In this document: one piece after another, positions 1-64,000 of the stretch
Layout of the letters: each line of letters opens with the position of its first letter
How positions within the stretch are numbered: the stretch's first letter is position 1
Assembly: GCA_016187035.1 (NCBI GenBank)
Contig: JACPKL010000001.1
Location: forward strand, 14,607 to 78,606
Source of the DNA: Candidatus Daviesbacteria bacterium
GTDB lineage: Bacteria; Patescibacteriota; Microgenomatia; Daviesbacterales; UBA10151
Length of the DNA: 64,000 bases
Direction: 5' to 3'
Position numbers and translations under genes: made by a program
The notes under the pieces: generated by a model
Database searches by the model: none
What the model saw: the letters and a program-made list of their open reading frames with translations, nothing else
What the model was told of the DNA's origin: nothing

Positions 1-413
1 TCCTCCTTATCAAACCGAACTTTTCCATCATATACACCTACAAATAAAGTAACCAATTCGTTTTCCAAACTTACTTCACCGTTGTTTTGATTCCTGCTTG
101 TTTGGTGATGTGCTTCTCTTATTAACTGAAGACCAACTTCAATCCCCAATTCCTCTTTCAATCCTCTTTTTGCAGCTTGCTCAAAAGTTTCTCCTACCTT
201 TAAATGTTCTGCTGCGCTAATATCCCAATACCCTGGCAGAAGTTTCTTAGGTAATGATCTTTTTTGAAGATAAATTTGATCCTTGGAGTTTTTAATTAAT
301 ATATGAGACGCCCTATGCAGTAATCCTTTTTGATAAACTTCTCCTCTGGATGCTTGTCCAATAACTTTTCCATTTTCATCTACGATATCAAGCTGCTCAT
401 CAAGCTCATCCAT
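1..413 (-). CDS. Nudix-fold hydrolase, IPP-isomerase-like paralog; C-terminal end lies outside the window
   Basis: Not in the ORF track (no stop inside the window). Own minus-strand translation from ATG (cat at 411-413): MDELDEQLDIVDENGKVIGQASRGEVYQKGLLHRASHILIKNSKDQIYLQKRSLPKKLLPGYWDISAAEHLKVGETFEQAAKRGLKEELGIEV, with a Nudix-box-like GETFEQAAKRGLKEELG. Start overlaps the stop of the upstream paralog. Confidence 0.55.
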   Translation of the reverse strand, partial: MDELDEQLDIVDENGKVIGQASRGEVYQKGLLHRASHILIKNSKDQIYLQKRSLPKKLLPGYWDISAAEHLKVGETFEQAAKRGLKEELGIEVGLQLIREAHHQTSRNQNNGEVSLENELVTLFVGVYDGKVRFDKE

Positions 414-939
414 AAAAAAATCCTGATTCTTTTAAAATTTTTAATCCTTCTTGTGACCAAGGAGAGTAATTTTTTGGATTTTTTTCCATATCTTTAAACA
501 GTTCGCCTTTATCTACCCATTTACACTCATAAGCTACTTTGGGATTTAGTTTTATCTCGCCATTATATTCTCCTATCAGGAGGTAATCATGTTCATTCTC
601 GCAAAGAGAACCAACTTTGGCAAAGTAATTAAAACTTCCCACCTCTTTAACTTGAACATTTTCAACTCCATATTCATCTTGTAAAGCCCTTAAGGTTGCT
701 TCTTCTAAACTTTCATCTCCATTTTCTGTATGTAAAGGGTGGGTTGAAGCGGTAAAATCCCAGATATTATCAAAGACTTGATGTTTTCTTTTTTGTAGCA
801 ACACCTCCCCTTTGTTGTTATATAGCAGCACTGTGACAGCCAAGTGTCTTCTTCCTTCTCCGGTATGCCCTATCTTTTTAGGAATATACTCTAAAAATTT
901 ACCTTTATCATCACAAGCTAAAATTATTTGATAAAACAT
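406..939 (-). CDS. Type-1 isopentenyl-diphosphate isomerase-like Nudix hydrolase
   Basis: HLAVTVLLYNNKGEVLLQKRKHQVFDNIWDFTASTHP, EEATLRALQDEYGV and CENEHDYLL resemble the IDI-1/Nudix family. Tandem with a second Nudix ORF at 1-413. Confidence 0.6.
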   Translation of the reverse strand: MFYQIILACDDKGKFLEYIPKKIGHTGEGRRHLAVTVLLYNNKGEVLLQKRKHQVFDNIWDFTASTHPLHTENGDESLEEATLRALQDEYGVENVQVKEVGSFNYFAKVGSLCENEHDYLLIGEYNGEIKLNPKVAYECKWVDKGELFKDMEKNPKNYSPWSQEGLKILKESGFFYG

Positions 940-1675
940 TTATAGTAAAATATATCACTAATACTCCAATAAAAAGACACACTGTTTCCCAAAAAGCTAT
1001 TTTTCGATTCTCCTGCAAATGAATCTCAGGAATCAAGTTTGTAGCTGCAATATAAATAAAAAAACCGGAGGTTAAAGCTAATATTACCGGCAGCAACCCC
1101 TGTATCAAATCTTTACTCAGATACGTCAAAATTGCCCCTGCCAGAGCTGCCAAAGCGCTATAGAAGTTAAGCAGGACCACTCTTTTCCTTGGAACTCCTT
1201 TATGAAGCATCAGACCAAAATCTCCTATCTCCTGGGGAATCTCATGCGCAGCAACAGCCAAAGATGTCACTATACCCAAAGGAATACTAACCAGGAAAGT
1301 GGCTGCCATAGCAACACCATCGATAAAATTATGCAAACTGTCACCAATCATTATCAGCGGTATCACTGATTTTTTATCCTCATGGTTTTTCCCATGGCCA
1401 TGATGATGGATAAACCGTTCCAGAAGAAAAAATATTAAAATCCCAATTAACACCCAAAGAAAAACATCTACCTCTTTATTTCCATTAGCAGCTTCCTGCG
1501 CTTCAGGCAGCAGGTCAAAGAATACTGTCCCAAGCAAAGTCCCGGCAGCAAACGAGGTTAAATAGTGGGAAATTTTAATTGCAAATTTTTCCTTAACTAA
1601 TAACAGGATTCCCCCAATTAAAGAAACTACGCTGCCGAGAAAGCTAAAAATTAAAATGTATAATAAAATTAACAA
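911..1675 (-). CDS. ZIP-family divalent metal (zinc) transporter
   Basis: Multi-TM protein with a His-rich loop HHHGHGKNHEDKK and ZIP motifs HNFIDGVAMA and HEIPQEIGDFG. Confidence 0.8.
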   Translation of the reverse strand: MLILLYILIFSFLGSVVSLIGGILLLVKEKFAIKISHYLTSFAAGTLLGTVFFDLLPEAQEAANGNKEVDVFLWVLIGILIFFLLERFIHHHGHGKNHEDKKSVIPLIMIGDSLHNFIDGVAMAATFLVSIPLGIVTSLAVAAHEIPQEIGDFGLMLHKGVPRKRVVLLNFYSALAALAGAILTYLSKDLIQGLLPVILALTSGFFIYIAATNLIPEIHLQENRKIAFWETVCLFIGVLVIYFTINVLSNNFSL

Positions 1676-1681
1676 ATTAGT

Positions 1682-2455
1682 TTACTTAAGCAAAGGGTCG
1701 ATGGCAGATTGAAAAGCAGAATATGGTTGAGCTCCTATTATTAATTGACCATTGACAACGCCTGATTTCTCAGTTTTTCCTAATACAAAAGATGGAGTAC
1801 CATTAACTCCAGCTGCGCTGCCATCTGAAATGTCTTTAGCGACTTGTTCCTTAAATTTATTTCCCTCCACACAACTTACTAAATTATCAGCATTTAGTCC
1901 CAAATCTGCAGCTATTTGGCGTACTTTATCTTTACTCAAACCATTACCATTTGAGGTTGTTTGTTTAAACATTTCATCATGAAACTTGAAATAAGCGCTG
2001 TCCCCTCCCTTATCTTTTGCACAAAGCGCAGCCTGGGCCTCATATGTAGCCATTGGATCATGGAAAGGTAAAGGGTAATTCCTGAATACCAGCTTCACTT
2101 TGCCTGTATCTATATAATCTTTTTTGAGTTGTGGATAGACCTGGTCAAAATGCCTTTTACAAAAAGGGCATTCATAATCAGAAAACTCAACTAAAGTAAC
2201 TGGAGCATTTTTATCACCTGACACTGGGTCATCAGCAGTCACTGTTGTTTTACCTGTAGCAAGTTGTTGAGGAGCTTGAGGTTGTGGGGCTTGTGCCTGA
2301 GAAGGTTGAGAAGGTTGAGCTTGAGGTTGTGGGGCTACAGCAGTAGTCTTACCTACTTTAATAATCCCGCCATGCATCATAATAGAGACAGCAATTACAA
2401 AAGATCCTAATAAGACTGCCAACGGGGTTGTCAGGAAGGAATTTTTAGCATCCAT
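1682..2455 (-). CDS. Membrane-anchored DsbA-family thiol:disulfide oxidoreductase
   Basis: N-terminal TM helix, P/Q-rich linker (APQPQAQPSQPSQAQAPQPQ) and a thioredoxin fold with active site CPFC (SDYECPFCKRH). Confidence 0.75.
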   Translation of the reverse strand: MDAKNSFLTTPLAVLLGSFVIAVSIMMHGGIIKVGKTTAVAPQPQAQPSQPSQAQAPQPQAPQQLATGKTTVTADDPVSGDKNAPVTLVEFSDYECPFCKRHFDQVYPQLKKDYIDTGKVKLVFRNYPLPFHDPMATYEAQAALCAKDKGGDSAYFKFHDEMFKQTTSNGNGLSKDKVRQIAADLGLNADNLVSCVEGNKFKEQVAKDISDGSAAGVNGTPSFVLGKTEKSGVVNGQLIIGAQPYSAFQSAIDPLLK

Positions 2456-2497
2456 TGTTATACTAGTCTAAAGAGAAAAACTGCTTATGTCAATCCC

Positions 2498-3076
2498 TTA
2501 ATTAAATTGATTCTGAGTTGATTCTAAACCTTTTTCCAAAAGGATCTGTATAGCTTTAACTGTTTGCTTGAGCATATGTTTAACCTGGGATTTTTCTTGA
2601 GGTAAAAATGGCTCTAATACAAACTTCTCAGTTGAAATTGTCTGACCTTTATATTCTCCACTTTGAGTTCTCAGATTCCCTATGCCCAACCTAACTCTGA
2701 TAAATTGATCAGTGTTTAAGCCTGAGATAATTGACTCCACTCCATGATGCCCGGCAGCCGCACCTCCCATCCTGATTTTAATTTTTCCCAAAGGAAGATC
2801 CAACTCATCATGAATAACCATTACATCAGCAGATGGTAGTTTGTAGTAGGTAGTAAGGAGCCTTACAGCCATACCCGAATTATTCATAGATGTTTGAGGC
2901 TTGGCAAATATTAAATCTCCAGTTTTAATAATTTCTGATTTAAGTTTTTCATTGTATTCCCATAATACTTTATACAAAATACTTGATACATACTTATCCA
3001 CAACTTCAAATCCTAAATTATGTCTAACCTTCTGATATTTAACACCAGGATTTCCTAAACCAACGATTAGCTTCAT
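2498..3076 (-). CDS. pth: Peptidyl-tRNA hydrolase
   Basis: MKLIVGLGNPGVKYQKVRHNLGF N-terminus and typical ~190 aa length. Confidence 0.9.
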   Translation of the reverse strand: MKLIVGLGNPGVKYQKVRHNLGFEVVDKYVSSILYKVLWEYNEKLKSEIIKTGDLIFAKPQTSMNNSGMAVRLLTTYYKLPSADVMVIHDELDLPLGKIKIRMGGAAAGHHGVESIISGLNTDQFIRVRLGIGNLRTQSGEYKGQTISTEKFVLEPFLPQEKSQVKHMLKQTVKAIQILLEKGLESTQNQFN

Positions 3077-3085
3077 AATTCTATT

Positions 3086-3122
3086 GTCATCGCGAGCGAT
3101 TAGCGTGGCGATCTTCTAGTGC
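3086..3122. repeat. Palindromic element family A, half copy
   Basis: GTCATCGCGAG-CGATTAGC-GTGGCGATCTTC. The left terminus plus core half is retained and the right half is absent. Confidence 0.65.
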
Positions 3123-3914
3123 CTTGATTATCTGTTCATGCACTACCCCATTTGAGGCTATAATATTTAACCTGTCTTTAGTCCAGTCTATTTCTTTACC
3201 CTCAAAATCAGTCACTTTCCCCCCTGCTTCCTCTATAATAACAGCCCCAGCTGCAAAATCCCAAATCCAGGCTTGATTTATCAAAGCATCCTGAATACCT
3301 TTACCAACTAAAACCATAGACATAGCAGCTGATCCAATTGAATAAACATGACCAACCTTATTAATTAGCGGTAAAATATACAGATTAGTTTTCAATGCTC
3401 TCTTTTCTAAATGCCCATAATCTAATATTACTCCCGCTCTATCTAGACTTGCCCTTTTACTGACAATTATTATCTTTTTGTTAACAAAAGCTCCTGATCC
3501 AACCTCAGCCCAGTATAAATCCTTACTTAACACATGATAAATCACTCCTAAAATTGGCTTATCCCCCTTAAGAAGACCAATTGAGACTGCAAAATAAGGC
3601 ATACCAATTGAGAAAGAAAAGGTACCATCCAATGGATCTATAACCCAGGTATAATCGCAGTTTCCTTGTATCCTTCCGCTCTCTTCTGCAATTATATTTG
3701 ACTCCGGAAAGTTTTGAGTAAGAATTTGAACAATTTTTTCTTCTGCTTGAAGGTCTGCCTGGGTAGTAAAATCGCTCTTATCATTATTCTTATAATTTAA
3801 TTTGTGTTCTTTGCCAAAATACTTAAATATGATTTCCCCAGCCTCCAAAGCAGCCTGTTTAGCAACTTTTAAATATTCATCTTTCATGGTGGAGCAATTG
3901 TACCACTTCTTCAT
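3087..3914 (-). CDS. suhB: Inositol monophosphatase family protein (SuhB-like)
   Basis: WVIDPLDGTFSF and WDFAAGAVIIEEAGG motifs. A more likely start is the ATG at 3887 (MKDEYLKVAK). The last ~11 codons (EDRHANRSR) and the stop codon lie in a half copy of palindromic element family A. Confidence 0.8.
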   Translation of the reverse strand: MKKWYNCSTMKDEYLKVAKQAALEAGEIIFKYFGKEHKLNYKNNDKSDFTTQADLQAEEKIVQILTQNFPESNIIAEESGRIQGNCDYTWVIDPLDGTFSFSIGMPYFAVSIGLLKGDKPILGVIYHVLSKDLYWAEVGSGAFVNKKIIIVSKRASLDRAGVILDYGHLEKRALKTNLYILPLINKVGHVYSIGSAAMSMVLVGKGIQDALINQAWIWDFAAGAVIIEEAGGKVTDFEGKEIDWTKDRLNIIASNGVVHEQIIKALEDRHANRSR

Positions 3915-4515
3915 CGCTTACACTCTCAAATTGATAATAAAATTGACCAACAGCCCGAAAATTCTGGGGTATATTTAAAGCTACCATTATATCAACTGCT
4001 TCTTTTATCTTCTCTGCAGTATCTTTGCTGATTACTGAAACAGCTAAAATTATTGTTCTAACCTGGTGCTTTTTTAGGTAATTTACAGCAGCCAAGGTTG
4101 TTGACCCTGTAGCAATTCCATCATCAGCAAGAATAACTGTTTTCCCTATCAGTTTAATTGGTTTCCTGCCCACTCTATAAACCTGTTCCCTTCTTTTTAC
4201 CTCTATTAATTCTTCTTCTATCTTTTCTCTTAAATCACCAATCTTAAATCTTAAATCTTTTAATAATTTTGTCTCCCATACAACCTCCCCGTCAGTATCC
4301 ACTGCTCCTAAAGCCAGTTCAGGCTGGTTAGGCGCTCCAATTTTTCTGGTTACAATAATATCCAAAGGCAGATTTAATTCTTTAGCTATTTCTGCTGCTA
4401 CCACTACCCCACCTCTGGGAATTCCTAACACTACTCCTCCCTGAAGCCCCCGAATTCCCCTAAGTCTCTTTGCAAGTAATATCCCGGCAGATCTCCGGTC
4501 TTTAAATAGCTTCAT
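3877..4515 (-). CDS. Phosphoribosyltransferase-family protein
   Basis: PRPP-binding motif VILADDGIATGSTTLAAV, plus GIPRGGVVVA. Contains a heptamer tract encoding DLRFKIGDLREK. Confidence 0.7.
   Translation of the reverse strand: MKLFKDRRSAGILLAKRLRGIRGLQGGVVLGIPRGGVVVAAEIAKELNLPLDIIVTRKIGAPNQPELALGAVDTDGEVVWETKLLKDLRFKIGDLREKIEEELIEVKRREQVYRVGRKPIKLIGKTVILADDGIATGSTTLAAVNYLKKHQVRTIILAVSVISKDTAEKIKEAVDIMVALNIPQNFRAVGQFYYQFESVSDEEVVQLLHHER
4229..4259. repeat. Heptamer tract CTTAAAT (in the PRTase gene)
   Basis: The 19-mer ATCTTAAATCTTAAATCTT is identical at 54283-54301 in the SucC-like gene. Both encode DLRFKI. Confidence 0.8.
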
Positions 4516-4519
4516 GAAT

Positions 4520-4640
4520 AATTTTTAATTTTAAGTTTTAAATTTTAATTGAATTTTAAATGTTTTAATGTTTTAAAATTTAATCATTTAGTCATTAAGA
4601 TTTGATTTTAAATTTAAAATTTGTACTTTAAAATTAATAC
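4520..4640. repeat. AT-rich intergenic array of degenerate heptamers (NTTTTAA-like)
   Basis: aatttta attttaa gttttaa attttaa ttgaatt ttaaatg ttttaat gttttaa ... between the PRTase start and the EndoQ stop. Confidence 0.55.
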
Positions 4641-4641
4641 T

Positions 4642-6021
4642 TTAATCAAATAACCCCAATTGCGGAATTTCATTCTTTTCCTCTTTTACAGATTCATCAT
4701 CAGACTGCCAAATTTTCACTACCCCATATACTCCATCATAACCAGGATCTATCACTAAATCACCGTCTCTGTCTTTTTTTACTCCTTCTGCAATTCTTTC
4801 TCCTGAGATTTTAGCTATTTCCTGAATGTCTACTTTGGTCAGAATCTTGATCTCACTACCTAAAGCAGTTGTTAGCTTTTTGTATTCATTTAAGACCTTC
4901 TGGGTTGTTGGAGCAGTATTAAAAGCCTCTGCTATTACCTGTAATAATGGTACTAACATTCTATATTCTGGCCTATCTAGGTTTTTGCTTTTAACCACCC
5001 CTTCTTCTTTAATTTCCCCTAACTCCTCTGCTCCTCTGTCTGCTAACTTCTCCACTCTTTCCATTACTCCTATTGTCAAACCTCTTTTGCAAACAGGACA
5101 GGTTGTTCCCTTAAGTTTTGAATCCTGCGGAGCATACTTAACATTACAATTTCTATGTCCTGTGTAGTGATACTTGCCTTCTTCAGGATAAAACTCAATT
5201 GTCCCAATCACTTTGTCATTGCGAGGGTCGCCGTGGCGACCCGTGGCAATCTCTTTTATTTCCAAGGAAGATTGCTTCGCTTTGCTCGCAATGACGGATA
5301 GTTGAGTAATAGCTCTCCATAAATTGTCATACGTAAACTCAGCCAGATCAAAAACTGTAGACTCCCTGCCTAGATTGGGTAAAGAATGAGCATCAGAAGA
5401 AGATAAAATTGATCTGTTGTCTAACTCTTTAATTCTCCAATTCATGGCCGGGGAAGAGCTTAAACCAGTTTCTATACCATAAACATATTCTGTTAAATCT
5501 TCAAAACACTCTTCCAAACTATCATAGCCGGATTCTGAACCAAATATGCCAAACCAGGGTGTCCAGGCATGCGCGCATACAAAAATAGCCTTGTCTGAAA
5601 CCTGCAAAGCTAAACTTAACAAATCTTTGGAAGATATTCCCACAATTGGTCTGCCGTCTGAGCCTAAATTAGCCCTTCTTGAAAGAAGTTCTTTTTGAAA
5701 CCTTTCTGCTGATGAGAAATCCGGTAAGTAAACTAAATTATGCACCCTTCTGCCCCTGCCTTTGTGAGAATAAATTGAAGCAATTTCTACAGTTAATAAA
5801 AATTTAACACTTGGATCTTTAGGATAAGTTAAAAAACCTGAGCCATCTTCTTTAAGCTGATTTTTAAGTTCTGTTAACCAAAGCGGATGCAGAAAATCTC
5901 CTGTACCTAATAAATCTATACCTTTCAGCTTACACCACTGCACCAAATTAGGAACATTCAGTTGTTGTGAACAAGCCCTGGAATACCTGGAATGAATATG
6001 CAAATCTGCAATATATGCCAT
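4642..6021 (-). CDS. Endonuclease Q-like PHP-domain nuclease with zinc finger
   Basis: MAYIADLHIHSRYSRA, GTGDFLHP, AHAWTPW, SSSDAHS, GKYHYTGHRNC..CPVCKRG and a C-terminal IDPGYDGVYG, collinear with archaeal EndoQ as I recall it. Carries an 81-bp in-frame palindromic element. Confidence 0.8.
   Translation of the reverse strand: MAYIADLHIHSRYSRACSQQLNVPNLVQWCKLKGIDLLGTGDFLHPLWLTELKNQLKEDGSGFLTYPKDPSVKFLLTVEIASIYSHKGRGRRVHNLVYLPDFSSAERFQKELLSRRANLGSDGRPIVGISSKDLLSLALQVSDKAIFVCAHAWTPWFGIFGSESGYDSLEECFEDLTEYVYGIETGLSSSPAMNWRIKELDNRSILSSSDAHSLPNLGRESTVFDLAEFTYDNLWRAITQLSVIASKAKQSSLEIKEIATGRHGDPRNDKVIGTIEFYPEEGKYHYTGHRNCNVKYAPQDSKLKGTTCPVCKRGLTIGVMERVEKLADRGAEELGEIKEEGVVKSKNLDRPEYRMLVPLLQVIAEAFNTAPTTQKVLNEYKKLTTALGSEIKILTKVDIQEIAKISGERIAEGVKKDRDGDLVIDPGYDGVYGVVKIWQSDDESVKEEKNEIPQLGLFD
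5215..5295. repeat. Palindromic element family A, 81 bp, in-frame in the EndoQ-like gene
   Basis: GTCATTGCGAG-GGTCGCCGTGGCGACCC-GTGGCAATCTC..GGAAGATTGC-TTCGCTTTG-CTCGCAATGAC. Translated as SVIASKAKQSSLEIKEIATGRHGDPRNDK. Confidence 0.9.
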
Positions 6022-6041
6022 TTAGCCGAATTTTACCACAA

Positions 6042-7829
6042 TCACCTTTTAAACTGCTGATTATACATCTCAATCAATTCTTTAACAGTGGTGGCATCTT
6101 CCCCTCTCTTATCAGCTTCCCTGAATTTAATCAATCTGGGAAACCTTAAAGCATATCCTGGTTCACTATTTTCTTTACCAGCAGTGTGCAGGGGCGAACG
6201 GGTGATTTCATCTGCTAATACTTCAATTACTATTTTAGGTTCAACCCAAACACTTGGAACTATTAAAGAATTAACTCTGGTCGGTTTACTTTGAACTTTG
6301 AACTTTGAACTTTGAACTTGTATCTCTCTCCATTCTTCATCTGATAAACCTGTTCCTATTTTTGAAACAGTCACGAATTCATCTTTTAACTCATCATAAA
6401 CACCAACCAACAAAGCACCTGCTCCAAACTCCGCTCTTTTACCCTTGCCATAAATATAACCTAACATTACACAATCTATAGTATCTTGTAACTGCCCTGA
6501 GGAATGCCTTTTTAATTTCACCCAGTTAAAATTTCTGGCTCCGGCTGAATAAACCGAAGTCACTCTTTTAACCACTAACCCTTCAAGATTGGCAGTTAAT
6601 GCTTCTTGCAGTAACTCCTCCAAACGGTTAACCTCAATCACTATTTCACCTGGTTGAGGAATTAAAATACCGTTTTCTTTAATAGTATCTTTTAAAATCT
6701 CCATCCTCGCTTTTAAAGGTTTATTAATCAAAGATTTACCATCTTTATACATAATGTCAAAAACAAATGCTTTTAAAGGTAAGCTTTTAGCCATTTCCTC
6801 TACCTTGTACTTTCTTCTTCTTTTAGTAGTTTCCTGAAATGGTAAAAACTCATCTGAGGCAGGATTATAAGCTAACGCCTCGGCATCTAATATAATTGTT
6901 TGAGCCTGAACCTGATTGTAAACTGCCTCAATCAGTTCGGGAAACATATGAGTTGTCTCTTCTAAATTACGGGAGAAAATTCTAACTACTTTTCCATCCT
7001 TATGCAGCTGTGTTCTAAATCCATCAAATTTTTTCTGAACATGAGCTTCTCCTTCAAACTTTTCCAAAATAGTTTTAGCATCAGGCAATCTTTCTGCCAG
7101 CTGGGATCTGATGGGCCTGCCTACTTTGACATCCAGTTTTTGCACTCCTGCCAAACCCTTGGTCCATAAAGTCTCCCCAATCAACCCTAAATCAGATGTT
7201 TTATTGTATGCTTCTTCTAAACTTGATCTTTGCTTGCGATCTCCTAATTTTGCCAAAGCAAATGCATCTAAAATGGTCGGATCACCAATTCCTAACCTGG
7301 ATACTCCCAAAGGAATCCTGACCAAATGTTTGCCAGATACCCCATTAACCTGTTTTAATAAATCAGCCAGGGTGGAAACTTTTTTCTCTACAGTTCCCTC
7401 ACCTTGAGTTTGTGCTATACCTCTTAAAATCTCAAAGACTTCTTTAACTGTCATTCCGAGGTCCGATGAAATCGGACCGTGGGAATCTTTCTTAGTTAAG
7501 ATTGCCACGTCGTCCCGATTTAATCGGGACTCCTCGCAATGACGTTGGGCAACCAATCCTAAATCCCCTACTTTTCCATATTCTTTTAAAACCTCTTCCC
7601 TTTCCATCCCATAAGCCCTGGCAATAGCAGCAGCTATCAGCTTCTCACTCATACCAATTTCGATGGCTTCATAAAAAGGAGCTACCCTGCCCTGGATTAA
7701 ATAACTCACATGTCCAATCTCCCCAACATTCACTTTAGAAAAAAGCTCAGCCAAAATATCAATTAAAGAGAGTCTGGAGGATGTCTGTTCTAATTTTTCA
7801 AAATACTCAGCTAAGGTGGAAAAAGTCAT
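6042..7829 (-). CDS. lig: ATP-dependent DNA ligase (archaeal/eukaryotic type)
   Basis: Adenylation motif I KFDGFRTQLHK, EGLVVK, and an OB-fold C-terminus. Contains one family-A palindromic element and a heptamer tract, both in-frame. Confidence 0.9.
   Translation of the reverse strand: MTFSTLAEYFEKLEQTSSRLSLIDILAELFSKVNVGEIGHVSYLIQGRVAPFYEAIEIGMSEKLIAAAIARAYGMEREEVLKEYGKVGDLGLVAQRHCEESRLNRDDVAILTKKDSHGPISSDLGMTVKEVFEILRGIAQTQGEGTVEKKVSTLADLLKQVNGVSGKHLVRIPLGVSRLGIGDPTILDAFALAKLGDRKQRSSLEEAYNKTSDLGLIGETLWTKGLAGVQKLDVKVGRPIRSQLAERLPDAKTILEKFEGEAHVQKKFDGFRTQLHKDGKVVRIFSRNLEETTHMFPELIEAVYNQVQAQTIILDAEALAYNPASDEFLPFQETTKRRRKYKVEEMAKSLPLKAFVFDIMYKDGKSLINKPLKARMEILKDTIKENGILIPQPGEIVIEVNRLEELLQEALTANLEGLVVKRVTSVYSAGARNFNWVKLKRHSSGQLQDTIDCVMLGYIYGKGKRAEFGAGALLVGVYDELKDEFVTVSKIGTGLSDEEWREIQVQSSKFKVQSKPTRVNSLIVPSVWVEPKIVIEVLADEITRSPLHTAGKENSEPGYALRFPRLIKFREADKRGEDATTVKELIEMYNQQFKR
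6288..6320. repeat. Heptamer tract ACTTTGA x4.7 (in the ligase gene)
   Basis: ACTTTGAACTTTGAACTTTGAACTTTGAACTTG encodes VQSSKFKVQSK. Confidence 0.85.
7450..7543. repeat. Palindromic element family A, 94 bp, in-frame in the DNA ligase gene
   Basis: GTCATTCCGAG-GTCCGATGAAATCGGAC-CGTGGGAATCT..AGATTGCCACG-TCGTCCCGATTTAATCGGGAC-TCCTCGCAATGAC. Translated as RHCEESRLNRDDVAILTKKDSHGPISSDLGMT. Confidence 0.9.
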
Positions 7830-7872
7830 ATCTGGATTGTAATTGATTATACTGCTGTTGTAAAATTCATTT

Positions 7873-8178
7873 ATGGCCGAATCTTCAGAAGGGAAATCCC
7901 CAATTATTCCTCCTATGCCAGAGATTTTAGATATTGAAAAGTTAAGTATCTGGATGAAGGATCATACAATAAGAGCTCCAAAAGGATATGCAGATATGAA
8001 ACGCCAAGATGGTACCCCCTTTAGTTTAGATGAGCAAATTGATGCTCATATAAAACAAACAGTAGACATTATTAACTTCAAGAGACAAAGAAATGATCCA
8101 AGAGAAACTTATCAAGAAATAGAACAAGGTATACTACGTTTTACTCAACCTGATGATCCTACCTCAAAAGGTAAGTAG
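7873..8178 (+). CDS. Hypothetical protein (101 aa)
   Basis: ORF only, no recognisable motif. Its 3' end converges on and overlaps the fic gene by 20 nt. Confidence 0.35.
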   Translation: MAESSEGKSPIIPPMPEILDIEKLSIWMKDHTIRAPKGYADMKRQDGTPFSLDEQIDAHIKQTVDIINFKRQRNDPRETYQEIEQGILRFTQPDDPTSKGK

Positions 8179-9235
8179 CTTTTTTGGTGCCGCCGATTTT
8201 TTTTATCAAGCCTTTTTTCCTTAAAAATTGTAACTCTCTTAAAACTGTATCATCTGAAAAATCAGGGAAGATCTTCCTGAAGTCTTTATTCTGCATGCTC
8301 TTATGACGATGGAGATATTCCATTATTATCATCTGCCTTTCATTTAATATGACCTGCTCCCCTAGTTTATCTTTAATCCTGGCATCAACAGAAATCCTTT
8401 GCACTTTTTCTTTAACCCTGTTTAACTCAATAGCAACACCTTCTGTAAAATATTCCAGCCAGGGAGTTAAATCCCTTTCATGAGTATCCAAAACCAACTG
8501 GTTAGATACTGCCTGCAAAGTTAAATAATACTTCATCGGATTTTCATCAAAATACTCCTCAAATGAGAAAAACTTTTTTATATCATATCCATCTAAAAAC
8601 ATTACTAAAGTAGCCACAGCCCTGGCTATTCTGCCATTCCCATCAACAAACGGATGAACTCTGGCTATTTCATAATGGATAATACCTGCTTTTAAGATGG
8701 GGTGGACTTGTTTCGCTTCATCAGAGTTGATCCAATTAACTAAATCTTCTATTAAATAAGGCACTTCCACTGCCGGAGGCGGTGTATAGGAAATTTGTCC
8801 TGTCTGGGAATTTTTAATAACCACTTGTCTGATTCTAAATTTCCCTGAAGACTGCTCTGGTAATATTTTCTCTGTAGTAAGCTTATGTATTTCTAAGATT
8901 GTTTCCAGGGTGAAGTTATATATACCAATTGAGCCTATTTGTACCTGAATAGACTCAACAAATCTTAAAACATTTCTATAATTAATGACTTCCTGAACAT
9001 CCCTGTCTCTGGCAACCACCTCAGTGCCTGCTAAAACATCCTGGACCTCTTCTTCAGATAAGGCATTGCCCTCAAGATGAGTGCCATGATGGATCGTTCT
9101 TTCAATAGCCTCTTTTCTGAATTTAGCTTCCCAGGCAGGCACCAAAGGAGCATGAATTATGACCTCTTTTGCAGCTTCTACAATACCTATGTCTTTTAAA
9201 ATCTTGTTGGTGATAGAATATTTGGGAACAAACAT
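8159..9235 (-). CDS. Fic/DOC-family protein (putative AMPylase) with C-terminal wHTH
   Basis: Fic motif HPFVDGNGRIARA, N-terminal Fic_N-like THLEGNALSEEEV, and a C-terminal winged-helix-like segment. Confidence 0.85.
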   Translation of the reverse strand: MFVPKYSITNKILKDIGIVEAAKEVIIHAPLVPAWEAKFRKEAIERTIHHGTHLEGNALSEEEVQDVLAGTEVVARDRDVQEVINYRNVLRFVESIQVQIGSIGIYNFTLETILEIHKLTTEKILPEQSSGKFRIRQVVIKNSQTGQISYTPPPAVEVPYLIEDLVNWINSDEAKQVHPILKAGIIHYEIARVHPFVDGNGRIARAVATLVMFLDGYDIKKFFSFEEYFDENPMKYYLTLQAVSNQLVLDTHERDLTPWLEYFTEGVAIELNRVKEKVQRISVDARIKDKLGEQVILNERQMIIMEYLHRHKSMQNKDFRKIFPDFSDDTVLRELQFLRKKGLIKKIGGTKKATYLLR

Positions 9236-9282
9236 ACCATTTCATTATCTCTCATTTCCCGCAAAAAAGCTATCTATATGCG

Positions 9283-9303
9283 TACCAATTTATTGTACGA
9301 TCG
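9283..9303. repeat. 21-bp direct repeat copy 1 (TACCAATTTATTGTACGATCG), upstream of fic
   Basis: Identical 21-mer at 9818-9838. Lies 3 nt after the PaaX-like stop and ~47 nt upstream of the fic ATG. Carries a TACAAT -10-like hexamer on the minus strand. Confidence 0.8.
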
Positions 9304-9305
9304 CA

Positions 9306-9818
9306 TCACAAAATGGTATTAATGGTATTAGCAGTTAAACGATTGACTTCCATTACCACCACCCACTTCTCTATTCCCAAATCTTTAATATATAATTCCA
9401 ATTTATCAAAAACGTTTCTTTTGCTCACCCAAACACTTTTTTGTAAATGCTTAAAACCCCATTTTTTAAGATTTCTTCTAAATAAGTTTCTGATAATTCT
9501 TTTTTGTTCTGGAATATCAAATATTACTATCCTCCACTTTCCATCCCAATCTTTCTCTTCATAATTATCACTGATTAATTCCTTTCCAGCTTGAGTCAGT
9601 TTTATTATTACATCATCCTTGACTTTTGTCTGTTCAATCAACCCCCCTTCCCTTAGTCTTCTTAACGCTTGGGATAAAGAGGATTTCCTAAGCTCAGGGA
9701 TTCCGTATCTGTAACGGTAATGATGATAGGTAAAATCTTCTAAACGAACATAACCATCCACTGTTTTTTCCAATACCAGAAGAATCTTATTTGTCAAACT
9801 CTTTTTATAAACCCTCAT
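9306..9818 (-). CDS. Small PaaX-like regulator (N-terminal wHTH plus Cas2-like/PaaX middle domain)
   Basis: WDGKWRIVIFDIPEQKRIIRNLFRRNLKKWGFKHLQKSVWVS matches the PaaX/Cas2-fold pattern. N-terminal wHTH (LSQALRRLREGGLIE). Paralog at 25795-26310. Confidence 0.6.
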   Translation of the reverse strand: MRVYKKSLTNKILLVLEKTVDGYVRLEDFTYHHYRYRYGIPELRKSSLSQALRRLREGGLIEQTKVKDDVIIKLTQAGKELISDNYEEKDWDGKWRIVIFDIPEQKRIIRNLFRRNLKKWGFKHLQKSVWVSKRNVFDKLELYIKDLGIEKWVVVMEVNRLTANTINTIL

Positions 9819-9842
9819 ACCAATTTATTGTACGATCGTACA
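9818..9842 (-). promoter_or_regulatory. Candidate promoter/operator of the PaaX-like gene: 21-bp repeat copy 2 plus the perfect 14-bp palindrome TGTACGATCGTACA
   Basis: Minus strand reads TTGACA-N16/17-TACAAT-aaattggt-ATG. The palindrome (9829-9842) overlaps the spacer and -10 hexamer. The ATG is 8 nt after the -10, suggesting a leaderless mRNA. Confidence 0.5.
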
Positions 9843-9956
9843 CCGAATTGTCAATAGTAGTAATTAAATATAATAATAAGACTTATGAAATAAAGTCGGG
9901 GGGAAAAGCCTGCAGACTATCTTTAATCAAATCCTCCCCACTTTCAAATTCCTTCC

Positions 9957-12900
9957 TTAACAGGAAATATATTCATCCCAAGACTTAACTTTTAAATCTT
10001 TTAACCTTTTGGGAGTCAGCGCTGAAACCAGAGTCTCAGCTGCCTGTAAGTTGGTAATTAAAGGCACACCTAAATCTACACAATTCCTCCTGATAATATA
10101 ACCGTCAGTCTCCCCTCTGATTGATCCTTTTTCAGGAATATTAATTGCCAGGTCAATCTCTCCTTTTTTCAAAAAATCTAAAATAGATGGATGCTTAGCC
10201 TCTGAAATCTTATAAACCCTGGTATTTCTGATCCCTGATTCCTTTAAAAACTTGTGCGTATGGTCTGTTGCATAAATTTTTAAGCCAAGCCTGAGAAGCT
10301 TTTTTGCCGGTATCAGCATGTCTAACTTATTTTTAGCCCCGCCAATTGACAAAAACACCGATCTTTTGGGCATTTTAAATCCTGTGGCCAGCAAGGCTTT
10401 AAGATAGGCTTCTGGCAAGTCATCACCAAAACATGCGACTTCCCCTGTTGAAGACATCTCTACCCTGAGGCGCGGATCAGCACCCTTTATCCTATGAAAA
10501 GAAAACTGTGGAGCTTTAACCCCAACATAATCTAAATCTAAAGTCTTAAAAGTCTGTTTAATCTCTTCTCCCAATAAAACCCTGGTGGCCAGGTTAACAA
10601 AATTTTTACCGGTCACTTTGGAAACAAACGGGAAAGACCTGGAGGCCCTTAAATTAAGTTCAATCACCAAAATCTTGTTGTCTTTGGCTAAAAATTGAAT
10701 ATTAAAAGGCCCTGATATATTAAGGTGCTTAATAATTTTTTTAGTTGCCAGCTTCACCCTTCTAATAGTTTCCAGATATAATCTTTGCGGGGGTAAAACC
10801 ATGGTGGCATCACCGGAATGAACCCCGGCATTTTCTATATGTTCACTTAAAGCATAAATTATAAGTTTCCCTTTTTGCCCCACCCCGTCAATTTCAATTT
10901 CCTTTGCTCCTTCAATAAATTTAGAAACTACCACCGGATGTTTACTGTAATCTCCGGCCTGCTGCAAATACTTTTTTAGTTCTTTGCCGCAGTAAGCTAC
11001 ATTCATTAAAGAACCGGATAAAACATATGAGGGCCTGATCAGTACAGGATAACCAATCTTTTTAGAAAAACTTGCTGCCTCTGAAACAGCTTTAAAGGAT
11101 TGCCAGGGTGGTTGTTCAATCCCCAGTTTGTCTAAAATTTCAGAAAATTTATTTCTATCCTCTGCCTTGTCAATACTTTCCGGAGAAGTTCCTAATATAT
11201 TATAACCTGCCTGATACAAAGGCAGCGCTAAATTATTAGGAATCTGGCCGCCAAAACCCAGAACCAAGCAGGCTGTTTGCTCAAGATCGTAAATATCACT
11301 AACCCTCTCAAAACTGAGCTCTTCAAAGTACATTTTATCCGCTATATCATAGTCTGTGGAAACAGTTTCCGGGTTACAATTAATAATAATTGTTTGCAGG
11401 CCTTTAGCCTTTAAAGTTTGGGCTGCTGTCACACAACACCAGTCAAATTCAACAGAAGAACCAATCCGATAAGGCCCTGAGCCTAAAACTATAGCCTTCT
11501 TCACTGCTGATTCTTTCGATTCCTCTGACTCTTCTCCATGGTAAGTTAAATAGAGATAATTAGTCTTAGCAGGATATTCTGCAGCCAAAGTGTCAATATG
11601 TTTGACTCTGGGAATTATGCCATGCTTTTTCCTAAATTGTCTGATCTTATCTTCTGTAGTATTTAGTTTCTTAGCTAGTAATTTATCCGAAAATCCCAGC
11701 CTTTTTGCCTCAGCAATTAATTGAAAATTTTTGAGCTTCTGCTCAAACTCTACTATTTCTTCTATCTGAGACAAAAACCAGGGATCAATTCCTGTTTCCT
11801 GGTAGATATTTTCCAACTGATCGCCTTTACTAAATCTTTGGGCAATTACAAACAATCTCTCAGTAGTAGGAAGCAATTTGGTATCATCTATCTGGTTTGA
11901 AAGTAACCCGTCTTGTCCTGTTTCAAGCATCCTGACTGCCTTTTGCAAGCTTTCCGGGAAACTTCTACCAATAGCCATTACCTCCCCCACGCTTTTCATC
12001 TCAGAGCCAATCATCTGCTTGGCTCCAACAAACTTTTGTAAATCCCATCTGGGTAATTTAACCACAATATAATCTAGGGCCGGTTCAAAAAAAGCTGAAG
12101 TGGACCCAGTCACAGAATTCCTAAGTTCCGCTAAATTAAAACCCAAACCAATCTTGGCAGCAATATAAGCCAAAGGATACCCGGTGGCTTTAGAAGCTAG
12201 CGCTGAAGAACGTGACAGTCTGGCATTAACTTCTATTACCCTGTAATCATTATTCTTGGGATTTAAGGCAAATTGAATATTACACTCCCCCACAACCCCC
12301 AGATGCTCAATTACCTGCAAAGATAGTCTTCTTAAAAAGTGATATTGATAATTATTCAAAGTTTGAGATGGAGCAACCACTATACTTTCCCCGGTATGGA
12401 TACCCAAAGGATCCATGTTTTCCATGTTACAAACTGTAATTTTATTACCCTGATTATCCCTGACCACTTCGTATTCCACCTCTTTCCAATGCTTGAGATA
12501 TTCTTCTACAGCTATCTGGGGAGCATGTTTCAGGCTGACAGAAACCATCTTGATCAATTCCTCTTTATTATTAATTACTCCTGAACCAAGACCACCTAAA
12601 GAAAATCCGGATCTGATTAAAAGAGGATAACCTAATTTTTCAGCAATTTTTAAAGCCTCTGAAACAGTTTTGGCAAATCCGCCTTTTGGCACTTTAACGC
12701 CTATTTGCCCTAAAGCTTCGGCAAAAAGTTTCCTGTCTTCAGTAATCTCAATACTTTTAACAGGAGTTCCCAAAACTTTAACTTTGTATTTTTTAAATAT
12801 ACCAAGCCGGTCTAAGGAAAGACCGCAATTTAAGGCAGTTTGCCCGCCAAAACCTAAAAAAATACCGTCAACTTTCTCTTTTTTGATTACATGTTCCACA

Positions 12901-13100
12901 AAATAAGGCATAACCGGTAAAAAATAAATCTTTTGAGCTAAACTTTGGGAAGTTTGAATAGTAGCAATATTAGGGTTGATTAAGACTGATTCAATACCCT
13001 CTTCTTTTAAGGCTTTTAAAGCCTGGGAACCGGAATAATCAAATTCCCCTGCCTCACCTATTTTTAATGCTCCTGAACCTAAGACTAAAACTTTTTTCAT
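9957..13100 (-). CDS. carB: Carbamoyl-phosphate synthase large subunit
   Basis: 1047 aa with duplicated ATP-grasp halves. N-terminus MKKVLVLGSGALKIGEAGEFDYSGSQA, second half KKAIVLGSGPYRIGSSVEFDW, and an MGS-like C-terminus. Confidence 0.95.
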   Translation of the reverse strand: MKKVLVLGSGALKIGEAGEFDYSGSQALKALKEEGIESVLINPNIATIQTSQSLAQKIYFLPVMPYFVEHVIKKEKVDGIFLGFGGQTALNCGLSLDRLGIFKKYKVKVLGTPVKSIEITEDRKLFAEALGQIGVKVPKGGFAKTVSEALKIAEKLGYPLLIRSGFSLGGLGSGVINNKEELIKMVSVSLKHAPQIAVEEYLKHWKEVEYEVVRDNQGNKITVCNMENMDPLGIHTGESIVVAPSQTLNNYQYHFLRRLSLQVIEHLGVVGECNIQFALNPKNNDYRVIEVNARLSRSSALASKATGYPLAYIAAKIGLGFNLAELRNSVTGSTSAFFEPALDYIVVKLPRWDLQKFVGAKQMIGSEMKSVGEVMAIGRSFPESLQKAVRMLETGQDGLLSNQIDDTKLLPTTERLFVIAQRFSKGDQLENIYQETGIDPWFLSQIEEIVEFEQKLKNFQLIAEAKRLGFSDKLLAKKLNTTEDKIRQFRKKHGIIPRVKHIDTLAAEYPAKTNYLYLTYHGEESEESKESAVKKAIVLGSGPYRIGSSVEFDWCCVTAAQTLKAKGLQTIIINCNPETVSTDYDIADKMYFEELSFERVSDIYDLEQTACLVLGFGGQIPNNLALPLYQAGYNILGTSPESIDKAEDRNKFSEILDKLGIEQPPWQSFKAVSEAASFSKKIGYPVLIRPSYVLSGSLMNVAYCGKELKKYLQQAGDYSKHPVVVSKFIEGAKEIEIDGVGQKGKLIIYALSEHIENAGVHSGDATMVLPPQRLYLETIRRVKLATKKIIKHLNISGPFNIQFLAKDNKILVIELNLRASRSFPFVSKVTGKNFVNLATRVLLGEEIKQTFKTLDLDYVGVKAPQFSFHRIKGADPRLRVEMSSTGEVACFGDDLPEAYLKALLATGFKMPKRSVFLSIGGAKNKLDMLIPAKKLLRLGLKIYATDHTHKFLKESGIRNTRVYKISEAKHPSILDFLKKGEIDLAINIPEKGSIRGETDGYIIRRNCVDLGVPLITNLQAAETLVSALTPKRLKDLKVKSWDEYISC

Positions 13101-14194
13101 AGTAAATCCAAAAATTCATCAAATAGAAAACTAGCATCAAATGGGCCTGGACTTGCCTCAGGATGGAATTGAACAGCCAAGAATGGTTTTGTTTTATGCC
13201 TGATTCCTTCATTTGTACCGTCATTTAAATTAACAAACCATTCCTGCCAATCATTAGATAAAGATTTCATATCCACAGCAAAACCATGATTTTGAGAAGT
13301 GATAATGGCTTTTTTATTCTGCATATCTTGCACTGGCTGGTTTTGACCTCTGTGACCGAACTTCAATTTATAAGTATTGCCCCCTGCTGCTAAAGCCAGA
13401 ATTTGGCTGCCTAAACAAATACCAAATATTGGTATGTCTGTTTTCAGTAATTGTCTAGTTGTTTGGATGGTGGCTTTGGCTTGTTTTGGATCTCCTGGTC
13501 CTGGAGACACTGAGACTCCGTCAAAGTCCAATTTAGAATTTAAAGGATTAAAATCCCAAGGGACTTTGGTTATTTTTACGCCTCTTCTAACCAAACTTCT
13601 GATAATGTTCATCTTTACACCACAATCAACTAAGACTATATTTTTCTTACCACTGCCAAAAACTTCTACCTGATCTGTACTAACCTGTGGTAACACATTT
13701 CCTGCATTAGGATCATAATTTTGAATTTTGAATTTTGCTCTGCCGAAGGCAGTTTCGCTATGCGAAACATTTTGAATTTCTATCCTTCCCAGCATGACTC
13801 CATGCTCTCGCAGTTTCGTGGTTAATTGCCTGGTATCTATTCCCTGCAAAGCAGGTATTCCCTCTTCTTTAAGCCAAACATCTAGGTTCTTTTGACTTTC
13901 AAAGTGTGATGGATGATCAATATAATTTTGGACAATTAACCCTTTTACTTGAATTTTTTTTGATTCCCAAAACTCTGGATCTGGTACTCCATAATTTCCT
14001 ACCAGAGGATAGGTTAAAACCAGTATCTGTCCAAAATATGAAGGATCTGTCAAAGACTCAGGATAGCCTACCATACCAGTATTAAAAACCACCTCTCCTG
14101 AGGTACTCGAGAGTCCACTGGACTCTCTCCCCTCTGCCCCAAAAGATTGTCCTAAAAAAACTGTCCCATCGGACAGAATTAATTTTCCCTGCAT
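13097..14194 (-). CDS. carA: Carbamoyl-phosphate synthase small (glutaminase) subunit
   Basis: GEVVFNTGMVGYPESLTDPSY, with GATase triad context GICLGSQIL and VQFHPE. Start set at the ATG at 14194 (MQGKLILSDG). The track's longer ORF (to 14302) would overlap pyrB by 92 nt. Holds two in-frame repeat insertions. Confidence 0.9.
   Translation of the reverse strand: MQGKLILSDGTVFLGQSFGAEGRESSGLSSTSGEVVFNTGMVGYPESLTDPSYFGQILVLTYPLVGNYGVPDPEFWESKKIQVKGLIVQNYIDHPSHFESQKNLDVWLKEEGIPALQGIDTRQLTTKLREHGVMLGRIEIQNVSHSETAFGRAKFKIQNYDPNAGNVLPQVSTDQVEVFGSGKKNIVLVDCGVKMNIIRSLVRRGVKITKVPWDFNPLNSKLDFDGVSVSPGPGDPKQAKATIQTTRQLLKTDIPIFGICLGSQILALAAGGNTYKLKFGHRGQNQPVQDMQNKKAIITSQNHGFAVDMKSLSNDWQEWFVNLNDGTNEGIRHKTKPFLAVQFHPEASPGPFDASFLFDEFLDLL
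13718..13790. repeat. Composite insert in carA: heptamer tract (AATTTTG x3) plus two short hairpins plus a heptamer-like end
   Basis: AATTTTGAATTTTGAATTTTG-CTCTGCCGAAGGCAG-TTTCGCTATGCGAAA-CATTTTGAATTTC. Encodes IQNVSHSETAFGRAKFKIQNY in the inter-domain linker. Confidence 0.75.
14106..14133. repeat. Palindromic element family B core, in-frame in carA
   Basis: CTCGAGAGTCCACTGGACTCTCTCCCCT, a 28-mer identical to 40550-40577. Encodes GRESSGLSS. Confidence 0.85.
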
Positions 14195-14210
14195 AAAATG
14201 GACTCCTCCA

Positions 14211-15173
14211 TCAAAGTCTTCCCAAAACCAGTGAAAGTAAAGCTTCCCTGATATACAAACCATTTCTGGCTTGTTGAAAATAAATAGCATTAGGATGCGC
14301 ATCTAATGAGGAATCCATTTCATTAACCCTGGGCAAAGGATGCATAAGTTTTACTCCTTTGTCTAAATACTCTTTAAAAGAAGCATCTAAAATAAACTTA
14401 TCTTTAATCTTTTTATACTGGCTTAGATTGATAAATCTTTCTTTTTGCACCCTGGTTTGATATAAAAAATCTACTCCCTTCAAATCCTCAGGCAGCTTAT
14501 CCCAAACCTTAAATTCTCTCTTTTTTTCTTTTAAAATTTTTAGATATTCATCTGGCATAGCCAAAGAAGGGTGAGATATAAAAATCTGCTTTACATTAAA
14601 GTGAGACAAAGCAATAGAGAGGGCATGAACGGTCCTGCCATATTTTAAATCCCCCATTAAAGCTACAGTTATTCCATCAAGCTTGCCTGCCCTTGCACCG
14701 TCCGGTGCGGGGCCTGCTTCTTTCATCATGGTATAAAGATCTAACATGGTTTGCGTTGGGTGCTGATTAGGACCATCTCCAGCATTAATGACTGGGATTT
14801 GAGCTACATCTGCAGCTTCTTTGGCAGCACCGGCTCTGGGATGCCTGATAATCAAAACATCTGCATATGAATCCATAATTCTGATGGTGTCTGAAAAACT
14901 TTCCCCTTTATGGATAGATGTAGACTCAGGGTCATTAAAACCAATAATGCCCATGCCAATTTTTTGGGCTGCTGATCTAAAAGATTGTTCAGTGCGGGTA
15001 GATTGTTCAAAAAATAATACTGCTGCAATTTTTCCCTGGGCTAGAGTGTAGTTAGATCTGTCTTTTTTAACAAAGGCAGGGTCAAATTTTTTGGCTGTTT
15101 TTAAAATAAAAAGCAGTTCCTCTTTGGAAAAATCATTTATATCAATAATGTCTCTACCTTTAAAACTTTTCAT
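14211..15173 (-). CDS. pyrB: Aspartate carbamoyltransferase catalytic subunit
   Basis: STRTEQSF, HPTQ, LKYGRTVHA and HPLPRV motifs. Confidence 0.9.
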   Translation of the reverse strand: MKSFKGRDIIDINDFSKEELLFILKTAKKFDPAFVKKDRSNYTLAQGKIAAVLFFEQSTRTEQSFRSAAQKIGMGIIGFNDPESTSIHKGESFSDTIRIMDSYADVLIIRHPRAGAAKEAADVAQIPVINAGDGPNQHPTQTMLDLYTMMKEAGPAPDGARAGKLDGITVALMGDLKYGRTVHALSIALSHFNVKQIFISHPSLAMPDEYLKILKEKKREFKVWDKLPEDLKGVDFLYQTRVQKERFINLSQYKKIKDKFILDASFKEYLDKGVKLMHPLPRVNEMDSSLDAHPNAIYFQQARNGLYIREALLSLVLGRL

Positions 15174-15242
15174 TTTTTTCTAAAAAATATACTTTCTACG
15201 AAAGACTGTCCCGCTTCGCGTGAAAGTCCCACGGTTTATTTC

Positions 15243-15267
15243 AAAAAAAATCCCGCCACAGCGGGAT
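15243..15267 (-). terminator. Rho-independent terminator after argF
   Basis: Minus strand AUCCCGC-UGUG-GCGGGAU followed by UUUUUUUU. Separates argHGF from pyrB-carAB. Confidence 0.75.
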
Positions 15268-15356
15268 AATCAAACTATATTTTTATCTTCAACAATACAA
15301 AGTTTTTGCATAATTCTTTTTGCTAGTTTATAGGTTTATAGTCTATCTGTCAACTA

Positions 15357-16280
15357 TCAAAACTTCTTCCTGCCAAACTTCATTAAGTATATTAATAATC
15401 CCTTTTGGGAATAGAGTCTATTTTCTGCCTGCAGGAATACTACTGATTGAGGTCCATCTATCACCTCAGATGCTACCTCATTTCCTCTATAAGCAGGCAA
15501 ATCATGCATAAAGATTACATCTTTTTTAGCCAAACTCATTAAACTTTGACTAACCTGATATGGTTGAAAGATTTTTAGTCTTTTTTCTTTATCCTTATCA
15601 CCCATGCTTACCCAAGTGTCTGTATAAATTATGTCTGCATTTTTAACAGCTTCTTCTGGATTTTCAGTTTCTAAAATATTTACTCCAGTAGCTTTAGCTA
15701 TTTGTTTTGCTTTTTGGACTATTTCTTTCTTCATAAAGTAACCTTTAGGTGAAGCGCATCTAAAATCAATGCCTAAAAGAGCACATCCCAATACTAAAGA
15801 ATGCGGCACATTATTTTCCCCATCGCCTAGATAAGCCAGGGTTAAACCCTCAAGCCTTCCTTTAACCTCTAATACAGTTAAAAAATCAGCTAAAGCTTGG
15901 CAAGGATGTTCTAAATCAGATAAAGCATTAATTACAGGCACTTTTGAATTATCTGCTAATTCTTCTAAATCTTTATGAGAAAAAACCCTGGCCACTATCA
16001 GATCAGCCATGCTGGATATTATCTTAGCCACATCTGAGACAGACTCTCTTTTACCTAAACCAACTTCCTGGGAACCAAAATAAACAATATGTCCTCCCAG
16101 TTGGTTAAAAGCTATATCAAAACTTAGTTTGGTTCTCAAACTTGGTTTCTCAAACAGCATTACCATAGTTTTACCTGCAAAATAATTTGCATTTCTTTGC
16201 TTTAACTTTTTTACCAATAAAAGCACCTGCCAAATTTCTTTAGCAGATAAATCTGCTATTGATAAAAAATCCTTTTTCAT
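15357..16280 (-). CDS. argF: Ornithine carbamoyltransferase
   Basis: FEKPSLRTKLSF, HPCQALAD, DTWVSMG and HDLPAYRGNEV motifs. Confidence 0.9.
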   Translation of the reverse strand: MKKDFLSIADLSAKEIWQVLLLVKKLKQRNANYFAGKTMVMLFEKPSLRTKLSFDIAFNQLGGHIVYFGSQEVGLGKRESVSDVAKIISSMADLIVARVFSHKDLEELADNSKVPVINALSDLEHPCQALADFLTVLEVKGRLEGLTLAYLGDGENNVPHSLVLGCALLGIDFRCASPKGYFMKKEIVQKAKQIAKATGVNILETENPEEAVKNADIIYTDTWVSMGDKDKEKRLKIFQPYQVSQSLMSLAKKDVIFMHDLPAYRGNEVASEVIDGPQSVVFLQAENRLYSQKGLLIYLMKFGRKKF

Positions 16281-17524
16281 GCTCCCTTTCCTGTCTGGTT
16301 TGCCAGCTTCATCTGTAAGGAATATACTTCTATAAACCCGGCTGATGCATTGGTATTAAATGGATATCCACCTAAGGAAAAGGACGTATGATCCAATCCA
16401 TATGGCGATGCCATTGCTACCACATCTGCTTTGCCTTTAAACAATTTGACTGTAACTTCACCTGTGGCTTTTTCATTAATAAAATCATTAAAAGCATTAA
16501 TTGCCTTCATAGCCGGATCAAACCATAAGGCTCCATAGCAAAGATAAGCCCATTTTGTATCTATCATTTCTTTTATTTCATTCAGGTTTCTGGTTGAGAC
16601 ATATTTTTCCAAAGCCTTATGAGCCAAAATGATTACATGGGCTGCGGGTAGATCGTAAACTCCACCATTTTTAACTCCAACTAACCTATCTTCAAACATA
16701 TAGACCACTCCCACTCCATGCTTCCCGGCAATCTTGTTTAACTTGATTGTTAATTTAGCCAGGCTTAATTTTTCTCCATTTAGGGCAATTGGCAGTCCTT
16801 TTTCAAAAGTGAGTTTAACTAGTTCCTCTTGATTTGGGGCATCTTTTGGCAGCGTGTGAGTTAAAAATTTCTCAACAGGAGCAATTAAATTTGGTTCTTC
16901 AATTTCTCCACCTTCCCAGGTAATTCCCCACATATTGTCATCACTGCTATAGGGAAAATTTACAGAGGCTGGGACAGGGATGCCATGTTTTTTGGCATAT
17001 TTAATCTCTTCATTTCTATCCATAGCCCATTCCCTGACAGGAGCAATGATTTTCATTTTAGGATCCTCTGTTAAAATATACCCATCAAGTCTCACCTGAT
17101 CATTACCTTTACCAGTACATCCGTGAGCTATGGCATCGCAGCCAAGTTTTTTTGCAATTTTGACAGCTTCTTTTCCTAAAATAGCCCTGCCCATAGGAGT
17201 TGACAGATGATAATTACCCTGATAAGAAGCATTGGCTTTTATACCTTTGGCTAAATATTCATTGGCAAATTCCTCTTTTAGATCCAAAACTATTGCCTCT
17301 ACAGCACCAAATTTAAGAGCTTTCTTTTTTATACTTTCCAAATCATCATGCTGTTGGCCTAAATCAGCTGTTAAAGCAACTACCTGACATTTATAATTGT
17401 CCTGTATCCATTTCAACATCACTGAGGTATCTAAGCCTCCTGAATAAAGAAGTAAAACCTTTTTCGCTTCTCCTGCTTTTCCTTCATATGAAGATACTTT
17501 TATATAATCAGTATTACTTTGCAT
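16277..17524 (-). CDS. argG: Argininosuccinate synthase
   Basis: VLLLYSGGLDTSV PP-loop and AHGCTGKGNDQVR. Confidence 0.95.
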   Translation of the reverse strand: MQSNTDYIKVSSYEGKAGEAKKVLLLYSGGLDTSVMLKWIQDNYKCQVVALTADLGQQHDDLESIKKKALKFGAVEAIVLDLKEEFANEYLAKGIKANASYQGNYHLSTPMGRAILGKEAVKIAKKLGCDAIAHGCTGKGNDQVRLDGYILTEDPKMKIIAPVREWAMDRNEEIKYAKKHGIPVPASVNFPYSSDDNMWGITWEGGEIEEPNLIAPVEKFLTHTLPKDAPNQEELVKLTFEKGLPIALNGEKLSLAKLTIKLNKIAGKHGVGVVYMFEDRLVGVKNGGVYDLPAAHVIILAHKALEKYVSTRNLNEIKEMIDTKWAYLCYGALWFDPAMKAINAFNDFINEKATGEVTVKLFKGKADVVAMASPYGLDHTSFSLGGYPFNTNASAGFIEVYSLQMKLANQTGKGA

Positions 17525-18707
17525 TTTTATTCACCTCCATTCCAATTTTTTGATAAGCCTCTCTAAAAGACATTCCTTTTATAACAAGTTCTAAAGCTTT
17601 TTCTGCTTGATAAAGCTCAGCAGTCATGGAATCTTCCAGCTTTTGCTTATTGGGAATTAAATTTTCCAGTAAAATTTTTGTTACTTTTAAGCAAGATTGG
17701 GTAATTTCAAAACTTTCTATTAATGGTTTTTTAGTATCCTGAAAATCCCTGTTATATCCTGAGACTAGATTAGAAGATAGACTAACTATTTGTGTGTAAT
17801 TTCCTAGCACTAAATGTACTTTTGATCTTAATAACTCTCCTATATCCACATTTTTCTTCTGAGGCATGATTGAAGAACCAGTGGTAACCTGATCTGAAAC
17901 CTCAAAAAAGTCAAATTCAGATGTGGTAAATAACATTACATCAGAGGCAAATTTATTAATTGTTTGTAAAATACTAATTAAGCTGGAAACAACACTTGCC
18001 TCAATTTTTCCTCTTGAATTTTGGCAGTAAGTTGTCTGCTGGACTTTTCCAAAACCTAATAAATTCTTTGTATATTCCCTGTCTAATTCAATTGGCGCTC
18101 CATACCCTGCCCCAGACCCTAAAGGAGATTGGTTATTTAACTTGTAAGCAGTTTTTAGAACCAAAAGATCGTCTTTTAATGATTCCATAAAGCTATCTGT
18201 CCAAAGGGCAATTGTTGAAGGCATAGCTTTTTGCATATGAGTATAGCCTGGCATCAGAATTGATCCATAATTTTTGGAAAACTTTTGGAAATTTTCAATC
18301 AAAGCGAATATTTCTATTTCAATTTGCTCTAAATTCTCATTGCAGTATAATCTTATGGCTGTTAAAACCTGATCATTTCTGGATCTGGCTGTATGAATCT
18401 TTCCCCCAGCCTGACCATATTTATCAGTTAAATAATTCTCTATCTTTGTGTGTACATCCTCCTCTCCTTTTTCTAAAATAAATTTATTTTGGTTATCTAA
18501 TTCAAGAATTTCATTTATCCCTTTCTTAATCTCTGCTAGCTCCTGACTGGAAATAATCCCAATTTTTTTCAACATCTTGGCATGGGCTAAAGAGCCTAAA
18601 CAGTCATATTTGACCAATTTTTGATCCATTATCAGATCTTCCTCTGTTTCAAAGGCTTCAACATCTGGATCTAACTCATATTTATCTTTTTGCCATAACT
18701 TTTTCAT
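17514..18707 (-). CDS. argH: Argininosuccinate lyase
   Basis: Fumarate-lyase signature GSSIMPQKKN, TARSRNDQV and PGYTHMQKA. At 397 aa it is somewhat short at the C-terminus. Confidence 0.9.
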   Translation of the reverse strand: MKKLWQKDKYELDPDVEAFETEEDLIMDQKLVKYDCLGSLAHAKMLKKIGIISSQELAEIKKGINEILELDNQNKFILEKGEEDVHTKIENYLTDKYGQAGGKIHTARSRNDQVLTAIRLYCNENLEQIEIEIFALIENFQKFSKNYGSILMPGYTHMQKAMPSTIALWTDSFMESLKDDLLVLKTAYKLNNQSPLGSGAGYGAPIELDREYTKNLLGFGKVQQTTYCQNSRGKIEASVVSSLISILQTINKFASDVMLFTTSEFDFFEVSDQVTTGSSIMPQKKNVDIGELLRSKVHLVLGNYTQIVSLSSNLVSGYNRDFQDTKKPLIESFEITQSCLKVTKILLENLIPNKQKLEDSMTAELYQAEKALELVIKGMSFREAYQKIGMEVNKNAK

Positions 18708-18720
18708 ATATTTTTTAGGC

Positions 18721-19023
18721 TTTAAAAAAGCCCTTGCTAAACCACAAAATTATTGTGATCTAACAAGGGCCATCTTTTGGCGGTGCCACCTTGCTTAATT
18801 TCCTTTAAAAAACCTCCGCTTTTGCGAAGGCTAAAAGAAATTATCTCTTTCAGCGCTCCGTTACCGACACGCTTAGCTGATTTTACAGTTTGCTTTCTGT
18901 CATACTCTGTCCTTCGACTTCGCTCAGGACTGATGTATGCTGCTTGCCTGCTGCGGCAGGCTCAAACGCATTTAAAATATTTAATTGTAAATATACTATA
19001 TCAAGAAATTATTATTTTGTCAA
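18721..19023 (-). promoter_or_regulatory. T-box riboswitch-like leader (promoter, antiterminator/terminator switch) upstream of argH-argG-argF
   Basis: Minus strand: TTGACA (19018-19023), N17, TATAGT (18995-19000). T-box core AAGCAAGGUGGCACCGCC (18779-18796). Canonical antiterminator GCAAGG[UGGCACC]GCC-AAAAGAU-GGC-CCUUGU competes with terminator GCCCUUG..CAAGGGC + UUUUUU (18721-18770). The Stem I specifier is not resolved. Confidence 0.75.
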
Positions 19024-19044
19024 ATTTTACATTTCATTCTGGTA

Positions 19045-19266
19045 TTATTTTAGAGCTTTCAGGAAATCTTCTAAGAGTATATTTGCTTTCTTGACTTGGG
19101 ATTTTAATAAAAATGGAGCTACCTCTTTGTGGAGCGGAATAGATAAAGAAGGTGCATTTGGTTTTTGTAAAATGGCATGGTCACCAGAAGTATGAACATG
19201 GGTATATCCAAATTTTAAGAATGCCTTGACTGCTTTTTTACCTGAAATATTTGCAATCTTAGGCAT
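19045..19266 (-). CDS. hicA: HicA-family mRNA interferase toxin
   Basis: 73 aa. SGKKAVKAFLKFGYTHVHTSGDHAILQK...IPLHKEV matches the HicA/YcfA pattern. Confidence 0.75.
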   Translation of the reverse strand: MPKIANISGKKAVKAFLKFGYTHVHTSGDHAILQKPNAPSLSIPLHKEVAPFLLKSQVKKANILLEDFLKALK

Positions 19267-19498
19267 TTAAAGTAGGGATTGGAGTGTCAACCGACCTCTT
19301 CGCATATTGAGTATTACTTTCTTTATTTGAAGTAATTACCTCCATATAAGCTTTAATAGCTTTTTCTATATTTTCTAAAGCCTCTTTTTTGGTTTTGCCT
19401 TGGGACATACAACCATATAAATTCACTACATCAGCCACATAGCCTTTGTAGGCTTTATCATAAGTTAATTTAATAATGTAATCTAATTTCTTGGTCAT
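19259..19498 (-). CDS. hicB: HicB-like antitoxin (UPF0150)
   Basis: YKGYVADVVNLYGCMSQGKTKKEALENIEKAIKAYMEV matches the HicB N-domain pattern. ATG at 19498 is preferred over the TTG at 19507. Overlaps hicA by 8 nt. Confidence 0.65.
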   Translation of the reverse strand: MTKKLDYIIKLTYDKAYKGYVADVVNLYGCMSQGKTKKEALENIEKAIKAYMEVITSNKESNTQYAKRSVDTPIPTLNA

Positions 19499-19507
19499 AC
19501 ATGTCAA

Positions 19508-20575
19508 TTATACCATTTCTGGAAAAATGACTTGGCCATATGGACCTATTACTCTACCCTGGTCAAAAACTGTTTTTCCCCTTAAGACAACCTTTTTTAC
19601 TTTTCCTTGAACCTCCATTCCTTCAAAAGGAGTCCATTTGCATTTAGTAAATAATTGTTTATGGTTTATCGTATATTGTTCATTAAGATCCACTTCTATC
19701 TCTGTATCTGCTTGCTCTGGGATCTTAAAAATCCTTCTAGGGTTTTTATTGGTTAATTGAATTAGCCTGTCTATTGTTAGTTTTCCCTCTGCCACTGCTG
19801 TTAACAAAATAGGTAAGCTGGTTTCTAAGCCTGGAACTCCATTAACTATCTTTCCTGGTGTTTCTTTTTCCTGCCTGGTATGAGGCGCATGGTCTGAGGC
19901 AATCATGTCTATGTAATCCAGATTGTCCCAAAGAGCCTGCTGATCTTCTTTAGAAGACAAAGGCGGCCTCATACACCCAAACGGACCCAACCTTTTAACA
20001 TCATCAGAATTTAAAAACAAATGATGGCAGGACACTTCACAGCTTATATCCAACCCTTCTTTTTTGGCTTGTTTTACTGCCTCAATTTCTTTTTTTAAAG
20101 AAATATGGCAAACATGCAGTCTTTGATGGTATTTTTTGGCTAGGTTAACAGCTTTTTTTAAAGTCTCCCCCTCTGCATGAACCATGATTACTTTTCCTTT
20201 AGGCCACTTTGAGAAAACCTCTTCCAAAGCATTCATATCTTCCATTAATAAATCTCCTGTGGTGTAATTCATGTAAACTTTTAATCCAAAAACCTTATCC
20301 TTAATTTTTTCAAAAACAGGGTAATTTGCGGGAGTTGCTCCAAAATGAAAACCCAAATCAGAGTATATTCTGCCTGTTGCTAATTTAATTTTTTGTTTTA
20401 AAGCTTCCTCTGATATCGTGGGAATAGGATTATTAGGCATGTCCAAAATAGCAGTATATCCTCCTGCTATAGCAGCTTTAGTGCCGGATTCAAAATCTTC
20501 CTTCTGAGTGGCACCTGGTTCTCTAAGATGTGTGTGCACATCAATTAAACCGGGCAAGGTAAGTATTTTTGGCAT
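19508..20575 (-). CDS. pyrC: Dihydroorotase
   Basis: Amidohydrolase metal ligands DVHTHLREPG, MVHAE and SDHAPH. Confidence 0.85.
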   Translation of the reverse strand: MPKILTLPGLIDVHTHLREPGATQKEDFESGTKAAIAGGYTAILDMPNNPIPTISEEALKQKIKLATGRIYSDLGFHFGATPANYPVFEKIKDKVFGLKVYMNYTTGDLLMEDMNALEEVFSKWPKGKVIMVHAEGETLKKAVNLAKKYHQRLHVCHISLKKEIEAVKQAKKEGLDISCEVSCHHLFLNSDDVKRLGPFGCMRPPLSSKEDQQALWDNLDYIDMIASDHAPHTRQEKETPGKIVNGVPGLETSLPILLTAVAEGKLTIDRLIQLTNKNPRRIFKIPEQADTEIEVDLNEQYTINHKQLFTKCKWTPFEGMEVQGKVKKVVLRGKTVFDQGRVIGPYGQVIFPEMV

Positions 20576-20591
20576 ATGCTAGAATGATACC

Positions 20592-20852
20592 ATGGCAACA
20601 AAAAAAGAAAAACCCTTTCACCGTGAACTTTTATCCCAGATGGTTACTTTATCAACTTCAGCATTTGGCTTGGCAGCAGCTTTAGCCTGGAATGAAACTA
20701 TTCAGCAGGCTGTCAAGGATTTTATAGAGCCGTCTTTACCCGGTTCAGGCATTTTATCCAGATTTATTTATGCTATCTTGGTGACTTTGTTGGGTGTCTT
20801 GGTTACTTACCAGCTTTCCCGTCTAGCCTCCAGATGGGGAATTAAGAGGTAA
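20592..20852 (+). CDS. Small membrane protein, hypothetical
   Basis: 86 aa with two predicted hydrophobic helices. Its 3' end converges on recF. Confidence 0.4.
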   Translation: MATKKEKPFHRELLSQMVTLSTSAFGLAAALAWNETIQQAVKDFIEPSLPGSGILSRFIYAILVTLLGVLVTYQLSRLASRWGIKR

Positions 20853-21894
20853 TCTGCCCATCCTCTACTCTTAAAATCCTGGATGAATCTAAAAAAGATC
20901 TGGGGATATTTTCCAGTTCTACAGTAGCTATAACAGTTTGCTGTTGACCTACAATTTCCACTACATGGGCCCTGTGCAAAGCATCCAGTTCTGAAAATAC
21001 ATCATCAAGCAAAAGCACTGGTCTTTTACCAAGAAGTTTAGTCATATATTCAAGTTGGGCTAGTTTGAAAGCTAAGGTAGCTGTTCTTTGTTCACCTCTT
21101 GAGCCAAAGTGGGCAATGTTTCTCTTGTCTAAAAAAATCCCAAAATCATCTCTGTGAGGACCAATTAATGTAGCAGCAGCAGCTACTTCCCTACCATTAG
21201 TTTCTGTGAGTTTTTCCATAGAAATCGGACTCATTTTATATTCAAACTTAAACTCTCCTAAAGGGCTTTCCAGACTATTTATATACTGAAAAAATTCTTC
21301 ACGCTTTACTCTAATTTTTTCACCATATTTAATCAATCCTTCAGTCCAATAATCTAGCTCATCTACTTTGCCTTTGCCTTCCCTGATCCTTTTTAAAACT
21401 CTATTCCTGGCAGTTAAGAATTGTTCATATAAAGTCAAAGACTTTTTGTAATCCTGATCTATTTGAGCCAGTCCCAAATCTAAATGCCATCTTCTTAAAC
21501 TGGGAGATCCTGTTATCAGGTTAATATCTGAGGGATAAAAGATTATAGCAGGAAGATTACCTATAAAATCTACCACTCTTTTGGAAAGCCCATTTACCAA
21601 AACTTTCTTTCTAAAAGACACCTCTTCTAAGGATCGGTTAACAAGCACCAAAAGCTCTGTTTCAGGACCATCCAAAAAACCTTCTACTCTTAAGAAATCC
21701 TCCTGATCTTTGATCAACTCATCTTCTGTAGTAACTCTTAAAGATTTTGTGGTAGATAAAAGATAAATGGCTTCCAAAATATTAGATTTCCCAACAGCAT
21801 TATTACCAACTAAAATAGTTGGCCTATGGTCGAACTCCAAATTAAGACTTGAGTAATTGCGAAAATTTGTCAGTGTAAGACGTTTAAGAAACAT
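20842..21894 (-). CDS. recF: DNA replication and repair protein RecF
   Basis: MFLKRLTLTNFRNY, Walker A GNNAVGKSNILEAI, and signature/Walker B region LLLDDVFSELD. ATG at 21894 is preferred over the TTG at 21906. Confidence 0.9.
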   Translation of the reverse strand: MFLKRLTLTNFRNYSSLNLEFDHRPTILVGNNAVGKSNILEAIYLLSTTKSLRVTTEDELIKDQEDFLRVEGFLDGPETELLVLVNRSLEEVSFRKKVLVNGLSKRVVDFIGNLPAIIFYPSDINLITGSPSLRRWHLDLGLAQIDQDYKKSLTLYEQFLTARNRVLKRIREGKGKVDELDYWTEGLIKYGEKIRVKREEFFQYINSLESPLGEFKFEYKMSPISMEKLTETNGREVAAAATLIGPHRDDFGIFLDKRNIAHFGSRGEQRTATLAFKLAQLEYMTKLLGKRPVLLLDDVFSELDALHRAHVVEIVGQQQTVIATVELENIPRSFLDSSRILRVEDGQITS

Positions 21895-21896
21895 CC

Positions 21897-23312
21897 CTAC
21901 TCCCAATGTCCTAATCCCAGAAACTGCCTAATACGGTAAGATAATTTATCTTTTTTGAAAAACCAACTAGGGTTTAAACCAAATAACCCTACTATAAAAA
22001 TAGCAAGCCCCATTCCGATAAATATCGGAGTAGTGCCAAAAAGATCAGCCAATAGTCCGGACAATATTACTGGAATAATTGATAATCCAGCCATAGCTAC
22101 ACCTAAAGTAGCAAATACCTTACCTCTGTCTTTTTCAGGGGTATTTTCCTGTAAGACTGTTTGCGAAGGAACTAAGATAGATACCACAGCAATACCTAAT
22201 AGAAATGATCCTGTGACCAGTATTTTAGATAATGGTGGCTGATAAAAAAACGGCAAGGGTTTAGGATACTTCAGATGACGGATAGCCGGCGAAACAAGCG
22301 GAGCTATTCCTACCAGGAAAAAAAGCACCCCGGCAAAAATAATAGCCCTTGCCACCAGTTTCCGTTTGATTAACTTACCGCCTATCCTGCCCAAAATCAT
22401 TCCTCCGGCTACTATACCCAAACCTAAGGGGACAATCACTATATAAGAAGCATCTGTTGCTTTAATTTGCAAGGATTTCTCAAAAAATGAAGGTATCATA
22501 ACTGCAATAACTCCTATTACTACTTGTACACCTGCCATGATAATAATTGAGGTTAAAACCGGTAATTTTCCTTTGATAAGCCGTATTGTTTGCAAAATTT
22601 CAAAATGCCCTGTTTTTACAAAAGCAGAGTAATCTTTTTTCCTTATGGCTGTTATGAGTTTTTTTCCCTGCTCATCTGTTACCCCATAAATAGAAGGGAA
22701 TATTAATGATAACAAAAATGCCAACCCTAACAGGAAAGCGCCTGCACCAAACACAAAATCAATATTAAGATGATTAATTAATGGCCCGGCTAATCCAAAA
22801 CCTATCAAGAAACAAGAAAAGAACGTAGCAGAAAAAATAGAGTTTGCAATAATCAGCTCCCTTTTTTTAACAATAATTGACATGGCTGAAGCTTCAGCTG
22901 GAGTGTGAAATTGCACTAAAGCGTTTACCAAAAAAGTAATCATCAAAACTGCAATATAACTTTCCTTAAGAAAAATTAAACTGATAAAAGCAAAGCATAA
23001 CAGCAAATCAACACCCATGATGATTTTTTTGCGGTCAGTCACATCTACTAATACCCCGGCAAACAACCCTAAAATTACTGCCGGTAAGTAGATGGAGAAA
23101 AGCAAGGCAGATACTGCAGTATTAGAATCTGTTAATCTAAACACCCAAATAATCAAGGCAAAGTTTAAGGCGTTGTAGGAAAGGGATATTAGAATTTGAT
23201 TAATCCATAAATTTGAAAACCCCCGATTTTGTAAAACCGAGGTAAAGGTTGGTTTACGTTTTTCGACAGAAAAAGGAAAGCTCTGCTTATTCATCTTTGG
23301 CAATTTGGGCAA
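21897..23312 (-). CDS. MFS transporter
   Basis: 471 aa with ~12 hydrophobic segments and typical MFS topology. Confidence 0.75.
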   Translation of the reverse strand: MPKLPKMNKQSFPFSVEKRKPTFTSVLQNRGFSNLWINQILISLSYNALNFALIIWVFRLTDSNTAVSALLFSIYLPAVILGLFAGVLVDVTDRKKIIMGVDLLLCFAFISLIFLKESYIAVLMITFLVNALVQFHTPAEASAMSIIVKKRELIIANSIFSATFFSCFLIGFGLAGPLINHLNIDFVFGAGAFLLGLAFLLSLIFPSIYGVTDEQGKKLITAIRKKDYSAFVKTGHFEILQTIRLIKGKLPVLTSIIIMAGVQVVIGVIAVMIPSFFEKSLQIKATDASYIVIVPLGLGIVAGGMILGRIGGKLIKRKLVARAIIFAGVLFFLVGIAPLVSPAIRHLKYPKPLPFFYQPPLSKILVTGSFLLGIAVVSILVPSQTVLQENTPEKDRGKVFATLGVAMAGLSIIPVILSGLLADLFGTTPIFIGMGLAIFIVGLFGLNPSWFFKKDKLSYRIRQFLGLGHWE

Positions 23313-24163
23313 AAGTATGTTCCCCTACCCCCTAAGGAGATCTTCTTGATTTGAGTCCCACACATTTTACATTTCTGTCTATTTCTGCCGTAACAATAAG
23401 CATAATCTAAATAATAACCTTTCTGCCCTTCGCTGTCTACAAAATTGGCTCTGGTAGAACCCCCAAACTTAATACCATCTTTTAAGGACTTGACTATACC
23501 ATAGTACAGCTTCTTAAATTGTTCGTCAGAAAGCTGAGAAACTAATGTTGCCGGATTAATCCCTGTATCAAAGCAGGCCTCATTAGCATAAATATTGCCT
23601 ATTCCTGAAACAACAGATTGATCCATAATAGCTGCTTTCACAGACTGAGATTTATGATTTAAGAGATTAGATTTAAGAATCTGCCAAGTGAAACTCTTTT
23701 CCAAAGGCTCTGGACCCAACTTTTCAAACAAACGATTTACGATTAACGATTTACGATTAACGATTTTTATCCAGCCGAATTTTCTTTGATCGTTAAAGTA
23801 AAGGTGTGATCCATCGCTAAAACTAAAAATAACCCTAGTATGCTTATTGGGCATATCCCCTGTCATATCTTCTGTTGGATGTCCTCCAATAAATTTGCTG
23901 TTACCATTAAAAACTAATTGTCCGCTCATCTTTAGGTGAAATAAAAGAGTCAAATTACCAGTTATATCTATGCCTAAAATCTTAGCTCTTCTCCATACTT
24001 TGAGTACTTTTCTACCCTGTAGATCCTGAGTGTAGTCGAAGGGTTGTCCTTTTTCATTTTGGAAAGATTTTGGGGAATTTATCTGGATTTTAGTTAATTT
24101 CAATCCTACAATTCTTTTCTCTAATCCAATTTTTATAATTTCTACTTCAGGTAATTCTGGCAT
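23291..24163 (-). CDS. mutM: Formamidopyrimidine-DNA glycosylase
   Basis: MPELPEVE N-terminus, LGPEPL, and a C-terminal zinc finger CKMCG..CPNCQ. Five heptamer units encode KIVNRKSLIVNR. Confidence 0.9.
   Translation of the reverse strand: MPELPEVEIIKIGLEKRIVGLKLTKIQINSPKSFQNEKGQPFDYTQDLQGRKVLKVWRRAKILGIDITGNLTLLFHLKMSGQLVFNGNSKFIGGHPTEDMTGDMPNKHTRVIFSFSDGSHLYFNDQRKFGWIKIVNRKSLIVNRLFEKLGPEPLEKSFTWQILKSNLLNHKSQSVKAAIMDQSVVSGIGNIYANEACFDTGINPATLVSQLSDEQFKKLYYGIVKSLKDGIKFGGSTRANFVDSEGQKGYYLDYAYCYGRNRQKCKMCGTQIKKISLGGRGTYFCPNCQR
23733..23767. repeat. Heptamer tract CGATTTA/CGATTAA x5 (in fpg)
   Basis: CGATTTACGATTAACGATTTACGATTAACGATTTT encodes KIVNRKSLIVNR. Confidence 0.85.
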
Positions 24164-24179
24164 GAAGGTATTTTAAACA

Positions 24180-24962
24180 CTAAATTACTTTAACTAATTT
24201 GCCCCCTTTTAGAACGCTTTTTAAAATAAAGGCAAAAAAGATAATTGATAAAGTTAGATAAATGATATTTAAGATTAAAGAGTGCCAAAAAAGATTAGTA
24301 TTAAACTGTCCGCTGACAATCACATACCTCATTCCCTCAAATACATGAGAGATAGGAATCAGGTAAGCTATTTTTTGGAAAACTGGGGGTAAAACAGACA
24401 GCGGGTAAAAAACTGCGGCAAATGGCTGAACTAAAAAAGGGATAATCCAGGTTAAAGGCCCGATTGAGTGGCCAAATCGCAGTACCAGAGCAATATTAAA
24501 AATACCAAAAGAAGCAGCAAACATAAACAGATTGACAGCAAACAAAGCTAAGCCAAAACCTAAACTAGTAATTTGAAAATTATAGAAAATTGCAGCAATC
24601 AGTCCCATCATTGAAAAAGCAAAGAAAATCTTAATCAAGCTGACAATTACCAGTGCTGCTAAATACTCTACAAAAGTAATAGGGGTAGATATGACATTAA
24701 TAAAATTCCTATCCCAGATATCAAACATAAAATTCACTCCTATATCTGTTCCTACTTTCTCAAAGATAATCCAAAGCAGTATTCCTCCTAACAAAAATGC
24801 AGCCAGGGTTTGCGACTGTAGGGTTTGAACATACTTTGTCATAAATCCCCATAACATTACCATCAGAACAGGAGAAATTAAAACATCAAAAAACCTCTCA
24901 AGCTGCCGCAGAGAAAGAAAATAATGCCTTAAAATAATGGCTGAAATTCTGTTGATATTCAT
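24180..24962 (-). CDS. ABC-2 type transporter permease
   Basis: Six-TM ABC-2 permease. Paralog of 47632-48423 with the same N-terminus (MNINRI.A.I.R). Confidence 0.8.
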   Translation of the reverse strand: MNINRISAIILRHYFLSLRQLERFFDVLISPVLMVMLWGFMTKYVQTLQSQTLAAFLLGGILLWIIFEKVGTDIGVNFMFDIWDRNFINVISTPITFVEYLAALVIVSLIKIFFAFSMMGLIAAIFYNFQITSLGFGLALFAVNLFMFAASFGIFNIALVLRFGHSIGPLTWIIPFLVQPFAAVFYPLSVLPPVFQKIAYLIPISHVFEGMRYVIVSGQFNTNLFWHSLILNIIYLTLSIIFFAFILKSVLKGGKLVKVI

Positions 24963-25705
24963 TGTTGTCTTGATAACTGTATGAAAACATCTCTTAAATT
25001 TGGTTCAGCTGCTTCACCTTTTAAAACCTGCTGGGTTAACTGCAAAGGACTACCCTGGGCAATAATCTTTCCATGGTTAATAAAAACAACGTCAGAGGCC
25101 ATCTCTTCTATTTCCCACATATTATGGGAGGTATATAAAATACTCATCTTTTCCTCTATTTGGATTTGTTTAATTAAACTTATCCCTTTATCCACCACAT
25201 CAGGGTCCATTGAAGCCATTGGTTCATCTAAAAGTAAAAGTTTTGGTTTATTAAGCAAAGCTTTGCATAAGTTTCCTCTGGCTCTTTGTCCAAAAGATAG
25301 GTCACGGATAGCCTTGGTCTTAAGATGGCTCATCTCAAAAACATCCAATAATTCTGTTATCCTTTTTTTAAGATCCCAAACCTCATATAACCTGCCGTAC
25401 ACCAGTAAACATTCCCATAAAGACAAATTCCAGGGCAAACTATATTCAGCTGAAGCATAGTTTACCTGCTTTAAAATCTCTGATCTGTTTTTTTTAACAT
25501 CTTCACCAAAAATGTTAATGCTCCCAAAATCAGGATCAACCAAACCTAAAATACAATAAATAGTGGTTGACTTACCTGCACCGTTAGGGCCTAAAAAGCC
25601 TAAAATTTGCCCTTCCTCTAAACTGAAAGAGATATCTTCAATGGCAACAAATTGGCCAAAAGTCTTCTTCAAATTTTTAACCTCTAAAATTATTTTTGTC
25701 ACCAA
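24959..25705 (-). CDS. ABC transporter ATP-binding protein
   Basis: Walker A GPNGAGKST, signature-like LSFGQRAR, Walker B LLLLDEP. Confidence 0.9.
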   Translation of the reverse strand: MVTKIILEVKNLKKTFGQFVAIEDISFSLEEGQILGFLGPNGAGKSTTIYCILGLVDPDFGSINIFGEDVKKNRSEILKQVNYASAEYSLPWNLSLWECLLVYGRLYEVWDLKKRITELLDVFEMSHLKTKAIRDLSFGQRARGNLCKALLNKPKLLLLDEPMASMDPDVVDKGISLIKQIQIEEKMSILYTSHNMWEIEEMASDVVFINHGKIIAQGSPLQLTQQVLKGEAAEPNLRDVFIQLSRQQ

Positions 25706-25794
25706 ATGATTTTAGCAGGTTTTACCTTGGCGGGCTAAGGAGACTTTTTTACTTCGAGTCTTATATTCTCGTCCTATACTTATACACGATCGTA

Positions 25795-26310
25795 TTATTG
25801 TATGTCCAGAGGACCATACTTTTCAGATTCAAAAACCCATACCCACTTCTCCACTCCTAAATCTCTAATATAATTGAATAATTTATCAGTAACGTTCTTT
25901 TTGGAAATCCAGACACTTTTTTGAAAATGTTTAAAACCCCATTTTTTTAAATTCCTTCTAAAAAGATCTCTTATCAACCTCTTTTGTTCTGGTATATCAA
26001 AAATCACTATTCTCCATTTTCCATCCCAACTTGCTGTACCATCACCAGTCAGCAATATCACTGTCTTACCTTCATCTGTCAATTTCAAAACCACTTGACC
26101 GATATCTTTCTTGTCAGTTTCTATCAGACCCTTCTCTTTTAACCTGGCAATAGCCTTAGATAAAGCAGATTTCTTCAGCTCAGGAATCCCATATCTGTAG
26201 CGATAATGATGGTAGGTAAAATCTTCTAAACGTACATAACCATCAATACTTTTTTCTAAAAAAGTCAAAAGGCTATAACTCAAACTTCCTCTTCTAACCT
26301 CCATACCCAT
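25795..26310 (-). CDS. Small PaaX-like regulator, paralog 2
   Basis: WDGKWRIVIFDIPEQKRLIRDLFRRNLKKWGFKHFQKSVWIS. Long identical blocks with 9306-9818 (YVRLEDFTYHHYRYRYGIPEL). Sits directly upstream of the ABC pair. Confidence 0.6.
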   Translation of the reverse strand: MGMEVRRGSLSYSLLTFLEKSIDGYVRLEDFTYHHYRYRYGIPELKKSALSKAIARLKEKGLIETDKKDIGQVVLKLTDEGKTVILLTGDGTASWDGKWRIVIFDIPEQKRLIRDLFRRNLKKWGFKHFQKSVWISKKNVTDKLFNYIRDLGVEKWVWVFESEKYGPLDIQ

Positions 26311-26364
26311 AACAATAACCGATCGTTTAATAGTATGTCAACCCCGACTGAGTCGGGGTCAAGA

Positions 26365-27225
26365 TTATATACTAAATATTGATAAAAGGACTATACCTAT
26401 TAAGGTAGTTACTACCCCTACGACTTGCTGCTTGGTGATAGGATCTTTAAATATAAGAAATGCCAGAAAGACAAACAAAGTAACTGAAGATGAAGCAATA
26501 GGGGCTACCAGAGAAACCAAACCCTCACTAATGGCTAAATTATAACTAATCCCCCCTATGTTAATTAGCAATGCAGCTAACAAAAGAGGGATAAATACTC
26601 TTTTGTCTGGTTTTATCAATTTGATTCTCTTTACCTGCATTACTATCAGGATGATAGGGAAAGATAACCAGGTGAGATATCCTGGCCAAAACCAACCAAT
26701 CTGCTTAATTGGTATTTTGATAAAAGTAAAATATACTCCCCATAAAAGCATAGCGACGATGGCATAGGGTATTCCCCGATCGAGTAAAATATTTTTATTT
26801 TTTAACTGCCTCAAATTTAAACTGCTTAGGATTATCCCTAAAAATATTATTGAGATAAAAATTGACTGACCAAGTGAAATCTTCTCCCCTAAAAAAATTA
26901 TTGATAATAAAACTGTAACCAAAGCAAACGAAGAAGCAATAGTCCCGACTACAGCAGCATTTCCTACCCGCAATCCTTCATAAAAAGCCACCAAAGGTAT
27001 TGGGCCCAAAAATGTGAGTATAATAATTATTATTAAAGACTCCAGAGTAAATTTATTCAAATCTGCAAGTGCAAAAGGAATGTAAAAACTAGATAATATC
27101 AATCCTATTACAGATAGATATAAACTAAAGCTATATCCCCCGATTTTCCTAGAAGTTTGCGCACCCAAAATATCCCCAATTCCCCAACCTAAATATGATA
27201 TAAATGCAAAAATTATAGCTAACAT
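26365..27225 (-). CDS. EamA/DMT-family transporter
   Basis: 286 aa with ~10 TM helices in two EamA-like halves. Confidence 0.75.
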   Translation of the reverse strand: MLAIIFAFISYLGWGIGDILGAQTSRKIGGYSFSLYLSVIGLILSSFYIPFALADLNKFTLESLIIIIILTFLGPIPLVAFYEGLRVGNAAVVGTIASSFALVTVLLSIIFLGEKISLGQSIFISIIFLGIILSSLNLRQLKNKNILLDRGIPYAIVAMLLWGVYFTFIKIPIKQIGWFWPGYLTWLSFPIILIVMQVKRIKLIKPDKRVFIPLLLAALLINIGGISYNLAISEGLVSLVAPIASSSVTLFVFLAFLIFKDPITKQQVVGVVTTLIGIVLLSIFSI

Positions 27226-28220
27226 TAGGAAGGCTTTGCTTGGCGGGCTAAGGAGACTTTTTTACTTCTTTCCAAGAAGGCTTGTTGGGCAAGCTTTACA
27301 TTTTCTTCTTTACCTGCCCAGGCAGTCAAAGCCTCATCCTGCAAGGCCCTGCCATAAGAGTAGGAAAGCTGCCAGGGACTACCTTCTATCAGATTTATTT
27401 CATATAAATTTGTGGTTGCTTCATCAGGTGATTGCCCCCCAGACAAAAAGACAATACCTGGCATTGGGGATGGAACTACCTTTTTAAATGTTTCCACTGT
27501 AGCTTTAGCTATCTCTTTTGCAGACGCTTGAGTTGGGCATTTTTTGCCTGAGATAACCATATTTGGTTTTAAAATCATCCCTTCTAAAATTACTTTATGG
27601 GCAGCTAGTCTTTCAAAAACAGCTTTTAAGGTTTTTTCTGTTACATCCTGGCAGACTGCCAAAGTATTATCAGCATCCATCAATACTTCAGGCTCTACAA
27701 TTGGCACTATATCAGCCTCCTGGCAAAGGCTAGCATATCTGGCTAAACTTTCAGCATTAGCCCATATACAAGTATCTGAAGGTATCCCCTCTACTATGGT
27801 AATCACCGCTCTCCATTTGGCAAACCTTGCTCCCATCTCTTTATACTCAGTCAATCTGTCTCTTAACTCATCCAACCCTTCAGTTACCTTTTCTCCGGGA
27901 AAATTAGCCAGTTTCCAGGCACCTTTATCTACCTTAATTCCAGGGATTATCCCTTTGCTTTCTAAAAACTGAGGTACAGGAGTTCCGTCTATACTTTGTC
28001 TGATGGTTTCATCATATAAAATCACTCCAGAAATATAGTCTGCTATACCTGAAGTGGTAAAAAGCATTGTTCTGTAGGCTAAATTAGTCTCTGGAGTAGA
28101 AGTTAAACCAATTTTGTCAAATCTTTTTTGAATGGTTTTTGAAGATTCATCTGCAGCTAAGATCCCTTTTCCAAGAGCCACCATAACCCGAGCTGTTTGT
28201 TTTAAGACATTTATATCCAT
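27225..28220 (-). CDS. fba: Fructose-bisphosphate aldolase, class I
   Basis: GILAADESSKTIQKRF and the Schiff-base lysine context MILKPNMV. Eukaryote-like class I length. Confidence 0.85.
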   Translation of the reverse strand: MDINVLKQTARVMVALGKGILAADESSKTIQKRFDKIGLTSTPETNLAYRTMLFTTSGIADYISGVILYDETIRQSIDGTPVPQFLESKGIIPGIKVDKGAWKLANFPGEKVTEGLDELRDRLTEYKEMGARFAKWRAVITIVEGIPSDTCIWANAESLARYASLCQEADIVPIVEPEVLMDADNTLAVCQDVTEKTLKAVFERLAAHKVILEGMILKPNMVISGKKCPTQASAKEIAKATVETFKKVVPSPMPGIVFLSGGQSPDEATTNLYEINLIEGSPWQLSYSYGRALQDEALTAWAGKEENVKLAQQAFLERSKKVSLARQAKPS

Positions 28221-28231
28221 TGCTATAATAT

Positions 28232-28317
28232 GTCATTGCGAGGGATGTACCATACGGTACGTCCCGTGGCAATCTTCCTACTTGAGGTGGAAGATTCCTC
28301 ACTACGTTCGCAGTGAC
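28232..28317. repeat. Palindromic element family A, intergenic copy (86 bp)
   Basis: GTCATTGCGAG-GGATGTACCATACGGTACGTCCC-GTGGCAATCTTCC-tacttgaggt-GGAAGATTCCTCAC-..TTCGCAGTGAC. The right terminus is degenerate. Lies between fba and glpX. Confidence 0.85.
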
Positions 28318-28328
28318 AACGGTAACAT

Positions 28329-29318
28329 CTAATGATGTTCCTGTTTATGTAACTTTACACCATTATCGTCTACTGTCAAGGTGGCCACTTCATATCCATC
28401 CTCTTTACTCTTAACTCCAGATAGATTAAACCATTTATTGTCATCAGTTATTGCTGAAATTGACACTAAACAATCCTCCTTTTTACCGCTAACCACTTCA
28501 TCCACACTCCAGACTTTACTGTATCTTTTAGTAATTTCTGGATCAGCAGACCACCCTCTCGTCTCACAAGCAGCACCCAAAGCTTTAGCAGCTACTACTG
28601 CCATCACTCCCTCTTCAAATCCACCAATACCCATTATCAGATAAATTCCTTTGTTGTACCTTCGGGGATCAGTACAGGATAAAATAGAAGGCATAAAATC
28701 CCCTGCTTTGATTAAAATCAGATTAACCCCAAACTTTTGACAGGCATTAATATAATGGGCATTCCTATCTCTGTCCATCATGACCACATTAATCTCCGAA
28801 GGTTTAATTTTAAAAGTATCAACTACCTCTGCTAAATTCTCTTCAACAGGATTCCGAATGGAAATCCTGCCTTTAAGCTGTGGTGGGCCAAACAGCTTAT
28901 CCATATAATCAATATCCAAAGGAGTAGGCATTAAACCTTTATGTGACCCAACAGCTATCACAGATACAGCCCCAGGACTATTTAGTTTGGCCGCTTTTGA
29001 ACCTTCCACTACATCATTCACCATATCCAGCTGATGTTTTCCTAAGCCAAAAGTGCCCATTAAAGTTGGTAAGCTTTCCCCATACTGGTGGATATGTTTT
29101 CTGCCCTCAGACCCAACTACCTCCAGTACAAATGGAATGTCAGTTAAAGCTGTATACATGGCATCAACCCCTGTTTGATCTATCAGCTTTTCTCTTGCTT
29201 TAGATTCTTCCTCATCTAAAAAATCTTCTGGTGTGAAACCTTTTTCTTTAATCAGTCTGGCAACTGAAATAGCAGTCAATTCTGTAACTCTGGTTATGTA
29301 TTTTTTGACTTGATTCAT
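28329..29318 (-). CDS. glpX: Fructose-1,6-bisphosphatase class II (GlpX)
   Basis: Collinear GlpX-like blocks VTELTAISVARL, DVVEGS, YMDKL, AGDFMPSILSC and GIGGFEEGVMAV. Confidence 0.8.
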   Translation of the reverse strand: MNQVKKYITRVTELTAISVARLIKEKGFTPEDFLDEEESKAREKLIDQTGVDAMYTALTDIPFVLEVVGSEGRKHIHQYGESLPTLMGTFGLGKHQLDMVNDVVEGSKAAKLNSPGAVSVIAVGSHKGLMPTPLDIDYMDKLFGPPQLKGRISIRNPVEENLAEVVDTFKIKPSEINVVMMDRDRNAHYINACQKFGVNLILIKAGDFMPSILSCTDPRRYNKGIYLIMGIGGFEEGVMAVVAAKALGAACETRGWSADPEITKRYSKVWSVDEVVSGKKEDCLVSISAITDDNKWFNLSGVKSKEDGYEVATLTVDDNGVKLHKQEHH

Positions 29319-29692
29319 GGTGTAATAACCTGAACATCTGTCATTGGAAAATCAGATTTATTGTGTGTAATCAAAGTTAATTTATTTAATTTTGCCTGGG
29401 CTGCTAAAAAGCAATCTAAAAGATGTACCTTTTTTGTCTTTAGACTCATCTTTCGATATTTTGCCGCTATTCTTGCTGCGTCTAAATTCACAGAAAGAAT
29501 TATAAACTCATTTAACAACTTTTCAAATGCTTTTTCTTCTTGAGATGTGGCTTTTGACAAGAATTCTCCTGCCACTATAGAAGAAATCTTAATTTGTTTC
29601 TTTTTGATTAGTTTACTCAAAAGTTCTGATTCTGGAGAATAACCCTTAGCAGCTCTGATAAAGATATTTGTATCCGGTAAATAACCTATCAC
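29315..29692 (-). CDS. vapC: PIN-domain toxin VapC
   Basis: 125 aa. N-terminal acidic residue (LPDTNIF), LLDCFLAAQA and a THN C-terminal region. Overlaps the upstream antitoxin by 4 nt. Confidence 0.8.
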   Translation of the reverse strand: MIGYLPDTNIFIRAAKGYSPESELLSKLIKKKQIKISSIVAGEFLSKATSQEEKAFEKLLNEFIILSVNLDAARIAAKYRKMSLKTKKVHLLDCFLAAQAKLNKLTLITHNKSDFPMTDVQVITP

Positions 29693-29979
29693 TTTCTTAG
29701 TAGCGCTTTTTGCAACCTTTCCTCTCTTACTTCATCTGACAGTCTTCTCTCTTCTCTGACCCAATCTAACCATTCCTGAATTTCTTCATCTGTTCTTTTG
29801 GAACAACCGATAAATTCATCTGCTAATTTTTTCAGGTCAGTTTTTCTTTTTTTATCTTTTTCCAAACGTTCTTTGGCAGCTTTCCTTAAATAATCAGTTA
29901 AACTCTCACCACAGGCTTTACGGTGTTGATCTATTTCTCTGCGTAATTCTTCTGGTAAATAAATTTGAGTCCTTTGCAT
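29689..29979 (-). CDS. vapB: Ribbon-helix-helix antitoxin (VapB-like)
   Basis: MQRTQIYLPEELRREIDQHRKACGESLTDYLRKAAKERL is a typical RHH N-terminus. Confidence 0.7.
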   Translation of the reverse strand: MQRTQIYLPEELRREIDQHRKACGESLTDYLRKAAKERLEKDKKRKTDLKKLADEFIGCSKRTDEEIQEWLDWVREERRLSDEVREERLQKALLRK

Positions 29980-30021
29980 ACATCACTATTATACATCATT
30001 TGATTACTAAGTCAATCGCGA

Positions 30022-30315
30022 CTACTTGCTGACTTGGGATTCCAGTGCCTGATTGATATTTTCTACAGTATTATCTTTTAATTTAACCCGAACTTTATCT
30101 CCAGAAACTGTGTAAGTAGGTACACTGTTATTTTTACTTTCATCCTCAACCATTTGCTGGGTTTGGTTATCCATATCCAGCGAGGAAGACATATTCCAAG
30201 AAGCCTTGGATTTAAAAATTTGTTTTACCTGGACTAAATATAAGGTTGCAAAAAGACCTAGAAGTAGCAGTATTATTATCAAAAATAACCATTTATTTTC
30301 TCTTATATAATCCAT
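30022..30315 (-). CDS. Small membrane-anchored protein, hypothetical
   Basis: 97 aa with an N-terminal TM helix (WLFLIIILLLLGLFATLYLV). Last gene of a three-gene secreted-protein array. Confidence 0.4.
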   Translation of the reverse strand: MDYIRENKWLFLIIILLLLGLFATLYLVQVKQIFKSKASWNMSSSLDMDNQTQQMVEDESKNNSVPTYTVSGDKVRVKLKDNTVENINQALESQVSK

Positions 30316-30321
30316 ATTATT

Positions 30322-32529
30322 TTACTGTACGCAACCATCTCCCCATGGGCCTACATCATATTGATCACATCTTGTTGCCCCTTCATGATTTTGGCTACAC
30401 ACTGCATCAGATCCTTCTCTATCATTTGGATCACCATTAATCCAACAGGCTGTTTCAGGAGGTATGGGCACTTCCTCTGCTGGTTGTTCATCAGGTCTGG
30501 ACTTTTCAATATAAAAGGAGCTGTCTTCTTCGGAAGTTTCATCATTATAAATGATGATAATTTTAAATAAATTAAGATCATTTCTTAATTCAATTTCAGG
30601 ATTCTGATAACCTCCTTCGTCAGTATAAAGAATTATTTTATTTCCTTCATCACCAACAGGAACAAGATCCACCTCTTTAACTTTTTTAGCTATTTTAGCG
30701 ATAATTTTGATCCCGCCCACCTCAGTAGTTTCACCATTGTTAAGATCAGCTGAATAATCCTTAACATCCCCATCTTTTTCCACTACCCTGATATAGGTGA
30801 TATCATCATTTCCATTTTCCGGAGGACTATAGTATATTTCTTCTGTTTGCTCAGGATTATTTATTACCTCAGTTGTGGTGATCTCTTCCCCTTTGGCATC
30901 TTGTCTGTCCACAAAGTCAGCATCATTGGAGATTAACACCTGTTGAAGGTCATTATCCTGTGAAGAAGTTAGGTCATTCGGCTCCTCGGATGTGGTAGAT
31001 GTTGGGGTGGGTGTTAGGGTAGGATTGATTAAATGACCTGGACACTGAGGGTAGTTAAAGAAAACACTATAGATACCATCACGACTGTTATTAAACAATA
31101 GCAGCCGACGACGTCCACCATTAGGTCTAATATTACCTATTGGATCAACTACGGCAGAATCATAACCAGAACTGGAAAATTTTAAAAGTGCCTCTCCCTG
31201 GTTATTGGTAGTGGCTTTAGCCACTACTTCCTTAGTATCATCTTCTCTCTCCACTCTGACTGGCAGGTTAGGTACAGGAATCTGATCTGGATTACAGGTG
31301 ACAAGCGCTTTTACAGTTATGCTAATTGGTTTAGAAGTGTCAATTGTTTCCAAAGTTACGTTAATCGATTTGGATTTGTTTATAATGGGTTTAACCTTAC
31401 CGTTAATGCCAAGGAGGTTTGGAGAGTGGACTGATCTACTTGGATCATTCTTAGTTTGAATGGTTAGATCCCAGTAGGTTGTGAACTCTTTAGTAGCTTC
31501 ATCCCTAATCTTAATCGTAATACTTGAATCTGACCACTGCACGATGTCAAATTTAGTTAAATCTTCTACCAGAATAGAGTTGTACAATTTGATAGCGCCC
31601 GGCTCTTTGCCAAATCCCTTCCCTTCAATGATTACTTGTTGACCGGGATCAATTGCAGCAGGAGAAATCCTGCTGATAATTGAGTTTACAACAGAAGAGG
31701 TTGGTATAACCTGACTAAAGGCTCTGCTTTGGGGACTAATGATGAATGGATTCTTAAGTAGTTTTGATACCTCCGGGTTAACAATTGAGTTATTGATATT
31801 AGCATTGGGAAATAGAGCGGCGCCAGATCCGTCCCAAGACATCATATCATTGTAATGTTCTATTGCAGGCGGCAGCGGTTGCGGAGCATTTGGTTTGCAC
31901 TCTTTTAGGCTGGCAATTGAACAAGGATGAAAATAGGCATACTCAGAATTAACCAGGCCAAAAGCATGCCCCAGTTCATGCGCTATAGTGCCAAGACTAT
32001 AACTCTTTGCATAATCTGAATTTAGTTTAAGCAGATTATCTTCATCCAATATAGCATATGGAATATCCCACTCGTAAATCCAGGCGCAATTATTAAGAGA
32101 CTTTGATCCTATTACCCAGATTGCATAAATAATATTAGCCTGTTTTTTAAAATAGTCAAACCCGTCAGCTCTTGTAAAGACGTCACAGGCCTGCTTTGCG
32201 CCAGTTCTGGCTGATCCTTTCTGAGCAATCTTAACATCAACATCAAGATAGATTTTAAAAGTGGCGCCGTTTAGTCTCTTAGCGTAGAACTGCTGTACAT
32301 CTTTTAAAGCCTGAATAATTTGCGGTTTAAACCTTTCAATCTCTTTATCAGAAAAGTCGTTTTTATGATCTGCTAAAATAAAAAGTCCTGGTTTAACAAT
32401 ATATTCCTGGGCATAAACTTCTCTTGAAGTCACAAAGATTAACCCTAGACAAATTATAGAAAAGAAGCAAAGCTTTTCTACGAATAAGCAAAGCTTTTCT
32501 ACGAATAAAAAGCATCTATTAAATTTCAT
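30322..32529 (-). CDS. Secreted zinc-metalloprotease-like protein (HEXXH) with beta-rich middle region, acidic tract and Cys-rich C-terminus
   Basis: Signal-peptide-like N-terminus ending VYA-QE, HELGHAFGL motif, Thr/Pro linker TPTPTSTTSEEP and a C-terminal CWINGD..C..C..C module. The N-terminus contains a 21-bp perfect tandem duplication. Confidence 0.55.
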   Translation of the reverse strand: MKFNRCFLFVEKLCLFVEKLCFFSIICLGLIFVTSREVYAQEYIVKPGLFILADHKNDFSDKEIERFKPQIIQALKDVQQFYAKRLNGATFKIYLDVDVKIAQKGSARTGAKQACDVFTRADGFDYFKKQANIIYAIWVIGSKSLNNCAWIYEWDIPYAILDEDNLLKLNSDYAKSYSLGTIAHELGHAFGLVNSEYAYFHPCSIASLKECKPNAPQPLPPAIEHYNDMMSWDGSGAALFPNANINNSIVNPEVSKLLKNPFIISPQSRAFSQVIPTSSVVNSIISRISPAAIDPGQQVIIEGKGFGKEPGAIKLYNSILVEDLTKFDIVQWSDSSITIKIRDEATKEFTTYWDLTIQTKNDPSRSVHSPNLLGINGKVKPIINKSKSINVTLETIDTSKPISITVKALVTCNPDQIPVPNLPVRVEREDDTKEVVAKATTNNQGEALLKFSSSGYDSAVVDPIGNIRPNGGRRRLLLFNNSRDGIYSVFFNYPQCPGHLINPTLTPTPTSTTSEEPNDLTSSQDNDLQQVLISNDADFVDRQDAKGEEITTTEVINNPEQTEEIYYSPPENGNDDITYIRVVEKDGDVKDYSADLNNGETTEVGGIKIIAKIAKKVKEVDLVPVGDEGNKIILYTDEGGYQNPEIELRNDLNLFKIIIIYNDETSEEDSSFYIEKSRPDEQPAEEVPIPPETACWINGDPNDREGSDAVCSQNHEGATRCDQYDVGPWGDGCVQ
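32465..32506. repeat. Perfect 2 x 21-bp tandem duplication (AAGCAAAGCTTTTCTACGAAT)
   Basis: Read directly. Encodes the duplicated FVEKLCL/FVEKLCF at the N-terminus of the metalloprotease-like ORF. Confidence 0.9.
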
Positions 32530-33014
32530 ATTTGACCTGTCCAGGCTATACTACCATCAGGGTAAAATAATCTAATGATTGCGCCTTGGGCGTAAACAGT
32601 AGTCACACGGAAATCAAGGTCACCTTTAGCTGTTTGCAGTATCTTTTTAGCAGTTGTAGACCAACCTTTTTGTAAAAGCTCATTTTTATTGGAAACAACT
32701 TCCAGTCTATAAATAAATTCATTTGGATCATTCGGAGGTTGAGAAGGAAATAAAGGAGGCAGGTCGCCTTTTGTTGTACCTGTGCTAAGTTGAGAGATAA
32801 GATTAGTTTTAGGATTGTATTCTAGATCTACATAATATAGGTCTGGGTGAGTATCCGTAGCTAACTTATTTATCGTTGTTTGCTTAATTAATTTAGGTTG
32901 AATTTTAGTGGTAACACCAGCGCTTTTTAGAAAAAGAAAATATCCTCCAATACTAAACACTATAATGAGGGCTAAAATTATCAATAATATTCCCAGGAAT
33001 TTAGAGGTTTCCAC
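32526..33014 (-). CDS. Membrane-anchored/secreted hypothetical protein
   Basis: 162 aa with an N-terminal TM helix. Overlaps the downstream metalloprotease-like start by 4 nt. Confidence 0.45.
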   Translation of the reverse strand: METSKFLGILLIILALIIVFSIGGYFLFLKSAGVTTKIQPKLIKQTTINKLATDTHPDLYYVDLEYNPKTNLISQLSTGTTKGDLPPLFPSQPPNDPNEFIYRLEVVSNKNELLQKGWSTTAKKILQTAKGDLDFRVTTVYAQGAIIRLFYPDGSIAWTGQI

Positions 33015-33034
33015 ACTTTTATCATGTACCTAAA

Positions 33035-34192
33035 TTAATACTCAGTCAAGTCCTCTAAATTTTTCTCCACCAATTCTAAAATTTCTTTTTTAAATCTAAC
33101 TTTTCCAAACTTCTCAGCGTTTTTGCGGCAGTCTTCGGTTTTGATACGATGATTCGTATCATCAAAGCGTTTAAGGACTTCTATTAAACTGTCCACAGAA
33201 ATTTGTCCTGGACAACCATATAATAATCCTGTTTTTCCATCTATGACTGTTTCTAAAAAGCCCCCGCTAAGCGGGGCTATGACCGGAGTTCCACAAACCT
33301 GGGCTTCTATTGAAGTAATCCCAAAATCCTCATCTTCTGAGGCCACAATTAAAGCCTGAGCATTAGACAGTAACTCTACTCTATCCTGATCAGATACCCA
33401 ACCCAGGAAAGTAGTTGGTAGTTGGTAGTTGGTAGCAAGCTTTTTTAGATTTTTTAATTCAGGACCAGATCCTGCTACTTTGAGTGGTAAACCTAATCTA
33501 CCACAAGCTTCTACCACTACCTCTACTCCCTTTCCCCTGACTAATCTACTCAGCACTAAATAATAAAATTTTGAATTTTGATTTGTATTTTTGATTTTTG
33601 AATTTTGAATTTTGAATTCTGCAAGATCCACTGGTGGGTAAATTACCACACTATCCCTTCTGTAAAATTTCTTGATCCGCTCTTGAACATTCTTAGAATT
33701 AGCAATTAAAATATCCGGTCTTTGGGAGGTCTCAAAATCATAAATTCTTAGAATATGATTAGCTAACTCCCCTAAAATTCTAGTAATAAAGTTTTTTTTA
33801 TAATTAAAAGAAGTCACATAACCATATAAAAACCTGGGCGGGGTATGAATGTAGCTTAAATGGAGCGTCTCGGGTTTAGTAATAACGGCTTTGGCAAAAT
33901 ATATGGCAGATGAAGAAATGACCAAATCATATTCAGATAAATCAAAACTTTCAAACATTAAACAAGCAAATACTCTGCAAGGAGACAACAGCTTATTGGC
34001 AAAAGGAAATTTTTGAAACCAGGAAGGCCTGATATCCCAATCCTTGAAACGCTTGCCATTCTCCCCCATTGCCTCCAAATTTACATAAGCAGTGTAGACA
34101 GGAGCATTAGGAAAGATTTCATGAAGGGCTTCTAAAACTCTTTCTGCTCCACCATATTCTCTTAAATAATCATGAGCTAATGCAACCTTCAT
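33035..34192 (-). CDS. Glycosyltransferase family 4 (GT-B fold)
   Basis: MKVALAHDYLREYGGAERV N-terminus and EDFGITSIEAQVCGTPVIA (EX7E region). Two in-frame heptamer tracts. Confidence 0.8.
   Translation of the reverse strand: MKVALAHDYLREYGGAERVLEALHEIFPNAPVYTAYVNLEAMGENGKRFKDWDIRPSWFQKFPFANKLLSPCRVFACLMFESFDLSEYDLVISSSAIYFAKAVITKPETLHLSYIHTPPRFLYGYVTSFNYKKNFITRILGELANHILRIYDFETSQRPDILIANSKNVQERIKKFYRRDSVVIYPPVDLAEFKIQNSKIKNTNQNSKFYYLVLSRLVRGKGVEVVVEACGRLGLPLKVAGSGPELKNLKKLATNYQLPTTFLGWVSDQDRVELLSNAQALIVASEDEDFGITSIEAQVCGTPVIAPLSGGFLETVIDGKTGLLYGCPGQISVDSLIEVLKRFDDTNHRIKTEDCRKNAEKFGKVRFKKEILELVEKNLEDLTEY
33411..33436. repeat. Heptamer tract GTAGTTG x3.7 (in GT4)
   Basis: GTAGTTGGTAGTTGGTAGTTGGTAGC encodes ATNYQLPTT. 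Confidence 0.85.
33567..33621. repeat. Heptamer tract AATTTTG/ATTTTTG, ~8 units (in GT4)
   Basis: AATTTTGAATTTTGATTTGTATTTTTGATTTTTGAATTTTGAATTTTGAATTCTG encodes FKIQNSKIKNTNQNSKF. The unit is the same as in the carA tract. Confidence 0.85.
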
Positions 34193-35001
34193 GCTGATTT
34201 TGCTACCTCAATCAACTGTTCAAATGATAATTTAGTAGGTTTACTATCTGGAGCTGATGATGAACCACAAATAACCATATGATGAGATTGGTGTAAAAAC
34301 CAGTCAGCCTTTGGATCTAACTCTTTGACTTTTTTGTATATAGCTTCTATATCTGCCTCAGGAGCAAAAAATTGAACTGCAGGATACTTTGGATTATACA
34401 TTAAAAACAGATCCCTGCCTTGCTCCCTGACAAATTCCCTGTCCACAGTTTCTGAAATAACTGCATAAGATTTGCCAAATTCAGACTCAAACTCCACTCT
34501 TTTCTCCCAGTCTAGCAAAGATTGTTCTTTTCTTTTTAATACTTTTAAAACCCTATCTAATATCTCTCTACCCAGCGCTACAGATTTTTGGGAAGTTTCA
34601 TTGGAATTAGCTTTGGTTCTGATAAAAGATTGAATACTAAACTCATCAAACTGGTTATTTGGAGCTTTACCTGTATCAATAAGTTTATTCCAGGAAACTA
34701 ACTTTTCTAAAGCCTTTTGGGTCAAACCAGAAGGTATAAATCCCTGCTCTTTTAAATATTCATAGACAAGGGACCCTGCGCAAGTGTCTAAACCTTCCTT
34801 ATGCTCATCAAATCTTCCTCCTCCTGTGCCTACAAATACTCTATCTGCTGTTTCCTGTCCTGCTTTGTCATGTGAGGCTGAAATGAACTCTACCTGGGCA
34901 TCTTTGAACTGCGGATGGAATTTTTTAAAAAGCCAGATCCCACAAATATCATCCAGGTGTGGATTAATGTGGGTAACCAAAACTTTTGCCATAGTTGTCA
35001 A
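34189..35001 (-). CDS. Conserved hypothetical protein; possibly an MYG1/UPF0160-like metal-dependent hydrolase
   Basis: VTHINPHLDDICGIWL ... GTGGGRFDEH loosely follows the MYG1 His/Asp pattern. The family assignment is tentative. Confidence 0.35.
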   Translation of the reverse strand: MTTMAKVLVTHINPHLDDICGIWLFKKFHPQFKDAQVEFISASHDKAGQETADRVFVGTGGGRFDEHKEGLDTCAGSLVYEYLKEQGFIPSGLTQKALEKLVSWNKLIDTGKAPNNQFDEFSIQSFIRTKANSNETSQKSVALGREILDRVLKVLKRKEQSLLDWEKRVEFESEFGKSYAVISETVDREFVREQGRDLFLMYNPKYPAVQFFAPEADIEAIYKKVKELDPKADWFLHQSHHMVICGSSSAPDSKPTKLSFEQLIEVAKSA

Positions 35002-35100
35002 AGTATAACATTCAAGAAGTTTCTCTACAATTTATTCCCATACATTTAAACGATCGTATTGTGTTATGTCTTTTTACATATACTATGATAAGATCATCAT

Positions 35101-35892
35101 ATGATTCTAGTTAAAAAGCTACTTTTTGCACCTTTATTTTTAATTACTTTTGCTTTATTAATTTCCCAGCTCTCCCCTATTTTTAAATCTTCTGATTTTA
35201 TCTTTTCTTTATCCATTAACAATCTTTTTCAGTTAATTATTATTTCCATCTTATTGAGTTTATCCTCTTTTTTATTTATTATATTTGCAACTTTGTCTTT
35301 TGACTTAAGACTAATCCTCCCGGTCAATTTACTAATCTCTGTCATTCCTATGTTTTTTTTAGATCAGGCTATTGGAGTAGTTTTAGCTGTGGCAGTGTTT
35401 ATAAGTTTGCTTGTTAGTTATCTTTCTTTGGAAAATACTCTAAAAACTTACTTGAATTTTCAACCAACTATCTTATTTGGTCCATCTTTCAGGCGTTTAT
35501 CCTCTTTTTTAATCTTAGTTATCTCTATCACATACTTTTTGGCAAGCAGCAGCATAATTGCTCAAAATGGTTTTCAAATTCCTGATTCTATAATAGATAC
35601 TACTCTAAAGTTTACTCCTCAATCTGAAACAACTACCAAAATTCCCCAAGAACTAGTTGATAATCTAATCAAACAAACTGTAAAAGATCAGATCCAATCA
35701 TTTATTAAACCTTATTTAAATTTTATTCCTGCAATTTTGGGATTACTGCTGTTTGTAACTTTCCAGTCTCTAACTTCCATTATCAATCTTTTGATATATC
35801 CCCTGCTTTGGATTACTTTTAATATTTTAGAAAAAACAGGGTACGTAAAATTTACAACTGAGATGAGGCCAGTTAAGAAGATGGTTATTTAA
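35101..35892 (+). CDS. Polytopic membrane protein, hypothetical
   Basis: 263 aa with several hydrophobic helices. Its last ~14 codons form the left copy of a ~42-bp direct repeat. Confidence 0.5.
   Translation: MILVKKLLFAPLFLITFALLISQLSPIFKSSDFIFSLSINNLFQLIIISILLSLSSFLFIIFATLSFDLRLILPVNLLISVIPMFFLDQAIGVVLAVAVFISLLVSYLSLENTLKTYLNFQPTILFGPSFRRLSSFLILVISITYFLASSSIIAQNGFQIPDSIIDTTLKFTPQSETTTKIPQELVDNLIKQTVKDQIQSFIKPYLNFIPAILGLLLFVTFQSLTSIINLLIYPLLWITFNILEKTGYVKFTTEMRPVKKMVI
35851..35892. repeat. Direct repeat, left copy (target duplication flanking the TA cassette)
   Basis: TTTACAACTGAGATGAGGCCAGTTAAGAAGATGGTTATTTAA versus 36490-36531 TTTATAACTTAGATGAGGCCAGTTAAAAAAATGGTTATTTAA (38/42 identical by my alignment). 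Confidence 0.85.
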
Positions 35893-36102
35893 TACTTATC
35901 TCTAGATAATAAACTTCTTTCCTATGACCAATCCTATCTACATAAATAGTAGTTTGGTCTAGATAAAAAGCTATTCTATAATTCCCTACCCTAAACCTAT
36001 GAGTTGCAGGTGGTAGATTAATTAAGGGTTTTGAAAAGGTTAAAGGATCAGCTTGGTTTCTAAATCTTTCAGGCCACGGGGTGTAAATTTAGCATCAAAC
36101 AT
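35885..36102 (-). pseudogene. RelE/ParE-family toxin pseudogene (frameshift plus internal deletion)
   Basis: Own translation: frame a is MFDAKFTPRGLKDLETKLIL then stop. Frame b is DPLTFSKPLINLPPATHRFRVGNYRIAFYLDQTTIYVDRIGHRKEVYYLEISIK then stop, with the RelE/ParE signature RVGxYR..IGHRKEVY. The helical segment between the two parts is missing. Confidence 0.6.
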
Positions 36103-36489
36103 TTAGAGATTGTGCTACTTCTTCTAAAGGTATCCATCTGGTTTTTTTGGCATTCTTTATAGATGATTTTAAATCAGAGGCAAATTTTGGATTTACAGGT
36201 AGTTTTTCCTCAATTAAATCAATCAGCTTCCCGGCTGGATTATCAAAAGCTTTTTTAGGATCATTAACTCTTTTTTCAAATTCGTCATCTATTACTGTGC
36301 ATAAAGAGATGAAAGAATCCCTTCCAAAAACAAAACCTAAAGGATTATTATCTTTATCTACTACTACTGATGCATCAGATAAAGACAGATTATTCTCAGA
36401 TTTAGTGAATTTTTTAAAGGGAATTAACTTATTCATGGTATAAAAATTATACCATCTTTTAATTAAAAAGTGCCACTTTCACTTTTGAA
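35893..36489 (-). mobile_element. Inserted toxin-antitoxin cassette (decayed RelE/ParE toxin plus Phd/YefM-like antitoxin) bounded by ~42-bp direct repeats
   Basis: The segment between the two repeat copies contains only the TA pair. The right copy is a stop-containing duplicate of the 3' end of gene 35101-35892. Confidence 0.6.
36095..36436 (-). CDS. Putative antitoxin (Phd/YefM-like N-terminus)
   Basis: 113 aa. VVVDKDNNPLGFVFGRDSFISLCTVIDDEFE resembles the Phd/YefM beta-alpha core. Its stop overlaps the start of the decayed toxin. Confidence 0.5.
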   Translation of the reverse strand: MNKLIPFKKFTKSENNLSLSDASVVVDKDNNPLGFVFGRDSFISLCTVIDDEFEKRVNDPKKAFDNPAGKLIDLIEEKLPVNPKFASDLKSSIKNAKKTRWIPLEEVAQSLNV

Positions 36490-36531
36490 TTTATAACTTA
36501 GATGAGGCCAGTTAAAAAAATGGTTATTTAA
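36490..36531. repeat. Direct repeat, right copy
   Basis: See 35851-35892. Abuts the stop of ORF 36535-37017. Confidence 0.85.
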
Positions 36532-36534
36532 ATC

Positions 36535-37017
36535 TTATTCATTTCTGCTTAACGTTCTAGGAATTGTATATAAGGAACTGGGTAGGTTTCTTATTAAAGT
36601 GTCAACCCCTCTGATATTACTCACTCTAGCCCCTAAAAACTCTTGCTGATAAGTATGACCTGCTGCCAGAAATATCCCTCCCTCGTCTATCATCAAGCTG
36701 GTTGATCCACTGCCAGTTCTATAGATATTATCAACAACTGCCTTAGCTCTAGTTTCAACAGAACCTTTATTGACTCTTAGTTGCTCAAGTAGTTTAGGAA
36801 GGTAATTAGGGTCTAACGGTTCTTGATTTTCTACTCTTTGGAGTGTTCCAAATGTATCCTGTTCTGTATCTGAAAGATAGCTGGTAGATTGAGCATCCTT
36901 AGGAAATATTGTTTGTTCATCAGGAAAATGTTCCAATCCTGAATGAAGACGATCATAACCTAACTTTGCAGCAGTACCAACGGCAGCTATTCCAGTTAGT
37001 CCAACCAGAATATCCAT
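36535..37017 (-). CDS. Hypothetical membrane-anchored protein
   Basis: ATG at 37017 (MDILVGLTGIAAVGTAAKL, a TM helix) is preferred over the TTG at 37053. No confident family. K-poor composition unlike its neighbours. Confidence 0.4.
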   Translation of the reverse strand: MDILVGLTGIAAVGTAAKLGYDRLHSGLEHFPDEQTIFPKDAQSTSYLSDTEQDTFGTLQRVENQEPLDPNYLPKLLEQLRVNKGSVETRAKAVVDNIYRTGSGSTSLMIDEGGIFLAAGHTYQQEFLGARVSNIRGVDTLIRNLPSSLYTIPRTLSRNE

Positions 37018-37022
37018 CCTTG

Positions 37023-39347
37023 TTAATTTTCCTCCGGCTTCATTTCTCCCCAAGTTTTGCCTGCTTTTAAATCAACTACCACTGGTACTGATAATTCTAG
37101 AGCATTTTCCATTTTTTCTTTGACCATTTTAGCAATCTGGCGGACTTGTGGTGAGCCTGCCGAACCATCACATTCAAACAAAAGCTCATCATGAACTTGA
37201 AGAATTAACTTACAGTTATCAGTTTTCGGTTTTCTGTTTTCAGATATTGGTTTGCCGGTTTTCTGTTTACCAGATTGACTGATAACTGATGAACTTTCAT
37301 CCGACGACTGACCACTGAGAACCGATAACTCCTTATCAATTTCCACCATAGCCTTTTTAATCATGTCAGCTGAAGATCCCTGAATAGGATGATTAATTGC
37401 TGCTCTTTCTCCTTGAGATCTGATCATTCTATTTGAGGCTTTTAGCTCCGGCATATATCTTTTTCTACCCCAGATAGTCTCTACATAACCATTTTCATAC
37501 CCAAAAGCTAAAGTTTGCTCCATCCATTCCCGTACTTTAGGAAACTGCTCAAAATATTCCACTATGTATTGACGGGCTACTTCATATTCCACTCCTAGTT
37601 GCCTGCTTAAAGCATGTGGACCCTGGCCATAAAGAGTAGCAAAATTCATGGTTTTCCCAACATTTCTTTGCTCATAAGAAACCTTTCCCACAGGTACTTT
37701 AAAGATCTTTGCAGCAGTGGCGCTGTGGATATCCAAGCCTGCTAAAAAAGCCTGTTTTAATCCTGGATCATCTGCCAGATGAGCCATAATCCGAAGTTCT
37801 ATCTGAGAATAATCAGCTCCAAATAATACTTTTCCCTTGGGAGCAATAAAGGCTTTTCTGACCTCTCCTCCAAGTGTACCCCTGATTGGGATATTTTGAA
37901 GGTTGGGGTCCTGGGAAGAAACACGTCCTGTGGCAGCTCCTTCCACATTAAAAGTAGAATGTATTCTGCCGTCTTCCCCAACTGATTTTGGTAAAGCGTC
38001 AATATAGGTGGAAACTAACTTGAAAAGTTGGCGGTATTCCAACAAAAGGGGTACAGCAGGGTGAGCTATAGATAATTCTTTCAAAGTCTCCTCATTTGTT
38101 GACCTGCCGGTTTTGGTTTTTTTAAAAACAGGCAATTTTAACTCGTCAAAAAGCACTACCTGCAGTTGTTTTGGGCTGTTCAGATTAAACTGATGACCTA
38201 TTTTAGAGTAAATTTCTTTTTCAATATTAGTTAATTTAGCTTTTAAATCGGTCCCAAGCTTATTTAAAAACTTAAGATTTATTAATATTCCTGACTTGGA
38301 CATTTTTTCCAAAACCGGCTGGACTTGGAGATCTAAATCAGTAGTGTCATTGCGAGGAAGTTTACCCTGAGCCGATTCGGCCTGAGGGCTCACGGCCTCG
38401 AAGGCTTGTCGAAGGGTGGCAATCTTCCCACTTGAGGTGGAAGATTCCCACGGCCCTTCGGGCCTCGGAATGACAGGAAAAGGTAATCTGTTTATCAAGC
38501 TCTTAAATTCCAATTCTTCGAATAATTCTCTTACCTTATTAGCATCGTAATCATGTACTCTACAAGCTGCTAAATCTAGCTTGACAGGGGCATTTGTATC
38601 TAGAGTAGCTAATTTTTTACTCATCACAGCTGATTCTGCTCCCTCGGCCAGTAACTTTTGCATTCTTTCGGGTAAGGTCTTCAAATTTTTAGGCAAGTAG
38701 ATTTTCTCAATAGAACCGAATTGGTGAATCAATTTAGTGGCTGTTACATCTCCTATACCAGCTACCCCTGGAATGTTATCTGAAGCATCTCCTGCCAAAG
38801 CTTTGTAATCTATCATCTGAGGAGGCATAAAACCATATTTAGCTACAAACTCCTCTACTCCATAAAGGCCCACATCCTGTAAAGTTTTTTTTGGCATTAA
38901 TACTTTAATATTTTCATCAATCAGCTGCATAATATCCCTGTCACCCGTGACTATTATAACTTCTAATTTTTGAGCTTTGAGCTTTGAGCTTTGAGTTGCC
39001 AAAGCGCCTATTAAATCATCTGCCTCATAACCTGACAGCCTAAACTCAGGAATATTAAAAGCTTTCACTACCTGATAAACCCTATCATACTGGGAAGATA
39101 AACCATCATCAGCCGGTCCCCTGGTAGCTTTATACTGAGTGTAAGCTTGATGCCTGAATGTTGGCCCTTTTTCATCCCAGGCAATGGCTAAAAAATCAGG
39201 TTTTAATTCATTTAAAGTCCGAAGAAGCATTGAGGAAAAACCATATACAGCATTAATTAACTCACCATAAGATGTGGAAAAAGGAGGAGTGGCGTGATAA
39301 GCCCGATGAAGTAAAGCATTCCCATCAACCAAAACCAAATGTTTCAT
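37023..39347 (-). CDS. polA: DNA polymerase I: 5'-nuclease plus polymerase domains, no 3'-5' exonuclease domain
   Basis: N-terminal 5'-3' exonuclease (VLVDGNALLHRAYHA, GDRDIMQL, GVAGIGDVTATKLI). Pol A motifs DYSQIELRI, RNVGKTMNFATLYG and QVHDELLFE. The two domains are joined by a translated 129-bp palindromic element. A second ~40-aa heptamer-derived insert precedes QVHDE. Confidence 0.9.
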   Translation of the reverse strand: MKHLVLVDGNALLHRAYHATPPFSTSYGELINAVYGFSSMLLRTLNELKPDFLAIAWDEKGPTFRHQAYTQYKATRGPADDGLSSQYDRVYQVVKAFNIPEFRLSGYEADDLIGALATQSSKLKAQKLEVIIVTGDRDIMQLIDENIKVLMPKKTLQDVGLYGVEEFVAKYGFMPPQMIDYKALAGDASDNIPGVAGIGDVTATKLIHQFGSIEKIYLPKNLKTLPERMQKLLAEGAESAVMSKKLATLDTNAPVKLDLAACRVHDYDANKVRELFEELEFKSLINRLPFPVIPRPEGPWESSTSSGKIATLRQAFEAVSPQAESAQGKLPRNDTTDLDLQVQPVLEKMSKSGILINLKFLNKLGTDLKAKLTNIEKEIYSKIGHQFNLNSPKQLQVVLFDELKLPVFKKTKTGRSTNEETLKELSIAHPAVPLLLEYRQLFKLVSTYIDALPKSVGEDGRIHSTFNVEGAATGRVSSQDPNLQNIPIRGTLGGEVRKAFIAPKGKVLFGADYSQIELRIMAHLADDPGLKQAFLAGLDIHSATAAKIFKVPVGKVSYEQRNVGKTMNFATLYGQGPHALSRQLGVEYEVARQYIVEYFEQFPKVREWMEQTLAFGYENGYVETIWGRKRYMPELKASNRMIRSQGERAAINHPIQGSSADMIKKAMVEIDKELSVLSGQSSDESSSVISQSGKQKTGKPISENRKPKTDNCKLILQVHDELLFECDGSAGSPQVRQIAKMVKEKMENALELSVPVVVDLKAGKTWGEMKPEEN
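37212..37330. repeat. Degenerate heptamer array with inverted ends (CAGTTATCAG / CTGATAACTG) in polA
   Basis: CAGTTAT CAGTTTT CGGTTTT CTGTTTT CAGATAT TGGTTTG CCGGTTT TCTGTTT ACCAGAT TGACTGA TAACTGA ... encodes LSGQSSDESSSVISQSGKQKTGKPISENRKPKTDN just upstream of QVHDELLFE. Confidence 0.7.
38346..38474. repeat. Palindromic element family A, 129 bp, in-frame in polA
   Basis: GTCATTGCGAG..(extra GC-rich hairpins CCTGAGCCGATTCGGCCTGAGGGCTCACGGCCTCGAAGGC)..GTGGCAATCTTCCCACTTGAGGTGGAAGATTCCCAC-GGCCCTTCGGGCC-TCGGAATGAC. Translated as VIPRPEGPWESSTSSGKIATLRQAFEAVSPQAESAQGKLPRND. Confidence 0.9.
38971..38995. repeat. Heptamer tract TGAGCTT x3.5 (in polA)
   Basis: TGAGCTTTGAGCTTTGAGCTTTGAG encodes SKLKAQKLE. 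Confidence 0.85.
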
Positions 39348-40240
39348 CGCCAGACACCCCTTTTCCTCTTTGGTAACAAGTCTGCTATTTTCTTCATAAC
39401 CAGATCACTTTGTTTCCTGATATGTTCTTTAACCTGTCCATACCTTACCCTTTCTTCATTTTTCTCCTCAGCAGTTAATGTTTCTACTTGAGTCCTACTA
39501 GCTGCTTTACCATAACAGGCAGCATACCGCTTCTCAAAAGATTCCCATGCCTCTCTATAAGTCTGATCAAGATTAAAAGGTTGACCAATAATAACTCTTA
39601 CTTTAGGCCTTTGTCCTTTTATCAATCTTTTGATTGTACCCCCTACATCTGCTGACATAGCAACTGGCTGGTCTGTCTGAATATCAACAGCTACAGGTAA
39701 CAGAGTAGCATTAGTTCGTTGTGCTAAATAAGCAGCACCCAGACCTGACTTACCGGGAAGCTCCCATGACAAACCTGTAATATTAGATAAAGGTTCATGT
39801 GCAGATATGATTAAATCTGTTCCTTTTTGTAATGCCTCTGTCATCTTATCAAAATTCTCAGGGTTAAACCGAAATCGTAAATGGCCTGTTTCTTCATCCG
39901 GGTAGGCATCCAACGGGAAAAAGTGCTCTTTCCCTACCAGTTTTATTGGTAGGGCAGTCCTGAGATCACGGAAATTATCAGATTGCAAAGTTATACCCAG
40001 CCCATGGCCAGGACGGACCTTTTTTAACTGGGGCCTTAAAACGCTTTCAACTGTCTGCACATCCGCATCTGAAAAGTGTGAAGTCGCAATAATTAATGGT
40101 AAATGCGCTGGTATTTCACCCAGATCTTCTGCTCCCAAAACTTCAGAGACTCTAAAAACCAAGCTTTTATTTAATCCCATCAATACATCAAAACGTCGTT
40201 GTCCTGGAGCTTCCGGACCACCCCCTACACCTTCTGCCAT
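39344..40240 (-). CDS. Hypothetical protein; weak PlsC-like acyltransferase motif
   Basis: SHFSDAD fits HX4D. Start set at the ATG at 40240 (MAEGVGGGPE) because the longer ORF overlaps the upstream gene by 79 nt. The family call is tentative. Confidence 0.35.
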   Translation of the reverse strand: MAEGVGGGPEAPGQRRFDVLMGLNKSLVFRVSEVLGAEDLGEIPAHLPLIIATSHFSDADVQTVESVLRPQLKKVRPGHGLGITLQSDNFRDLRTALPIKLVGKEHFFPLDAYPDEETGHLRFRFNPENFDKMTEALQKGTDLIISAHEPLSNITGLSWELPGKSGLGAAYLAQRTNATLLPVAVDIQTDQPVAMSADVGGTIKRLIKGQRPKVRVIIGQPFNLDQTYREAWESFEKRYAACYGKAASRTQVETLTAEEKNEERVRYGQVKEHIRKQSDLVMKKIADLLPKRKRGVWR

Positions 40241-40275
40241 ATCTTTTATTGTATCAGTTTTAGATAAACTAAAAC

Positions 40276-41334
40276 CTAAAACAGCTGTTTGGCTAAGTTT
40301 AGATACTCCGGGTAGCCGTTTTGAGCCATTAAATACCACCACTCTACTCCCCAAAGATAGGCTTCATTAAAAGCTGTTTTTCTAACAAAGTTAATATTAT
40401 CTTTAAAATCAGCCAGTGTAAAAAGTTTTGCCTGAAACTGATAAGAATCCTCCCTTTTATCTCTTCTGGCTAACCACGGTTCTGCCTGAAGCTCTGAAAT
40501 TATAATTTTTTTATTCTGCTGCCTTCCTGCCACCTCGAAGGTGGGCTTTCTCGAGAGTCCACTGGACTCTCTCCCCTTCGAGGTGTTACTGACCAGATAA
40601 GCTTTTAAACTATACATTCCAGGAGTAAAAGGATAACTGGTATACATATTCACCATAGAATTAAAAGATCTTCTGTAAATAGAAACACCTAATACATCAG
40701 CCAGCTTAAAAGAACTCACCCAGCTCCCCCATTCACCGCTATCTGTGATAATGACCGGCCGGCTGTCTAATCTTTTAACCAAACCAATCTCTTCTTTCAG
40801 AAATAAAGAATTAGGAGAATCACAGCCTTCTCCAAACCAAAAAGCAAAAGGCTCATTTTCTATCTGCCAGGCCCCGATAGCCTGATTACCCTGATATCTT
40901 TCCACTACTTTTTGAACAAACTGCATGGTTTTTTGTCGCCTTTTCGGTAAAGATACTTTTTTAGCCCAATCAGGATACTGGCATTCCGGCCAACGAGGCT
41001 GCCTGGCGCCCAAGACTAAAATTACATTCGCTCCTCTTTTTTCCGCCTCAGATAACATAAAGTCAGTTTCAGAAAAATCATATTGATCCTGCTCTGGCTC
41101 TAGACTATTCCAATAACTGGGAAGCCTTAAATTTTTAACTTTTAACTCATCCAAGATCTGAAGATAGACTTTTTGCCAATCCAATTTTAGAAACCTGGCA
41201 TACCTGGGGGAAAAAGTTACCCCATATTTAACTTGATCAGAAGAATAATACTTTTCAAAGATAAAAGATATAAAAATTATAACAGTTATAATAGTTATAA
41301 ATATTATGATAGCGGCTTTAAGTATTTTACCCAT
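40276..41334 (-). CDS. Membrane-anchored TIM-barrel glycoside-hydrolase-like protein (clan GH-A type NEP motif)
   Basis: N-terminal TM helix. WQIENEPF (acid/base-like NEP) and ISELQAEPW (candidate nucleophile Glu). Contains the family-B palindromic element in-frame. Confidence 0.5.
   Translation of the reverse strand: MGKILKAAIIIFITIITVIIFISFIFEKYYSSDQVKYGVTFSPRYARFLKLDWQKVYLQILDELKVKNLRLPSYWNSLEPEQDQYDFSETDFMLSEAEKRGANVILVLGARQPRWPECQYPDWAKKVSLPKRRQKTMQFVQKVVERYQGNQAIGAWQIENEPFAFWFGEGCDSPNSLFLKEEIGLVKRLDSRPVIITDSGEWGSWVSSFKLADVLGVSIYRRSFNSMVNMYTSYPFTPGMYSLKAYLVSNTSKGRESSGLSRKPTFEVAGRQQNKKIIISELQAEPWLARRDKREDSYQFQAKLFTLADFKDNINFVRKTAFNEAYLWGVEWWYLMAQNGYPEYLNLAKQLF
40531..40585. repeat. Palindromic element family B, full 55-bp copy, in-frame in the GH-like gene
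   Basis: CACCTCGAAGG-tgggctttc-TCGAGAGTCCACTGGACTCTCT-cc-CCTTCGAGGTG. An 11-bp perfect outer inverted repeat surrounds the central palindrome. Encodes TSKGRESSGLSRKPTFEV. Confidence 0.85.
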
Positions 41335-41358
41335 CTAATCAATGATATAATATTTTAA

Positions 41359-42525
41359 GTGAAAATTGCATATTTTACAGATACCTTTTTACCTCAAGTA
41401 AACGGGGTGGCTACAGCTTTAGCTAATCAAACTAAAGTCTTGGGTGAAATGGGCCACGAAGTCCTCATTTTTACTCCTAAATTGGATAATATTAACAGGC
41501 CGAAATTTAAAGCAAAAAATGTTCAAATAATCCCCCTGCCTGCTGTACCGGCTTTGGTTTATACTGAATTTAAACTGGGAGTATTTGGTTTACCCAGAGT
41601 ATTCAAACACTTGACCAAATTTGATCCTGATATTCTTCACCTTCACACTCCTTTTACAGTAGGCATGGATGCAGTTATAGCTTCCAAATTATTAAAAAAA
41701 CCGCTGGTTGGCACAATCCATGTTTATTACACTGATCCAGAATATTTACGCTGGCTGAAATATAATTTTGCTGTGAAACTGGCTGATAAAATTTCGCAGC
41801 GTTACTTAAACTTTTTATACAGCCAATGCGATGTTGTTTTAGCTCCTTCAAAAATATTAGCGGAAGAACTAAACAGGAATGGATTTAAAAAAACAGTATC
41901 CCACCTGCCAAACGGCATTATCATAAAGAGTTCAAAAACATTATCTTTGCAAGAGAAAAATCATATTAAGAAAAAGTATGCACTTAAAGAAAAAGTTATA
42001 TTACATTTTGGTAGATTGTCTTATGAAAAAAATGTTGATGTGATAATCAAATCCTTTAACCTGGTTACTAAAAAACACCCTGATGTCAGTTTACTGATTA
42101 TAGGTGACGGACCTGCTACTAAACATCTTAAAAAATTAGTCAGAAAATTAGGACTTGACTCCAAGGTAGTTTTTACAGGCTTTATAGATTATCAATCCTT
42201 AATAAACTCCAGTCTTTTATCTGTTGCTGACCTTTTTGCAACAGCCTCAACCATGGAAAATCATCCAATGGTAGTACTTGAAGCCATGATGTTTGGATTA
42301 CCAATTGTAGGGGTTAAACAGGCAGGACTCATTGAGTTGGTTTCCTCAAATGGTTACTTAGCAAAAGCAGGAGATACAAAACAGTTAGCAGAAGCAATGG
42401 GGAAAATACTTTTTGATAAGCAGCTGGCTAGTAAAATGAGTAATGAGTCCATAAAAATGATCAAGCAATATTCAGTTGATAAAACTACTGATAAACTATT
42501 AAACTTATATCATAGTTTAGTGTAA
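41359..42525 (+). CDS. Glycosyltransferase family 4
   Basis: GTG start. MKIAYFTDTFLPQVNGVA, and ENHPMVVLEAMMFGLPIVG (EX7E). Confidence 0.8.
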   Translation: MKIAYFTDTFLPQVNGVATALANQTKVLGEMGHEVLIFTPKLDNINRPKFKAKNVQIIPLPAVPALVYTEFKLGVFGLPRVFKHLTKFDPDILHLHTPFTVGMDAVIASKLLKKPLVGTIHVYYTDPEYLRWLKYNFAVKLADKISQRYLNFLYSQCDVVLAPSKILAEELNRNGFKKTVSHLPNGIIIKSSKTLSLQEKNHIKKKYALKEKVILHFGRLSYEKNVDVIIKSFNLVTKKHPDVSLLIIGDGPATKHLKKLVRKLGLDSKVVFTGFIDYQSLINSSLLSVADLFATASTMENHPMVVLEAMMFGLPIVGVKQAGLIELVSSNGYLAKAGDTKQLAEAMGKILFDKQLASKMSNESIKMIKQYSVDKTTDKLLNLYHSLV

Positions 42526-43145
42526 TCATTTAAACTACTAAAGCATTTTTTTGCTCTACCCTTTAAAACTACCTGTTCTATCTGATTAAGGGCAGAGGAT
42601 GAAGCTTCTCTATTAAAAAGGTAGCAGATTGGCAGCCTAGCTTCTTGTGGCACATCAGCCCTTTGAATTACCCTATTCATAGCAGATCTAATAGCCATTT
42701 TTGCTCTTGCATTTGCAGCAGACTGATAAACTTGTTCAAGCACCTTAAGATGAATTGTTAAATTATCTCTAAGAATCGCTGCAAATTCATCTGTCTTTTT
42801 GTGTTTATCAGGTAAAGTGTTTAAATGAGCTATATACCTTTCTAAGGTTGGGGGGATAAGGTTTTGATCTATTAGTATCAGAGTTTTTGTTTCACGCAAC
42901 CTTCTAGTAGCAAATTCTAATTGTCTAAGGTATTTTACCCTAGTAGTCTGTGCAGATCCCATTTCCAGACTTTCCCTGACTGTTTTTAAAAAGTAAAAAG
43001 GGTGAGCAGGATGAAGCTTGGAAGAATCAATGGTCTCTTGAGCAAAGGTAGGGGTATTTATAACAGTTATAATTATTATAAATATTATAAGCGAAGCTTG
43101 AAAAGCGAGCTTACAAACTCGCTTTATAAATATTATAATTTTCAC
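42510..43145 (-). CDS. Secreted helical hypothetical protein
   Basis: 211 aa. N-terminal hydrophobic signal-like segment ending TFAQE. Overlaps the ftsH stop by 4 nt. Confidence 0.4.
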   Translation of the reverse strand: MKIIIFIKRVCKLAFQASLIIFIIIITVINTPTFAQETIDSSKLHPAHPFYFLKTVRESLEMGSAQTTRVKYLRQLEFATRRLRETKTLILIDQNLIPPTLERYIAHLNTLPDKHKKTDEFAAILRDNLTIHLKVLEQVYQSAANARAKMAIRSAMNRVIQRADVPQEARLPICYLFNREASSSALNQIEQVVLKGRAKKCFSSLNDYTKL

Positions 43146-44983
43146 TTTTTTGAACCTACAATACCCTCAAATTCATCAGATTCTAGGGTTTCTTTCTCCA
43201 GTAACGCCTTTGCTACTAAATCTAGTTTAACTTTATATTTCTTTAAAGAAATCTGGGCGTTTTTATAACAAGTATCTATAATTTTCCTGATTTCTATATC
43301 CACTGCATCATGAAGCTTGGGAGAAAGATCTTCTCCATCACTCATCCCTCTCCAGATGCCAAACATTGGTTTGGATGTAATACTGATTGGACCTAAAGCA
43401 GACATCCCATATTGAGTCACCATTTGCCTGGCAATATTTGTGGCTATTTCAATATCAGATGCCGCTCCTGTTGAAATATCTTTAAACACTAAATCTTCTG
43501 CAGCTTGGCCGCCTAAAGCAGCTGTAATTTGCTCCAGCAGGCGCGACTTACTTTCGTTTGACCTATCCTCTGTGGGAGGAAATAAAGTATGGCCGCCGGA
43601 GATGCCGCGGGAAACTATGGAAATCCTGTGTACCGGATCAACGTTTTTAAGAAAATGGCCAACCACGGCATGACCTGCCTCATGATAGGCTGCCAATTTT
43701 CTGTCTTTTTCTGACTGCATCCTTTTCCTTTGCGGGCCTAATTTCTCTTTTGTGGCTGCCTCTTCCAAATCTTTTGGCTCAATGGCTTTTTTGCCTTCCC
43801 TGGCTGCTAAAATAGCGGCTTCATTTAACATATTAGCCAAATCAGCTCCGGAAAAACCAACTGTTCTTCTGGCCAATTTCTCCACACTAACATTTTTAGT
43901 AAAAGGTTTACCTTTCATATGGAGCTCAATAATGGCTTTTCTTTCTTGCAAATCAGGCAGACTTAAAACTACTCTTCTGTCAAACCTGCCTGGCCTGATT
44001 AATGCTGCATCCAATAAATCAGGACGGTTTGTTGCAGCCAGAATTATTAAGCGCTCGTTAGGGGTAAAACCATCCATTTCCACCAGAATTTGATTTAAGG
44101 TTTGCTCTCTTTCATCATGGCCTCCAGAGATCCCAATACCCCTTTGACGCCCAATACTCTCAATTTCATCTATAAAAATAATGGCCGGAGCGTTTTTCTT
44201 TGCCTGCAAAAACATATCACGAACGCGACTAGCACCCACACCTACGAGCATTTCCATAAACTCTGAACCGGCTATTGAATAAAAAGGTACTCCTGCTTCA
44301 CCTGCTATGGCACGCGAAATTAGGGTTTTTCCGGTTCCGGGTGGCCCTACCAACAATACTCCTCTGGGAATTCTGGCACCTAATGCTTTAAATTTATCAG
44401 GAGTTTTTAAAAACTCTACTATTTCAGATAATTCTTTTTTCGCTTCTTCTGCTCCTGCCACATCTGTAAATTTAATCTGCGGCTGGTCTTTAGTAAATAG
44501 CCTGGCCCTGGATTGGGCAAATGAAAAAATCCCCTGGGCTCCTTCTCGGGCGTTTCTAAACAATAAAAACATTAGCCCTACCAGAATTAATACGGGCAAA
44601 ATTGCAGATATAATGCCAGTCCAAGCCTGTTGCGTAGATAAATCCTTAACCTCAATAGTAACTGATTTTGGATCAACGCCTGAGGATTCCAGGATTTTAT
44701 AAATGGATTCGCCTTCTTCTTTACGTGAGATCAGCTTTTGGTCAGAAGATTTAACCTCAGCAGTTATTTTATTGCCTTCTATGGAAACCTTTTCTATTTT
44801 ATTGTCTTTAACCTGATTAATAACCTGAGAGATGGGCACCTCATTACCCGTACCAGATGGTCCCCCTGCCACCTGGTAGAAAAAGATTAAAGCAGATAAA
44901 GCAATTAATACATAAATTGCCAAACCCTTTAAAACTGACATCAGCCTTTTGTTTAAATTGAATCTCTTTTTACCATTTGCCAT
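43142..44983 (-). CDS. ftsH: ATP-dependent zinc metalloprotease FtsH
   Basis: Two TM helices, Walker A GPPGTGKT, Walker B IIFIDEID, SRH region and protease motif HEAGHA. Confidence 0.95.
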
Positions 44984-45027
44984 AGGCGGATTGTACCACA
45001 GACTAATCTTGGGGTAAAATAATTTAT

Positions 45028-46764
45028 TTACTTTGATGGGGTGAATTGTCTGAAGCCCATAAATTGACCTCTATCTCTTATCCTTTGTCTTTCTGCATAT
45101 TCCCTGCTCACTTTAACCCGCAGTCTTAAAATATCATCAGTTGTCACCGGAACCCATTCATCCTGATCCAACTTTTCATCAAGAGCAGTATTAATAAGGT
45201 TTTCCAACTCTGCCCCGCTAAACTGCTCAGTTTGATCACCAATAGCAACCCAATTAACATCTTGTGCAAATAAATTTTTATAACCTTCATGTGCCCTACT
45301 TACTGCAGCCTGGGCCTTACTTTCTAAAATAGCGGTCCTGCCTCGAGCCTCTGGTAATGGTACCTCTATAATCCTGTCAATACGGCCAGGCCGCATAATT
45401 GCAGGGTCTATTGCATTCGGCCTATTAGTTGTAGCAAGCAGTGTTACTCCTTTAGATTCAACCAATCCGTCAAGCCTTTGCAGAAAAATAGAAATGGTTT
45501 TAACGTCTTCCGGGTGTACTCCCTCTCTATTCTGAGTCACTGCATCAATCTCATCAACAAAAAGAATAACTTTTCTACCTGCTTTAACCCTTCTCACAGC
45601 ATCATCAAATATGGCATTAACTTTTTGGGCTGATTCATTGATCCATTTGCTGCCAATATTGGCTGCATTTATCTGGATAAAATCAGCATCTGTTTCAGAT
45701 TGTATAGCTCTGGCAATCATAGTCTTACCGGTTCCCGAAGGACCAACCAGCAAAACTCCTTTGGGAGGTTTTACTCCCCTGCGTTCATACTTTTCCGGCT
45801 CGTTGATTGCCCTAACCAGCCTTCTGCATTCTTGAACAGCACGATCCTGACCCTTTACGTCATTTAATGTTAATTTTTCCGGAACAACCTGTTCCTTGGT
45901 CAGAACCCTAGGCTCTGGCTCTGCAGCACTTTGTAATTCTATTAATATATCTTCTGCTTTATTAGGTGGTCTTAAATTTATCTCAACTCGCGGAGTTACG
46001 TCTGCTTCTTTATACAAAACTTGAATCATATATGCTAATCCCTTTCTATAAAATTCTGTTTGTTCGTAAAACTCTGTTTTATCCTGGGGAATGGTTGGAC
46101 TAGCAACTGCCAAAAAGTCACCGGCTAATCTGGCTTTGCTGGATAAGTGGATAGATATTTGAGTATTGTTCTTAGTTACCGCCTCTGCTGCCTGCTTTCT
46201 TGCTTGTTCCTCCAACTGCTGTGGATCAGTAATCTGCCCAGCATACGTCTGTCTATTTAGGTTATACTCATACTGGTAATAACTCTCTCTAGAAGGCCAT
46301 CCTAGGATCATCTCAATTCCATAATCTTTATTATCCGGACCATAAATCATAATACGCTGATTACCATTACCTATATCTCCAAAACGGGCATTTATTCTGT
46401 CTTTTTGGAAAATTGCCATAAGATTGTGTATTCTGTCCGGGTTATAATACCCGCCATTATTCTTTTCAATCTGCTTAGCGGTAAGGTACAAAGATGTATA
46501 GTATCCATAGTTATCTACAGGGAAAATATCTCCTTTTCTTCGTACATCAACCTCTGTATGCTCACTTGAAAAAAGATCATCGTTCAAAACGGTATTACTT
46601 AATGGGTTTTCTCCAGTTCTTCCTGAACTTACATTAATAGCTGCAAATATAAGATCTGGCTGGGAAACGTTTACCCTGACAAAACCTTGAGGGCGTTCTG
46701 CACTAGGATCTCCAACAGGAAGTCTAGAAGGCTCAGATGGAGGCGGAACAGGTACTTCACTCAT
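45028..46764 (-). CDS. Classic-clade AAA+ ATPase with a ~300-aa N-terminal domain of unknown family (no TM helix, no protease domain)
   Basis: C-terminal half has GPSGTGKTMIARAI (Walker A), ILFVDEIDA (Walker B) and ATTNRPNAIDPAIMRPGRIDR (SRH). I recognise no motif in the N-terminal 300 aa. Confidence 0.8.
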   Translation of the reverse strand: MSEVPVPPPSEPSRLPVGDPSAERPQGFVRVNVSQPDLIFAAINVSSGRTGENPLSNTVLNDDLFSSEHTEVDVRRKGDIFPVDNYGYYTSLYLTAKQIEKNNGGYYNPDRIHNLMAIFQKDRINARFGDIGNGNQRIMIYGPDNKDYGIEMILGWPSRESYYQYEYNLNRQTYAGQITDPQQLEEQARKQAAEAVTKNNTQISIHLSSKARLAGDFLAVASPTIPQDKTEFYEQTEFYRKGLAYMIQVLYKEADVTPRVEINLRPPNKAEDILIELQSAAEPEPRVLTKEQVVPEKLTLNDVKGQDRAVQECRRLVRAINEPEKYERRGVKPPKGVLLVGPSGTGKTMIARAIQSETDADFIQINAANIGSKWINESAQKVNAIFDDAVRRVKAGRKVILFVDEIDAVTQNREGVHPEDVKTISIFLQRLDGLVESKGVTLLATTNRPNAIDPAIMRPGRIDRIIEVPLPEARGRTAILESKAQAAVSRAHEGYKNLFAQDVNWVAIGDQTEQFSGAELENLINTALDEKLDQDEWVPVTTDDILRLRVKVSREYAERQRIRDRGQFMGFRQFTPSK

Positions 46765-46900
46765 AATAGGTCTAAGTTAAACATACCACACAGGGACTAT
46801 ATAAAGCCAATCATTTCTTCCAGAACTCCTGAGGTATTTAGTTTTTTTGCCCATTTTCGGCTGTTTTCTTCATTGGGATTATTATACAATATCGCGGCTT

Positions 46901-47635
46901 ATGACAGATGTAATTTTAGAGGTAAAAAATTTAAGAAAGAAGTTTGGCAAATTTGAAGCTGTCAAAGGAATCAGCTTTAATTTAAAAAAGGGTGAAATCT
47001 TAGGATTGTTAGGCCCCAATGGAGCTGGTAAAACCACTACTATCCAGTCTATTTTAGGCTTGATTCATCCTACCTCCGGTGTAGTTTCAATTTTTGGTAA
47101 AAAAATGCCCGGGGACAGGGAGGAAATTTTATCCCGTGTTAATTTTTCTTCTGCTTATGTTTCTTTGCCTACTAATCTAAAAATTTGGGAGAATTTATAC
47201 ACCTTTGCCAGATTATATAATGTACCTGACTTTAAACAAAAAGTAAAAGATTTGGCAGGCTTTTTCCAAATTAATGATTTAATGGGCAAAATGTATGGTA
47301 CCCTATCCTCTGGCCAAGCCACCAGAGTAAATCTGGTTAAAGCTCTGCTTAATTCTCCCCAGTTATTATTTTTAGATGAACCAACTGCCTCTTTGGACCC
47401 TGATATTGCTGACAGGGTAAGAAGGTATTTAAAAATTTTTCAAAAACAGGATAATTTAACTATTCTTTATACTACCCATAATATGGGGGAGGTGGAGGAA
47501 CTTTGTGACCGTGCTATTTTTATTAATGAGGGCAAAATTATTACCCAAGGCACACCTAAACAGTTGGTTAGAAGGTTTGGGAAAAAGGATCTAAATGAAG
47601 TATTCATTAAAATTGCCAGGGAGAAACACCTGTGA
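46901..47635 (+). CDS. ABC transporter ATP-binding protein (paralog of 24959-25705)
   Basis: ATG at 46901 (MTDVILEVKNL) is preferred over the TTG at 46847. Walker A GPNGAGKTT, LSSGQATR, LLFLDEP. Confidence 0.85.
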   Translation: MTDVILEVKNLRKKFGKFEAVKGISFNLKKGEILGLLGPNGAGKTTTIQSILGLIHPTSGVVSIFGKKMPGDREEILSRVNFSSAYVSLPTNLKIWENLYTFARLYNVPDFKQKVKDLAGFFQINDLMGKMYGTLSSGQATRVNLVKALLNSPQLLFLDEPTASLDPDIADRVRRYLKIFQKQDNLTILYTTHNMGEVEELCDRAIFINEGKIITQGTPKQLVRRFGKKDLNEVFIKIAREKHL

Positions 47636-48423
47636 ACATTAACCGTATTTATGCTTTGATAATGCGTTATTTATATCTTTATCCCCGTTCTGTTCCCAGA
47701 ATTTTGGATATTTTCTTCTGGCCAATGGTGGAACTTTTGATTTGGGGCTTTTTAACTTTATATTTACAGCAATCCAGACTGGCTATTCCCAATTTCATTA
47801 CTGCTTTACTGGGAGCTTTAATATTTTGGAATTTTATCCAAAGATCCCAGCAGGCTGTATCCATTGCTTTTTTGGAAGAAGTTTGGGAAAGAAATTTATT
47901 AAATATTTTTGTCACCCCTTTAAGAATTAGTGAATTCCTAATAGCAACTGTTTTTGTGGGTATAGTCAGGCTTATCTTGATTGGGTTAACCCTGGGTGTG
48001 CTGGCCTATTTATTATTTAAGTTTAATATTTTCTTTTTTGGCTTTTTACTTATCCCTTTTATATTAAATCTATTTTTGTTTGGCTGGATTTTAGGACTGC
48101 TTGCCACTTCAATTATCATGAGGTTTGGCCAGAGTGCCCAGGTATTGGCTTTTGCCCTCACCCTACTTTTACAACCCTTTATGGCGGTTTTTTATCCGGT
48201 ATCAGTTTTACCTAAGGCTTTACAATATTTTGCTAACCTGATTCCAGCCACCCATGTTTTTGAAGGAATGAGAGTAGTGGTATTTAGCGGACAGATACCA
48301 TTAACCAGTTTATTTTTTGCAACCGTGCTAAACATCGTCTGGTTTATTATTGCCATAATAATATTTTTTAAAATGTTTGATTATATTTTGGAAACAGGAC
48401 AACTGATGAAGCTGGTAGATTAA
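47632..48423 (+). CDS. ABC-2 type transporter permease (paralog of 24180-24962)
   Basis: MNINRIYALIMRYLYL..., collinear with the other permease (..ATHVFEGMRVVV versus ..ISHVFEGMRYVI). Confidence 0.8.
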   Translation: MNINRIYALIMRYLYLYPRSVPRILDIFFWPMVELLIWGFLTLYLQQSRLAIPNFITALLGALIFWNFIQRSQQAVSIAFLEEVWERNLLNIFVTPLRISEFLIATVFVGIVRLILIGLTLGVLAYLLFKFNIFFFGFLLIPFILNLFLFGWILGLLATSIIMRFGQSAQVLAFALTLLLQPFMAVFYPVSVLPKALQYFANLIPATHVFEGMRVVVFSGQIPLTSLFFATVLNIVWFIIAIIIFFKMFDYILETGQLMKLVD

Positions 48424-49412
48424 AAATAATCAAGTTTCATCATCTTTTTAACTTCTGCTAAAGTTTTTTGGGCTTCTGCTCTTATCTTTTCTGTCCCTTT
48501 TCTTAGGATCTCATCTACCAAATCAGGTTTATTCTCATACTCAGCCCTTTTTTTCCTAATAGGTTCCAGAAAATTATTTAAAACTTTAGTAAGGTACTTT
48601 TTTACCTCAACATCGCCTACTTGGCCTTTTGTGTATTGTTCTTTATAACTTGTTACTTGTGCCTTGTCATCTTCTGTACCAAAGGCATCCAGATATATAA
48701 AAACAGGGTTGCCTCCAACAGTTCCGGGATCTGTGGGATGTATTCTTTTTGGATCTGTATACATACCCATGACCTTTTTTTCTACTTCTTCTTGGGTATC
48801 TGTTAGGAAAATAGCATTACCCAATGATTTGCCCATCTTAGCCTGCCCGTCAGTACCAGGCAGAGTTGGCACCTCTCCTATTAAAGGTTCTGGGATGGGA
48901 AAAACCTCCCCATATTGGTCATTAAACTTTTGGGCAATGTCTCTGGCAAACTCCACATGAGCCTTTTGATCCTTACCCACAGGCACCAAATTGGCTCTGG
49001 GAAGCAAAATATCAGCAGCCATTAAAACCGGGTAGTAAAAAAGTCCAACAGTATCTTCAGACCCCTGGTCCAGTTTTTCTTTTAAAGCAGGCTGCCTGGC
49101 AATTAAACTTCTGGGAGTAAGCAGGCTAAGAAAATATGCCAGCTCCAAAACCTCCGGCACTTTGGATTGAACAAAAAAAGTTACTCTCTCAGGCTCTAAT
49201 CCAACTGATAAATACCCAAGCATCAGCCCCCTGATATTTGATTCTAATTCCCGGGTTCTATTAAAATGAGTAGTCAAAGCATGAAGATCAACCAAAGGGA
49301 TAAACATTTCATATTCCTGTTGCAGCTTAACTCTATTTTTTAATGACCCCACATAATTACCTAAATGAAAACTATCATAAGTAGGCCTATCCCCTGTTAA
49401 AATCCTTTTCAT
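48420..49412 (-). CDS. trpS: Tryptophan--tRNA ligase
   Basis: Class I motifs GDRPTYDSFHLGNY (HIGH-like) and KMGKS (KMSKS). 330 aa. A 21-nt heptamer module encodes DKAQVTS. Confidence 0.9.
   Translation of the reverse strand: MKRILTGDRPTYDSFHLGNYVGSLKNRVKLQQEYEMFIPLVDLHALTTHFNRTRELESNIRGLMLGYLSVGLEPERVTFFVQSKVPEVLELAYFLSLLTPRSLIARQPALKEKLDQGSEDTVGLFYYPVLMAADILLPRANLVPVGKDQKAHVEFARDIAQKFNDQYGEVFPIPEPLIGEVPTLPGTDGQAKMGKSLGNAIFLTDTQEEVEKKVMGMYTDPKRIHPTDPGTVGGNPVFIYLDAFGTEDDKAQVTSYKEQYTKGQVGDVEVKKYLTKVLNNFLEPIRKKRAEYENKPDLVDEILRKGTEKIRAEAQKTLAEVKKMMKLDYF
48648..48668. repeat. Heptamer module ACTTGTT-ACTTGTG-CCTTGTC (in trpS)
   Basis: The 20-mer ACTTGTTACTTGTGCCTTGT is identical to 52002-52021. 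A variant lies at 52266-52286 in the SucD-like 3' end. Confidence 0.8.
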
Positions 49413-49458
49413 GATACTCTTTTATTCTATCTTATTCCAGTGGCGATTGATAGGAGTA

Positions 49459-50214
49459 TTAGACCCTTCTAGCAATAATATTATGATACCTACCACTTTT
49501 TGTCCCAACTCTTTGCATTTTTTCGTAATGAACAACTTCGAAACCAGCGAAGATAAGCGCATTCATTAATTCTGGTTTTGTATAGTAGGCAATGAAACGA
49601 GGATTCCCCATACCATAGCTAGTTGAAAAATGCTCAGAACTACCTCTTAACATCCCCATACCTAAGATACCTCCAGACACTAAGGTCTCTCCAATCTCTG
49701 CCAATGTTTGTACAAACTCAGTTTTTGGGACATGAATTAATGAGGTGTATGCCCAAGCTCCATCAAAAACACCTCTACTAAAGGGGAGCCTGCGAAAATC
49801 TCCTTGCACTGTAGTAAATCCTCTTTCAGACGTTAACCTTGTCATACTTACACAAGCATCTAGACAGATAACTTCTAACCCAGTCAGCGACAATAATTTG
49901 CTATCCCATCCTGGGCCACTTCCTACATTTAAGACTCTCCCATTCGGTGGTAAATGGTTTCTATAGTTTTCAATAAATCCCAGTGGAAATCTCCTCCAGA
50001 ATCTGGCAGCTTCTCGATCATACACAACTGCCATTGTTTCATAAGCTTGGTGAGTAAGTGATAAGGCATCTGGCTTAATTCTTTGATAAAGCGTAGCTGG
50101 AAAGCTACCTAGCTTATCTTGCGTTACTCTGACCTCTTCAACGGCTACCATCGCATTAAAAAGAAGAGTATTTGTGGCACTCTGTCTCTCAATTGAATCA
50201 GGTGATATTGGCAT
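49459..50214 (-). CDS. Class I SAM-dependent methyltransferase
   Basis: Motif I VLNVGSGPGWDS. K-poor composition unlike its neighbours. Confidence 0.7.
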   Translation of the reverse strand: MPISPDSIERQSATNTLLFNAMVAVEEVRVTQDKLGSFPATLYQRIKPDALSLTHQAYETMAVVYDREAARFWRRFPLGFIENYRNHLPPNGRVLNVGSGPGWDSKLLSLTGLEVICLDACVSMTRLTSERGFTTVQGDFRRLPFSRGVFDGAWAYTSLIHVPKTEFVQTLAEIGETLVSGGILGMGMLRGSSEHFSTSYGMGNPRFIAYYTKPELMNALIFAGFEVVHYEKMQRVGTKSGRYHNIIARRV

Positions 50215-50226
50215 ATTTTCCTTTTT

Positions 50227-50259
50227 TAAAACGAAAAAACCGCTTCTTGGGAAGCGGTT
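50227..50259 (-). terminator. Rho-independent terminator
   Basis: Minus strand AACCGCUUC-CCAA-GAAGCGGUU followed by UUUUUCGUUUU. Lies ~200 nt downstream of the vapC stop and immediately upstream of the methyltransferase start. Confidence 0.75.
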
Positions 50260-50464
50260 TCAAGTCTTTCTAGATTCTTTTAGAATCTTTAGACACTCGA
50301 ACCGTTCCCCTTTGTAAAGAGGCGGCGTTGCCAAACAACAATTTGTTTAAAAAACTTCATTGTATTTAAACTAAAAACATCCCCTATGGGATATTTCTAT
50401 AGTAATTTTAACCACAAACAAAATACTCTGTCAATAGGGATTATACTATGGGGCTTAATTAAAA

Positions 50465-50851
50465 TCAAACTTTAGCGAACTGCTTTTCTAGCTTATCATC
50501 AAACGTTCTAAAATCTTCAACCTTGAGCTTCTTCGCATAAAGTAGGTTATAGCAATCTTCTATTTCTAATGTAGTGTTTCTGAATAAATGCAAAACCTCA
50601 AACAATAAATCTCGATTTTCAATATTAAGACTTAAGGTCAGTATCTTGTATAAAGCCTCAGTCAAACTATCTCTATCTTGACCATAACTAGCTTCCAAAA
50701 CCCAGGCTACCTCAAAAAAGACCACCACGGAAGTTATCAATTCCAATTCACCTCGAGCTGCTTTGAGAAATAGCTCTTTAGACTGCTGGTAATGAGAATC
50801 AATATCATTTAGCAAAAATCTAAGGAAGTAGTTTGTATCAACAAAAGTCAT
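50465..50851 (-). CDS. vapC: PIN-domain toxin VapC
   Basis: MTFVDTNYFLRFLLND, with acidic residues spaced as in a PIN domain. Overlaps the antitoxin by 4 nt. Confidence 0.8.
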   Translation of the reverse strand: MTFVDTNYFLRFLLNDIDSHYQQSKELFLKAARGELELITSVVVFFEVAWVLEASYGQDRDSLTEALYKILTLSLNIENRDLLFEVLHLFRNTTLEIEDCYNLLYAKKLKVEDFRTFDDKLEKQFAKV

Positions 50852-51108
50852 TTAATGTGGTATTTTCTTAAAAAATGTTCTTCTTTGGCTTTTCTAACAA
50901 CTTCCTTAATACTGTTACCATACCATCTCTTAGGCAAAGCTACTGATCCAGCAAGCTCCTCCACCACCCTTTCAGCTGGAGTAATCTTTAAAGACCCATT
51001 TTCCTCTGATACCATCACCCTTTGTCCGATTTTGAGCCTAGCTCTTTCAAAAATCTTGGCAGGGATAGTTAATTGTTTTTTGCCAGTAATTGTAGCTATC
51101 TGAACCAT
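50848..51108 (-). CDS. vapB: AbrB/MazE/SpoVT-type antitoxin
   Basis: ITGKKQLTIPAKIFERARLKIGQRVMV, a swapped-hairpin barrel motif. Confidence 0.75.
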   Translation of the reverse strand: MVQIATITGKKQLTIPAKIFERARLKIGQRVMVSEENGSLKITPAERVVEELAGSVALPKRWYGNSIKEVVRKAKEEHFLRKYHIK

Positions 51109-51200
51109 AGTAAGGAAATTATACTATTGCAAGGAAGGAATGTCAATATCAAGGCAAGAAACTAATTAGTTCTTCCCCTTGGCTGGGAAATACTGAATAG

Positions 51201-51950
51201 CTACCAAGGCAATTTTCTGGGTGAAGTCCCATCATATTCAATCTCTTCACTAGGTATTCTTCTGAATGGTTTTTCTCTGACCCATTCTTCAAATACATGG
51301 GCTATGAGTCCTACTACCCTACCGATTAAGAAAAATCCCTTGCCTAACCTGTAGTCAAAGCCCATATCAGAAATAACAGCTGCTATGGCTCCATCCACAT
51401 TAACAGGTATTTTTTTACCTTTCTTTTGCTCTAAAACCTGTTCTACTTTAACTGCCAACTCACAATATTCCCCAAAAAAACCTAATTTTTTAGCCTTTTC
51501 AAAAATCTGTTTAGCTCTGGGATCCTCCGTCTTATAAACTTTGTGTCCAAATCCAGCAATTCTGTCTCCTGCTGCTAATACTTTTTCCACCAATTTTTCA
51601 GCAGACAGGCCCATCTGCAGCAGTCTGGCACATTCTTCAATTGCTCCTCCATGATATTCCCCTATTCCTAATACTCCTGCTGCCACAGCAGCCTGCATGG
51701 GATTGCCGGCAGAGGCAGAATTCCTGGCATTAGTTGTGGATGGCGGACCCATGCCATTATCAATGGTGGAGATTAAAATAGCATCCAGCATAGCTTTCTC
51801 TTTTTCTGTAGGCAGCTCCCCTTTTAATTCCAGCCAGATAGCCGCTGTGAAGTTTACCTTATCCATCAACTCAGTCACTTTATAACCATGAATCAAAGTC
51901 TCCCCATCAACAATTCCAGCAATAGATGTTTTCCACTTTTTATCAGACAT
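51201..51950 (-). CDS. Short citrate-synthase-family protein (citryl-CoA lyase-like)
   Basis: GFGHKVYKTEDPRA citrate-synthase signature in a ~250-aa protein. ATG at 51950 (MSDKKWK) is preferred over the TTG at 51986. Confidence 0.65.
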   Translation of the reverse strand: MSDKKWKTSIAGIVDGETLIHGYKVTELMDKVNFTAAIWLELKGELPTEKEKAMLDAILISTIDNGMGPPSTTNARNSASAGNPMQAAVAAGVLGIGEYHGGAIEECARLLQMGLSAEKLVEKVLAAGDRIAGFGHKVYKTEDPRAKQIFEKAKKLGFFGEYCELAVKVEQVLEQKKGKKIPVNVDGAIAAVISDMGFDYRLGKGFFLIGRVVGLIAHVFEEWVREKPFRRIPSEEIEYDGTSPRKLPW

Positions 51951-51959
51951 AATAGTAAC

Positions 51960-52024
51960 TAGTAACAAGTACAGTAAAGGTAACAAGTTGAAATAAAAAT
52001 AACTTGTTACTTGTGCCTTGTTAC
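51960..52024. repeat. Long imperfect hairpin built from heptamer modules (ACTTGTT/ACTTGTG/CCTTGTT and complement)
   Basis: TAGTAACAAGTACAGTAAAGGTAACAAGT - tgaaataaaaata - ACTTGTTACTTGTGCCTTGTTACTA. Lies between the four-helix-bundle fragment stop and the ccl-like start. Confidence 0.7.
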
Positions 52025-52263
52025 TATTTCTGTGAAATGTATAACCTCCAAATTATATGTCCTGTTTCTGATCTTAGCAAGCAGACATCCTGAAATTCTG
52101 TTTCTTTTATTAATTTTCTCTGGTAAGAAAACTCAAGCAAATATTCCGTTTCTGCAAGCGAGCCTAAGGCTATAGATAAAAATCTATAAAATTCTTTCTT
52201 ACTGTTTCTAGCATGCCCTTCAACAATGTTTGTTGGAACTGATAAGCACGCTCTTTGTAGTTG
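52024..52263 (-). pseudogene. 5'-truncated four-helix-bundle protein gene (23S rRNA intervening-sequence protein family)
   Basis: Not in the ORF track (contains no Met). Own translation: QLQRACLSVPTNIVEGHARNSKKEFYRFLSIALGSLAETEYLLEFSYQRKLIKETEFQDVCLLRSETGHIIWRLYISQK then stop. Matches the family core RA..S...NI.EG..R.S.KEF..FL.IA.GS..E. It begins right after the SucD-like stop, and roughly 40 N-terminal codons are absent. Confidence 0.7.
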
Positions 52264-53169
52264 TTACTTGTCACTTGTGCCTTGTTGCTTTAGTAATTCT
52301 GGGATTTCATCTGGAGTTTTGGCAATAATAACTCCAGCTGCTTTTAAGGCTGTTATTTTTGATTTATAACTGCCCTTATCACCATAAACTATGGCTCCTG
52401 CATGACCAAGTTTTGTACCTTGGGGCAACTTTTCGGCAAATAACCCTGAGATAAAGGCTACCACTTTTTTGCTAAACTTACCACTTTTAATAAGCTGTGC
52501 AGCCTCTTCTTCATAAGTTCCCCCAATTTCTCCAAATAAAACTACTGCTTTAGTTTGCTCATCTTTTTCAAAGTCTACCAATAAATCAGCAAAGCTTGAC
52601 CCCACCAGTATATCTCCTCCAATACCCACAACAGTTGATTGCCCAATGCCATTTTTGGTTAGAATCCAGGATACCTCAGATGCCATTCCCCCGCTTTTAG
52701 AAATTATCCCCACATTTCCTTTAGAATAAACGCCTCTGGGATCATCCCCGCCAATTGAGCCCACTTTACCTATACCTGGAGAAATAATCCCAATAGATGA
52801 GGGGCCTACAATTCTCACTCCATTTTGTTTGGCTAAAGCTATGGCCTTGGCGCTATCTGCTATTGGAATATGTTCTGTTAAAACATTGATTAGAGGAATT
52901 TTGTTATTGATTGCCTCTTCTATTGCACCAAAGGCGGCAAAATTTGGCACAGCTATGAAAGAGGTATTAATCCCGGGGTGATTATCCAATGCTTCAGAAA
53001 CTGTATTATATACAGGTATTCCGGAAACCTCATATCCACCCTTACCAGGAGTTACTCCGGCTAAGACTTTAGTTCCATAATTCCTCATCTGTAAGGCTGC
53101 TTTAGAGCCTTCTTTACCAGTGATACCCTGGATTAAAACCTTAGTCTTTTCTGTTACTAAAACACTCAT
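52264..53169 (-). CDS. Succinyl-CoA synthetase alpha-subunit family protein (CoA-binding plus CoA-ligase domains)
   Basis: VLIQGITGKEGS, SKSGGMASEV and phosphohistidine loop LGHAGAIV. The C-terminal QQGTSDK is encoded by a heptamer module. Confidence 0.8.
   Translation of the reverse strand: MSVLVTEKTKVLIQGITGKEGSKAALQMRNYGTKVLAGVTPGKGGYEVSGIPVYNTVSEALDNHPGINTSFIAVPNFAAFGAIEEAINNKIPLINVLTEHIPIADSAKAIALAKQNGVRIVGPSSIGIISPGIGKVGSIGGDDPRGVYSKGNVGIISKSGGMASEVSWILTKNGIGQSTVVGIGGDILVGSSFADLLVDFEKDEQTKAVVLFGEIGGTYEEEAAQLIKSGKFSKKVVAFISGLFAEKLPQGTKLGHAGAIVYGDKGSYKSKITALKAAGVIIAKTPDEIPELLKQQGTSDK
52266..52286. repeat. Heptamer module ACTTGTC-ACTTGTG-CCTTGTT (3' end of the SucD-like gene)
   Basis: Third copy of the module. 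Together with 51960-52024 it brackets the truncated four-helix-bundle gene. Confidence 0.75.
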
Positions 53170-53202
53170 ATGAATTCTTTACTCCTTTTTTTATCTTCGT
53201 AG

Positions 53203-53252
53203 ATTTAAGATGTAAGAATTAAGAATTAAGATCTTAAATCGTAAATCATAAA
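53203..53252. repeat. Intergenic heptamer tract with central palindrome TTAAGATCTTAA
   Basis: ATTTAAG ATGTAAG AATTAAG AATTAAG ATCTTAA ATCGTAA ATCATAA ATC. Confidence 0.7.
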
Positions 53253-54485
53253 TCACTTAACTCCATATGCTAACTCCACCATGATTTTTGCAGTTGAAGT
53301 CATTGGAGTCTCCCTGCCAAATATATGAAAATCAAACCCTTCCTTACGGCCTACTCTTTTTAGCTCCTCAAAAGCTTCCTGATCCCTTGGCCCGCCTCTT
53401 CTTATCACAATTGGGTAAGCAGGCTTTGGTTTAATTTCCCTAAGCCCTTCTACAAAGCCCATTAAAGTTTCATAAATATCAGTAAAATTGGCTGTGCCTC
53501 CCACAAACCAACAACCCTTAAGTCCTGGTTTTCCTAGAACAATTTTAGTTAATTTTTTCAATTTTTCTCTGGGAGGGTTGCCTGAGTGTTCAGTATAATT
53601 AGCCGCCCTTCCTCCAAAAGTTACTAAAGCATCCATGTTAACTATAGACCCTCCACCTCCTGCAGCAATGACTGCAATGTCTCCATCCCGAAGGTCCCAA
53701 TAAACAGAGCCTGCAGTACCTCTGTGATCTCCTTCATCTATTTTTCTGGCTTCAATTTCAGCCTCAGTTGGGGGTCTGCCAAACAAATTTCTTTGGGGAA
53801 ATTTAATTTCCCTTCTAAAGTCTGCATCATCGTCCAAGATAACTTTGGCATCTAAAGCATAGACTCTCTTGTCATTGCGAGGTCCGCCCTGGCGGACCGT
53901 GGCAATCTTTCCATTTGAGATGGAAGATTCCTCGCTTATGCTCGGAATGACAGAAGTGGTAGAAACTACCAAAGGATTTATTTCTGCCAGTTCTAAGTCA
54001 TATTTTGTGAATACCTCCCAAAGCTCTGTAATAGTATCTGTAAATTGGACATAATGTTCAACGATCGTTGAAGGTAACGTCATATTTAGAGGATCAACAG
54101 GAAAACTCTCTGCGCCTTTTTCCTCTACTCCTGTCCCACCTTTGCCAAAAGTTAACACAGGTCCTCTTGTTGCTGTGGAGTATGAGAAAGACAGATAATA
54201 CTCCTTACCAACATCAACCATTTGTTCAACTAAAACCTTCTCCACCTTCTCATTGTTAATTGTCTTTGAAAGTAATTCTTCAATCTTAAATCTTAAATCT
54301 TCCATCTTCTCTACCACCAAAATCCCCCCAGCTTGTGCTCTTTTTCCAGACAAAACTTGAGCTTTCAAAACCAAAGGAAGTTTTAAGGTTACTTCCTGAT
54401 CTGCAGATTCTAAGAGTTGTGACTGGGGAACATTAATCCCACAACTTTTAAAAAGTTGTTTGCCTTCAAATTCGAAGAGTTGCAT
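53253..54485 (-). CDS. Succinyl-CoA synthetase beta-subunit / ATP-citrate-lyase beta-like ATP-grasp protein
   Basis: N-terminal ATP-grasp (MQLFEFEGKQLFKSCGI). C-terminal ligase-CoA-like IAAGGGGSIVNMDALVTFGGRAANYTEHSGNP. Carries an 81-bp family-A element in-frame between the halves. Confidence 0.75.
   Translation of the reverse strand: MQLFEFEGKQLFKSCGINVPQSQLLESADQEVTLKLPLVLKAQVLSGKRAQAGGILVVEKMEDLRFKIEELLSKTINNEKVEKVLVEQMVDVGKEYYLSFSYSTATRGPVLTFGKGGTGVEEKGAESFPVDPLNMTLPSTIVEHYVQFTDTITELWEVFTKYDLELAEINPLVVSTTSVIPSISEESSISNGKIATVRQGGPRNDKRVYALDAKVILDDDADFRREIKFPQRNLFGRPPTEAEIEARKIDEGDHRGTAGSVYWDLRDGDIAVIAAGGGGSIVNMDALVTFGGRAANYTEHSGNPPREKLKKLTKIVLGKPGLKGCWFVGGTANFTDIYETLMGFVEGLREIKPKPAYPIVIRRGGPRDQEAFEELKRVGRKEGFDFHIFGRETPMTSTAKIMVELAYGVK
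53871..53951. repeat. Palindromic element family A, 81 bp, in-frame in the SucC-like gene
   Basis: GTCATTGCGAG-GTCCGCCCTGGCGGAC-CGTGGCAATCTTTCCATTTGAGATGGAAGATTCCTC-GCTTATG-CTCGGAATGAC. Translated as SVIPSISEESSISNGKIATVRQGGPRNDK. Confidence 0.9.
54285..54301. repeat. Heptamer tract CTTAAAT x2.4 (in the SucC-like gene)
   Basis: See 4229-4259. Confidence 0.8.
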
Positions 54486-54488
54486 AGC

Positions 54489-55781
54489 TTAAAGTTTTTT
54501 TCTGAACTGATCGTAGCTGGTTAAAGAAGGAGTACGCTTGGATACCTGATACTGCTGTTTAACTAAAATCCTGGTGTTGTCTTTGACATCTTCATGCAAA
54601 ACCACCCCTGGGCCAATCAGGCAGTTTACTCCAATCCTGACTCCAGGCATGATTGATGCATTTACTCCTACTCTTGAGCCTTTACCAGCTACTGTCCCCA
54701 GTTTGGTTCTGCCTGTATCAATTTTTTCATCCCCTATTCTAATTGTAGCATCATCCAGCCTGAGATTAGCTAAAACTGCACCAGATCCCATCCCAAAATC
54801 CCCTTCTATTACAGAGTCTCCTACATAATTGGTATGAAACCAGCTGTTTCTGCCTATATATGAGCGGGTGATATCGCAGTTAAAACCTGTTACCACCCCT
54901 TCTTCTAAAATAGATTCCCTGATCATAGTGTTGTTACCAACAATGACATTCTTGCCAATGTAACAAGGGCCTTTAATGACAGCCCCTTCAAACACTTTTG
55001 CTCCCTCTTCTATCTTCACATTACCCTCTATAATTGCTTTATCAGACACTTTTGACCCCGGGGAAATATTTTGTTCAAGTGTGGATAAAAAGTAAGCCCC
55101 TGTTTCTAAAATCTGCCAGGGATATTTTAAAGGAATCCACACTCCGTTATATCTAATAAACCTGACATCACAACTATCACAAATCTTAGCTAAAGCTACT
55201 TCATAAACATCATCTTTTTCACTTGAAGCTTCTTCTAGATATGAAACCAGCTTTCCACCATCTCTAAAATAATCTACTACTAGTTTAACTAAATCAGACG
55301 GTTCATTACCCTTGCCAGGTTTTTCCACTATACCCTGTATCCTATCCCTTTTAACCTCTAAATATCCTCCCGGAAAATAACTTTTAACCTGCAAACCTGA
55401 CAAAACCACATCAGATTGAGTATCTGAAGCTGTAGTCAAAACATCCTGATAAACTCTTTCTTCCAAAACATCCTCAGCATTAATAACCAAAATCTCACCG
55501 TTTATATCCTCTTTTGCAGATAAAAGCGCATCTGCCATACCTTTAGGTTCTTCTTGGATAGCTATTTTGTGCTTTATGCCTAGGCTTGAGGCTATTTGAG
55601 AAACCTGATCCCTTGAGGCTTCTTTGGTAACTATAATTACTTCATCAAAGTTTATTCCATCAGCTATTCTTTTCAGAGTATAAGAGATCAAAGGCTGGCC
55701 TAAAAAGGGAATCAGATACTTATCAGTCTGAATAGGCCACATTCTTTTGCCTTCCCCCCCGGCTAGAATTATTATTTTCAT
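54489..55781 (-). CDS. Sugar-phosphate nucleotidyltransferase fused to a left-handed beta-helix domain (GlmU-like architecture)
   Basis: MKIIILAGGEGKRMWP (NTP-transferase G-loop). The C-terminal half has hexapeptide-repeat periodicity (IGKNVIVGNNTMI..). Confidence 0.75.
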   Translation of the reverse strand: MKIIILAGGEGKRMWPIQTDKYLIPFLGQPLISYTLKRIADGINFDEVIIVTKEASRDQVSQIASSLGIKHKIAIQEEPKGMADALLSAKEDINGEILVINAEDVLEERVYQDVLTTASDTQSDVVLSGLQVKSYFPGGYLEVKRDRIQGIVEKPGKGNEPSDLVKLVVDYFRDGGKLVSYLEEASSEKDDVYEVALAKICDSCDVRFIRYNGVWIPLKYPWQILETGAYFLSTLEQNISPGSKVSDKAIIEGNVKIEEGAKVFEGAVIKGPCYIGKNVIVGNNTMIRESILEEGVVTGFNCDITRSYIGRNSWFHTNYVGDSVIEGDFGMGSGAVLANLRLDDATIRIGDEKIDTGRTKLGTVAGKGSRVGVNASIMPGVRIGVNCLIGPGVVLHEDVKDNTRILVKQQYQVSKRTPSLTSYDQFRKKL

Positions 55782-55851
55782 AAAATTAATATACTACTTT
55801 AATTATGATAAACTATTTTACACTAAACAGAAAGGTTGATAGACTTAAATT

Positions 55852-56511
55852 ATGAAAGTTAAGAAAATTAAAAAGAATTATCTTATGCTAATAGGATTAG
55901 TGCTCGTACTTTTTATAATATTTTTTTACTCTACAAAGTCCACAACTCTCTTGCAAGAAATTAGTATTGAACCAGCTTTTCCTTTCAAAACACTCCCACC
56001 AAATACATACAATACAGATAGTTTTTCCTGTAATTCTAATGAGGATTGTGAAATAAATATCTGTCAGTGTACGGCTATGAATAAGAAATACATTAGCCCC
56101 GAAGATAGGTTATGCACAAGGGTATGTGAAGGAATAACTCAATGTATAAACAACAAATGTAAGTTCAAAGAAGATAAATCAGCAAATTGTTATTATTCAA
56201 GAATAATTTGTGTCATGGGTCCATGTAATCCTAAACGGGTTTGTAGTAGTAAAAATCACAGTTTAATAATGGCTGTAGTTAATGATTTATCAAAAAGGCT
56301 AAGGGTGGATAGGAATACAATTATTGTTAACAAAGTGACTGAAGTTATGTGGAGCGATGGTAGTTTAGGTTGCCCAGAACCTGGCAAAATGTATACACAG
56401 GCGACTATTGGTGGCTACAAGATAAGTCTATCTCAGGAAGATAAAACTTATCTTTACCACACTGGACCCCAAGAAAGGTTTATTCTTTGTGAAAATCCAG
56501 AAAAAGATTAG
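55852..56511 (+). CDS. Secreted cysteine-rich hypothetical protein
   Basis: N-terminal TM/signal segment, then a Cys-rich module (CNSNEDCEINICQC..C..C..C..C). Confidence 0.45.
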   Translation: MKVKKIKKNYLMLIGLVLVLFIIFFYSTKSTTLLQEISIEPAFPFKTLPPNTYNTDSFSCNSNEDCEINICQCTAMNKKYISPEDRLCTRVCEGITQCINNKCKFKEDKSANCYYSRIICVMGPCNPKRVCSSKNHSLIMAVVNDLSKRLRVDRNTIIVNKVTEVMWSDGSLGCPEPGKMYTQATIGGYKISLSQEDKTYLYHTGPQERFILCENPEKD

Positions 56512-56559
56512 TCCGATATATCAATCCATTCAGCACTTTGGCGAAGAGGGTGCCCCGTA

Positions 56560-56634
56560 TGGTGGCAGCGACAGGGATCGAACCTGTGACCTAGCGGTTA
56601 TGAGTCGCTCGCTCCGCCACTGAGCTACGCTGCC
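56560..56634 (-). tRNA. tRNA with anticodon CAU; G1-C72 paired, so elongator Met (or Ile2 if lysidine-modified); CCA encoded
   Basis: Own fold of the reverse complement: GGCAGCG-TA-GCTC-AGTGGCG-GAGC-G-AGCGA-CTCATAA-CCGCT-AGGTC-ACAGG-TTCGATC-CCTGT-CGCTGCC-ACCA. Confidence 0.85.
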
Positions 56635-56695
56635 ATACCATTATTATACCAAAGCTGGTCTTGACTCACCCTAAAATTGGGTTTACTGTTAAATT

Positions 56696-58069
56696 ATGAA
56701 TGATTCAGAAAAATTTATAGAAAAAATGGCTGGGGCTCCAGCTTATGTTCTGGATAAAACTTTGGATACCTCAAGGCAGATAGGTGAAACAATCATTACC
56801 AAAAAACAGATAGGCCATGCCAGGAATTACTGGAAATCATTAGGACCAGGGGTTATCACCGGCGCTGCTGATGACGACCCTTCCGGGATCACCACCTATT
56901 CTCAGGCTGGAGCAATGTATGGTTTTAATCTGCTTTGGCTGTCTGCTTTCACCTTTCCTTTAATGGCTATTGTGCAGGAAATGTGTGCCAGAATTGGCCT
57001 GGTAACCGGCAGGGGTCTAGCTGCCAATATCAGGCAGTATTTTCCTAAGTGGGTGCTATATCTGGCCACATTTTTGCTATTTTTTGCCAATTCTTTAAAC
57101 ATTGGAGCAGATTTGGGTGCTATGGCTAAAGCAACTCAACTGATTTTCCCTAAATTGACCTTTACTTCCCTTCTTTTAACTTTTACCACCCTTTCTTTGG
57201 CCCTGCAGATCTTTACCACTTATGAAAAGTATGCTAAATACCTAAAATGGCTGGCTTTGGTATTATTATCTTATGTTTTCTCTGCTTTAACTTTAAATTT
57301 AAATTGGGGGATGATTTTACAAAAAGCTGTGGTGCCTGCCATTACTTTTTCCCGCGATCAGATCTTTTTAATTACAGCTGTTTTAGGCACTACTATTTCA
57401 CCTTATTTATTTTTTTGGCAAACCTCACAAGAAGTTGAAGAACAGATCTTAGGCGGCAAAACTACCCTTAAATTGCGCCGGGAAGAAACTACACCTTTAG
57501 AGATTGGAAACATGAGAACAGATGTCTGGTCTGGCATGTTTTTGTCAAACTTGGTAATGTTTTTTATCATTGCAGCCTGTGCTGCCACACTTTTCACTGC
57601 CGGTATTACAATTACTACTGCCTCTGATGCTGCCCAAGCCTTAAGGCCTATTGCCGGTGAGCAGATTTATCTGCTTTTTGCTTTAGGAATTATTGGAACC
57701 GGGATGTTGGCTGTGCCAATTTTGGCTGGATCTGCCTCTTATGCTTTATCTGAAAGTTTTGGCTGGAAATTGGGATTATATAGAAAGCTGAAAGAGGCTA
57801 ATGCTTTTTATGGAGTGATTATTATTTCAACCGGTATCGGATTAGCTATTAATCTGTTAGGTTTTGATCCTATTAAGGCTTTAATTTATTCAGCTGTGGT
57901 CAATGGGTTAATTGCTCCAGTGGTATTAGTTTTAATAGTATTAATGAGTGGTAATCAAAATATTATGGGCAGATGGACCAATGGCGCTCTCACTACCCTA
58001 CTTGGATGGTTTATTACCCTACTGATGGCTGCAGCAGGCCTAGCCACTATCTTCTATTTATTTGTCTAA
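56696..58069 (+). CDS. NRAMP-family divalent metal cation transporter
   Basis: 457 aa with ~11 TM helices. GPGVITGAADDDPSGITTYSQAGA resembles the NRAMP DPGN-region. Confidence 0.75.
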   Translation: MNDSEKFIEKMAGAPAYVLDKTLDTSRQIGETIITKKQIGHARNYWKSLGPGVITGAADDDPSGITTYSQAGAMYGFNLLWLSAFTFPLMAIVQEMCARIGLVTGRGLAANIRQYFPKWVLYLATFLLFFANSLNIGADLGAMAKATQLIFPKLTFTSLLLTFTTLSLALQIFTTYEKYAKYLKWLALVLLSYVFSALTLNLNWGMILQKAVVPAITFSRDQIFLITAVLGTTISPYLFFWQTSQEVEEQILGGKTTLKLRREETTPLEIGNMRTDVWSGMFLSNLVMFFIIAACAATLFTAGITITTASDAAQALRPIAGEQIYLLFALGIIGTGMLAVPILAGSASYALSESFGWKLGLYRKLKEANAFYGVIIISTGIGLAINLLGFDPIKALIYSAVVNGLIAPVVLVLIVLMSGNQNIMGRWTNGALTTLLGWFITLLMAAAGLATIFYLFV

Positions 58070-58122
58070 ACATTGACTTATTAACTTCTCAAAGCTAAAA
58101 TATGCATTGTTCTTTTAAATAT

Positions 58123-58194
58123 CGCGGGGAAGTGTAACGGCTGCACACAAGGCTCATAATCTTGAGGCAGTGGGTTCGACTCCCGCCCCCGCAA
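58123..58194 (+). tRNA. tRNA with anticodon CAU and a C1xA72 mismatch: probable initiator tRNA-fMet with atypical D-arm and anticodon stem
   Basis: CGCGGGG..GTGT-AACGGCTGC-ACAC..CAAGG-CTCATAA-TCTTG-AGGCA-GTGGG-TTCGACT-CCCGC-CCCCGCA-A. No encoded CCA. Lacks the three consecutive G-C pairs usual in initiator anticodon stems. About 1 nt short of canonical length. Confidence 0.65.
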
Positions 58195-58440
58195 CCTTTT
58201 TTAATCTTAAATTTCTTCATTCTGTTGGGGCATTAAACAAAATTAAAAAATGATAAAAAAAGTTGGTTATAATGTTGACCATAGGCAGTTTGATAAAGAT
58301 AGTTTCATGTTGCCCATTCTACTTTTTAGAAGTAAAGATAAATTGCCTTTTTGTGTAAGAAAATAGTAATAGATGAGTGTTTTATATTGAAATTAGAGAT
58401 AAGAATCTGTTAAAGTTTGTAAGAAGTTTACGAAAGTCTT

Positions 58441-59112
58441 ATGATTTATAAGATATTGATTGCAGAAGACGACATAGGGATACAGAAATACTTAAAAGAA
58501 CTTCTTTTAGATAACCAATACTCAGTGCAGGTGGTGTATGATGGTATTTCTGCTTTAAACAGCATTGCTAAATTACCCCCTGATCTAATTATATTAGATC
58601 TAGGGCTGCCAAATATGAGCGGGGAATCAGTTTGCCAGGAAGTCAGGAAAAAGTACCCCCATCTTCCCATAATTATCTTAACAGCCAAAGACAGTGTTTC
58701 AGATATAGTCCAGGGATTAAATTTAGGAGCAGATGATTATATTACCAAACCCTTTGTGGCTGAGGAGCTGCTGGCCAGGATTAAAGCCAGATTACGTTCT
58801 AACGGTGAGGCTGAGACTAAACTTAAGGTAGGTAATTTGGAACTTGATGATAAAACTCTGGAAGTTAAAAGGGGTGGAAAACCAATTCAACTTACTCCCC
58901 AAGAGTTTAAGCTGTTAGAGTATTTGATGAGAAATAAAGGCAGGATTTTAACAAGAGAGATGATTTTGAATAGAGTTTGGTTATATTCCCAGGATATAGA
59001 AACCAGAGTAGTGGACGTGTATATGGGATATCTAAGAAAAAAGATTGATGGGGAGAGTAAAAAGAAACTGCTTAACTCAGTCAGGGGTTTTGGTTATATG
59101 ATTAAGGAGTAA
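58441..59112 (+). CDS. OmpR/PhoB-family response regulator
   Basis: Receiver domain (DDIG.., phospho-acceptor context IILDLGLP, TAKD), plus a winged-helix output domain (LTPQEFKLLEYLM, RGFGY). Confidence 0.9.
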   Translation: MIYKILIAEDDIGIQKYLKELLLDNQYSVQVVYDGISALNSIAKLPPDLIILDLGLPNMSGESVCQEVRKKYPHLPIIILTAKDSVSDIVQGLNLGADDYITKPFVAEELLARIKARLRSNGEAETKLKVGNLELDDKTLEVKRGGKPIQLTPQEFKLLEYLMRNKGRILTREMILNRVWLYSQDIETRVVDVYMGYLRKKIDGESKKKLLNSVRGFGYMIKE

Positions 59113-59118
59113 TTAAGT

Positions 59119-60240
59119 TTATTGAGCTAGAGTTAGGAATTTATCTGGTTGGTGATCATGTAAATTATAAATATAACTTCTTCTTCTAAATTCTTCAATC
59201 TGTCTTGGCGAGGCTGGTAGTCCGGGTCTTGAGTTCTCACAAACCAGTACTTGTTCAGGAGGTACATTAAAATTTTCAGGTCCTAACAGCCAAGGAATAC
59301 CAAATGATCTCCAAATAAACAGTCTAGCTGCGTCTATACTAACTAGATCAAGTTCCTGGCTTAGATCAGGCAATTCATCCCCAGAAGCAGTAGAATAATC
59401 CCTAATAAATTCCTCAAGTTCCATATTACCAATTTCTGTTGCCAAAACATTTCCACCAGGTCTTTCCGGAGTTCTACTATCGATAGCACGGCTTTCCAGG
59501 TTTCTTTTGTATTGACCCGGCAATGCTGTCATGGCAGTAACCCATAATTTACTTCTTGAATTTGCAAAGACACCTTGATGTGTACTTAAATCGCAAACAG
59601 CGCTCGTACCCCGATCTTTACCGGTTATTTTTGTTCTGCCCCATCTATCAGTCATCCTATATCCTCCTATACAGGGAATCTCTGCAAATACAAAGTTATA
59701 ATCAACTCCAGCCATATATAAGGCATTTGTCAGAATACGTGTGCCGCCTAAAAAATCTCTTTCATCCCAAAGTTTTGAAAGATCTGCTGGATTAGAGGAG
59801 TGTTTGGGACTCACAAAAAACGATCCATCTGCTCTTGGCAGTCTTTGTCCGGCCCACAATGCATCTTGAATAGTCACAATCGTGCTTTGTATCTTCTTTG
59901 CTTCTTTGCCAACTGCCTCTACATGTTCATCAAAATCATCAATTCCTTGGGCAAAGGTTAAGGTTTTCCCGGTTCCCTGCGGCCCTATTATCACACAGTA
60001 CTGTGTATCCCCTGTTTCTAGGAGAGATCTCACAGCATGATCATTCATTTCCCGGGGAGAAGTTAGTCCACCATATGAGCTTGTTAATATAGTTAAATGT
60101 CCGAATCGAAAAGTTGAGGTAAGATAAGCTGTGGCAGCAACATCACCGGCAATATCTGGTTCTGACTCAGGATGACGCTCGACCCAGCTTCTAATTAGAG
60201 CTATTCGTTCTCCAGAGGTCAATCCCTGTTGTTCAGTCAT
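59119..60240 (-). CDS. P-loop NTPase of unknown family, translationally coupled to the upstream histidine kinase
   Basis: Walker A VIIGPQGTGKT and a possible Walker B NFVFAEIP. K-poor, R/G/P-rich composition. ATGA overlap with the HK stop (60237-60240). Confidence 0.5.
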   Translation of the reverse strand: MTEQQGLTSGERIALIRSWVERHPESEPDIAGDVAATAYLTSTFRFGHLTILTSSYGGLTSPREMNDHAVRSLLETGDTQYCVIIGPQGTGKTLTFAQGIDDFDEHVEAVGKEAKKIQSTIVTIQDALWAGQRLPRADGSFFVSPKHSSNPADLSKLWDERDFLGGTRILTNALYMAGVDYNFVFAEIPCIGGYRMTDRWGRTKITGKDRGTSAVCDLSTHQGVFANSRSKLWVTAMTALPGQYKRNLESRAIDSRTPERPGGNVLATEIGNMELEEFIRDYSTASGDELPDLSQELDLVSIDAARLFIWRSFGIPWLLGPENFNVPPEQVLVCENSRPGLPASPRQIEEFRRRSYIYNLHDHQPDKFLTLAQ

Positions 60241-61424
60241 ATATATGAGGGCAGTATTATTTTAACAGTTGTACCAATATTCATTTTTGATTTAATATCG
60301 ATCTTACCGCGGTGCTTTCGAACAATTTCTTTGACCAGAAATAACCCCAGACCCATCCCTTCCCGGTCATGACCTCTGCCACGATAGAACTTATCAAATA
60401 GTTTATTTAGATCTTCTCGGGAAATTCCTTGGCCAAAGTCTTTGATAGTGATGTGTATTTTTTTGCCAATTTTTTTGGCTTTCAGGATGATTTTTGATTT
60501 TTGAGGGGAAAATTTAACAGCGTTATCTAAAATATTAGTCAGCATCCGCAATAGCTTATCCTTATCTCCAAAAATTATATCTTCCTTTAAAGAAAGCTTG
60601 ACCTCGGTTTCCAGCTCTCTGTCTGTATGAATAATCTTAAAATCTTTCTCTGCCTCACAAAGTAATTTCTTAAGGTGTAGTCTTTCAAAATCAATGAAAA
60701 AAGGTTCCCTGGTTGTTCCCACCTGAAGTAATTCCTGAATTAATTTTATTAAACGGGTTGTTTCAGCAGTAATTGAATCAACCCAATCCTTTTTCGGCAG
60801 TCTATTTACATCCGTGTATTGTCTTATCAGTTGGAGATATCCATAAATAGAAGTTACAGGGGTTTTAAGTTCGTGAGAAGCCATCTCCATAAATAACTCC
60901 CGAGCTTCCAGCGCAGACTTGGTTTCCATATAACTTTCCCCTTTATTGATTGCCAAACATGCTAAAGAGCCATATAGTTTCAGCATGCCTAATTGATCTT
61001 TGGATAGTTGTTCTTGCTGTTTTGATAGTATATTTAATACACCGATCGATTTCTGTCTATAAGTTAAAGGAATAAATATAATAGATTTGATATTAAGCTT
61101 ATATATCTTGGCATTTATATCTGCTTTGGTTTCTATTCTAGTAATTACAGGTTGTCTGGATTTGAAAGCCTGATATGCTCTACCTCTTTGTCTGACAGCG
61201 GCAGCAGCTATAATTTCATGATTTGAGTAAATGCGCTTTAATTCCCCTTTACGGTATAACAAAATGGTTCCATAATCTGCAGCTAGTAATCTTAAAGCTT
61301 CCCAAACTATAGCCTGATAGATTTCATCAGGAGTATTTAGAGCTAAAAATCTCAGGGCAGCCTGATCAATCTCCAGTAAGAATTTTCTCAGGGTTATTGA
61401 TGGATTAGTACTATTTTTTTTCAT
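60237..61424 (-). CDS. Cytoplasmic sensor histidine kinase (GAF-like N-domain, HisKA, HATPase_c)
   Basis: H-box SHELKTPVTSIYGY, N-box NILDNAVKF, G-boxes DFGQGI and GLGLFL. No TM segment. Confidence 0.85.
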   Translation of the reverse strand: MKKNSTNPSITLRKFLLEIDQAALRFLALNTPDEIYQAIVWEALRLLAADYGTILLYRKGELKRIYSNHEIIAAAAVRQRGRAYQAFKSRQPVITRIETKADINAKIYKLNIKSIIFIPLTYRQKSIGVLNILSKQQEQLSKDQLGMLKLYGSLACLAINKGESYMETKSALEARELFMEMASHELKTPVTSIYGYLQLIRQYTDVNRLPKKDWVDSITAETTRLIKLIQELLQVGTTREPFFIDFERLHLKKLLCEAEKDFKIIHTDRELETEVKLSLKEDIIFGDKDKLLRMLTNILDNAVKFSPQKSKIILKAKKIGKKIHITIKDFGQGISREDLNKLFDKFYRGRGHDREGMGLGLFLVKEIVRKHRGKIDIKSKMNIGTTVKIILPSYI

Positions 61425-61430
61425 GGTTAT

Positions 61431-61775
61431 TTAGAAAAAGACCTTCCACCAGCCTAACCAATTGGGTAATTTAATTTGAGCTGATTGACTAACCCCCATC
61501 ACCTGTTTTAACCTTTCTTGGGGAATAACCACAATAGTTTCTCCTATCTTAGAAAGTCCAAGTTTATTTCTGGCCTCTTTCTCAATAAATCCTTCTGATT
61601 GAATCTGGGCAAGTTTCTTTTTCAGCTCTCTATTTTTAGCTTCTAATTTATAAACTTTTTCAGCAGCTTGAGATAATCTTTCTCCAGATTTAACAGCATC
61701 CATAATTTGAATCACTAGGTTATATGTAATGATTGAAATAATTATGATTGCTACAGCCAAGATGATTTTTTTCAT
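61431..61775 (-). CDS. Septum formation initiator family protein (FtsB/DivIC-like)
   Basis: Single N-terminal TM helix, a coiled coil (KLEAKNRELKKKLAQIQSE) and IEKEARNKLGLSKIGETIVVIP. Confidence 0.7.
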   Translation of the reverse strand: MKKIILAVAIIIISIITYNLVIQIMDAVKSGERLSQAAEKVYKLEAKNRELKKKLAQIQSEGFIEKEARNKLGLSKIGETIVVIPQERLKQVMGVSQSAQIKLPNWLGWWKVFF

Positions 61776-61796
61776 GTTCTTCCAGTATTGACAAAG

Positions 61797-62690
61797 ATGA
61801 CCTATAACATTACAATATATGATATGATATCACTTCGTGATGCACACCAACAATTTATTGGACACCTGCAAGGTAAATCCCGCGCCTCAGCTACTATCTT
61901 AGCCTATGGTAAAGACATAGAGCAACTGGTGGATTACTTGCAGAATTTGGGTAAGCTTGATCCTAACGAGATTACAACAGAAGATTTGCAAATCTTTATG
62001 GATAGTTTAGCCAAACAATCTTACACTGCTAAATCTATTTCCAGGAAAACTAATTCCACCAAAACCTTCTTTAAGTTTTTGAAAACCACTGGTGTCATTT
62101 CTAATGATCCAGCTACTAATTTGGCTCATCCTAAGTTTGAAAATAAACCTCCCAGAATTTTAACTAAGCTGGAATACAGAGCTTTAAGAGATGCTGCCAG
62201 AACTGATGTCAGGATGATGGCAGTAATTGAGCTGCTTTTACAAACCGGGATCAGAATCGGAGAATTAGCAAAGCTTAGAGTTGAGGATGTTAATTTGGAA
62301 GAAACCTCATCTTTACATGTTCCCCTCTTTGAGGGGGCCAACGAGAGAACTATCCCTTTGATAAAAGCCGCTTCAGAAGCAGTTGCCAAATATTTAGAGA
62401 TCAGGCCAAAATCACCTTCACATTCTTTATTTATCACTAAAACCGGCAGGCCTTTGCTTATCAGAAATATCAGGACTGCAATTGACAGGTATTTCAGAAT
62501 TGCTGGAATTAAGGATGCCAAGGTAAATGACTTAAGACATACCTGGGTTGCACACCAGCTCCAATCCGGTGTACCTATGACTATGGTTTCAAAGCTGGCC
62601 GGACATAAAAGATTATCAACCACAGAAAGATATCTTCAGTTTATCCAAGGCCAGGCAGTTGATGCTAAAGTCAAACTGGAGGAATTGTAA
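61797..62690 (+). CDS. Tyrosine recombinase, XerC/XerD-like
   Basis: N-terminal SAM-like domain. Catalytic residues in context TGIRIGEL (R), LRHTWVAHQL (H-x-x-R) and GHKRLSTTERY (H..Y). The track start is a TTG at 61788. Confidence 0.85.
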   Translation: MTYNITIYDMISLRDAHQQFIGHLQGKSRASATILAYGKDIEQLVDYLQNLGKLDPNEITTEDLQIFMDSLAKQSYTAKSISRKTNSTKTFFKFLKTTGVISNDPATNLAHPKFENKPPRILTKLEYRALRDAARTDVRMMAVIELLLQTGIRIGELAKLRVEDVNLEETSSLHVPLFEGANERTIPLIKAASEAVAKYLEIRPKSPSHSLFITKTGRPLLIRNIRTAIDRYFRIAGIKDAKVNDLRHTWVAHQLQSGVPMTMVSKLAGHKRLSTTERYLQFIQGQAVDAKVKLEEL

Positions 62691-62737
62691 ATAACTTGTA
62701 TCTTGACATAGTTCTGATTTTCTGATATTCTGAAATC

Positions 62738-62995
62738 ATGAAAACTGTCAGTATTGTTCGAGATAGAGGTCAGCTAACGATACCTGATTCTATTCGTAGG
62801 GTTGTAAATTGGATTGCTCCTATGTCTGCTGTATCTATTTCTGTTGTAAAACCTGATGAGATTATTATCAAACCCCACCAGCAACAAATTGATTGGGATC
62901 AGGTTTGGGAAAATATAAGAAAATCTAGAGCCAGTTTAGGTAAGGGTAAGATTAGTGCAGCAGAATTTTTAGAGCAGGATCGTAGATCACATTAA
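62738..62995 (+). CDS. vapB: AbrB/MazE-type antitoxin
   Basis: IVRDRGQLTIPDSIRRVVNW swapped-hairpin motif. Stop overlaps the vapC start. Confidence 0.75.
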   Translation: MKTVSIVRDRGQLTIPDSIRRVVNWIAPMSAVSISVVKPDEIIIKPHQQQIDWDQVWENIRKSRASLGKGKISAAEFLEQDRRSH

Positions 62996-63414
62996 TGAAT
63001 ACCCTAGTTATTGACACATCAGTATTTGTCAAATGGTTAAGCCAAAATAATGAACAAGATCTAGAAAATGCAGATAAAATTCTCCAGGACGTTAAAAATG
63101 GTCAAGCAGAACTTATAGTTCCGGAGTTAATTAAATACGAAGTTGGAAATGTTCTTCTAAAAGGTAAGCAATTAACACCAAATCAAGCACATATTTCTTT
63201 TGGGACTGCATATTCCTTACCGATTACCTTCATTGCAGATTCAGAGCAACAGGCAAAAGATACTTACTCCCTCGCTTATAACTTAGGAATTAACTACTAT
63301 GACGCCTCGTTTATGTCATTGGCTAAACAATATAATGCTACACTAGTAACGAATAACATAAAACACCAAGGAAAAGATTCAACTATTAAAGTTGTCGCAC
63401 TTAAAGATTACTAA
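62995..63414 (+). CDS. vapC: PIN-domain toxin VapC
   Basis: MNTLVIDTSVFVKWL and YDASFMSLAKQYNATLVTNN. PIN acidic residues are present. Confidence 0.8.
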   Translation: MNTLVIDTSVFVKWLSQNNEQDLENADKILQDVKNGQAELIVPELIKYEVGNVLLKGKQLTPNQAHISFGTAYSLPITFIADSEQQAKDTYSLAYNLGINYYDASFMSLAKQYNATLVTNNIKHQGKDSTIKVVALKDY

Positions 63415-63415
63415 G

Positions 63416-63487
63416 TGGGCGGACCAGGATTTGAACCTGGAACCAAATCTGTATAAGAGATTTGCTCTACCGTTGAGCTATCCGCCC
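63416..63487 (-). tRNA. tRNA-Ile with anticodon UAU (reads AUA)
   Basis: Own fold of the reverse complement: GGGCGGA-TA-GCTC-AACGGTA-GAGC-A-AATCT-CTTATAC-AGATT-TGGTT-CCAGG-TTCAAAT-CCTGG-TCCGCCC-A. All stems are Watson-Crick paired. No encoded CCA. Confidence 0.85.
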
Positions 63488-63504
63488 GATCGGTAGTCAT
63501 TATA

Positions 63505-64000
63505 CTAGAGCTTGGCTCTCTGGGCAATTGAGACCTCTACCTGGGTAACATCTCTGCCATACTTTAATCTTGATAACTCCCTGATGGCTTGTCCTATTTG
63601 AGGCTTTAACATTGCTTTCCATTTAACCATGTCTTTGGTGGTATCCAGAGAAAACGGCACTACCGGTTCACCGCTGACTATAGTCTTGATATAAGCATGA
63701 GGAGATTCAATATTAACCAGATCCTGCTCAGAAAAAGTAGGGGAAAACTCATGTTGTAAATAGTTAGCGTCTGTTACTCCTACTCGGAAAGCTATTACAG
63801 TACCCACATTACCAAAAACCGCATTCTTTAAATCTTCGCCAATTTGGCCGATAAATTGATTTGCCACAGTTAAATTAAGTCTATATTTCCTGGCTTCTGA
63901 TAATATATCTGCAAAAGTATCTGTGGCAAAATTTTGGAACTCATCAACATATAAATAAAAATCGCGTCTATCCTCCATCTGCATATCTGTTCTGGACATG
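63505..64000 (-). CDS. C-terminal part of a type IV secretion coupling-protein-like (TraD/VirD4/TraG-family) ATPase; N-terminus outside the window
   Basis: FYLYVDEFQNFATDTFADILSEARKYRLNLTVANQFIGQI (Walker-B-like DEF plus the ARK..L..A.Q block typical of T4CP/HerA-like ATPases). The ORF is open to the window edge. Confidence 0.6.
   Translation of the reverse strand, partial: MSRTDMQMEDRRDFYLYVDEFQNFATDTFADILSEARKYRLNLTVANQFIGQIGEDLKNAVFGNVGTVIAFRVGVTDANYLQHEFSPTFSEQDLVNIESPHAYIKTIVSGEPVVPFSLDTTKDMVKWKAMLKPQIGQAIRELSRLKYGRDVTQVEVSIAQRAKL

Follow-up and report, generated by a model that had tools for sequence, protein, structure and literature searches.

A probable citryl-CoA synthetase and citryl-CoA lyase gene set next to a GlmU-like gene in Candidatus Daviesbacteria

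Within the 64,000-nucleotide stretch of DNA analysed here (the window), the genome of Candidatus Daviesbacteria, an ultra-small CPR bacterium, carries three same-direction genes whose products recall the beta and alpha subunits of succinyl-CoA synthetase (SCS) and a short citrate synthase (CS). Do these genes form a citrate-cleaving system, or does a plain SCS (SucCD) lie beside a CS fragment? An earlier note, made from the sequence alone, proposed a two-step ATP-dependent citrate cleavage of the CcsAB plus Ccl type and kept SucCD as the alternative. Domain architecture, conserved gene order, the states of key residues and the nearest characterised homologs indicate that the trio very probably splits citrate to acetyl-CoA and oxaloacetate with ATP. 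The gene inventory of the note held up: all three ORFs lie on the minus strand where it had placed them (Table 1), and they encode the ATP-grasp beta-like protein (Pfam ATP-grasp_2, 95.6 bits, 4e-27), the alpha-like protein with its phosphohistidine loop, which reads LGHAGAIVYGD, and the citrate-synthase-family protein of about 250 aa (Pfam Citrate_synt, 4e-43). Three features had escaped the note: the GlmU-like gene upstream of beta, a gene remnant between alpha and the third gene, and the ACL-type citrate-binding domain of beta.

Table 1. Predicted features of the citrate-cleavage locus, in window coordinates.
Feature	Position	Strand	Size or description	Basis
Citryl-CoA synthetase large subunit (beta, CcsA/AclB-like)	53253..54485	-	410 aa	Pfam, PDB, motifs
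Citryl-CoA synthetase small subunit (alpha, CcsB/SucD-like)	52264..53169	-	301 aa	Pfam, motifs
Citryl-CoA lyase (CCL), short citrate-synthase-family	51201..51950	-	249 aa	NCBIfam NF004869, 6hxp_A
Archaeal-type GlmU-like sugar-1-phosphate nucleotidyltransferase / LbH acetyltransferase	54489..55781	-	430 aa, bifunctional	Pfam NTP_transferase, Hexapep
23S_rRNA_IVP gene remnant	52030..52263	-	truncated, four-helix-bundle	PF05635, 75.5 bits
24-nt direct repeat, upstream copy	52266..52289		alpha gene 3′ end	repeat search
24-nt direct repeat, downstream copy	52002..52025			repeat search
Promoter-like site upstream of CCL	52052..52080	-	TTGCTA-17-TATAAT	consensus match 10/12

The beta subunit has an N-terminal ATP-grasp domain, and its C-terminal half is the citrate-binding domain of ATP-citrate lyase (ACL) (PF16114 Citrate_bind, 89.2 bits against a cutoff of 26.8, 3e-25). 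Both domains are present in 120/120 of the closest beta homologs, and residues 183–200 form a Ser-rich disordered insertion. The best PDB match, over the full length, is the large subunit of the Hydrogenobacter thermophilus citryl-CoA synthetase (CCS) (6hxq_B, 181 bits), ahead of Chlorobium limicola AclB (127 bits) and SucC (85 bits), and the same structure ranks first in a Foldseek search with the AF2 model (pLDDT 91.4). Identity is 34% to H. thermophilus CcsA and 29–34% to characterised enzymes. The four substrate-site motifs (AAGGGGS, EHSGNP, GGTANFTD and IRRGGP) are all in the ACL/CCS state and not that of SCS: their counterparts are TAGGGAS, EYSGDP, ANFTD and VRRGGP in AclB and GNGAGLV (GAGL), DIGGGA (DxGGGA), GGITR (GGI[TV]R) and MRVAGT (R[VL]xG[TN]) in SucC. 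The citrate-binding residues of AclB/CcsA, which the earlier note had named as a check, are thus found in the citrate and not the succinate state. Human ACLY R379 and N346/T348 we take to be substrate-site residues equivalent to these loops. The motif positions correspond to G281-283, S308 and F347 of human ACLY (PMC11365397, PMC10115795). Phylogeny, a second check that the note had suggested, gave a similar picture: in a rough neighbour-joining tree without bootstraps, beta falls within the CCS/AclB radiation, apart from SucC, as its own CPR/DPANN clade.

The alpha subunit, preceded by an AAAGGAG Shine-Dalgarno sequence, combines CoA_binding (4e-22) and Ligase_CoA (1e-17) Pfam domains and carries the phosphohistidine loop LGHAGAIV (H256) together with TEHIP (E99), SKSGGMASE and GEIGG. 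Its S159-G160-G161 align without gaps with S663-G664-G665 of human ACLY, where SCS has S-G-T, and this local motif is the only ACL-like one. Among PDB matches, alpha is nearer to SCS-alpha (2yv2_A of Aeropyrum pernix, 292 bits) than to the characterised CCS-alpha (6hxq_A of H. thermophilus, 219 bits), so alpha alone does not discriminate between the two families.

The third gene was called by the program as an ORF at 51201-51986 with a TTG start (261 aa, carrying GFGHKVYKTEDPRA). The true start is the ATG at 51950, which gives a protein identical to NCBI MBI2596603.1, named citryl-CoA lyase; a length of 249 aa is consistent with the 246-254 aa of its orthologs. It passes the NCBIfam citryl-CoA lyase models NF004869 (309.2 bits against a cutoff of 212) and NF004866 (255.9 against 245), and shares 50% identity with H. 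thermophilus CCL (6hxp_A, 251-261 bits), whereas no citrate synthase scores above 89 bits. Equivalents of the CS catalytic residues are kept in EYHGGA (H274), GFGH (H320), DPR (R329), NVDG (D375) and GR (R401), and these motifs are also conserved in relatives of type A, the subtype to which the window belongs. The GxGH histidine is followed by Lys, in contrast to the Arg of CS and of H. thermophilus CCL. We rejected a full-length citrate synthase (about 370-430 aa), as the protein covers only positions 164-353 of the 357 in PF00285, and the best NCBIfam CS model reaches 105 bits against cutoffs of at least 330.

Like CcsA/CcsB plus Ccl of H. thermophilus (PDB 6hxq, 6hxp), the trio is made up of three individual proteins, and the domains are alike: both systems carry an ATP-grasp and a citrate-binding domain, the phospho-His loop and catalytic residues of the CS type. 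The trio differs in its beta loops, which read ANFTD, E[HY]SGNP and RRGGP as in AclB, whereas CcsA has ANNTR, DIGGNP and RRNGP, and in its alpha subunit, which lacks the C-terminal extension of the 353-aa CcsB and is overall nearer to SCS-alpha. The host is also a non-autotrophic, TCA-poor CPR bacterium, in which the trio is associated with glmU and genes for the cell wall and not with the reductive TCA cycle. With AclB/AclA (C. limicola, 6hxj; Methanothrix, 6hxi) the trio shares the beta substrate-site motifs and PF16114, as well as the S-G-G of alpha. In ACL, however, the alpha and citrate-synthase-homology parts are fused into a single chain of about 610-630 aa, while here they are separate ORFs of 301 and 249 aa; we therefore rejected an assignment as ATP-citrate lyase (AclAB, EC 2.3.3.8). 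The same separation is seen in 80/80 relatives. The score of beta is also lower to AclB than to CCS.

A 2022 preprint (bioRxiv 10.1101/2022.10.25.513756) has already pointed out CCS/CCL homologs in CPR/DPANN and also describes their mis-annotation as SCS or CS; homologs have likewise been noted for a few DPANN MAGs (PMC8091004). The trio is of this gene family and comes from the lineages treated there. As far as the accessible portions of these two sources go, neither its two subtypes and residue states nor the conserved operon association with a GlmU acetyltransferase and the dcw/mur cluster is described. The enzyme type is already known; here it stands in one operon with an acetyl-CoA-using GlmU. 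The literature that we searched returned no enzyme assay of any CPR member.

By analogy with the characterised enzymes, the beta/alpha heteromer would act as citryl-CoA synthetase (EC 6.2.1.18): ATP bound in the ATP-grasp domain of beta would phosphorylate His256 of alpha, the phosphate would move to citrate held in the C-terminal citrate-binding domain of beta, and CoA would displace it to give (3S)-citryl-CoA. The separate citryl-CoA lyase (EC 4.1.3.34) would then employ the His/His/Asp set of citrate synthase for a retro-Claisen cleavage to acetyl-CoA and oxaloacetate. We propose that the trio runs toward cleavage on scavenged citrate and that its acetyl-CoA may feed a co-transcribed GlmU-type GlcN-1-P acetyltransferase, and hence UDP-GlcNAc and peptidoglycan precursors; oxaloacetate would be a by-product that could go to aspartate. 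We consider it likely that the system is a split citrate cleavage of the Hydrogenobacter type working in this way.

The genomic context bears on this proposal. A GlmU-like gene lies 3 nt upstream of beta in the window and is probably co-transcribed with the trio. Its product scores 260 bits with TIGR03992 (Arch_glmU), under the cutoff of 292, and its best PDB match is ST0452 of S. tokodaii (5z09_A/2ggo_A; full length, 160 bits). We identified relatives of the trio in 475 species genomes and sampled about 80 CPR/DPANN genomes for gene order. The order beta-alpha-CCL is kept in essentially all 80 loci examined, and alpha adjoins beta in 72 of the 79 loci called. A GlmU-like gene is located upstream on the same strand in 32/39 type A loci, largely from closely related Daviesbacteria in which synteny is common by descent, and in 0/31 type B loci; archaeal loci also lack the link. 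Where GlmU is split, its acetyltransferase half abuts beta, as an archaeal-type LbH gene (loci L032 and L038) or as part of a bacterial-type split GlmU (L003), and several of the GlmU-linked loci are at or inside an mraZ-rsmH-PBP-mur/glmS cluster. The position of the GlmU-type gene in the type A loci suggests that acetyl-CoA from the trio serves peptidoglycan precursors. The transporter gene that recurs in the neighbourhood encodes an Nramp metal transporter, which is no known citrate carrier.

Because the GlmU acetyltransferase half, archaeal or bacterial in type, repeatedly shares an operon with the trio near or inside the mraZ/mur/glmS cluster, we put forward, tentatively and at somewhat less than even odds, that the trio is a dedicated acetyl-CoA generator tied to cell-wall precursor synthesis in TCA-less, host-dependent CPR, and no leftover from central carbon metabolism. 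If so, citrate scavenged from the host or the environment would supply the N-acetyl groups in both UDP-GlcNAc and peptidoglycan, and would be a specific metabolic dependency of these symbionts.

The ACL and CCS plus CCL reaction is near equilibrium, so its direction is unreadable from sequence, and we infer both the cleavage direction and the physiological role. Running in reverse, CCL would condense acetyl-CoA and oxaloacetate, and CCS would convert citryl-CoA, ADP and Pi to citrate, ATP and CoA. Such an ATP-conserving citrate synthase could give a fermenter that is short of energy either one more substrate-level phosphorylation or a way to make 2-oxoglutarate; we regard both the reversal and this use of it as unlikely, though they are the alternatives that survive best. 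The ACL of Desulfobacter postgatei has reportedly been proposed to work as an ATP-conserving citrate synthase. [quoted passage not shown] In the Iainarchaeum locus (L060, a DPANN archaeon), aconitase and isocitrate dehydrogenase (IDH) immediately precede the trio on the same strand, with no citrate synthase visible there, and this arrangement fits a path from acetyl-CoA and oxaloacetate through citrate and isocitrate to 2-oxoglutarate just as readily as the opposite one; the type B loci, with no GlmU link, are compatible with it too. Against reversal, the window has no aconitase, IDH or oxaloacetate-generating carboxylase, and acetyl-CoA production is suggested by the close operon association, seen repeatedly, with an acetyltransferase that consumes acetyl-CoA. 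Cleavage is further favoured because cellular oxaloacetate is normally very low.

Could a CCS/CCL-like pair instead act on another carboxylate and yield a different acyl-CoA, the substrate being perhaps some other hydroxy-di- or tricarboxylate like 2-methylcitrate, citramalate or malate? The separation of the CPR/DPANN clade from both characterised clades in the neighbour-joining tree, the modest identity of beta to characterised enzymes and the Lys in CCL would allow it. However, the beta loops ANFTD, RRGGP and EYSGxP are those of citrate-specific AclB, the aconitase and IDH beside the Iainarchaeum trio point to citrate, and CCL is half identical to a citryl-CoA-specific enzyme. We consider another substrate improbable.

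The alternative that the earlier note had kept in reserve, a plain SucCD beside a citrate-synthase fragment, whether unrelated or degenerate, is effectively refuted. SucCD does have the same fold and the same phosphohistidine mechanism, beta and alpha find their highest-scoring NCBIfam models in SucC and SucD, alpha is overall most like SCS-alpha, and some databases call the relatives “succinyl-CoA synthetase beta.” Yet the curated cutoffs are missed by beta for SucC (NF001913, 139.2 bits against 370; TIGR01016, 138 against 375.6) and by alpha for SucD (NF004230, 297 against 336; TIGR01019, 297.5 against 353.2), and beta departs from SCS in its C-terminal domain and at every diagnostic loop. 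The supposed fragment is a full-length CCL with its catalytic set intact, and it is always alongside, the three genes occurring together in about 80 genomes. Where a firm clustering in SucCD and a non-lyase citrate-synthase clade would have refuted the note, we found instead 6hxq_B and 6hxp_A as the best matches and beta motifs of the ACL/CCS kind, in agreement with its main proposal.

Equally remote is a role as the citrate-cleaving step of the reductive TCA cycle in autotrophic CO2 fixation: CPR genomes are small, at about 1 Mb, and generally lack a TCA cycle, and the 64-kb window holds no OGOR, fumarate reductase, aconitase, IDH or other TCA enzyme. This is the classical role of CCS and CCL in Aquificae (Aoshima 2004), but according to the preprint (bioRxiv 10.1101/2022.10.25.513756) the cycle is complete in few of the taxa that bear CCS/CCL, and a partial TCA cycle has been mentioned for CPR (PMC11608272).

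Lastly, the 277-nt gap between alpha and CCL in the window, a point against the proposed reading, holds a truncated 23S_rRNA_IVP remnant, which is no part of the enzyme system. It covers positions 34-103 of the 106 in the PF05635 profile, and thus its N-terminus is missing. We detected no minus-strand terminator-like site from glmU to the end of CCL. The remnant is flanked by 24-nt direct repeats with 92% identity, and the insertion also contains the promoter-like site, identified by consensus match only, which could keep CCL expressed.

The three co-directional genes described in the earlier note at 51201-54485 are present on the minus strand of the window, and their domain matches fit. The beta protein combines ATP-grasp_2 (95.6 bits) with PF16114, the citrate-binding domain of ATP-citrate lyase (ACL) (89.2 bits; cutoff 26.8), the alpha protein carries the Pfam domains CoA_binding and Ligase_CoA, and the lyase matches Citrate_synt (148 bits) over the C-terminal part of the profile only. 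All of these matches are far beyond chance. Translation of the lyase from the ATG at 51950 gives 249 aa, the same sequence as NCBI MBI2596603.1, and a length that agrees with those of orthologs (246-254 aa). The trio and the gene next to it are named by NCBI as citryl-CoA lyase, CoA-binding protein, acetate--CoA ligase family protein and NTP transferase domain-containing protein; among these four consecutive proteins, only the lyase has a name true to its function. The host lineage belongs to the Microgenomates group of the CPR/Patescibacteria.

Positions of the trio and of neighboring features (window coordinates unless a locus of a relative, L-number, is given)
Feature	Position	Strand	Detail
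Beta ORF	53253-54485	minus	410 aa
Beta residues 183-200	53886-53939		pLDDT < 50
Alpha ORF	52264-53169	minus	301 aa; LGHAGAIVYGD
Lyase ORF, as listed from TTG	51201-51986	minus	contains GFGHKVYKTEDPRA
23S_rRNA_IVP remnant ORF	52030-52263	minus	between CCS-alpha and CCL
24-nt direct repeat of alpha 3′ end around IVP remnant	52002-52025 and 52266-52289		92% identity
Sigma-70 consensus match	51118-51146	minus	TTGACA-17-TATAAT, 12/12
Toxin-antitoxin-like gene pair	50465-51108		86 aa + 128 aa, 4-nt overlap
Comparable small gene pairs	29315-29979 and 62738-63414
Arginine biosynthesis cluster	9957-18707	minus	carB-carA ... carbamoyltransferase-argG-argH
Nramp-family transporter gene	56696-58069	plus
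tRNA genes	56560-56634, 58123-58196, 63415-63487		two tRNA-Met(CAT), one tRNA-Ile(TAT)
Citrate-node cluster	L060:4788-12114	one strand	Candidatus Iainarchaeum
Proteins downstream of CCL	L006:11394-12692, L008:11437-12807, L012:12212-13522, L024:10834-12126		~430-456 aa

The lyase scores above the cutoffs of both NCBIfam citryl-CoA lyase (CCL) subfamilies (NF004869, 309 vs 212; NF004866, 256 vs 245) and well under those of all citrate synthase models. Its top solved structure is the Hydrogenobacter thermophilus CCL (6hxp_A, 261 bits), followed by citrate synthases at no more than 89 bits and the C-terminal modules of ACL at about 67 bits. For beta, the top structure is the large subunit of H. 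thermophilus citryl-CoA synthetase (CCS) (6hxq_B, 181 bits, aligned over 1-397), ahead of Chlorobium limicola AclB (127 bits) and Thermus SucC (85 bits). The AlphaFold2 model of beta (pLDDT 91.4, confident outside residues 183-200) also has 6hxq_B at Foldseek rank 1, with succinyl-CoA synthetase (SCS) and ACL structures close behind; because one fold is common to all three, this ranking discriminates among them at rank 1 only. BLASTP against reference sequences rebuilt from structure-search alignments gave 50% identity between the window lyase and H. thermophilus CCL, and 34% between beta and CcsA, compared with 27-28% for SucC. The alpha protein has archaeal SCS-alpha as its best structure match (292 bits), above H. 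thermophilus CCS-alpha (219) and AclA (170), and SCS-alpha is the top match for the whole protein and the 82-aa active-site segment alike. On its own, alpha thus does not discriminate between CCS and SCS.

The earlier note read the trio as CcsAB plus Ccl, and the curated models, the solved-structure matches and the substrate-loop residues support this. On the question of phylogeny that it raised, a rough neighbor-joining tree of beta without bootstraps places the protein in the CCS/AclB radiation and not with SucC. In this tree, all trio betas (types A and B, below) form one CPR/DPANN clade, which is distant from SucC and branches apart from both H. thermophilus CcsA and C. limicola AclB. The family is compact, as an exhaustive search of 50%-representatives found only 134 clusters at E ≤ 1e-30. 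We conclude that the trio is very probably CCS plus CCL.

We compared the beta motifs of the window and ~76 relatives with those of C. limicola AclB, H. thermophilus CcsA and Thermus and E. coli SucC. The citrate-binding residues of AclB and CcsA, another point of the earlier note, are in the ACL/CCS state in the beta loops, unlike in SucC.

Beta-subunit motifs at the substrate loops
Site	Window and relatives	AclB	CcsA	SucC
Human ACLY G281-283	AAGGGGS	TAGGGAS	TFGGGGS	GNGAGLV / VNGAGLA
Around human S308	E[HY]SGNP	EYSGDP	DIGGNP	D[IV]GGGA
Around human F347	GGTANFTD	ANFTD	ANNTR	GGI[TV]R
Arg-rich strand	IRRGGP	VRRGGP	VRRNGP	MRVAGT / VRLEGN

The roles of G281-283, S308, F347, E599, S663, G664-665 and H760 are those described for human ACLY (PMC11365397, PMC10115795). 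Alpha has an intact phospho-His loop, and its TEHIP motif provides the equivalent of E599. Ungapped mapping puts the S-G-G of SKSGGMASE on S663-G664-G665, where SCS-alpha has S-G-T; alpha is ACL-like at this motif only. The lyase retains all residues that correspond to citrate synthase H274 (EYHGGA), H320 and R329 (GFGHKVYKTEDPRA), D375 (VNVDGA) and R401 (IGRVVG), in pig citrate synthase numbering. The beta loops, alpha motifs and lyase catalytic set therefore indicate the active sites of a citrate-activating and citryl-CoA-cleaving pair. The beta loops are nearer to those of C. limicola AclB than to those of H. thermophilus CcsA, whereas in overall similarity and unfused gene organization the trio resembles H. 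thermophilus CCS/CCL. Such ACL-type substrate loops in the unfused arrangement of a CPR/DPANN clade bear on the origin of ATP-citrate lyase by fusion.

In the proposed reaction, ATP would phosphorylate the alpha His, the phosphate would be transferred to citrate to form citryl phosphate, and attack by CoA would yield (3S)-citryl-CoA, which the stand-alone lyase would cleave to acetyl-CoA and oxaloacetate. We consider citrate cleavage by CCS and CCL a probable explanation of the trio. A scheme of this kind was reportedly given for CCS by Aoshima et al. in 2004. The steps follow those of SCS, ACL and CCS (PMC10115795; PMC11365397). The in vivo direction would be cleavage, presumably of imported citrate. 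The same enzymes could also run in reverse and yield ATP, as the overall CCS plus CCL reaction is near equilibrium, but we consider this unlikely.

A plain SucCD next to a citrate synthase fragment, the alternative named in the earlier note, is ruled out by the motifs together with the below-cutoff scores against SucC (beta, 139; cutoff 370) and SucD (alpha, 297; cutoffs 336-353). An ADP-forming acetyl-CoA synthetase, as implied by the NCBI name of beta, is rejected as well, since it would account neither for the citrate-binding domain nor for CCL as an obligatory partner. A role in rTCA carbon fixation is rejected, as the partner enzymes are absent from the window; the earlier note asked about other TCA enzymes in the genome, and the 64 kb of the window show none.

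Further support for citrate as the substrate comes from a relative. Locus L060, from a DPANN archaeon, encodes aconitase, isocitrate dehydrogenase, CCS-beta, CCS-alpha and CCL in a row, next to a malic enzyme on the opposite strand and then an ADP-forming acyl-CoA synthetase alpha subunit. This is a compact citrate-node cluster, and the aconitase and isocitrate dehydrogenase beside its trio are independent evidence for citrate.

When one genome was scanned for each GTDB species, 475 species genomes had relatives, and most of these carry the annotation "acetate--CoA ligase family", "CoA-binding protein", "succinyl-CoA synthetase" or "gltA". We examined the best 80 loci of these 475 genomes, which are from Daviesbacteria, Woese-, Woyke-, Curtiss-, Giovannoni- and Colwellbacteria, other Patescibacteria and some DPANN archaea. 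Essentially all of them have beta, alpha and lyase in this order on one strand, the exceptions being contig ends or ORF-calling gaps. Two subtypes were distinguished. Type A (n = 43, including the window) has a lyase of ~250 aa with at least 44% identity to that of the window; its identity with H. thermophilus CCL is ~49%. Type B (n = 36; L031, L039-L055, L058, L061-L074, L076, L078-L080) has a ~225-aa putative lyase that lacks ~25 C-terminal residues, shares ~37% identity with H. thermophilus CCL and falls under the NCBIfam CCL cutoff (160 vs 212). Type B loci are set among dnaG-rpoD-NUDIX housekeeping genes, and TrpS lies downstream of the trio in both types. None of the 80 genomes sampled has both types. 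No description of the two types, or of AclB-like loops in an unfused arrangement, was found in the literature searched. Loci L035 and L056 are titled "Candidatus Nanoarchaeia archaeon", but their contigs carry bacterial mraZ and rsmH beside the trio, so we do not accept the titles as evidence of an archaeal origin; the label is doubtful and points to misbinning or mislabelling of MAG contigs.

Only 3 nt upstream of beta in the window is a gene for a 430-aa protein with NTP-transferase and left-handed-beta-helix (LbH) parts. Its closest solved relative, over the full length, is Sulfolobus tokodaii ST0452, a sugar-1-P nucleotidyltransferase that also acetylates GlcN-1-P at the expense of acetyl-CoA. 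Where the contig extends at least 1.5 kb upstream of the trio, a GlmU-like gene precedes it on the same strand in 32 of 39 type A loci and in 0 of 31 type B loci; such a gene is also present in L054, a type B locus with a shorter upstream stretch. The gene takes several forms. Daviesbacteria have a fused archaeal-type GlmU. In L032, L034, L035, L036, L038 and L057, an LbH-only gene (a match to only the acetyltransferase half of Arch_glmU) lies right before beta, divergent from mraZ-rsmH-ftsL-PBP-murE/F-NTP-transferase-murC. L075 has glmS-glmU-x-trio. In L003, a bacterial-type GlmU is split, with a 4-nt overlap between beta and the acetyltransferase half, and the whole block is flanked by a Mur ligase and murC-murB-murA-glmS. 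Thus, two non-orthologous acetyltransferase types occupy the same position, with the acetyl-CoA-using half adjoining the trio. This is our main argument that the trio feeds acetyl-CoA to GlcN-1-P acetylation. The variety of architectures is stronger evidence than the 32/39 count, which exaggerates independence because many of the 32 loci are closely related. We put the complete proposal, that is trio identity, cleavage direction and supply of acetyl-CoA to GlmU, at about an even chance. In the literature searched, we found no earlier statement of the GlmU link and no description of an operon that joins the trio to the GlmU acetyltransferase and dcw/mur cluster.

CPR bacteria are regarded as nearly devoid of central carbon metabolism and are mostly unculturable. 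A citrate-cleaving system spread over 475 species genomes alters the reading of their metabolic maps. A CPR "gltA" is still treated as partial TCA in PMC11608272; such genes are probably not TCA genes, and would then be a route from an imported metabolite to acetyl-CoA and oxaloacetate. If the GlmU link is true, citrate is a concrete nutrient to try in CPR cultivation, and there is a testable path by which a host metabolite would reach the cell wall of the symbiont. The enzyme system itself is already known from H. thermophilus (6hxq, 6hxp). A 2022 preprint (10.1101/2022.10.25.513756) reports CPR and DPANN sequences annotated as SCS or citrate synthase that are monophyletic with CCS or CCL, and PMC8091004 reports CCS/CCL in a few DPANN MAGs. 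The trio is therefore an additional member and no new kind of system, and the outcome is a sound and useful re-annotation, together with a hypothesis on physiology that can be tested.

In the window, no terminator-like site was found on the minus strand between glmU and the lyase end, and alpha has the ribosome binding site AAAGGAG. Alpha and lyase mostly overlap or lie a few nt apart in relatives; here they are separated by 277 nt that hold the remnant of a truncated 23S_rRNA_IVP gene (four-helix bundle), which matches the profile from position 34 to 103 of 106. The lyase ORF is intact, and a promoter-like consensus match (TTGCTA-17-TATAAT) lies within the remnant, upstream of the lyase. IVP genes or other small ORFs also occur inside the trio in other Daviesbacteria (L006, L015, L016, L033, L037), and the trio operon thus appears to be a recurrent insertion site. 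Beta has a Ser-rich insertion of ~30 aa in its ATP-grasp domain, of which residues 183-200 are predicted to be disordered; beta length varies at this spot among Daviesbacteria orthologs, from 363 to 443 aa.

The window has ~37% G+C and a strong minus-strand gene bias. It encodes carA/carB, ornithine/aspartate carbamoyltransferase, argG, argH, a class I aldolase, GlpX, an ATP-dependent DNA ligase and ZIP and Nramp transporters. It thus holds an arginine biosynthesis cluster in a CPR genome. Oxaloacetate made by CCL may go to aspartate, and the aspartate consumed by argG could derive from it; the window shows no aminotransferase. No recognizable citrate carrier was found beside the trio in the window or related loci. 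The Nramp-family metal transporter gene adjoins the glmU-trio block, as it does in 16 type A loci, in either orientation. Several Daviesbacteria (L006, L008, L012, L024) encode a conserved soluble protein right downstream of CCL, with no TM segments in any of the four and no counterpart in the window; neither that of L008 (456 aa) nor a neighboring unrelated 491-aa ORF in L020 has a Pfam match. Just 3′ of the CCL stop in the window, the sigma-70 consensus match precedes a gene pair that is AbrB/PIN-type toxin-antitoxin-like by appearance. Of the tRNAs listed above, tRNA-Ile(TAT) is an uncommon means of reading AUA.

Follow-up and report, generated by a model that had tools for sequence, protein, structure and literature searches.

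A probable decayed, repeat-armed four-helix-bundle gene cassette at an operon junction of Candidatus Daviesbacteria

Known systems closest to the locus

The four-helix-bundle protein family is very common and its structures have been solved; to our knowledge, no function has been assigned to it since 1993. Likewise, we know of no explanation for the bacterial heptamer repeats (STRRs), which have been known since 1990. The locus described here brings a member of this protein family together with repeats of this kind, and we therefore begin with the systems that it most resembles.

The closest of these are the intervening sequences (IVSs) of 23S rRNA, which encode the same protein family in their loop (Coxiella helix 45 with S23p; Leptospira, Brucella, Xanthomonas). 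The IVS of Coxiella burnetii has a 28-bp terminal stem, with three tandem GACAGAT heptamers just before its ORF, is excised by RNase III and shows ORF decay (PMC4990558). Beyond the protein, our locus has in common with the IVS complementary terminal arms that enclose the ORF in a long stem, tandem heptamers of variable number immediately 5' of the start codon, and an ORF that is prone to deletion while the stem stays (PMC4990558). It differs from the IVS in lying between two protein genes of an operon, not in an rRNA gene, and in having arms made wholly of tandem units, plus an extra direct copy; furthermore, RNase III cleavage is experimental for the IVS, whereas for our locus we infer it. 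An earlier note on this DNA, made without database searches, had drawn the same parallel, and it is apt, the Coxiella IVS having the stem, the heptamers and the same type of ORF (PMC4990558). Judged from its sequence, the cassette is the 23S rRNA IVS architecture of stem, heptamers and ORF, free-standing at operon junctions.

Cyanobacterial STRRs resemble the locus in their tandem 7-nt units, which often form intergenic hairpins inside operons (PMC2670836), and arrays of just this type lie on either side of annotated four-helix-bundle genes on Nostoc plasmids. STRRs have been described, however, as stand-alone repeats of heterocystous cyanobacteria, whereas the host here belongs to the CPR and the same architecture is found in many phyla. 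Because this host is not a cyanobacterium, its arrays resemble STRRs in kind and are not assigned to the named families. REP and MITE palindromes offer a further likeness in that gene-less heptamer hairpins occur at operon junctions, and these hairpins may relate to the cassette as MITEs relate to transposons. Unlike such palindromes, the arms are short-unit tandem arrays and not a unique inverted repeat, and the cassette has no RAYT or transposase partner and no defined target duplication. An integron cassette, of which an integrase and one attC site at the 3' end would be the hallmarks, is a reading that we set aside provisionally. Within the openly searchable literature (subscription-only papers were outside our reach), we found no link between STRR or heptamer repeats and a gene; the general association of arms and gene is undescribed there, the Coxiella IVS paper alone mentioning heptamers beside an ORF of this family.

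The sucD junction in the window

We analysed 64,000 nt of Candidatus Daviesbacteria DNA (the window), in which the cassette is placed exactly between the stop of a SucD-like gene and the start of a citrate-synthase-like gene of one operon, co-oriented with both (Table 1). The SucD-like ORF matches the Pfam families CoA_binding, Ligase_CoA and Succ_CoA_lig, ends in a TAA at 52266-52264 of the minus strand and encodes a protein that is a 100% match to a Ca. Daviesbacteria protein from a 179-kb contig. Orthologs of the citrate-synthase-like gene carry PF00285 (Citrate_synt). The only Rfam matches in the whole window are three tRNAs and the element is flanked by protein-coding sequence, which places it outside a 23S rRNA helix (25 or 45); the Rfam search returned no family covering the heptamer arms. 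A reading as an intrinsic terminator (G+C-rich stem and T run) was dropped, since the minus strand holds no terminator-like site within 51700-53400.

The junction holds a remnant reading frame of 79 sense codons (52263-52027), closed by a TAG at 52026-52024 with a TAA next to it. The frame opens at the codon after the SucD TAA and in the same frame, so that this stop is its sole separation from SucD, and no ATG, GTG or TTG start lies near its 5' end. Its peptide (QLQRACLSVPTNIVEGHARNSKKEF...) matches PF05635 (23S_rRNA_IVP) with 75.5 bits against a cut-off of 33.8 (E 4.6e-21). Because this match covers profile positions 34-103 of 106, the N-terminal third is absent. These results bear out the earlier note, which had described a Met-less frame at 52024-52263 directly after the SucD-like stop, with all coordinates correct, and had taken it for the C-terminal part of a four-helix-bundle protein. 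The conserved motif of the family has been given as GxxRxxxSxxxNxxE (PMC3936711). We find S-x-x-x-N-x-x-E-G in the remnant as SVPTNIVEG, its N and E being invariant in our family alignment, as well as sequence similarity to the solved homologs 2GSC (E 5.5e-19) and 2RLD.

A related Daviesbacteria genome, L040, keeps the gene intact at this junction, at 128 codons and between the same arms. Its protein matches PF05635 with E 6.8e-34 (116.7 bits) and TIGR02436 with E 1.2e-31 (109.2 bits, cut-off 24). Aligned to this ortholog, the window copy shows a 130-nt deletion at its 5' end with CAA microhomology at the deletion junction, and the GTG from which L040 starts is in a different frame from the remnant. 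A complete domain of ~105-125 residues with a usable start codon is thus absent from the window copy, which is a pseudogene of the PF05635 / TIGR02436 family and is untranslatable from a start of its own. The truncation is recent, since dN/dS between remnant and L040 is 0.07 (0.04 for sucD) and the frame has no internal stops. The four-helix-bundle protein itself is under purifying selection.

Table 1. Features at and around the junction (window positions)
Feature	Positions	Strand	Reading or remark	Basis
SucD-like CoA-binding/ligase subunit, upstream host gene	52264..53169	minus		ORF list and Pfam
Upstream arm A, run of NACAAGN heptamers	52259..52289	minus	AGCAACAAGGCACAAGTGACAAGTAACAA	exact module at 52266-52286
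Four-helix-bundle pseudogene (PF05635 / TIGR02436), 5'-truncated	52024..52263	minus		Pfam match, alignment to L040
Downstream direct copy A'	52002..52025	minus	AGTAACAAGGCACAAGTAACAAGT; overlaps the double stop of the remnant	exact module
A/U-rich loop of local hairpin	51990..52000	minus	11 nt; sequence identical in L040	hairpin fold
Inverted arm a	51951..51989	minus	AACTTGTTAC CTTTACTGT ACTTGTTAC TAGTTACTATT	inverted repeats, folds
Citrate-synthase-like gene (citryl-CoA lyase type), downstream host gene	51201..51950	minus	ATG at 51950-51948	ORF
Solitary module in class-I aminoacyl-tRNA synthetase (TrpRS-like) gene	48648..48668	minus	in frame, encodes DKAQVTS	module match
Gene-less heptamer hairpin, sucC-sucD junction	53201..53255	minus	(GATTTAN)n then (CTTAANT)n	TRF rows, junction sequences

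The arms are built on a 21-nt module of three heptamers, ACTTGTYACTTGTGCCTTGTT, of which exact copies lie at 52002-52022 and 52266-52286 and a copy with one mismatch at 48648-48668; no copy is expected from 100 shuffles. Scanning the window for the CTTGT core spaced by 7 returned just three arrays, all on one common strand. Arm A also codes for the final seven codons and the stop of SucD (QQGTSDK*). Because about 120 homologs show ...TPDEIPxLLK as the canonical C-terminus of SucD, at 294 aa, the tail of the window protein is arm-encoded; in L040, the equivalent of arm A sits after a TGA stop. A' shares 92% identity with arm A across 24 nt, the two belonging to direct-repeat family D1, and is conserved in L040. 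Arm a ends 1 nt from the ATG of the downstream gene, and of its inverted repeats I1, I5 and I8 pair with A' while I2 and I6 pair with A across the gene.

Three copies of the module had been claimed in the earlier note, of which the two exact ones stand; the stretch 51960-51989 holds two copies of GTAACAAGT and is a divergent arm, not a full third module. This stretch forms a perfect 10-bp stem with 52001-52010 and is 86% complementary over 21 nt to 52008-52028. The same note had the modules as stem arms, and arm a does pair both locally and across the gene, but the exact copies A and A' are direct repeats of each other and not partners. None of 200 shuffles matches the local hairpin, whose folding energy is -22.9 kcal/mol (z = -3.4). 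When the whole 356-nt region is folded (z = -2.7; 1 of 100 shuffles as good), the upstream arm pairs across the gene with the distal part of the downstream arm and the 10-bp hairpin is nested inside. For the whole L040 element, both the MFE and the centroid structure pair A with a around the ORF, so that complementary termini enclose the ORF in a stem in the folds of window and L040 alike. In both, the local hairpin may prevail over the gene-enclosing stem, since, of the two possible partners of arm a, A' lies closer than A.

Two further arrays in the window were considered. The hairpin at the sucC-sucD junction folds weakly (-13.4 kcal/mol, z = -1.6) and is counted as related by position and repeat type only; at this junction, L141 has a different four-helix-bundle cassette and others have overlapping genes. 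The module in the TrpRS-like gene recurs as the same 20-mer in the L035 ortholog, L040 has (CAAACTA)x4 of equal length at its site, and the window genome has many further in-frame heptamer arrays with unrelated units. It is in frame and replaced by a different array of equal length, and other such arrays abound, so we regard it as one of many in-ORF arrays and not an excision scar; it is probably outside the cassette, and the suggestion that it is a footprint of the cassette did not hold up. Searches with jackhmmer and a 120-homolog profile at 49 genome loci with an exact 20-nt module found the gene in the orthologous L040 only, which means that the exact module does not mark the gene. It turns up repeatedly since many phyla employ CACAAGT and CACAAGG units, over G+C contents from 0.35 to 0.70. 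Short hairpins account for 15 of the 49 loci, and their order is always (CACAAGK)n ... (MCTTGTG)n.

Repeat arms in relatives and across the family

The junction differs among relatives. In L139 it is empty, reading TAA, T, ATG with no array whatever, and in L140 heptamers of the types NNCAAGT and ACTTGNN form a hairpin there that encloses no gene, while an arm supplies the tail of SucD. Within Daviesbacteria, inheritance of the cassette has been vertical over dS > 1, and so it is not fast-moving in this group; recent movement is only weakly indicated. Alignments of the filled and empty junctions define no target-site duplication.

We then surveyed the flanks of 80 metagenome loci, comprising 73 non-redundant relatives in a neighbourhood of ~50-65% identity. 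Flanking arms beat 100 dinucleotide shuffles in 60 of the 73 (44 inverted, 16 direct) and consist almost exclusively of 7- or 8-nt tandem units. Within 3-kb flanks of the 73 loci, only periods 7 and 8 show enrichment of strict periodicity, which 18-29% of flanks have compared with 0-2% of control windows. The duplex energy of upstream and downstream arms averages -53 kcal/mol when both come from one locus and -36 kcal/mol for mismatched locus pairs (p = 7e-16). Direct arms, found at 16 of the 60 significant loci, have 8-nt units of the GCTGGCAA type that pair imperfectly through a palindromic core. With a median length of about 30 nt and 82% complementarity, the arms are compatible with a double-stranded RNA substrate.

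The same arm architecture surrounds annotated four-helix-bundle genes of cultured Nostoc, Geminocystis and Riemerella; intact cassettes include NPUN_RS35280 on pNPUN02 of Nostoc punctiforme, HUN01_RS02755 of Nostoc edaphicum and K6T44_RS09915 of Riemerella anatipestifer. No close relatives were found on viral contigs; an alignment query found distant ones there, again with this architecture. The repeat-armed architecture is thus family-wide and crosses phyla. Loci whose proteins are more alike also have more similar arm 6-mers (Mantel rho 0.24, a value reached by none of 500 permutations), and cassette copies on one contig differ in their repeat unit. With unit sequences that vary between loci and co-diverge with the protein, the arms to all appearances belong to the element. 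Near-identical genes in different contexts were mostly one locus sampled twice, and the L126/L129 pair, a candidate for recent transposition, was rejected as a single CRISPR array with different spacers.

The earlier note had proposed that the heptamer modules are the arms of the four-helix-bundle gene's own unit, and L040, the 60 of 73 relatives and the cultured and viral-contig relatives support it. Intact copies without heptamer flanks would have spoken against the proposal; the intact L040 copy keeps the same arms. That the region is a decayed repeat-armed cassette of the family-wide type is, in our judgement, very probable.

Explanations for the arms and what they would mean

We favour, at a rough probability of 0.6, an explanation in which the region is such a decayed cassette and intact cassettes are looped out as RNA, with RNase III cutting the stem; the loop-out and RNase III mechanism taken by itself is tentative, a little short of an even bet. 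The cassette in its general form runs from a purine-rich 7- or 8-nt tandem array through a four-helix-bundle ORF (TIGR02436 / PF05635) to a complementary array. An intact copy would be transcribed through read-through of the host operon, whereupon the two arms would pair in a stem of about 20-55 bp, loop out the ORF and present RNase III with a double-stranded RNA substrate. Insertion would be tolerated because arm pairing reunites the upstream stop with the downstream start. The tandem-unit build would allow the arms to slip, expand and re-register, and direct arm copies, such as A and A' in the window, would offer a simple recombination path by which the ORF is deleted and a solo hairpin left. 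In the window, the remaining consequences are the RNA hairpin and the 7-residue arm-encoded tail of SucD only.

The polarity of the surveyed loci bears on this explanation. With neighbour genes called crudely as the longest stop-to-stop frames, the strands around cassettes were ++ at 24 loci, +- at 6, -+ at 6 and -- at none. Purines predominate in the upstream arm at 43 of 50 loci (p = 2e-7); this arm begins, at the median, 1 nt past the upstream stop, and the downstream arm ends a median of 15 nt before the next start. Co-orientation at 24 loci against none and the flush stop-start fit point to constraints at the level of the transcript, and the neighbour strands and the purine-rich upstream arm suggest reliance on host transcription. 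Against this explanation stand the Nostoc edaphicum cassette, which runs antisense to the ribonucleotide reductase genes on its two sides, the 16 loci with direct arms and, in the window and L040, the proximity of A' to arm a.

Among arm mismatches at the surveyed loci, those compatible with G:U pairs are balanced between sense (65) and antisense (60) and transversions dominate (197), while sense and antisense duplex energies are alike (39 vs 32 loci, p = 0.55). Neither the mismatches nor the energies favour the sense strand, as G:U pairing in an RNA stem would; they therefore do not demonstrate that pairing as RNA is under selection, and the complementarity could equally well have arisen at the level of DNA. 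The arms might then be terminal repeats or hairpin recombination substrates of a mobile cassette, the gene-less hairpins would be MITE-like, the protein would act in mobility or in upkeep of the arms, and complementarity would come from the making of the arms. Besides the missing G:U bias, such a cassette would fit the filled, truncated, gene-less and empty states of one junction, the two 81%-identical paralogs at different places on the L120 contig, a 99% identical cassette in a CRISPR array that is bounded by a 41-nt direct repeat, the fixed order of the 15 short hairpins among the 49 exact-module loci, and the co-divergence of arms and protein. It fits poorly with the strict co-orientation of neighbours (24 vs 0) and a position flush with the stop and start on either side, with long vertical inheritance in Daviesbacteria, with the undefinable target-site duplication and with a protein in which profile searches detect no recombinase, nuclease or transposase domain. 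We consider it possible but unlikely.

That unit sequence co-varies with the protein, and that copies within one genome use different units, could also mean that the tandem units are binding sites of a pentameric four-helix-bundle protein, one per 7-8 nt, serving autoregulation or transcript packaging, with the stem secondary. Arrays do adjoin a start codon or ribosome-binding site, the solved homologs are pentameric (2GSC; PMC4990558), and the nucleic-acid-binding Avd is a homolog (PMC10053308). However, common descent of gene and arms explains the co-variation equally well, 44 of 60 loci have a complementary downstream arm where a single-strand binding array would predict a second copy, and arrays outlast loss of the gene (L140; window 53201-53255). 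This makes, to our mind, for a distinctly improbable account.

Still less likely, and by some way, are ordinary host repeats made by slippage, with the gene having landed in, or been kept beside, an existing array hairpin. The orthologous junction of L139 is empty of any array, units follow the protein and not the host, the two arms of one locus match far better than arms between loci, and arrays concentrate at both gene ends (18-29% vs 0-2% in control windows). All this stands against the facts that some ten further period-7 arrays with unrelated units occur in the window, many of them in frame in ORFs, that heptamers are the commonest class of long simple-sequence repeat in bacteria (PMC4679880, PMC4692102) and that four-helix-bundle genes are far fewer than gene-less arrays. 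The reading of the gene as the avd of a degraded diversity-generating retroelement is ruled out for practical purposes: Avd shares the homologous, pentameric and nucleic-acid-binding four-helix-bundle fold family and there is weak similarity to bAvd (PF22296, 30.8 bits) and the DivGenRetAVD model (27.7 bits), but these scores fall below the cut-offs (40 and 80 bits) and far below those of TIGR02436 and PF05635, and the locus, with sucD and a citrate-synthase-like gene as neighbours, has no reverse transcriptase and no template/variable repeat pair.

A further reading is rather doubtful, namely that the heptamer and octamer hairpins scattered over many bacterial genomes (STRRs, repeats inserted in structural RNAs, in-frame arrays) descend from four-helix-bundle cassettes as their gene-bearing parents, with the protein seeding, expanding or maintaining arrays in trans; the cassettes would then constitute a new class of genetic element with no recombinase that can be recognised. 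For annotation, the consequence is that arm sequence leaks into neighbouring proteins, as in the 7-residue SucD tail, and into gene starts. If the bracketing is systematic, from CPR bacteria to Nostoc and Riemerella, the 23S rRNA IVS would be merely the best-known home of a far wider cassette, and the gene-less heptamer hairpins at operon junctions would have a plausible origin. The four-helix-bundle family and the heptamer repeats, two old loose ends, may then be one problem, and both questions would be testable in culturable organisms.

Remnant and arms at the sucD junction

What lies between the SucD-like and citrate-synthase-like genes is best explained as the decayed remains of a cassette with repeat arms, in which an ORF of the four-helix-bundle family (PF05635/TIGR02436, the protein of the 23S rRNA intervening sequence, IVS) is flanked by arms of tandem units. 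As the earlier note had read it, a Met-less frame of this family begins at the codon directly after the SucD TAA, in the SucD frame. It has 79 sense codons and no start codon (QLQRACLSVPTNIVEGHARNSKKEF...WRLYISQK), is terminated by TAG and then TAA, and matches PF05635 (75.5 bits, E 4.6e-21) over profile positions 34-103 of 106 only.

Two exact copies of the 21-nt module ACTTGTYACTTGTGCCTTGTT flank the remnant on both sides as direct repeats, and a third copy lies in trpS; the chance expectation of the module is none. The final seven residues of SucD (QQGTSDK) are encoded by the upstream copy. About 120 SucD homologs end in ...TPDEIPxLLK, indicating that the tail of the window SucD is read from the arm. 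The downstream direct copy (A') and the divergent arm (a) form a hairpin with a perfect 10-bp stem and an extended imperfect form (-22.9 kcal/mol, z = -3.4). When the entire region is folded, arm A, the upstream one, is predicted to pair with the distal part of arm a, with the remnant between. The proposal that the modules are stem arms is partly supported: the divergent arm is the stem partner, and the two exact modules repeat each other directly instead of forming opposite strands of one stem. No intrinsic terminator was predicted on the minus strand at the locus.

Features of the window, in its own coordinates
Feature	Position	Strand	Remark
SucC-like gene	53253-54485	minus	
SucD-like gene	52264-53169	minus	3' of SucC-like gene
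Citrate-synthase-like gene	ATG 51950-51948	minus	3' of SucD-like gene
Upstream module copy (arm A)	52266-52286		exact
TAA between SucD and remnant	52264-52266		
Second module copy (A')	52002-52022		exact
Loop			11 nt, directly 3' of second module copy
Divergent complementary arm (a)	51951-51989		3' of loop; ends 1 nt short of next ATG
PIN-type toxin-antitoxin pair (putative)	50465-51108		just downstream; 86-aa and 128-aa ORFs, named from sequence
trpS module	48648-48668		one mismatch
In-frame heptamer arrays within ORFs	6288-6319, 13717-13737, 23732-23766, 33411-33435, 33567-33618, 37222-37268, 38969-38995	minus	
A/T-rich intergenic stretch	4519-4645		127 nt; minus-strand ORF on either side; overlapping 6- to 19-nt periodicities

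The same junction is intact in the related Daviesbacteria genome L040, where arms A, A' and a and the loop are as in the window and a full-length 128-codon gene has its GTG start within the upstream arm (the product in the NCBI annotation is slightly shorter). Its product matches PF05635 with E 6.8e-34 and TIGR02436 with E 1.2e-31. Aligned with L040, the window copy lacks 130 nt from its 5' end, with CAA at each breakpoint, and the remnant is not in frame with the GTG that L040 uses. The dN/dS between remnant and ortholog is 0.07 (dS 1.26; 0.04 for sucD), which means that the gene was under purifying selection through most of the divergence and that its truncation is recent. Since the 130-nt deletion a single TAA has parted SucD and remnant in one frame, and read-through of this stop would yield a fusion; the shared frame is probably a coincidence.

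Among other relatives, L140 has a gene-less hairpin at this junction (ATCAAGT GTCCAAGT AAACAAGT, ~55 nt, AAAACTTGTATCTTGTAACTTGG) and likewise an arm-encoded SucD tail, L139 is empty (TAA, T, ATG; heptamers absent), and in L137 (2415-3091) an RHH+PIN toxin-antitoxin pair sits between the two genes. Across these genomes the junction is seen filled, truncated, gene-less and empty, and the direct arm copies A and A' would offer an obvious path from the truncated to the gene-less state. Between sucC and sucD, the window has a heptamer hairpin that lacks the gene, and L141 has a different four-helix-bundle gene with AAGGGGG-type and CCCTTCA-type arms; in other relatives sucC and sucD overlap. In Daviesbacteria, the junctions of this three-gene operon form a hot spot of small selfish genes. 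At the sucC-sucD junction of L138 (1158-1451) we also observed a 97-aa GIY-YIG gene whose flanks carry an inverted repeat that is not tandem (GTCATCCCGAGCGAAG / CTTCGCTTGGTCGGGATGAC).

Armed cassettes across the family

Scanning metagenome contigs, we obtained 80 loci carrying relatives of 49-66% identity. When the flanks of the first 40 were read, nearly all had tandem 7- or 8-nt units just 5' of the start and complementary units directly past the stop, the units varying by locus (CACAAGT, GCACCAGA, GCATAAGA, CGTAAGA, CCCAGG and others). For statistics we used the 100-nt flanks of 73 non-redundant genes. Strict three-unit periodicity was found at period 7 in 18% of upstream and 22% of downstream flanks (2% of control windows) and at period 8 in 29% and 21% (0%); other periods did not exceed 4% of flanks, close to what the controls gave. 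Duplex energy averaged -53.2 kcal/mol for upstream-downstream pairs from one locus versus -35.8 kcal/mol for mismatched-locus pairs (p = 7e-16). Put to the refuting condition of the earlier note, intact copies without such flanks, the proposal was favoured: 60 of the 73 loci have an arm match better than 100 dinucleotide shuffles (44 inverted, 16 direct), and cultured organisms show the pattern too. Inverted arms have a median length of ~30 nt and 82% complementarity, and direct-orientation arms are mostly built of 8-nt units of the GCTGGCAA type, whose core is palindromic.

The cultured examples, genes annotated 'four helix bundle protein', include Nostoc edaphicum pNe_5 (upstream (GGGAGTA)x8, downstream (ACTCCCT)x5), Nostoc punctiforme pNPUN02 ((GTCAGGA)x5 and its complement), Geminocystis ((GGGAAAA) and (TTTTCCC)), Riemerella anatipestifer ((AAGGTTYA) and (TRAACCTT)) and Nostoc PCC 7120 plasmids (upstream arm IS-disrupted, downstream (CTTCTGC)n). 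More distant relatives on viral contigs (34-61% identity) are armed as well. Two contigs, L126 (2706-3416) and L129 (33-593), share a 99% identical cassette with octamer arms, which takes a spacer-like place where a CRISPR array ends (repeat of 37 nt, GTTGGAATACTTGACCTCATTTAAAAGGGATTGCGAC; spacing 76-77). A 41-nt direct repeat, into which part of the CRISPR repeat falls, bounds the cassette.

The more 6-mers the arms of two loci share, the more alike their proteins tend to be (Mantel rho 0.24, a value that none of 500 permutations reached), and where one contig has several cassette copies the arm units differ per copy; this assigns the arms to the element and not to the host. In 43 of 50 loci, purines predominate on the coding strand of the upstream arm. 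Among loci with both neighbours callable, 24 had the strands ++ and 12 had them mixed, and no locus was --; one Nostoc cassette is antisense to both neighbours. The cassette occupies the whole junction, with a median of 1 nt from the upstream ORF stop to the upstream arm and 15 nt from the downstream arm to the next ORF start.

Arrays without the gene

The exact 20-nt module was found at 49 genome loci of Acidobacteriota, Bacteroidota, Omnitrophota, Elusimicrobia, Daviesbacteria and others (G+C 0.35 to 0.70), and a four-helix-bundle gene adjoins it in L040 only. Short hairpins make up 15 of the 49, and in every one of them (CACAAGK)n precedes (MCTTGTG)n. The idea that the trpS module is a footprint of the cassette is unconvincing on several counts: the module is in frame, encoding DKAQVTS; it is also present in the ortholog in L035; and at the same site L040 has (CAAACTA)x4, equal in length to the window array of NACAAGN units. 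Elsewhere in the window, seven or more further heptamer arrays, with unrelated units, lie in frame (CAAAGTT, CAAAATT, AATCGTW, CAACTAC, CTCAAAG and others; peptides e.g. IQVQSSKFKVQSK, AEFKIQNSKIKNTNQNSKF). The array at 23732-23766 (AATCGTW) likewise has an equal-length counterpart at the orthologous position in L022 (near 6604-6623; AACAAGK). Equal-length arrays of different units at orthologous sites suggest concerted evolution or in-place replacement.

Five in-frame NACAAGN heptamers (...EQIVQQVTSDKAQVTSKKGRRIMILAP...) are conserved in UvrA-like genes of three CPR MAGs (L037, L042, L050). The CAYNFQ01 contigs (L004, L009, L035, L039; G+C 0.35-0.39) come from a MAG labelled 'uncultured Gammaproteobacteria'; this MAG has a trpS with a 20-nt module identical to that of the window trpS, on a contig equal in length to the one that carries P0016, an 82%-identical four-helix-bundle gene. 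The label is probably wrong.

Relation to the 23S rRNA intervening sequence

The cassette corresponds, as a free-standing element, to the ORF-bearing 23S rRNA IVS. The terminal stem of the Coxiella IVS is 28 bp long, and directly 5' of its ORF lie three tandem GACAGAT heptamers, in a copy number that differs among strains; the IVS is excised by RNase III, and its ORF decays, e.g. by a 176-bp deletion (PMC4990558). The stem, the tandem heptamers before the ORF and the ORF decay are alike in both, whereas the window cassette stands free at an operon junction. ORFs of the family are also carried by rRNA insertions of CPR bacteria (10.1101/2024.02.27.582315) and found between cmr3 and cmr2 in a cyanobacterium (PMC3936711). 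The protein is homologous to Avd, the accessory protein of diversity-generating retroelements, although Avd models score under their cut-offs.

From the Coxiella precedent and the family ORFs elsewhere, we infer that host-operon transcription would read through an intact cassette, that the paired arms would loop out the ORF and that their stem may, by analogy, serve as an RNase III substrate. Such a stem would pull the ends of the two host genes together, and its tandem-unit build would make it robust to slippage while favouring both expansion and loss. Arm mismatches comprise 65 sense and 60 antisense G:U-compatible changes and 197 transversions. This balance leaves no wobble signature in the arms, and sense and antisense duplex energies are alike; neither points to selection on RNA pairing, and the complementarity may equally have arisen at the DNA level.

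Over-represented heptamer repeats in bacteria and STRR hairpins in cyanobacterial operons have been described without explanation (PMC2670836, PMC4692102, PMC4679880), and these three papers do not mention the four-helix-bundle gene family. Since, in full-text searches of openly accessible literature, only the Coxiella paper (PMC4990558) was found to note heptamers beside an ORF of the family, and Rfam has no family covering the arms, what appears to be new is an IVS-type element that is free-standing at operon junctions and has tandem-repeat arms family-wide.

Follow-up and report, generated by a model that had tools for sequence, protein, structure and literature searches.

According to textbooks and reviews, almost all bacteria have lysidine, and with it TilS, and cannot do without it. 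Outside the bacteria, the eukaryotic cytoplasmic tRNA-Ile(UAU) has a Psi-A-Psi anticodon whose pseudouridylation is often intron-dependent, and a few archaea lacking TiaS have a tRNA-Ile(UAU) that is uncharacterised. Bacterial tRNA-Ile(UAU) has been listed in about 9-19 species (PMC3575796, PMC4013482). Work on Mycoplasma mobile showed that U34 of this tRNA bears no modification, that IleRS has an Arg in place of a Trp and that AUG is rejected by the ribosome (Taniguchi et al. 2013, PMC3575796); Bifidobacterium and Neorickettsia have tRNA-Ile(TAT) and no tilS, together with a eukaryote-type IleRS2 (PMC3575796). The literature we searched made no mention of CPR or Patescibacteria in connection with lysidine, tilS or the AUA codon, and a preprint on IleRS evolution held nothing on CPR.

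Here we describe a tRNA-Ile(UAU) gene in a 64-kb stretch of DNA that was analysed as a whole (the window). We consider it quite likely that this is a vertically inherited, chromosomal tRNA of a Daviesbacteria-like member of the Microgenomatia and its core reader of AUA, a task that it would most likely perform without lysidine. The preliminary description of this DNA had offered a core AUA decoder as one of two alternatives, and that alternative is supported by a conserved chromosomal slot, the tRNA's own promoter box, a covarying CPR-wide family and the frequent use of AUA as an isoleucine codon.

The tRNA-Ile(UAU) gene and its family

ARAGORN called a minus-strand tRNA-Ile(tat) at 63415-63487, and the 72-nt gene itself (63416-63487, minus strand; GGGCGGAUAGCUCAACGGUAGAGCAAAUCUCUUAUACAGAUUUGGUUCCAGGUUCAAAUCCUGGUCCGCCCA) matched Rfam RF00005 over the full length of the model (63416-63487; 73.4 bits where 29 is the gathering score; E = 3.5e-14). 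No non-canonical pair was flagged, and neither of the window's other two tRNAs scored as high. The anticodon TAT occupies 63453-63455, within the loop C32 U33 U34 A35 U36 A37 C38, which confirms the cloverleaf, the UAU anticodon and the loop CU-UAU-AC described previously, where no strand had been given. A35 and U36 are those of an Ile isoacceptor, and the purine A37 is suited to t6A. Nureki et al. reportedly defined in 1994 the identity elements of E. coli IleRS as A73, C4-G69, U12-A23, C29-G41 and A38. The first three are present here, as they are in a tRNA-Ile(GAU) from a relative within CPR (L048), while the gene deviates from the E. coli set at the other two, having U29-A41 instead of C-G and C38 instead of A.

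A putative sigma-70-like promoter lies upstream on the same strand (63499-63527; 10/12 matches in a consensus scan): a -35 box TTGCCC (63527-63522), a spacer of 17 nt and a -10 box TATAAT (63504-63499), with 11 nt between it and the start of the tRNA. The putative promoter overlaps the end of the neighboring gene for a type IV secretion system (T4SS) coupling-protein-like (T4CP-like) ATPase, and the ATTATA block that forms the -10 box on the plus strand is invariant in an alignment with three related loci (L011, L029 and L123). The site is a pattern match, which is no proof of function; its pattern and conservation are consistent with a promoter that belongs to the tRNA itself and starts transcription shortly after the T4CP-like gene upstream has reached its stop codon. 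Since CCA is missing from the gene (A73 is followed by CUU), the transcript would presumably be trimmed and CCA added enzymatically. IleRS could then charge the tRNA via A73, C4-G69, U12-A23, A35, U36 and (t6)A37, elements that the gene possesses.

Similar tRNAs are spread widely in CPR. A degenerate-pattern scan of a species-genome collection, with the D arm, the UAU loop and the T loop of this tRNA as requirements, returned at least 119 matching stretches, nearly all of them in CPR; the UAU loop was obligatory, so this result describes breadth, not frequency. CPR lineage names are attached to 94 among the 119 matches listed, and many of the TPA bin labels of matches ("Saccharibacteria", "Gammaproteobacteria") look unreliable. 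In an alignment of 90 distinct sequences, 99.6% of cells were paired, 16 of 17 variable pairs showed compensatory change, and the observed score was reached by none of 500 shuffles. A73 was invariant although the search pattern left it unconstrained, C4-G69 was present in about 80% of the family, and C32 and A37 were invariant in all 156 distinct members. The closest relatives are Daviesbacteria (Microgenomatia, CPR): in L011 the tRNA is 93% and the T4CP C-terminus 91% identical to the window, and identities of 80% were found for the Xer protein of L029 and the Nramp protein of L067. A phage origin of the tRNA was considered and rejected: viral contigs were scanned for exact matches to a pattern of the anticodon arm, with position 34 left as N, and there were none.

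One could regard the gene as a non-functional relic or a tRNA whose isotype was mis-called, pointing to the lack of an encoded CCA and to C38 and U29-A41, which fall outside the E. coli set. This is vanishingly improbable against the perfect cloverleaf and leading Rfam score, the conserved promoter box, the family-wide compensatory changes and the invariant A73; C38, moreover, is the majority state of the family (108/156 sequences). By its sequence, then, the gene at 63416-63487 is a real and functional-looking isoleucine tRNA.

AUA codons and the CAU tRNAs

AUA is used often in the window and means isoleucine. Codon usage, which had been suggested as a check, puts AUA at 447 of 1470 Ile codons (30%), or 24.6 per 1000 codons, and alignments agree on its meaning: in four window genes compared with their homologues, a small sample with 14 AUA codons, AUA positions aligned with I (48%), V (15%) and L (12%), much as AUU positions did (I 52%, V 24%, L 10%). 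The tRNA would read these abundant AUA codons by U34-A pairing. An unmodified or xm5-modified U34 can also wobble with G, and a suppressor tRNA-Ile(UAU) of B. subtilis is reportedly a known case of this, which raises the alternative that the UAU tRNA serves AUG as well as AUA, or that AUA has been reassigned. We regard that as extremely unlikely: Met accounted for 6% of the residues aligned with AUA, whereas AUG positions aligned mainly with Met. Misreading of AUG may be avoided through the state of U34, which could be unmodified or carry a special modification, through the loop context given by C32 and C38, or through features of the ribosome.

Two CAU tRNAs, both called by ARAGORN and Rfam, accompany the UAU tRNA in the window. 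One (56560-56634, minus strand) is of the elongator tRNA-Met type, GGCAGCG...CGCUGCC-A with CCA encoded; it lacks the C4-G69 pair of most Ile tRNAs and belongs to the "GGCAGGG" class, which related loci contain alongside the initiator. The other (58123-58196, plus strand) is of the initiator type, with a C1xA72 mismatch that Rfam flagged, and belongs to the class "CGCGGGG...CCCCGCA-A". All 29 CAU tRNAs of the window and 1.3 Mb of related loci fell into these two classes, and no Ile2-like CAU tRNA was seen among them. The SGGxDS PP-loop motif of TilS was found neither in the window nor in 202 fetched loci, and the neighbors of ftsH are genes for an AAA ATPase and a DUF5667 protein rather than tilS or hpt. 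Among the KMSKS-containing long ORFs of the window and related loci no IleRS was found; two candidates were discarded as ValRS-like, a 953-aa ORF of L047 on inspection of its full sequence and an ORF of L118 on its motif only.

Published tRNA counts extend this picture to complete genomes. In 12 of 12 complete Microgenomatia genomes ARAGORN found at least two Ile tRNAs and at most two CAU tRNAs, while 36 of 36 complete Saccharimonadia genomes have at least three CAU tRNAs and mostly a single Ile tRNA (PMC13011429 Table S2). These counts are per amino acid, not per anticodon; the second Ile tRNA would presumably be the UAU one. Two CAU tRNAs at most leave the 12 Microgenomatia without space for a third, and this points to lysidine-free decoding of AUA. 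For the lineage of the window, the class-level counts and the local two-class CAU repertoire suggest that AUA is most likely decoded without tRNA-Ile2(CAU) and TilS, in the manner of M. mobile tRNA-Ile2(UAU).

The alternative is that the genome also holds tilS and tRNA-Ile2(CAU), leaving the UAU tRNA a second and dispensable reader of AUA. Such co-occurrence is known from Lactobacillus casei/plantarum, Cyanothece and Ferrimonas (PMC3575796), two Ile tRNAs are combined with three CAU tRNAs in two ABY1, one Paceibacteria and several Saccharimonadia genomes (PMC13011429 Table S2), and the window is only 64 kb of its genome. We nonetheless think redundancy unlikely, given the ceiling of two CAU tRNAs in the Microgenomatia, the initiator and elongator classes as the whole CAU repertoire of the window and related loci, the lack of an SGGxDS PP-loop protein in the window and of tilS or hpt beside ftsH, and the retention of the UAU tRNA, with strong covariation, across deep CPR lineages.

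The chromosomal slot and insertions at the tRNA

The neighbors of the tRNA were correctly described beforehand as a VapBC module, a Xer-type recombinase and a T4SS coupling-protein-like gene, all of which were recovered by Pfam and NCBIfam matches. On the tRNA 5' side lies the 3' end of the T4CP-like ATPase gene (63505-64000, minus strand; Pfam TraG-D_C), whose last 164 codons are in the window and which runs past its edge to a full length of roughly 780 aa. A full-length homologue in L011 matches DUF87/HerA, TrwB_AAD_bind, TraG-D_C and TraD/VirD4-like NCBIfam models, and over the C-terminal 164 residues homologues in related loci share 46-91% identity with the protein of the window. On the other side lie the VapBC cassette (62691-63414, plus strand), a XerC/XerD-like tyrosine recombinase gene (61788-62690, plus strand; Pfam Phage_integrase and a SAM-like domain) and a DivIC/FtsB-like septum-formation gene (61431-61775, minus strand; Pfam DivIC) that is next to Xer in related loci as well. 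The recombinase, for which XerC, XerD and XerA were the best NCBIfam models, has syntenic counterparts of 43-86% identity in 35 related loci and is probably the housekeeping Xer.

Loci for the synteny comparison were chosen by the T4CP-like protein alone, so the sample is unbiased for the tRNA. T4CP and Xer occur together in 36 loci. In 32 of these, tRNA-Ile(tat) lies between the two genes; the other four have no tRNA there, and a different tRNA was never seen in that position. The DivIC-Xer-tRNA-T4CP slot is kept across the Microgenomatia. From this gene order we therefore read the tRNA slot as core and syntenic, not cargo. The T4CP-like neighbor is not a mobility marker; genes of this kind occur widely on CPR chromosomes (5,713 homologues in 2,918 genomes, mostly far from virB4; bioRxiv 10.1101/2025.01.22.634366).

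The VapBC cassette is 724 bp long and consists of a promoter-like site found by promoter scan (62703-62731, plus strand), an AbrB-like antitoxin gene recognized by an AbrB match (62738-62995, plus strand) and a PIN toxin gene recognized by Pfam (62995-63414, plus strand). The Xer stop codon borders this insertion on one side and the 3' end of the tRNA on the other. In L011 and L029 the cassette is absent and the Xer stop abuts the tRNA, a comparison that identifies VapBC as a small, strain-specific insertion.

The second alternative of the preliminary description was that the tRNA is cargo, or the occupied attB, of an integrative or conjugative element. A tyrosine recombinase, a toxin-antitoxin module and a T4CP-like gene do flank it, tRNA half-fragments and variable cassettes occur at the site in relatives, and three short Logan contigs that match VapC exactly all break 30 nt into the tRNA; these breaks therefore point to co-occurring genomes with the same tRNA end and other flanks. 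Against this, a second copy of the tRNA 3' end (25-mer and 16-mer, up to three mismatches) was found nowhere in the 64 kb, a direct-repeat search of 40-64 kb returned only the tRNA gene itself, and a permissive Rfam scan (E up to 10) showed no tRNA-like fragment in 55000-64000, all of these searches reaching 513 bp beyond the tRNA on its 5' side. Xer, DivIC and T4CP keep their order in other lineages even where identity has fallen to about 45%, XerC/XerD models give the recombinase its best scores, and relatives have a small ORF without a Pfam match and a NAD-binding oxidoreductase gene, not T4SS genes, beyond the T4CP-like gene. The genes that would make up an island are thus conserved neighbors (45-91% identity); only VapBC is accessory, its 724 bp being the only extra DNA relative to L011 and L029 and the only flanking genes missing from the same site in relatives. 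We judge a mobile region very unlikely: it found no support in the window, the tRNA shows no sign of belonging to a mobile island, and it serves neither as cargo nor as an attachment site that is occupied at present.

The history of the site in other genomes is livelier. The tRNA gene of relatives is often nested within a broken copy of itself, and the flanks of the tRNA are a hot spot of recombination and insertion there. HTH_23 proteins of roughly 220 aa are encoded next to the tRNA in relatives. Small insertions flanked by inverted repeats appear to bring a substitute tRNA-Ile(UAU) with them as they enter the anticodon loop of the copy already present.

AUA decoding in Patescibacteria and in known systems

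The preliminary description also called a UAU anticodon rare, which matches the literature (PMC3575796, PMC4013482) but fails inside CPR, where the UAU trait appears to be fixed in whole classes. We narrowly favor a joint reading in which Patescibacteria are split by class in their AUA decoding and the tRNA-Ile(UAU) gene is a recurrent insertion target. The UAU-type side, without tRNA-Ile2(CAU) and TilS, may comprise Microgenomatia, Dojkabacteria and most Paceibacteria and, on single genomes, perhaps Doudnabacteria, WWE3 and UBA1384. The lysidine side may comprise Saccharimonadia, the Absconditabacteria-like JAEDAM01, a single Kazan-3B-28 genome and part of the Gracilibacteria and Paceibacteria. 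A "phylum-wide" trait was dropped, as Saccharimonadia show three CAU tRNAs (PMC13011429 Table S2).

If the split by class is true, AUA decoding without lysidine would be the norm for thousands of bacterial species, not a handful, and the tRNA of the window would be a typical representative. This lineage-wide pattern appears undescribed in the literature searched. Its confirmation would mean that far more bacteria separate AUA from AUG without lysidine, would supply natural material for studying the handling of U34 by IleRS and the ribosome, and would bear on the proposal of UAU as the ancestral AUA reader. It would also matter to annotation pipelines that expect an Ile2(CAU) tRNA and tilS as core markers.

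Set beside known systems, the locus shares with the attB tRNAs of integrative elements an accessory cassette, VapBC, exactly at the tRNA 3' end and, in relatives, tRNA half-fragments; it differs from them in that the window has no duplicated tRNA segment, element-borne integrase or large cargo, the recombinase being a conserved Xer-like one. The canonical tRNA-Ile2(CAU) with TilS lysidine does the same job, AUA as isoleucine, and both tRNAs have an A73 and C4-G69 type acceptor; here, the anticodon is encoded as TAT and needs no conversion of C34 to lysidine. Eukaryotic and archaeal tRNA-Ile(UAU) is likewise dedicated to AUA, and the gene described here has no intron. In Bifidobacterium and Neorickettsia the change is at the level of lineages, as it is here.

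The tRNA-Ile(UAU) of the window would decode in the manner of Mycoplasma mobile, a known kind, and is ordinary and core for its lineage. In both, a bacterial tRNA with a genomically encoded UAU anticodon and A37 serves AUA, and both belong to reduced, A+T-rich genomes with frequent AUA and probably no lysidine pathway. The anticodon loop here stands apart from that system in having C38, against the E. coli Ile identity element A38. In M. mobile, moreover, the loss befell a single species inside a tilS-bearing clade, whereas the tRNA described here is common to whole CPR classes.

The tRNA-Ile(UAU) gene and its family

Of the three tRNA genes that ARAGORN identified in the window, one is a tRNA-Ile with anticodon TAT (63415-63487, minus strand). 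The Rfam tRNA model matched this gene over its full length (63416-63487, minus strand) with 73.4 bits (gathering score 29), the top score among the window's three tRNAs, with no non-canonical pairs flagged. The preliminary description had placed a canonical cloverleaf with anticodon loop CU-UAU-AC at 63416-63487 without naming a strand; the coordinates are correct, the strand is minus, and sequence, ARAGORN and Rfam all bear out the loop and the fold. The encoded RNA (GGGCGGA-UA-GCUC-AACGGUA-GAGC-A-AAUCU-CUUAUAC-AGAUU-UGGUU-CCAGG-UUCAAAU-CCUGG-UCCGCCC-A; anticodon at 63453-63455) has discriminator A73, the pairs C4-G69 and U12-A23, A at position 37 and C at 38. A -10 box, TATAAT (63504-63499), ends 11 nt short of the tRNA 5' end and is preceded, after a 17-nt spacer, by TTGCCC; the box is invariant in an alignment of the window with three related loci fetched for comparison (L011, L029 and L123). 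The window tRNA lacks an encoded CCA: A73 is followed by a C and then by the stop codon of the adjoining vapC. CCA is encoded in the L011 tRNA, and the window's was lost at the VapBC insertion junction.

The nearest sequences to the window are all Daviesbacteria MAGs. L011 is 93% identical in the tRNA, 91% in the C-terminus of the coupling-protein-like ATPase (T4CP-like) gene and 78% in the XerC/XerD-like recombinase (Xer); identity is 80% for Xer in L029 and 80% for Nramp in L067. The wider family was sought with a degenerate pattern in one genome per GTDB species, requiring the D arm, CTTATA in the anticodon loop and conserved T-loop bases, and leaving the acceptor, anticodon and T stems unconstrained. 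At least 119 stretches matched, a result that gives breadth, not frequency, since the pattern fixes the UAU anticodon. Among the matches listed, 94 of these bear lineage names from the Candidate Phyla Radiation (CPR), including Daviesbacteria, Gottesmanbacteria, Levyibacteriota, Collierbacteria, Paceibacteria, Uhrbacteria, Kaiserbacteria, Doudnabacteria and others, while the remainder are mostly bins without a label or TPA bins under the name 'Gammaproteobacteria', several with CPR synteny. Many TPA bin labels look unreliable. A 'Saccharibacteria' bin (L018) and an Adlerbacteria bin (L120) have identical tRNAs, and four loci labelled Gammaproteobacteria, Pseudomonadales or Bathyarchaeia (L064, L068, L093, L005) have a close homologue of the CPR T4CP-like gene beside the tRNA, with Xer also present in L064, L068 and L005.

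ARAGORN confirmed tRNA-Ile(TAT) in 30/30 loci checked and called 160 such genes in total across the window and fetched loci. When 90 distinct family sequences were aligned, 99.6% of cloverleaf cells were paired, 16 of 17 variable pairs had changes on both sides, and the covariation score was 0.755, compared with 0.166 in shuffles (0/500 reached the observed value) and about 0.1 with the 3' partners slid. A73 is invariant across the family although the pattern left it unconstrained, and C4-G69 occurs in about 80%. The pairing, the covariation and the invariant A73 argue that the matched members are functional tRNAs under purifying selection rather than chance matches. C32 and C38 occur together in 108 of 156 distinct members, and the single tRNA-Ile(GAU) seen has A38; this state may be relevant to decoding or identity, but we gave it no weight as a significant feature because Asp and Glu tRNAs in the sample share it.

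A conserved chromosomal slot with variable flanks

The tRNA follows a tyrosine recombinase gene (61788-62690; best models XerC, XerD and XerA), an AbrB-like antitoxin (62738-62995) and a PIN toxin, VapC (62995-63414), and beyond it lies the 3' end of the T4CP-like gene (63505-64000, TraG-D_C domain). Domain and model matches thus agree with the recombinase, VapBC module and coupling-protein-like gene that the preliminary description had named, and from which it had drawn two possibilities: a core AUA decoder, or the cargo or attachment site of a mobile region. The full-length T4CP-like homologue in L011 encodes a 780-aa HerA/TrwB/TraD-like ATPase, followed by a small ORF without a Pfam match and an NAD-binding oxidoreductase gene, with no T4SS cluster. 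In a survey of CPR genomes, only 148 of 5,713 VirD4-type coupling-protein homologues (2,918 genomes) lay near virB4 (bioRxiv 10.1101/2025.01.22.634366), so such genes are ordinary chromosomal genes in CPR.

The order DivIC (a septum-formation gene), Xer, tRNA-Ile(UAU), T4CP-like gene was found by tblastn in many genomes. For a sample not selected on the tRNA, metagenomes were scanned with the T4CP C-terminus alignment alone, and the 80 loci returned were pooled with those fetched earlier; among the 36 holding both Xer and T4CP homologues, tRNA-Ile(TAT) lay between the two genes in 32, no tRNA in four and another tRNA in none. The Xer stop codon is 0 nt from the tRNA 3' end in L011 and 2 nt in L029, and alignment to these loci resolves window positions 62691-63414 as a clean 724-bp insertion containing VapBC and its own promoter-like site (62703-62731). 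With up to three mismatches allowed, the tRNA 3' end has no second, partial copy in the whole window, and a search of 55000-64000 found no tRNA-like fragment at E <=10. From the conserved order, the restriction of the insertion to VapBC and the lack of partial tRNA copies, we conclude that the tRNA, Xer and T4CP-like genes are core and syntenic and that VapBC alone is accessory; we also conclude, with 513 bp of the T4CP side in view, that in this window the tRNA is not cargo, nor does it form an occupied attachment site. The preliminary interpretation is thus borne out in part: the core-decoder possibility holds, and the mobile one does not hold for this window.

Elsewhere the flanks of the tRNA vary widely. 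Spacers on either side range from 3 to about 2,700 nt across the 32 syntenic loci, an insertion hot spot, and hold unrelated small genes: PIN/antitoxin (VapBC-like) pairs, four-helix 23S-rRNA-intervening-sequence (IVP) proteins, a PIG-L deacetylase, proteins of about 220 aa with an IS630/Tc1-like HTH, and ORFs without a Pfam match. Examples, between Xer and tRNA or between tRNA and T4CP, are L124 3676-4402, L151 3589-4364, L067 6262-7321 and L167 646-1668. The window, L123 and L124, with Xer at least 84% identical, have three different spacer contents; in the distant L151, whose Xer is just 50% identical, the slot is occupied by a homologous VapBC (VapC 49%, VapB 34% identical). The orientation of the tRNA with respect to the T4CP-like gene is reversed in 11 of the 32 syntenic loci (L125, L129, L094, L107, L149, L160, L167, L177, L051, L122 and L064), with flanking order and orientation kept. 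All three Logan contigs with an identical VapC stop exactly 30 nt into the tRNA, equivalent to window 63415-63444 (L001 4439-4468, L002 1979-2008, L003 1290-1319); such ends, at a branch of the 31-mer graph, imply that genomes co-occurring in SRR12113424, SRR12113420 and SRR12113385 have this tRNA 3' end in common but continue into a different flank.

A further layout in relatives, absent from the window, places one tRNA inside another. By family HMM, about 23 loci have half-tRNAs beside the intact gene, with break points clustered inside the anticodon, and at least eight have an outer 5' half, an intact tRNA and an outer 3' half on one strand. Nested loci include L123 960-1165, L125 3495-3680, L067 6700-6880, L017 850-1034, L025 1773-2044, L092 566-782, L010 2229-2519, L033 6258-6694 and L043 780-1034. 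In several, such as the Daviesbacteria locus L067 with CAATCAAAATTT and AAATTTTGATTG, the intact inner gene lies between inverted repeats that lengthen its acceptor stem. Flanking inverted repeats that are perfect over at least 8 bp occur at 10 of 151 distinct tRNA-Ile(UAU) loci versus 1 of 101 other tRNAs, the sole exception being a tRNA-Met(CAU) with the same nested layout (L132 6116-6296). The outer and inner copies in L092 differ by one base, and the outer anticodon loop of L010 contains an empty palindrome from the same inverted-repeat family. Judged from these sequences, the layout looks like a small element that would insert into the anticodon loop with a replacement tRNA; a brief literature search found no comparable tRNA-in-tRNA layout. 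Four ORFs of about 220-250 aa beside the tRNA (L122 6186-6863, L064 4445-5209, L141 1020-1706, L189 3551-4207) have an N-terminal HTH_23 and a C-terminal part without a family match, two of them also weakly matching IS630 or Sleeping Beauty transposase HTH models; they could be a mobilising or homing protein for nested tRNA insertions.

AUA codons and their reader

The window is about 37% G+C, with GC skew strongly negative along most of its length. AUA usage, which the preliminary description had put forward as a check, is high: of the 18,153 codons in 53 long non-overlapping ORFs, 447 are ATA (24.6 per 1000, and 30% of Ile codons), a load that calls for an efficient AUA reader. Four window genes with many homologues among the fetched loci show that AUA means Ile: residues aligned at their 14 AUA codons were I 48%, V 15%, L 12% and M 6%, similar to AUU positions (I 52%, V 24%, L 10%) and unlike the AUG profile (M 30%).

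Two side observations concern the window at large. Up to about 56 kb the skew is about -0.1 to -0.26 and the minus strand carries nearly all long ORFs, while past it the skew is near zero and gene orientation mixed; this switch, at the cumulative skew minimum, could mark a replication origin or terminus region, or a strand-composition disparity of the kind reportedly seen in a Microgenomates genome. Paralogous ORFs of about 170 aa at 9306-9818 and 25795-26310 (both minus strand) share the N-terminal motif ...VDGYVRLEDFTYHHYRYRYG....

The evidence on the usual bacterial route to AUA, tRNA-Ile2(CAU) with TilS, is indirect and comes from the window, the fetched loci and published counts. The window's two other tRNAs are both CAU, an initiator (C1xA72) and an elongator Met type, and all 29 CAU tRNAs of the window and fetched loci (1.3 Mb) belong to these two classes, none resembling Ile tRNAs. 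Neither window nor fetched loci encode a PP-loop SGGxDS protein. The tilS-hpt pair is often located near ftsH, and the ftsH neighbourhood holds other genes.

The most telling evidence on whether the UAU tRNA is the sole AUA reader comes from published tRNA counts per amino acid (tRNAscan-SE and ARAGORN) for 95 complete Patescibacteria genomes (PMC13011429 Table S2), in which ARAGORN 'Met' covers all CAU tRNAs because the program names by anticodon. By these ARAGORN counts, all 12 Microgenomatia have at least two Ile and at most two CAU tRNAs, leaving room for initiator and elongator Met only. The same holds for Dojkabacteria (7/7), Paceibacteria (13/20), ABY1 (2/4), Gracilibacteria (2/5) and one genome each of Doudnabacteria, WWE3 and UBA1384. 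Three or more CAU tRNAs occur in Saccharimonadia (36/36), JAEDAM01 (7/7), Kazan-3B-28, Gracilibacteria (3/5) and Paceibacteria (6/20), and most such genomes, including most Saccharimonadia, have a single Ile tRNA. The reciprocal pattern by class (two Ile with two CAU versus one Ile with three CAU) suggests two alternative AUA systems in the phylum, a reading of a table without anticodons that is ours and is not discussed by its authors.

Proposed decoding and known systems

The analysis shows a sound tRNA-Ile(UAU) gene that has a conserved promoter pattern and Ile-type identity features, belongs to a covarying family, occupies a conserved chromosomal slot and accompanies a high use of AUA as an Ile codon. 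The best explanation, and in our judgement a likely one, is a vertically inherited chromosomal tRNA reading AUA in a Daviesbacteria-like member of the Microgenomatia. The gene would be transcribed, and its transcript would be trimmed at the 3' end, receive CCA, acquire t6A37 and be charged by IleRS; U34 would then read AUA, with the lysidine pathway presumably absent.

The TAT anticodon has been recorded in 19 bacterial species in tRNADB-CE (PMC4013482), and a 2021 review describes UAU as lost in prokaryotes (PMC8007984). Our literature search found no paper tying CPR or Patescibacteria to lysidine, TilS or AUA decoding. The gene is ordinary for its lineage, and that lineage's use of a UAU system seems undescribed. 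Nine species in three clades are listed as lacking tilS and having tRNA-Ile(TAT), with a eukaryote-type IleRS in Bifidobacterium and Neorickettsia (PMC3575796). The closest known system is the tRNA-Ile2(UAU) of Mycoplasma mobile, in which U34 is unmodified, an Arg in IleRS replaces the Trp contacting the wobble base, and the ribosome rejects AUG (PMC3575796).
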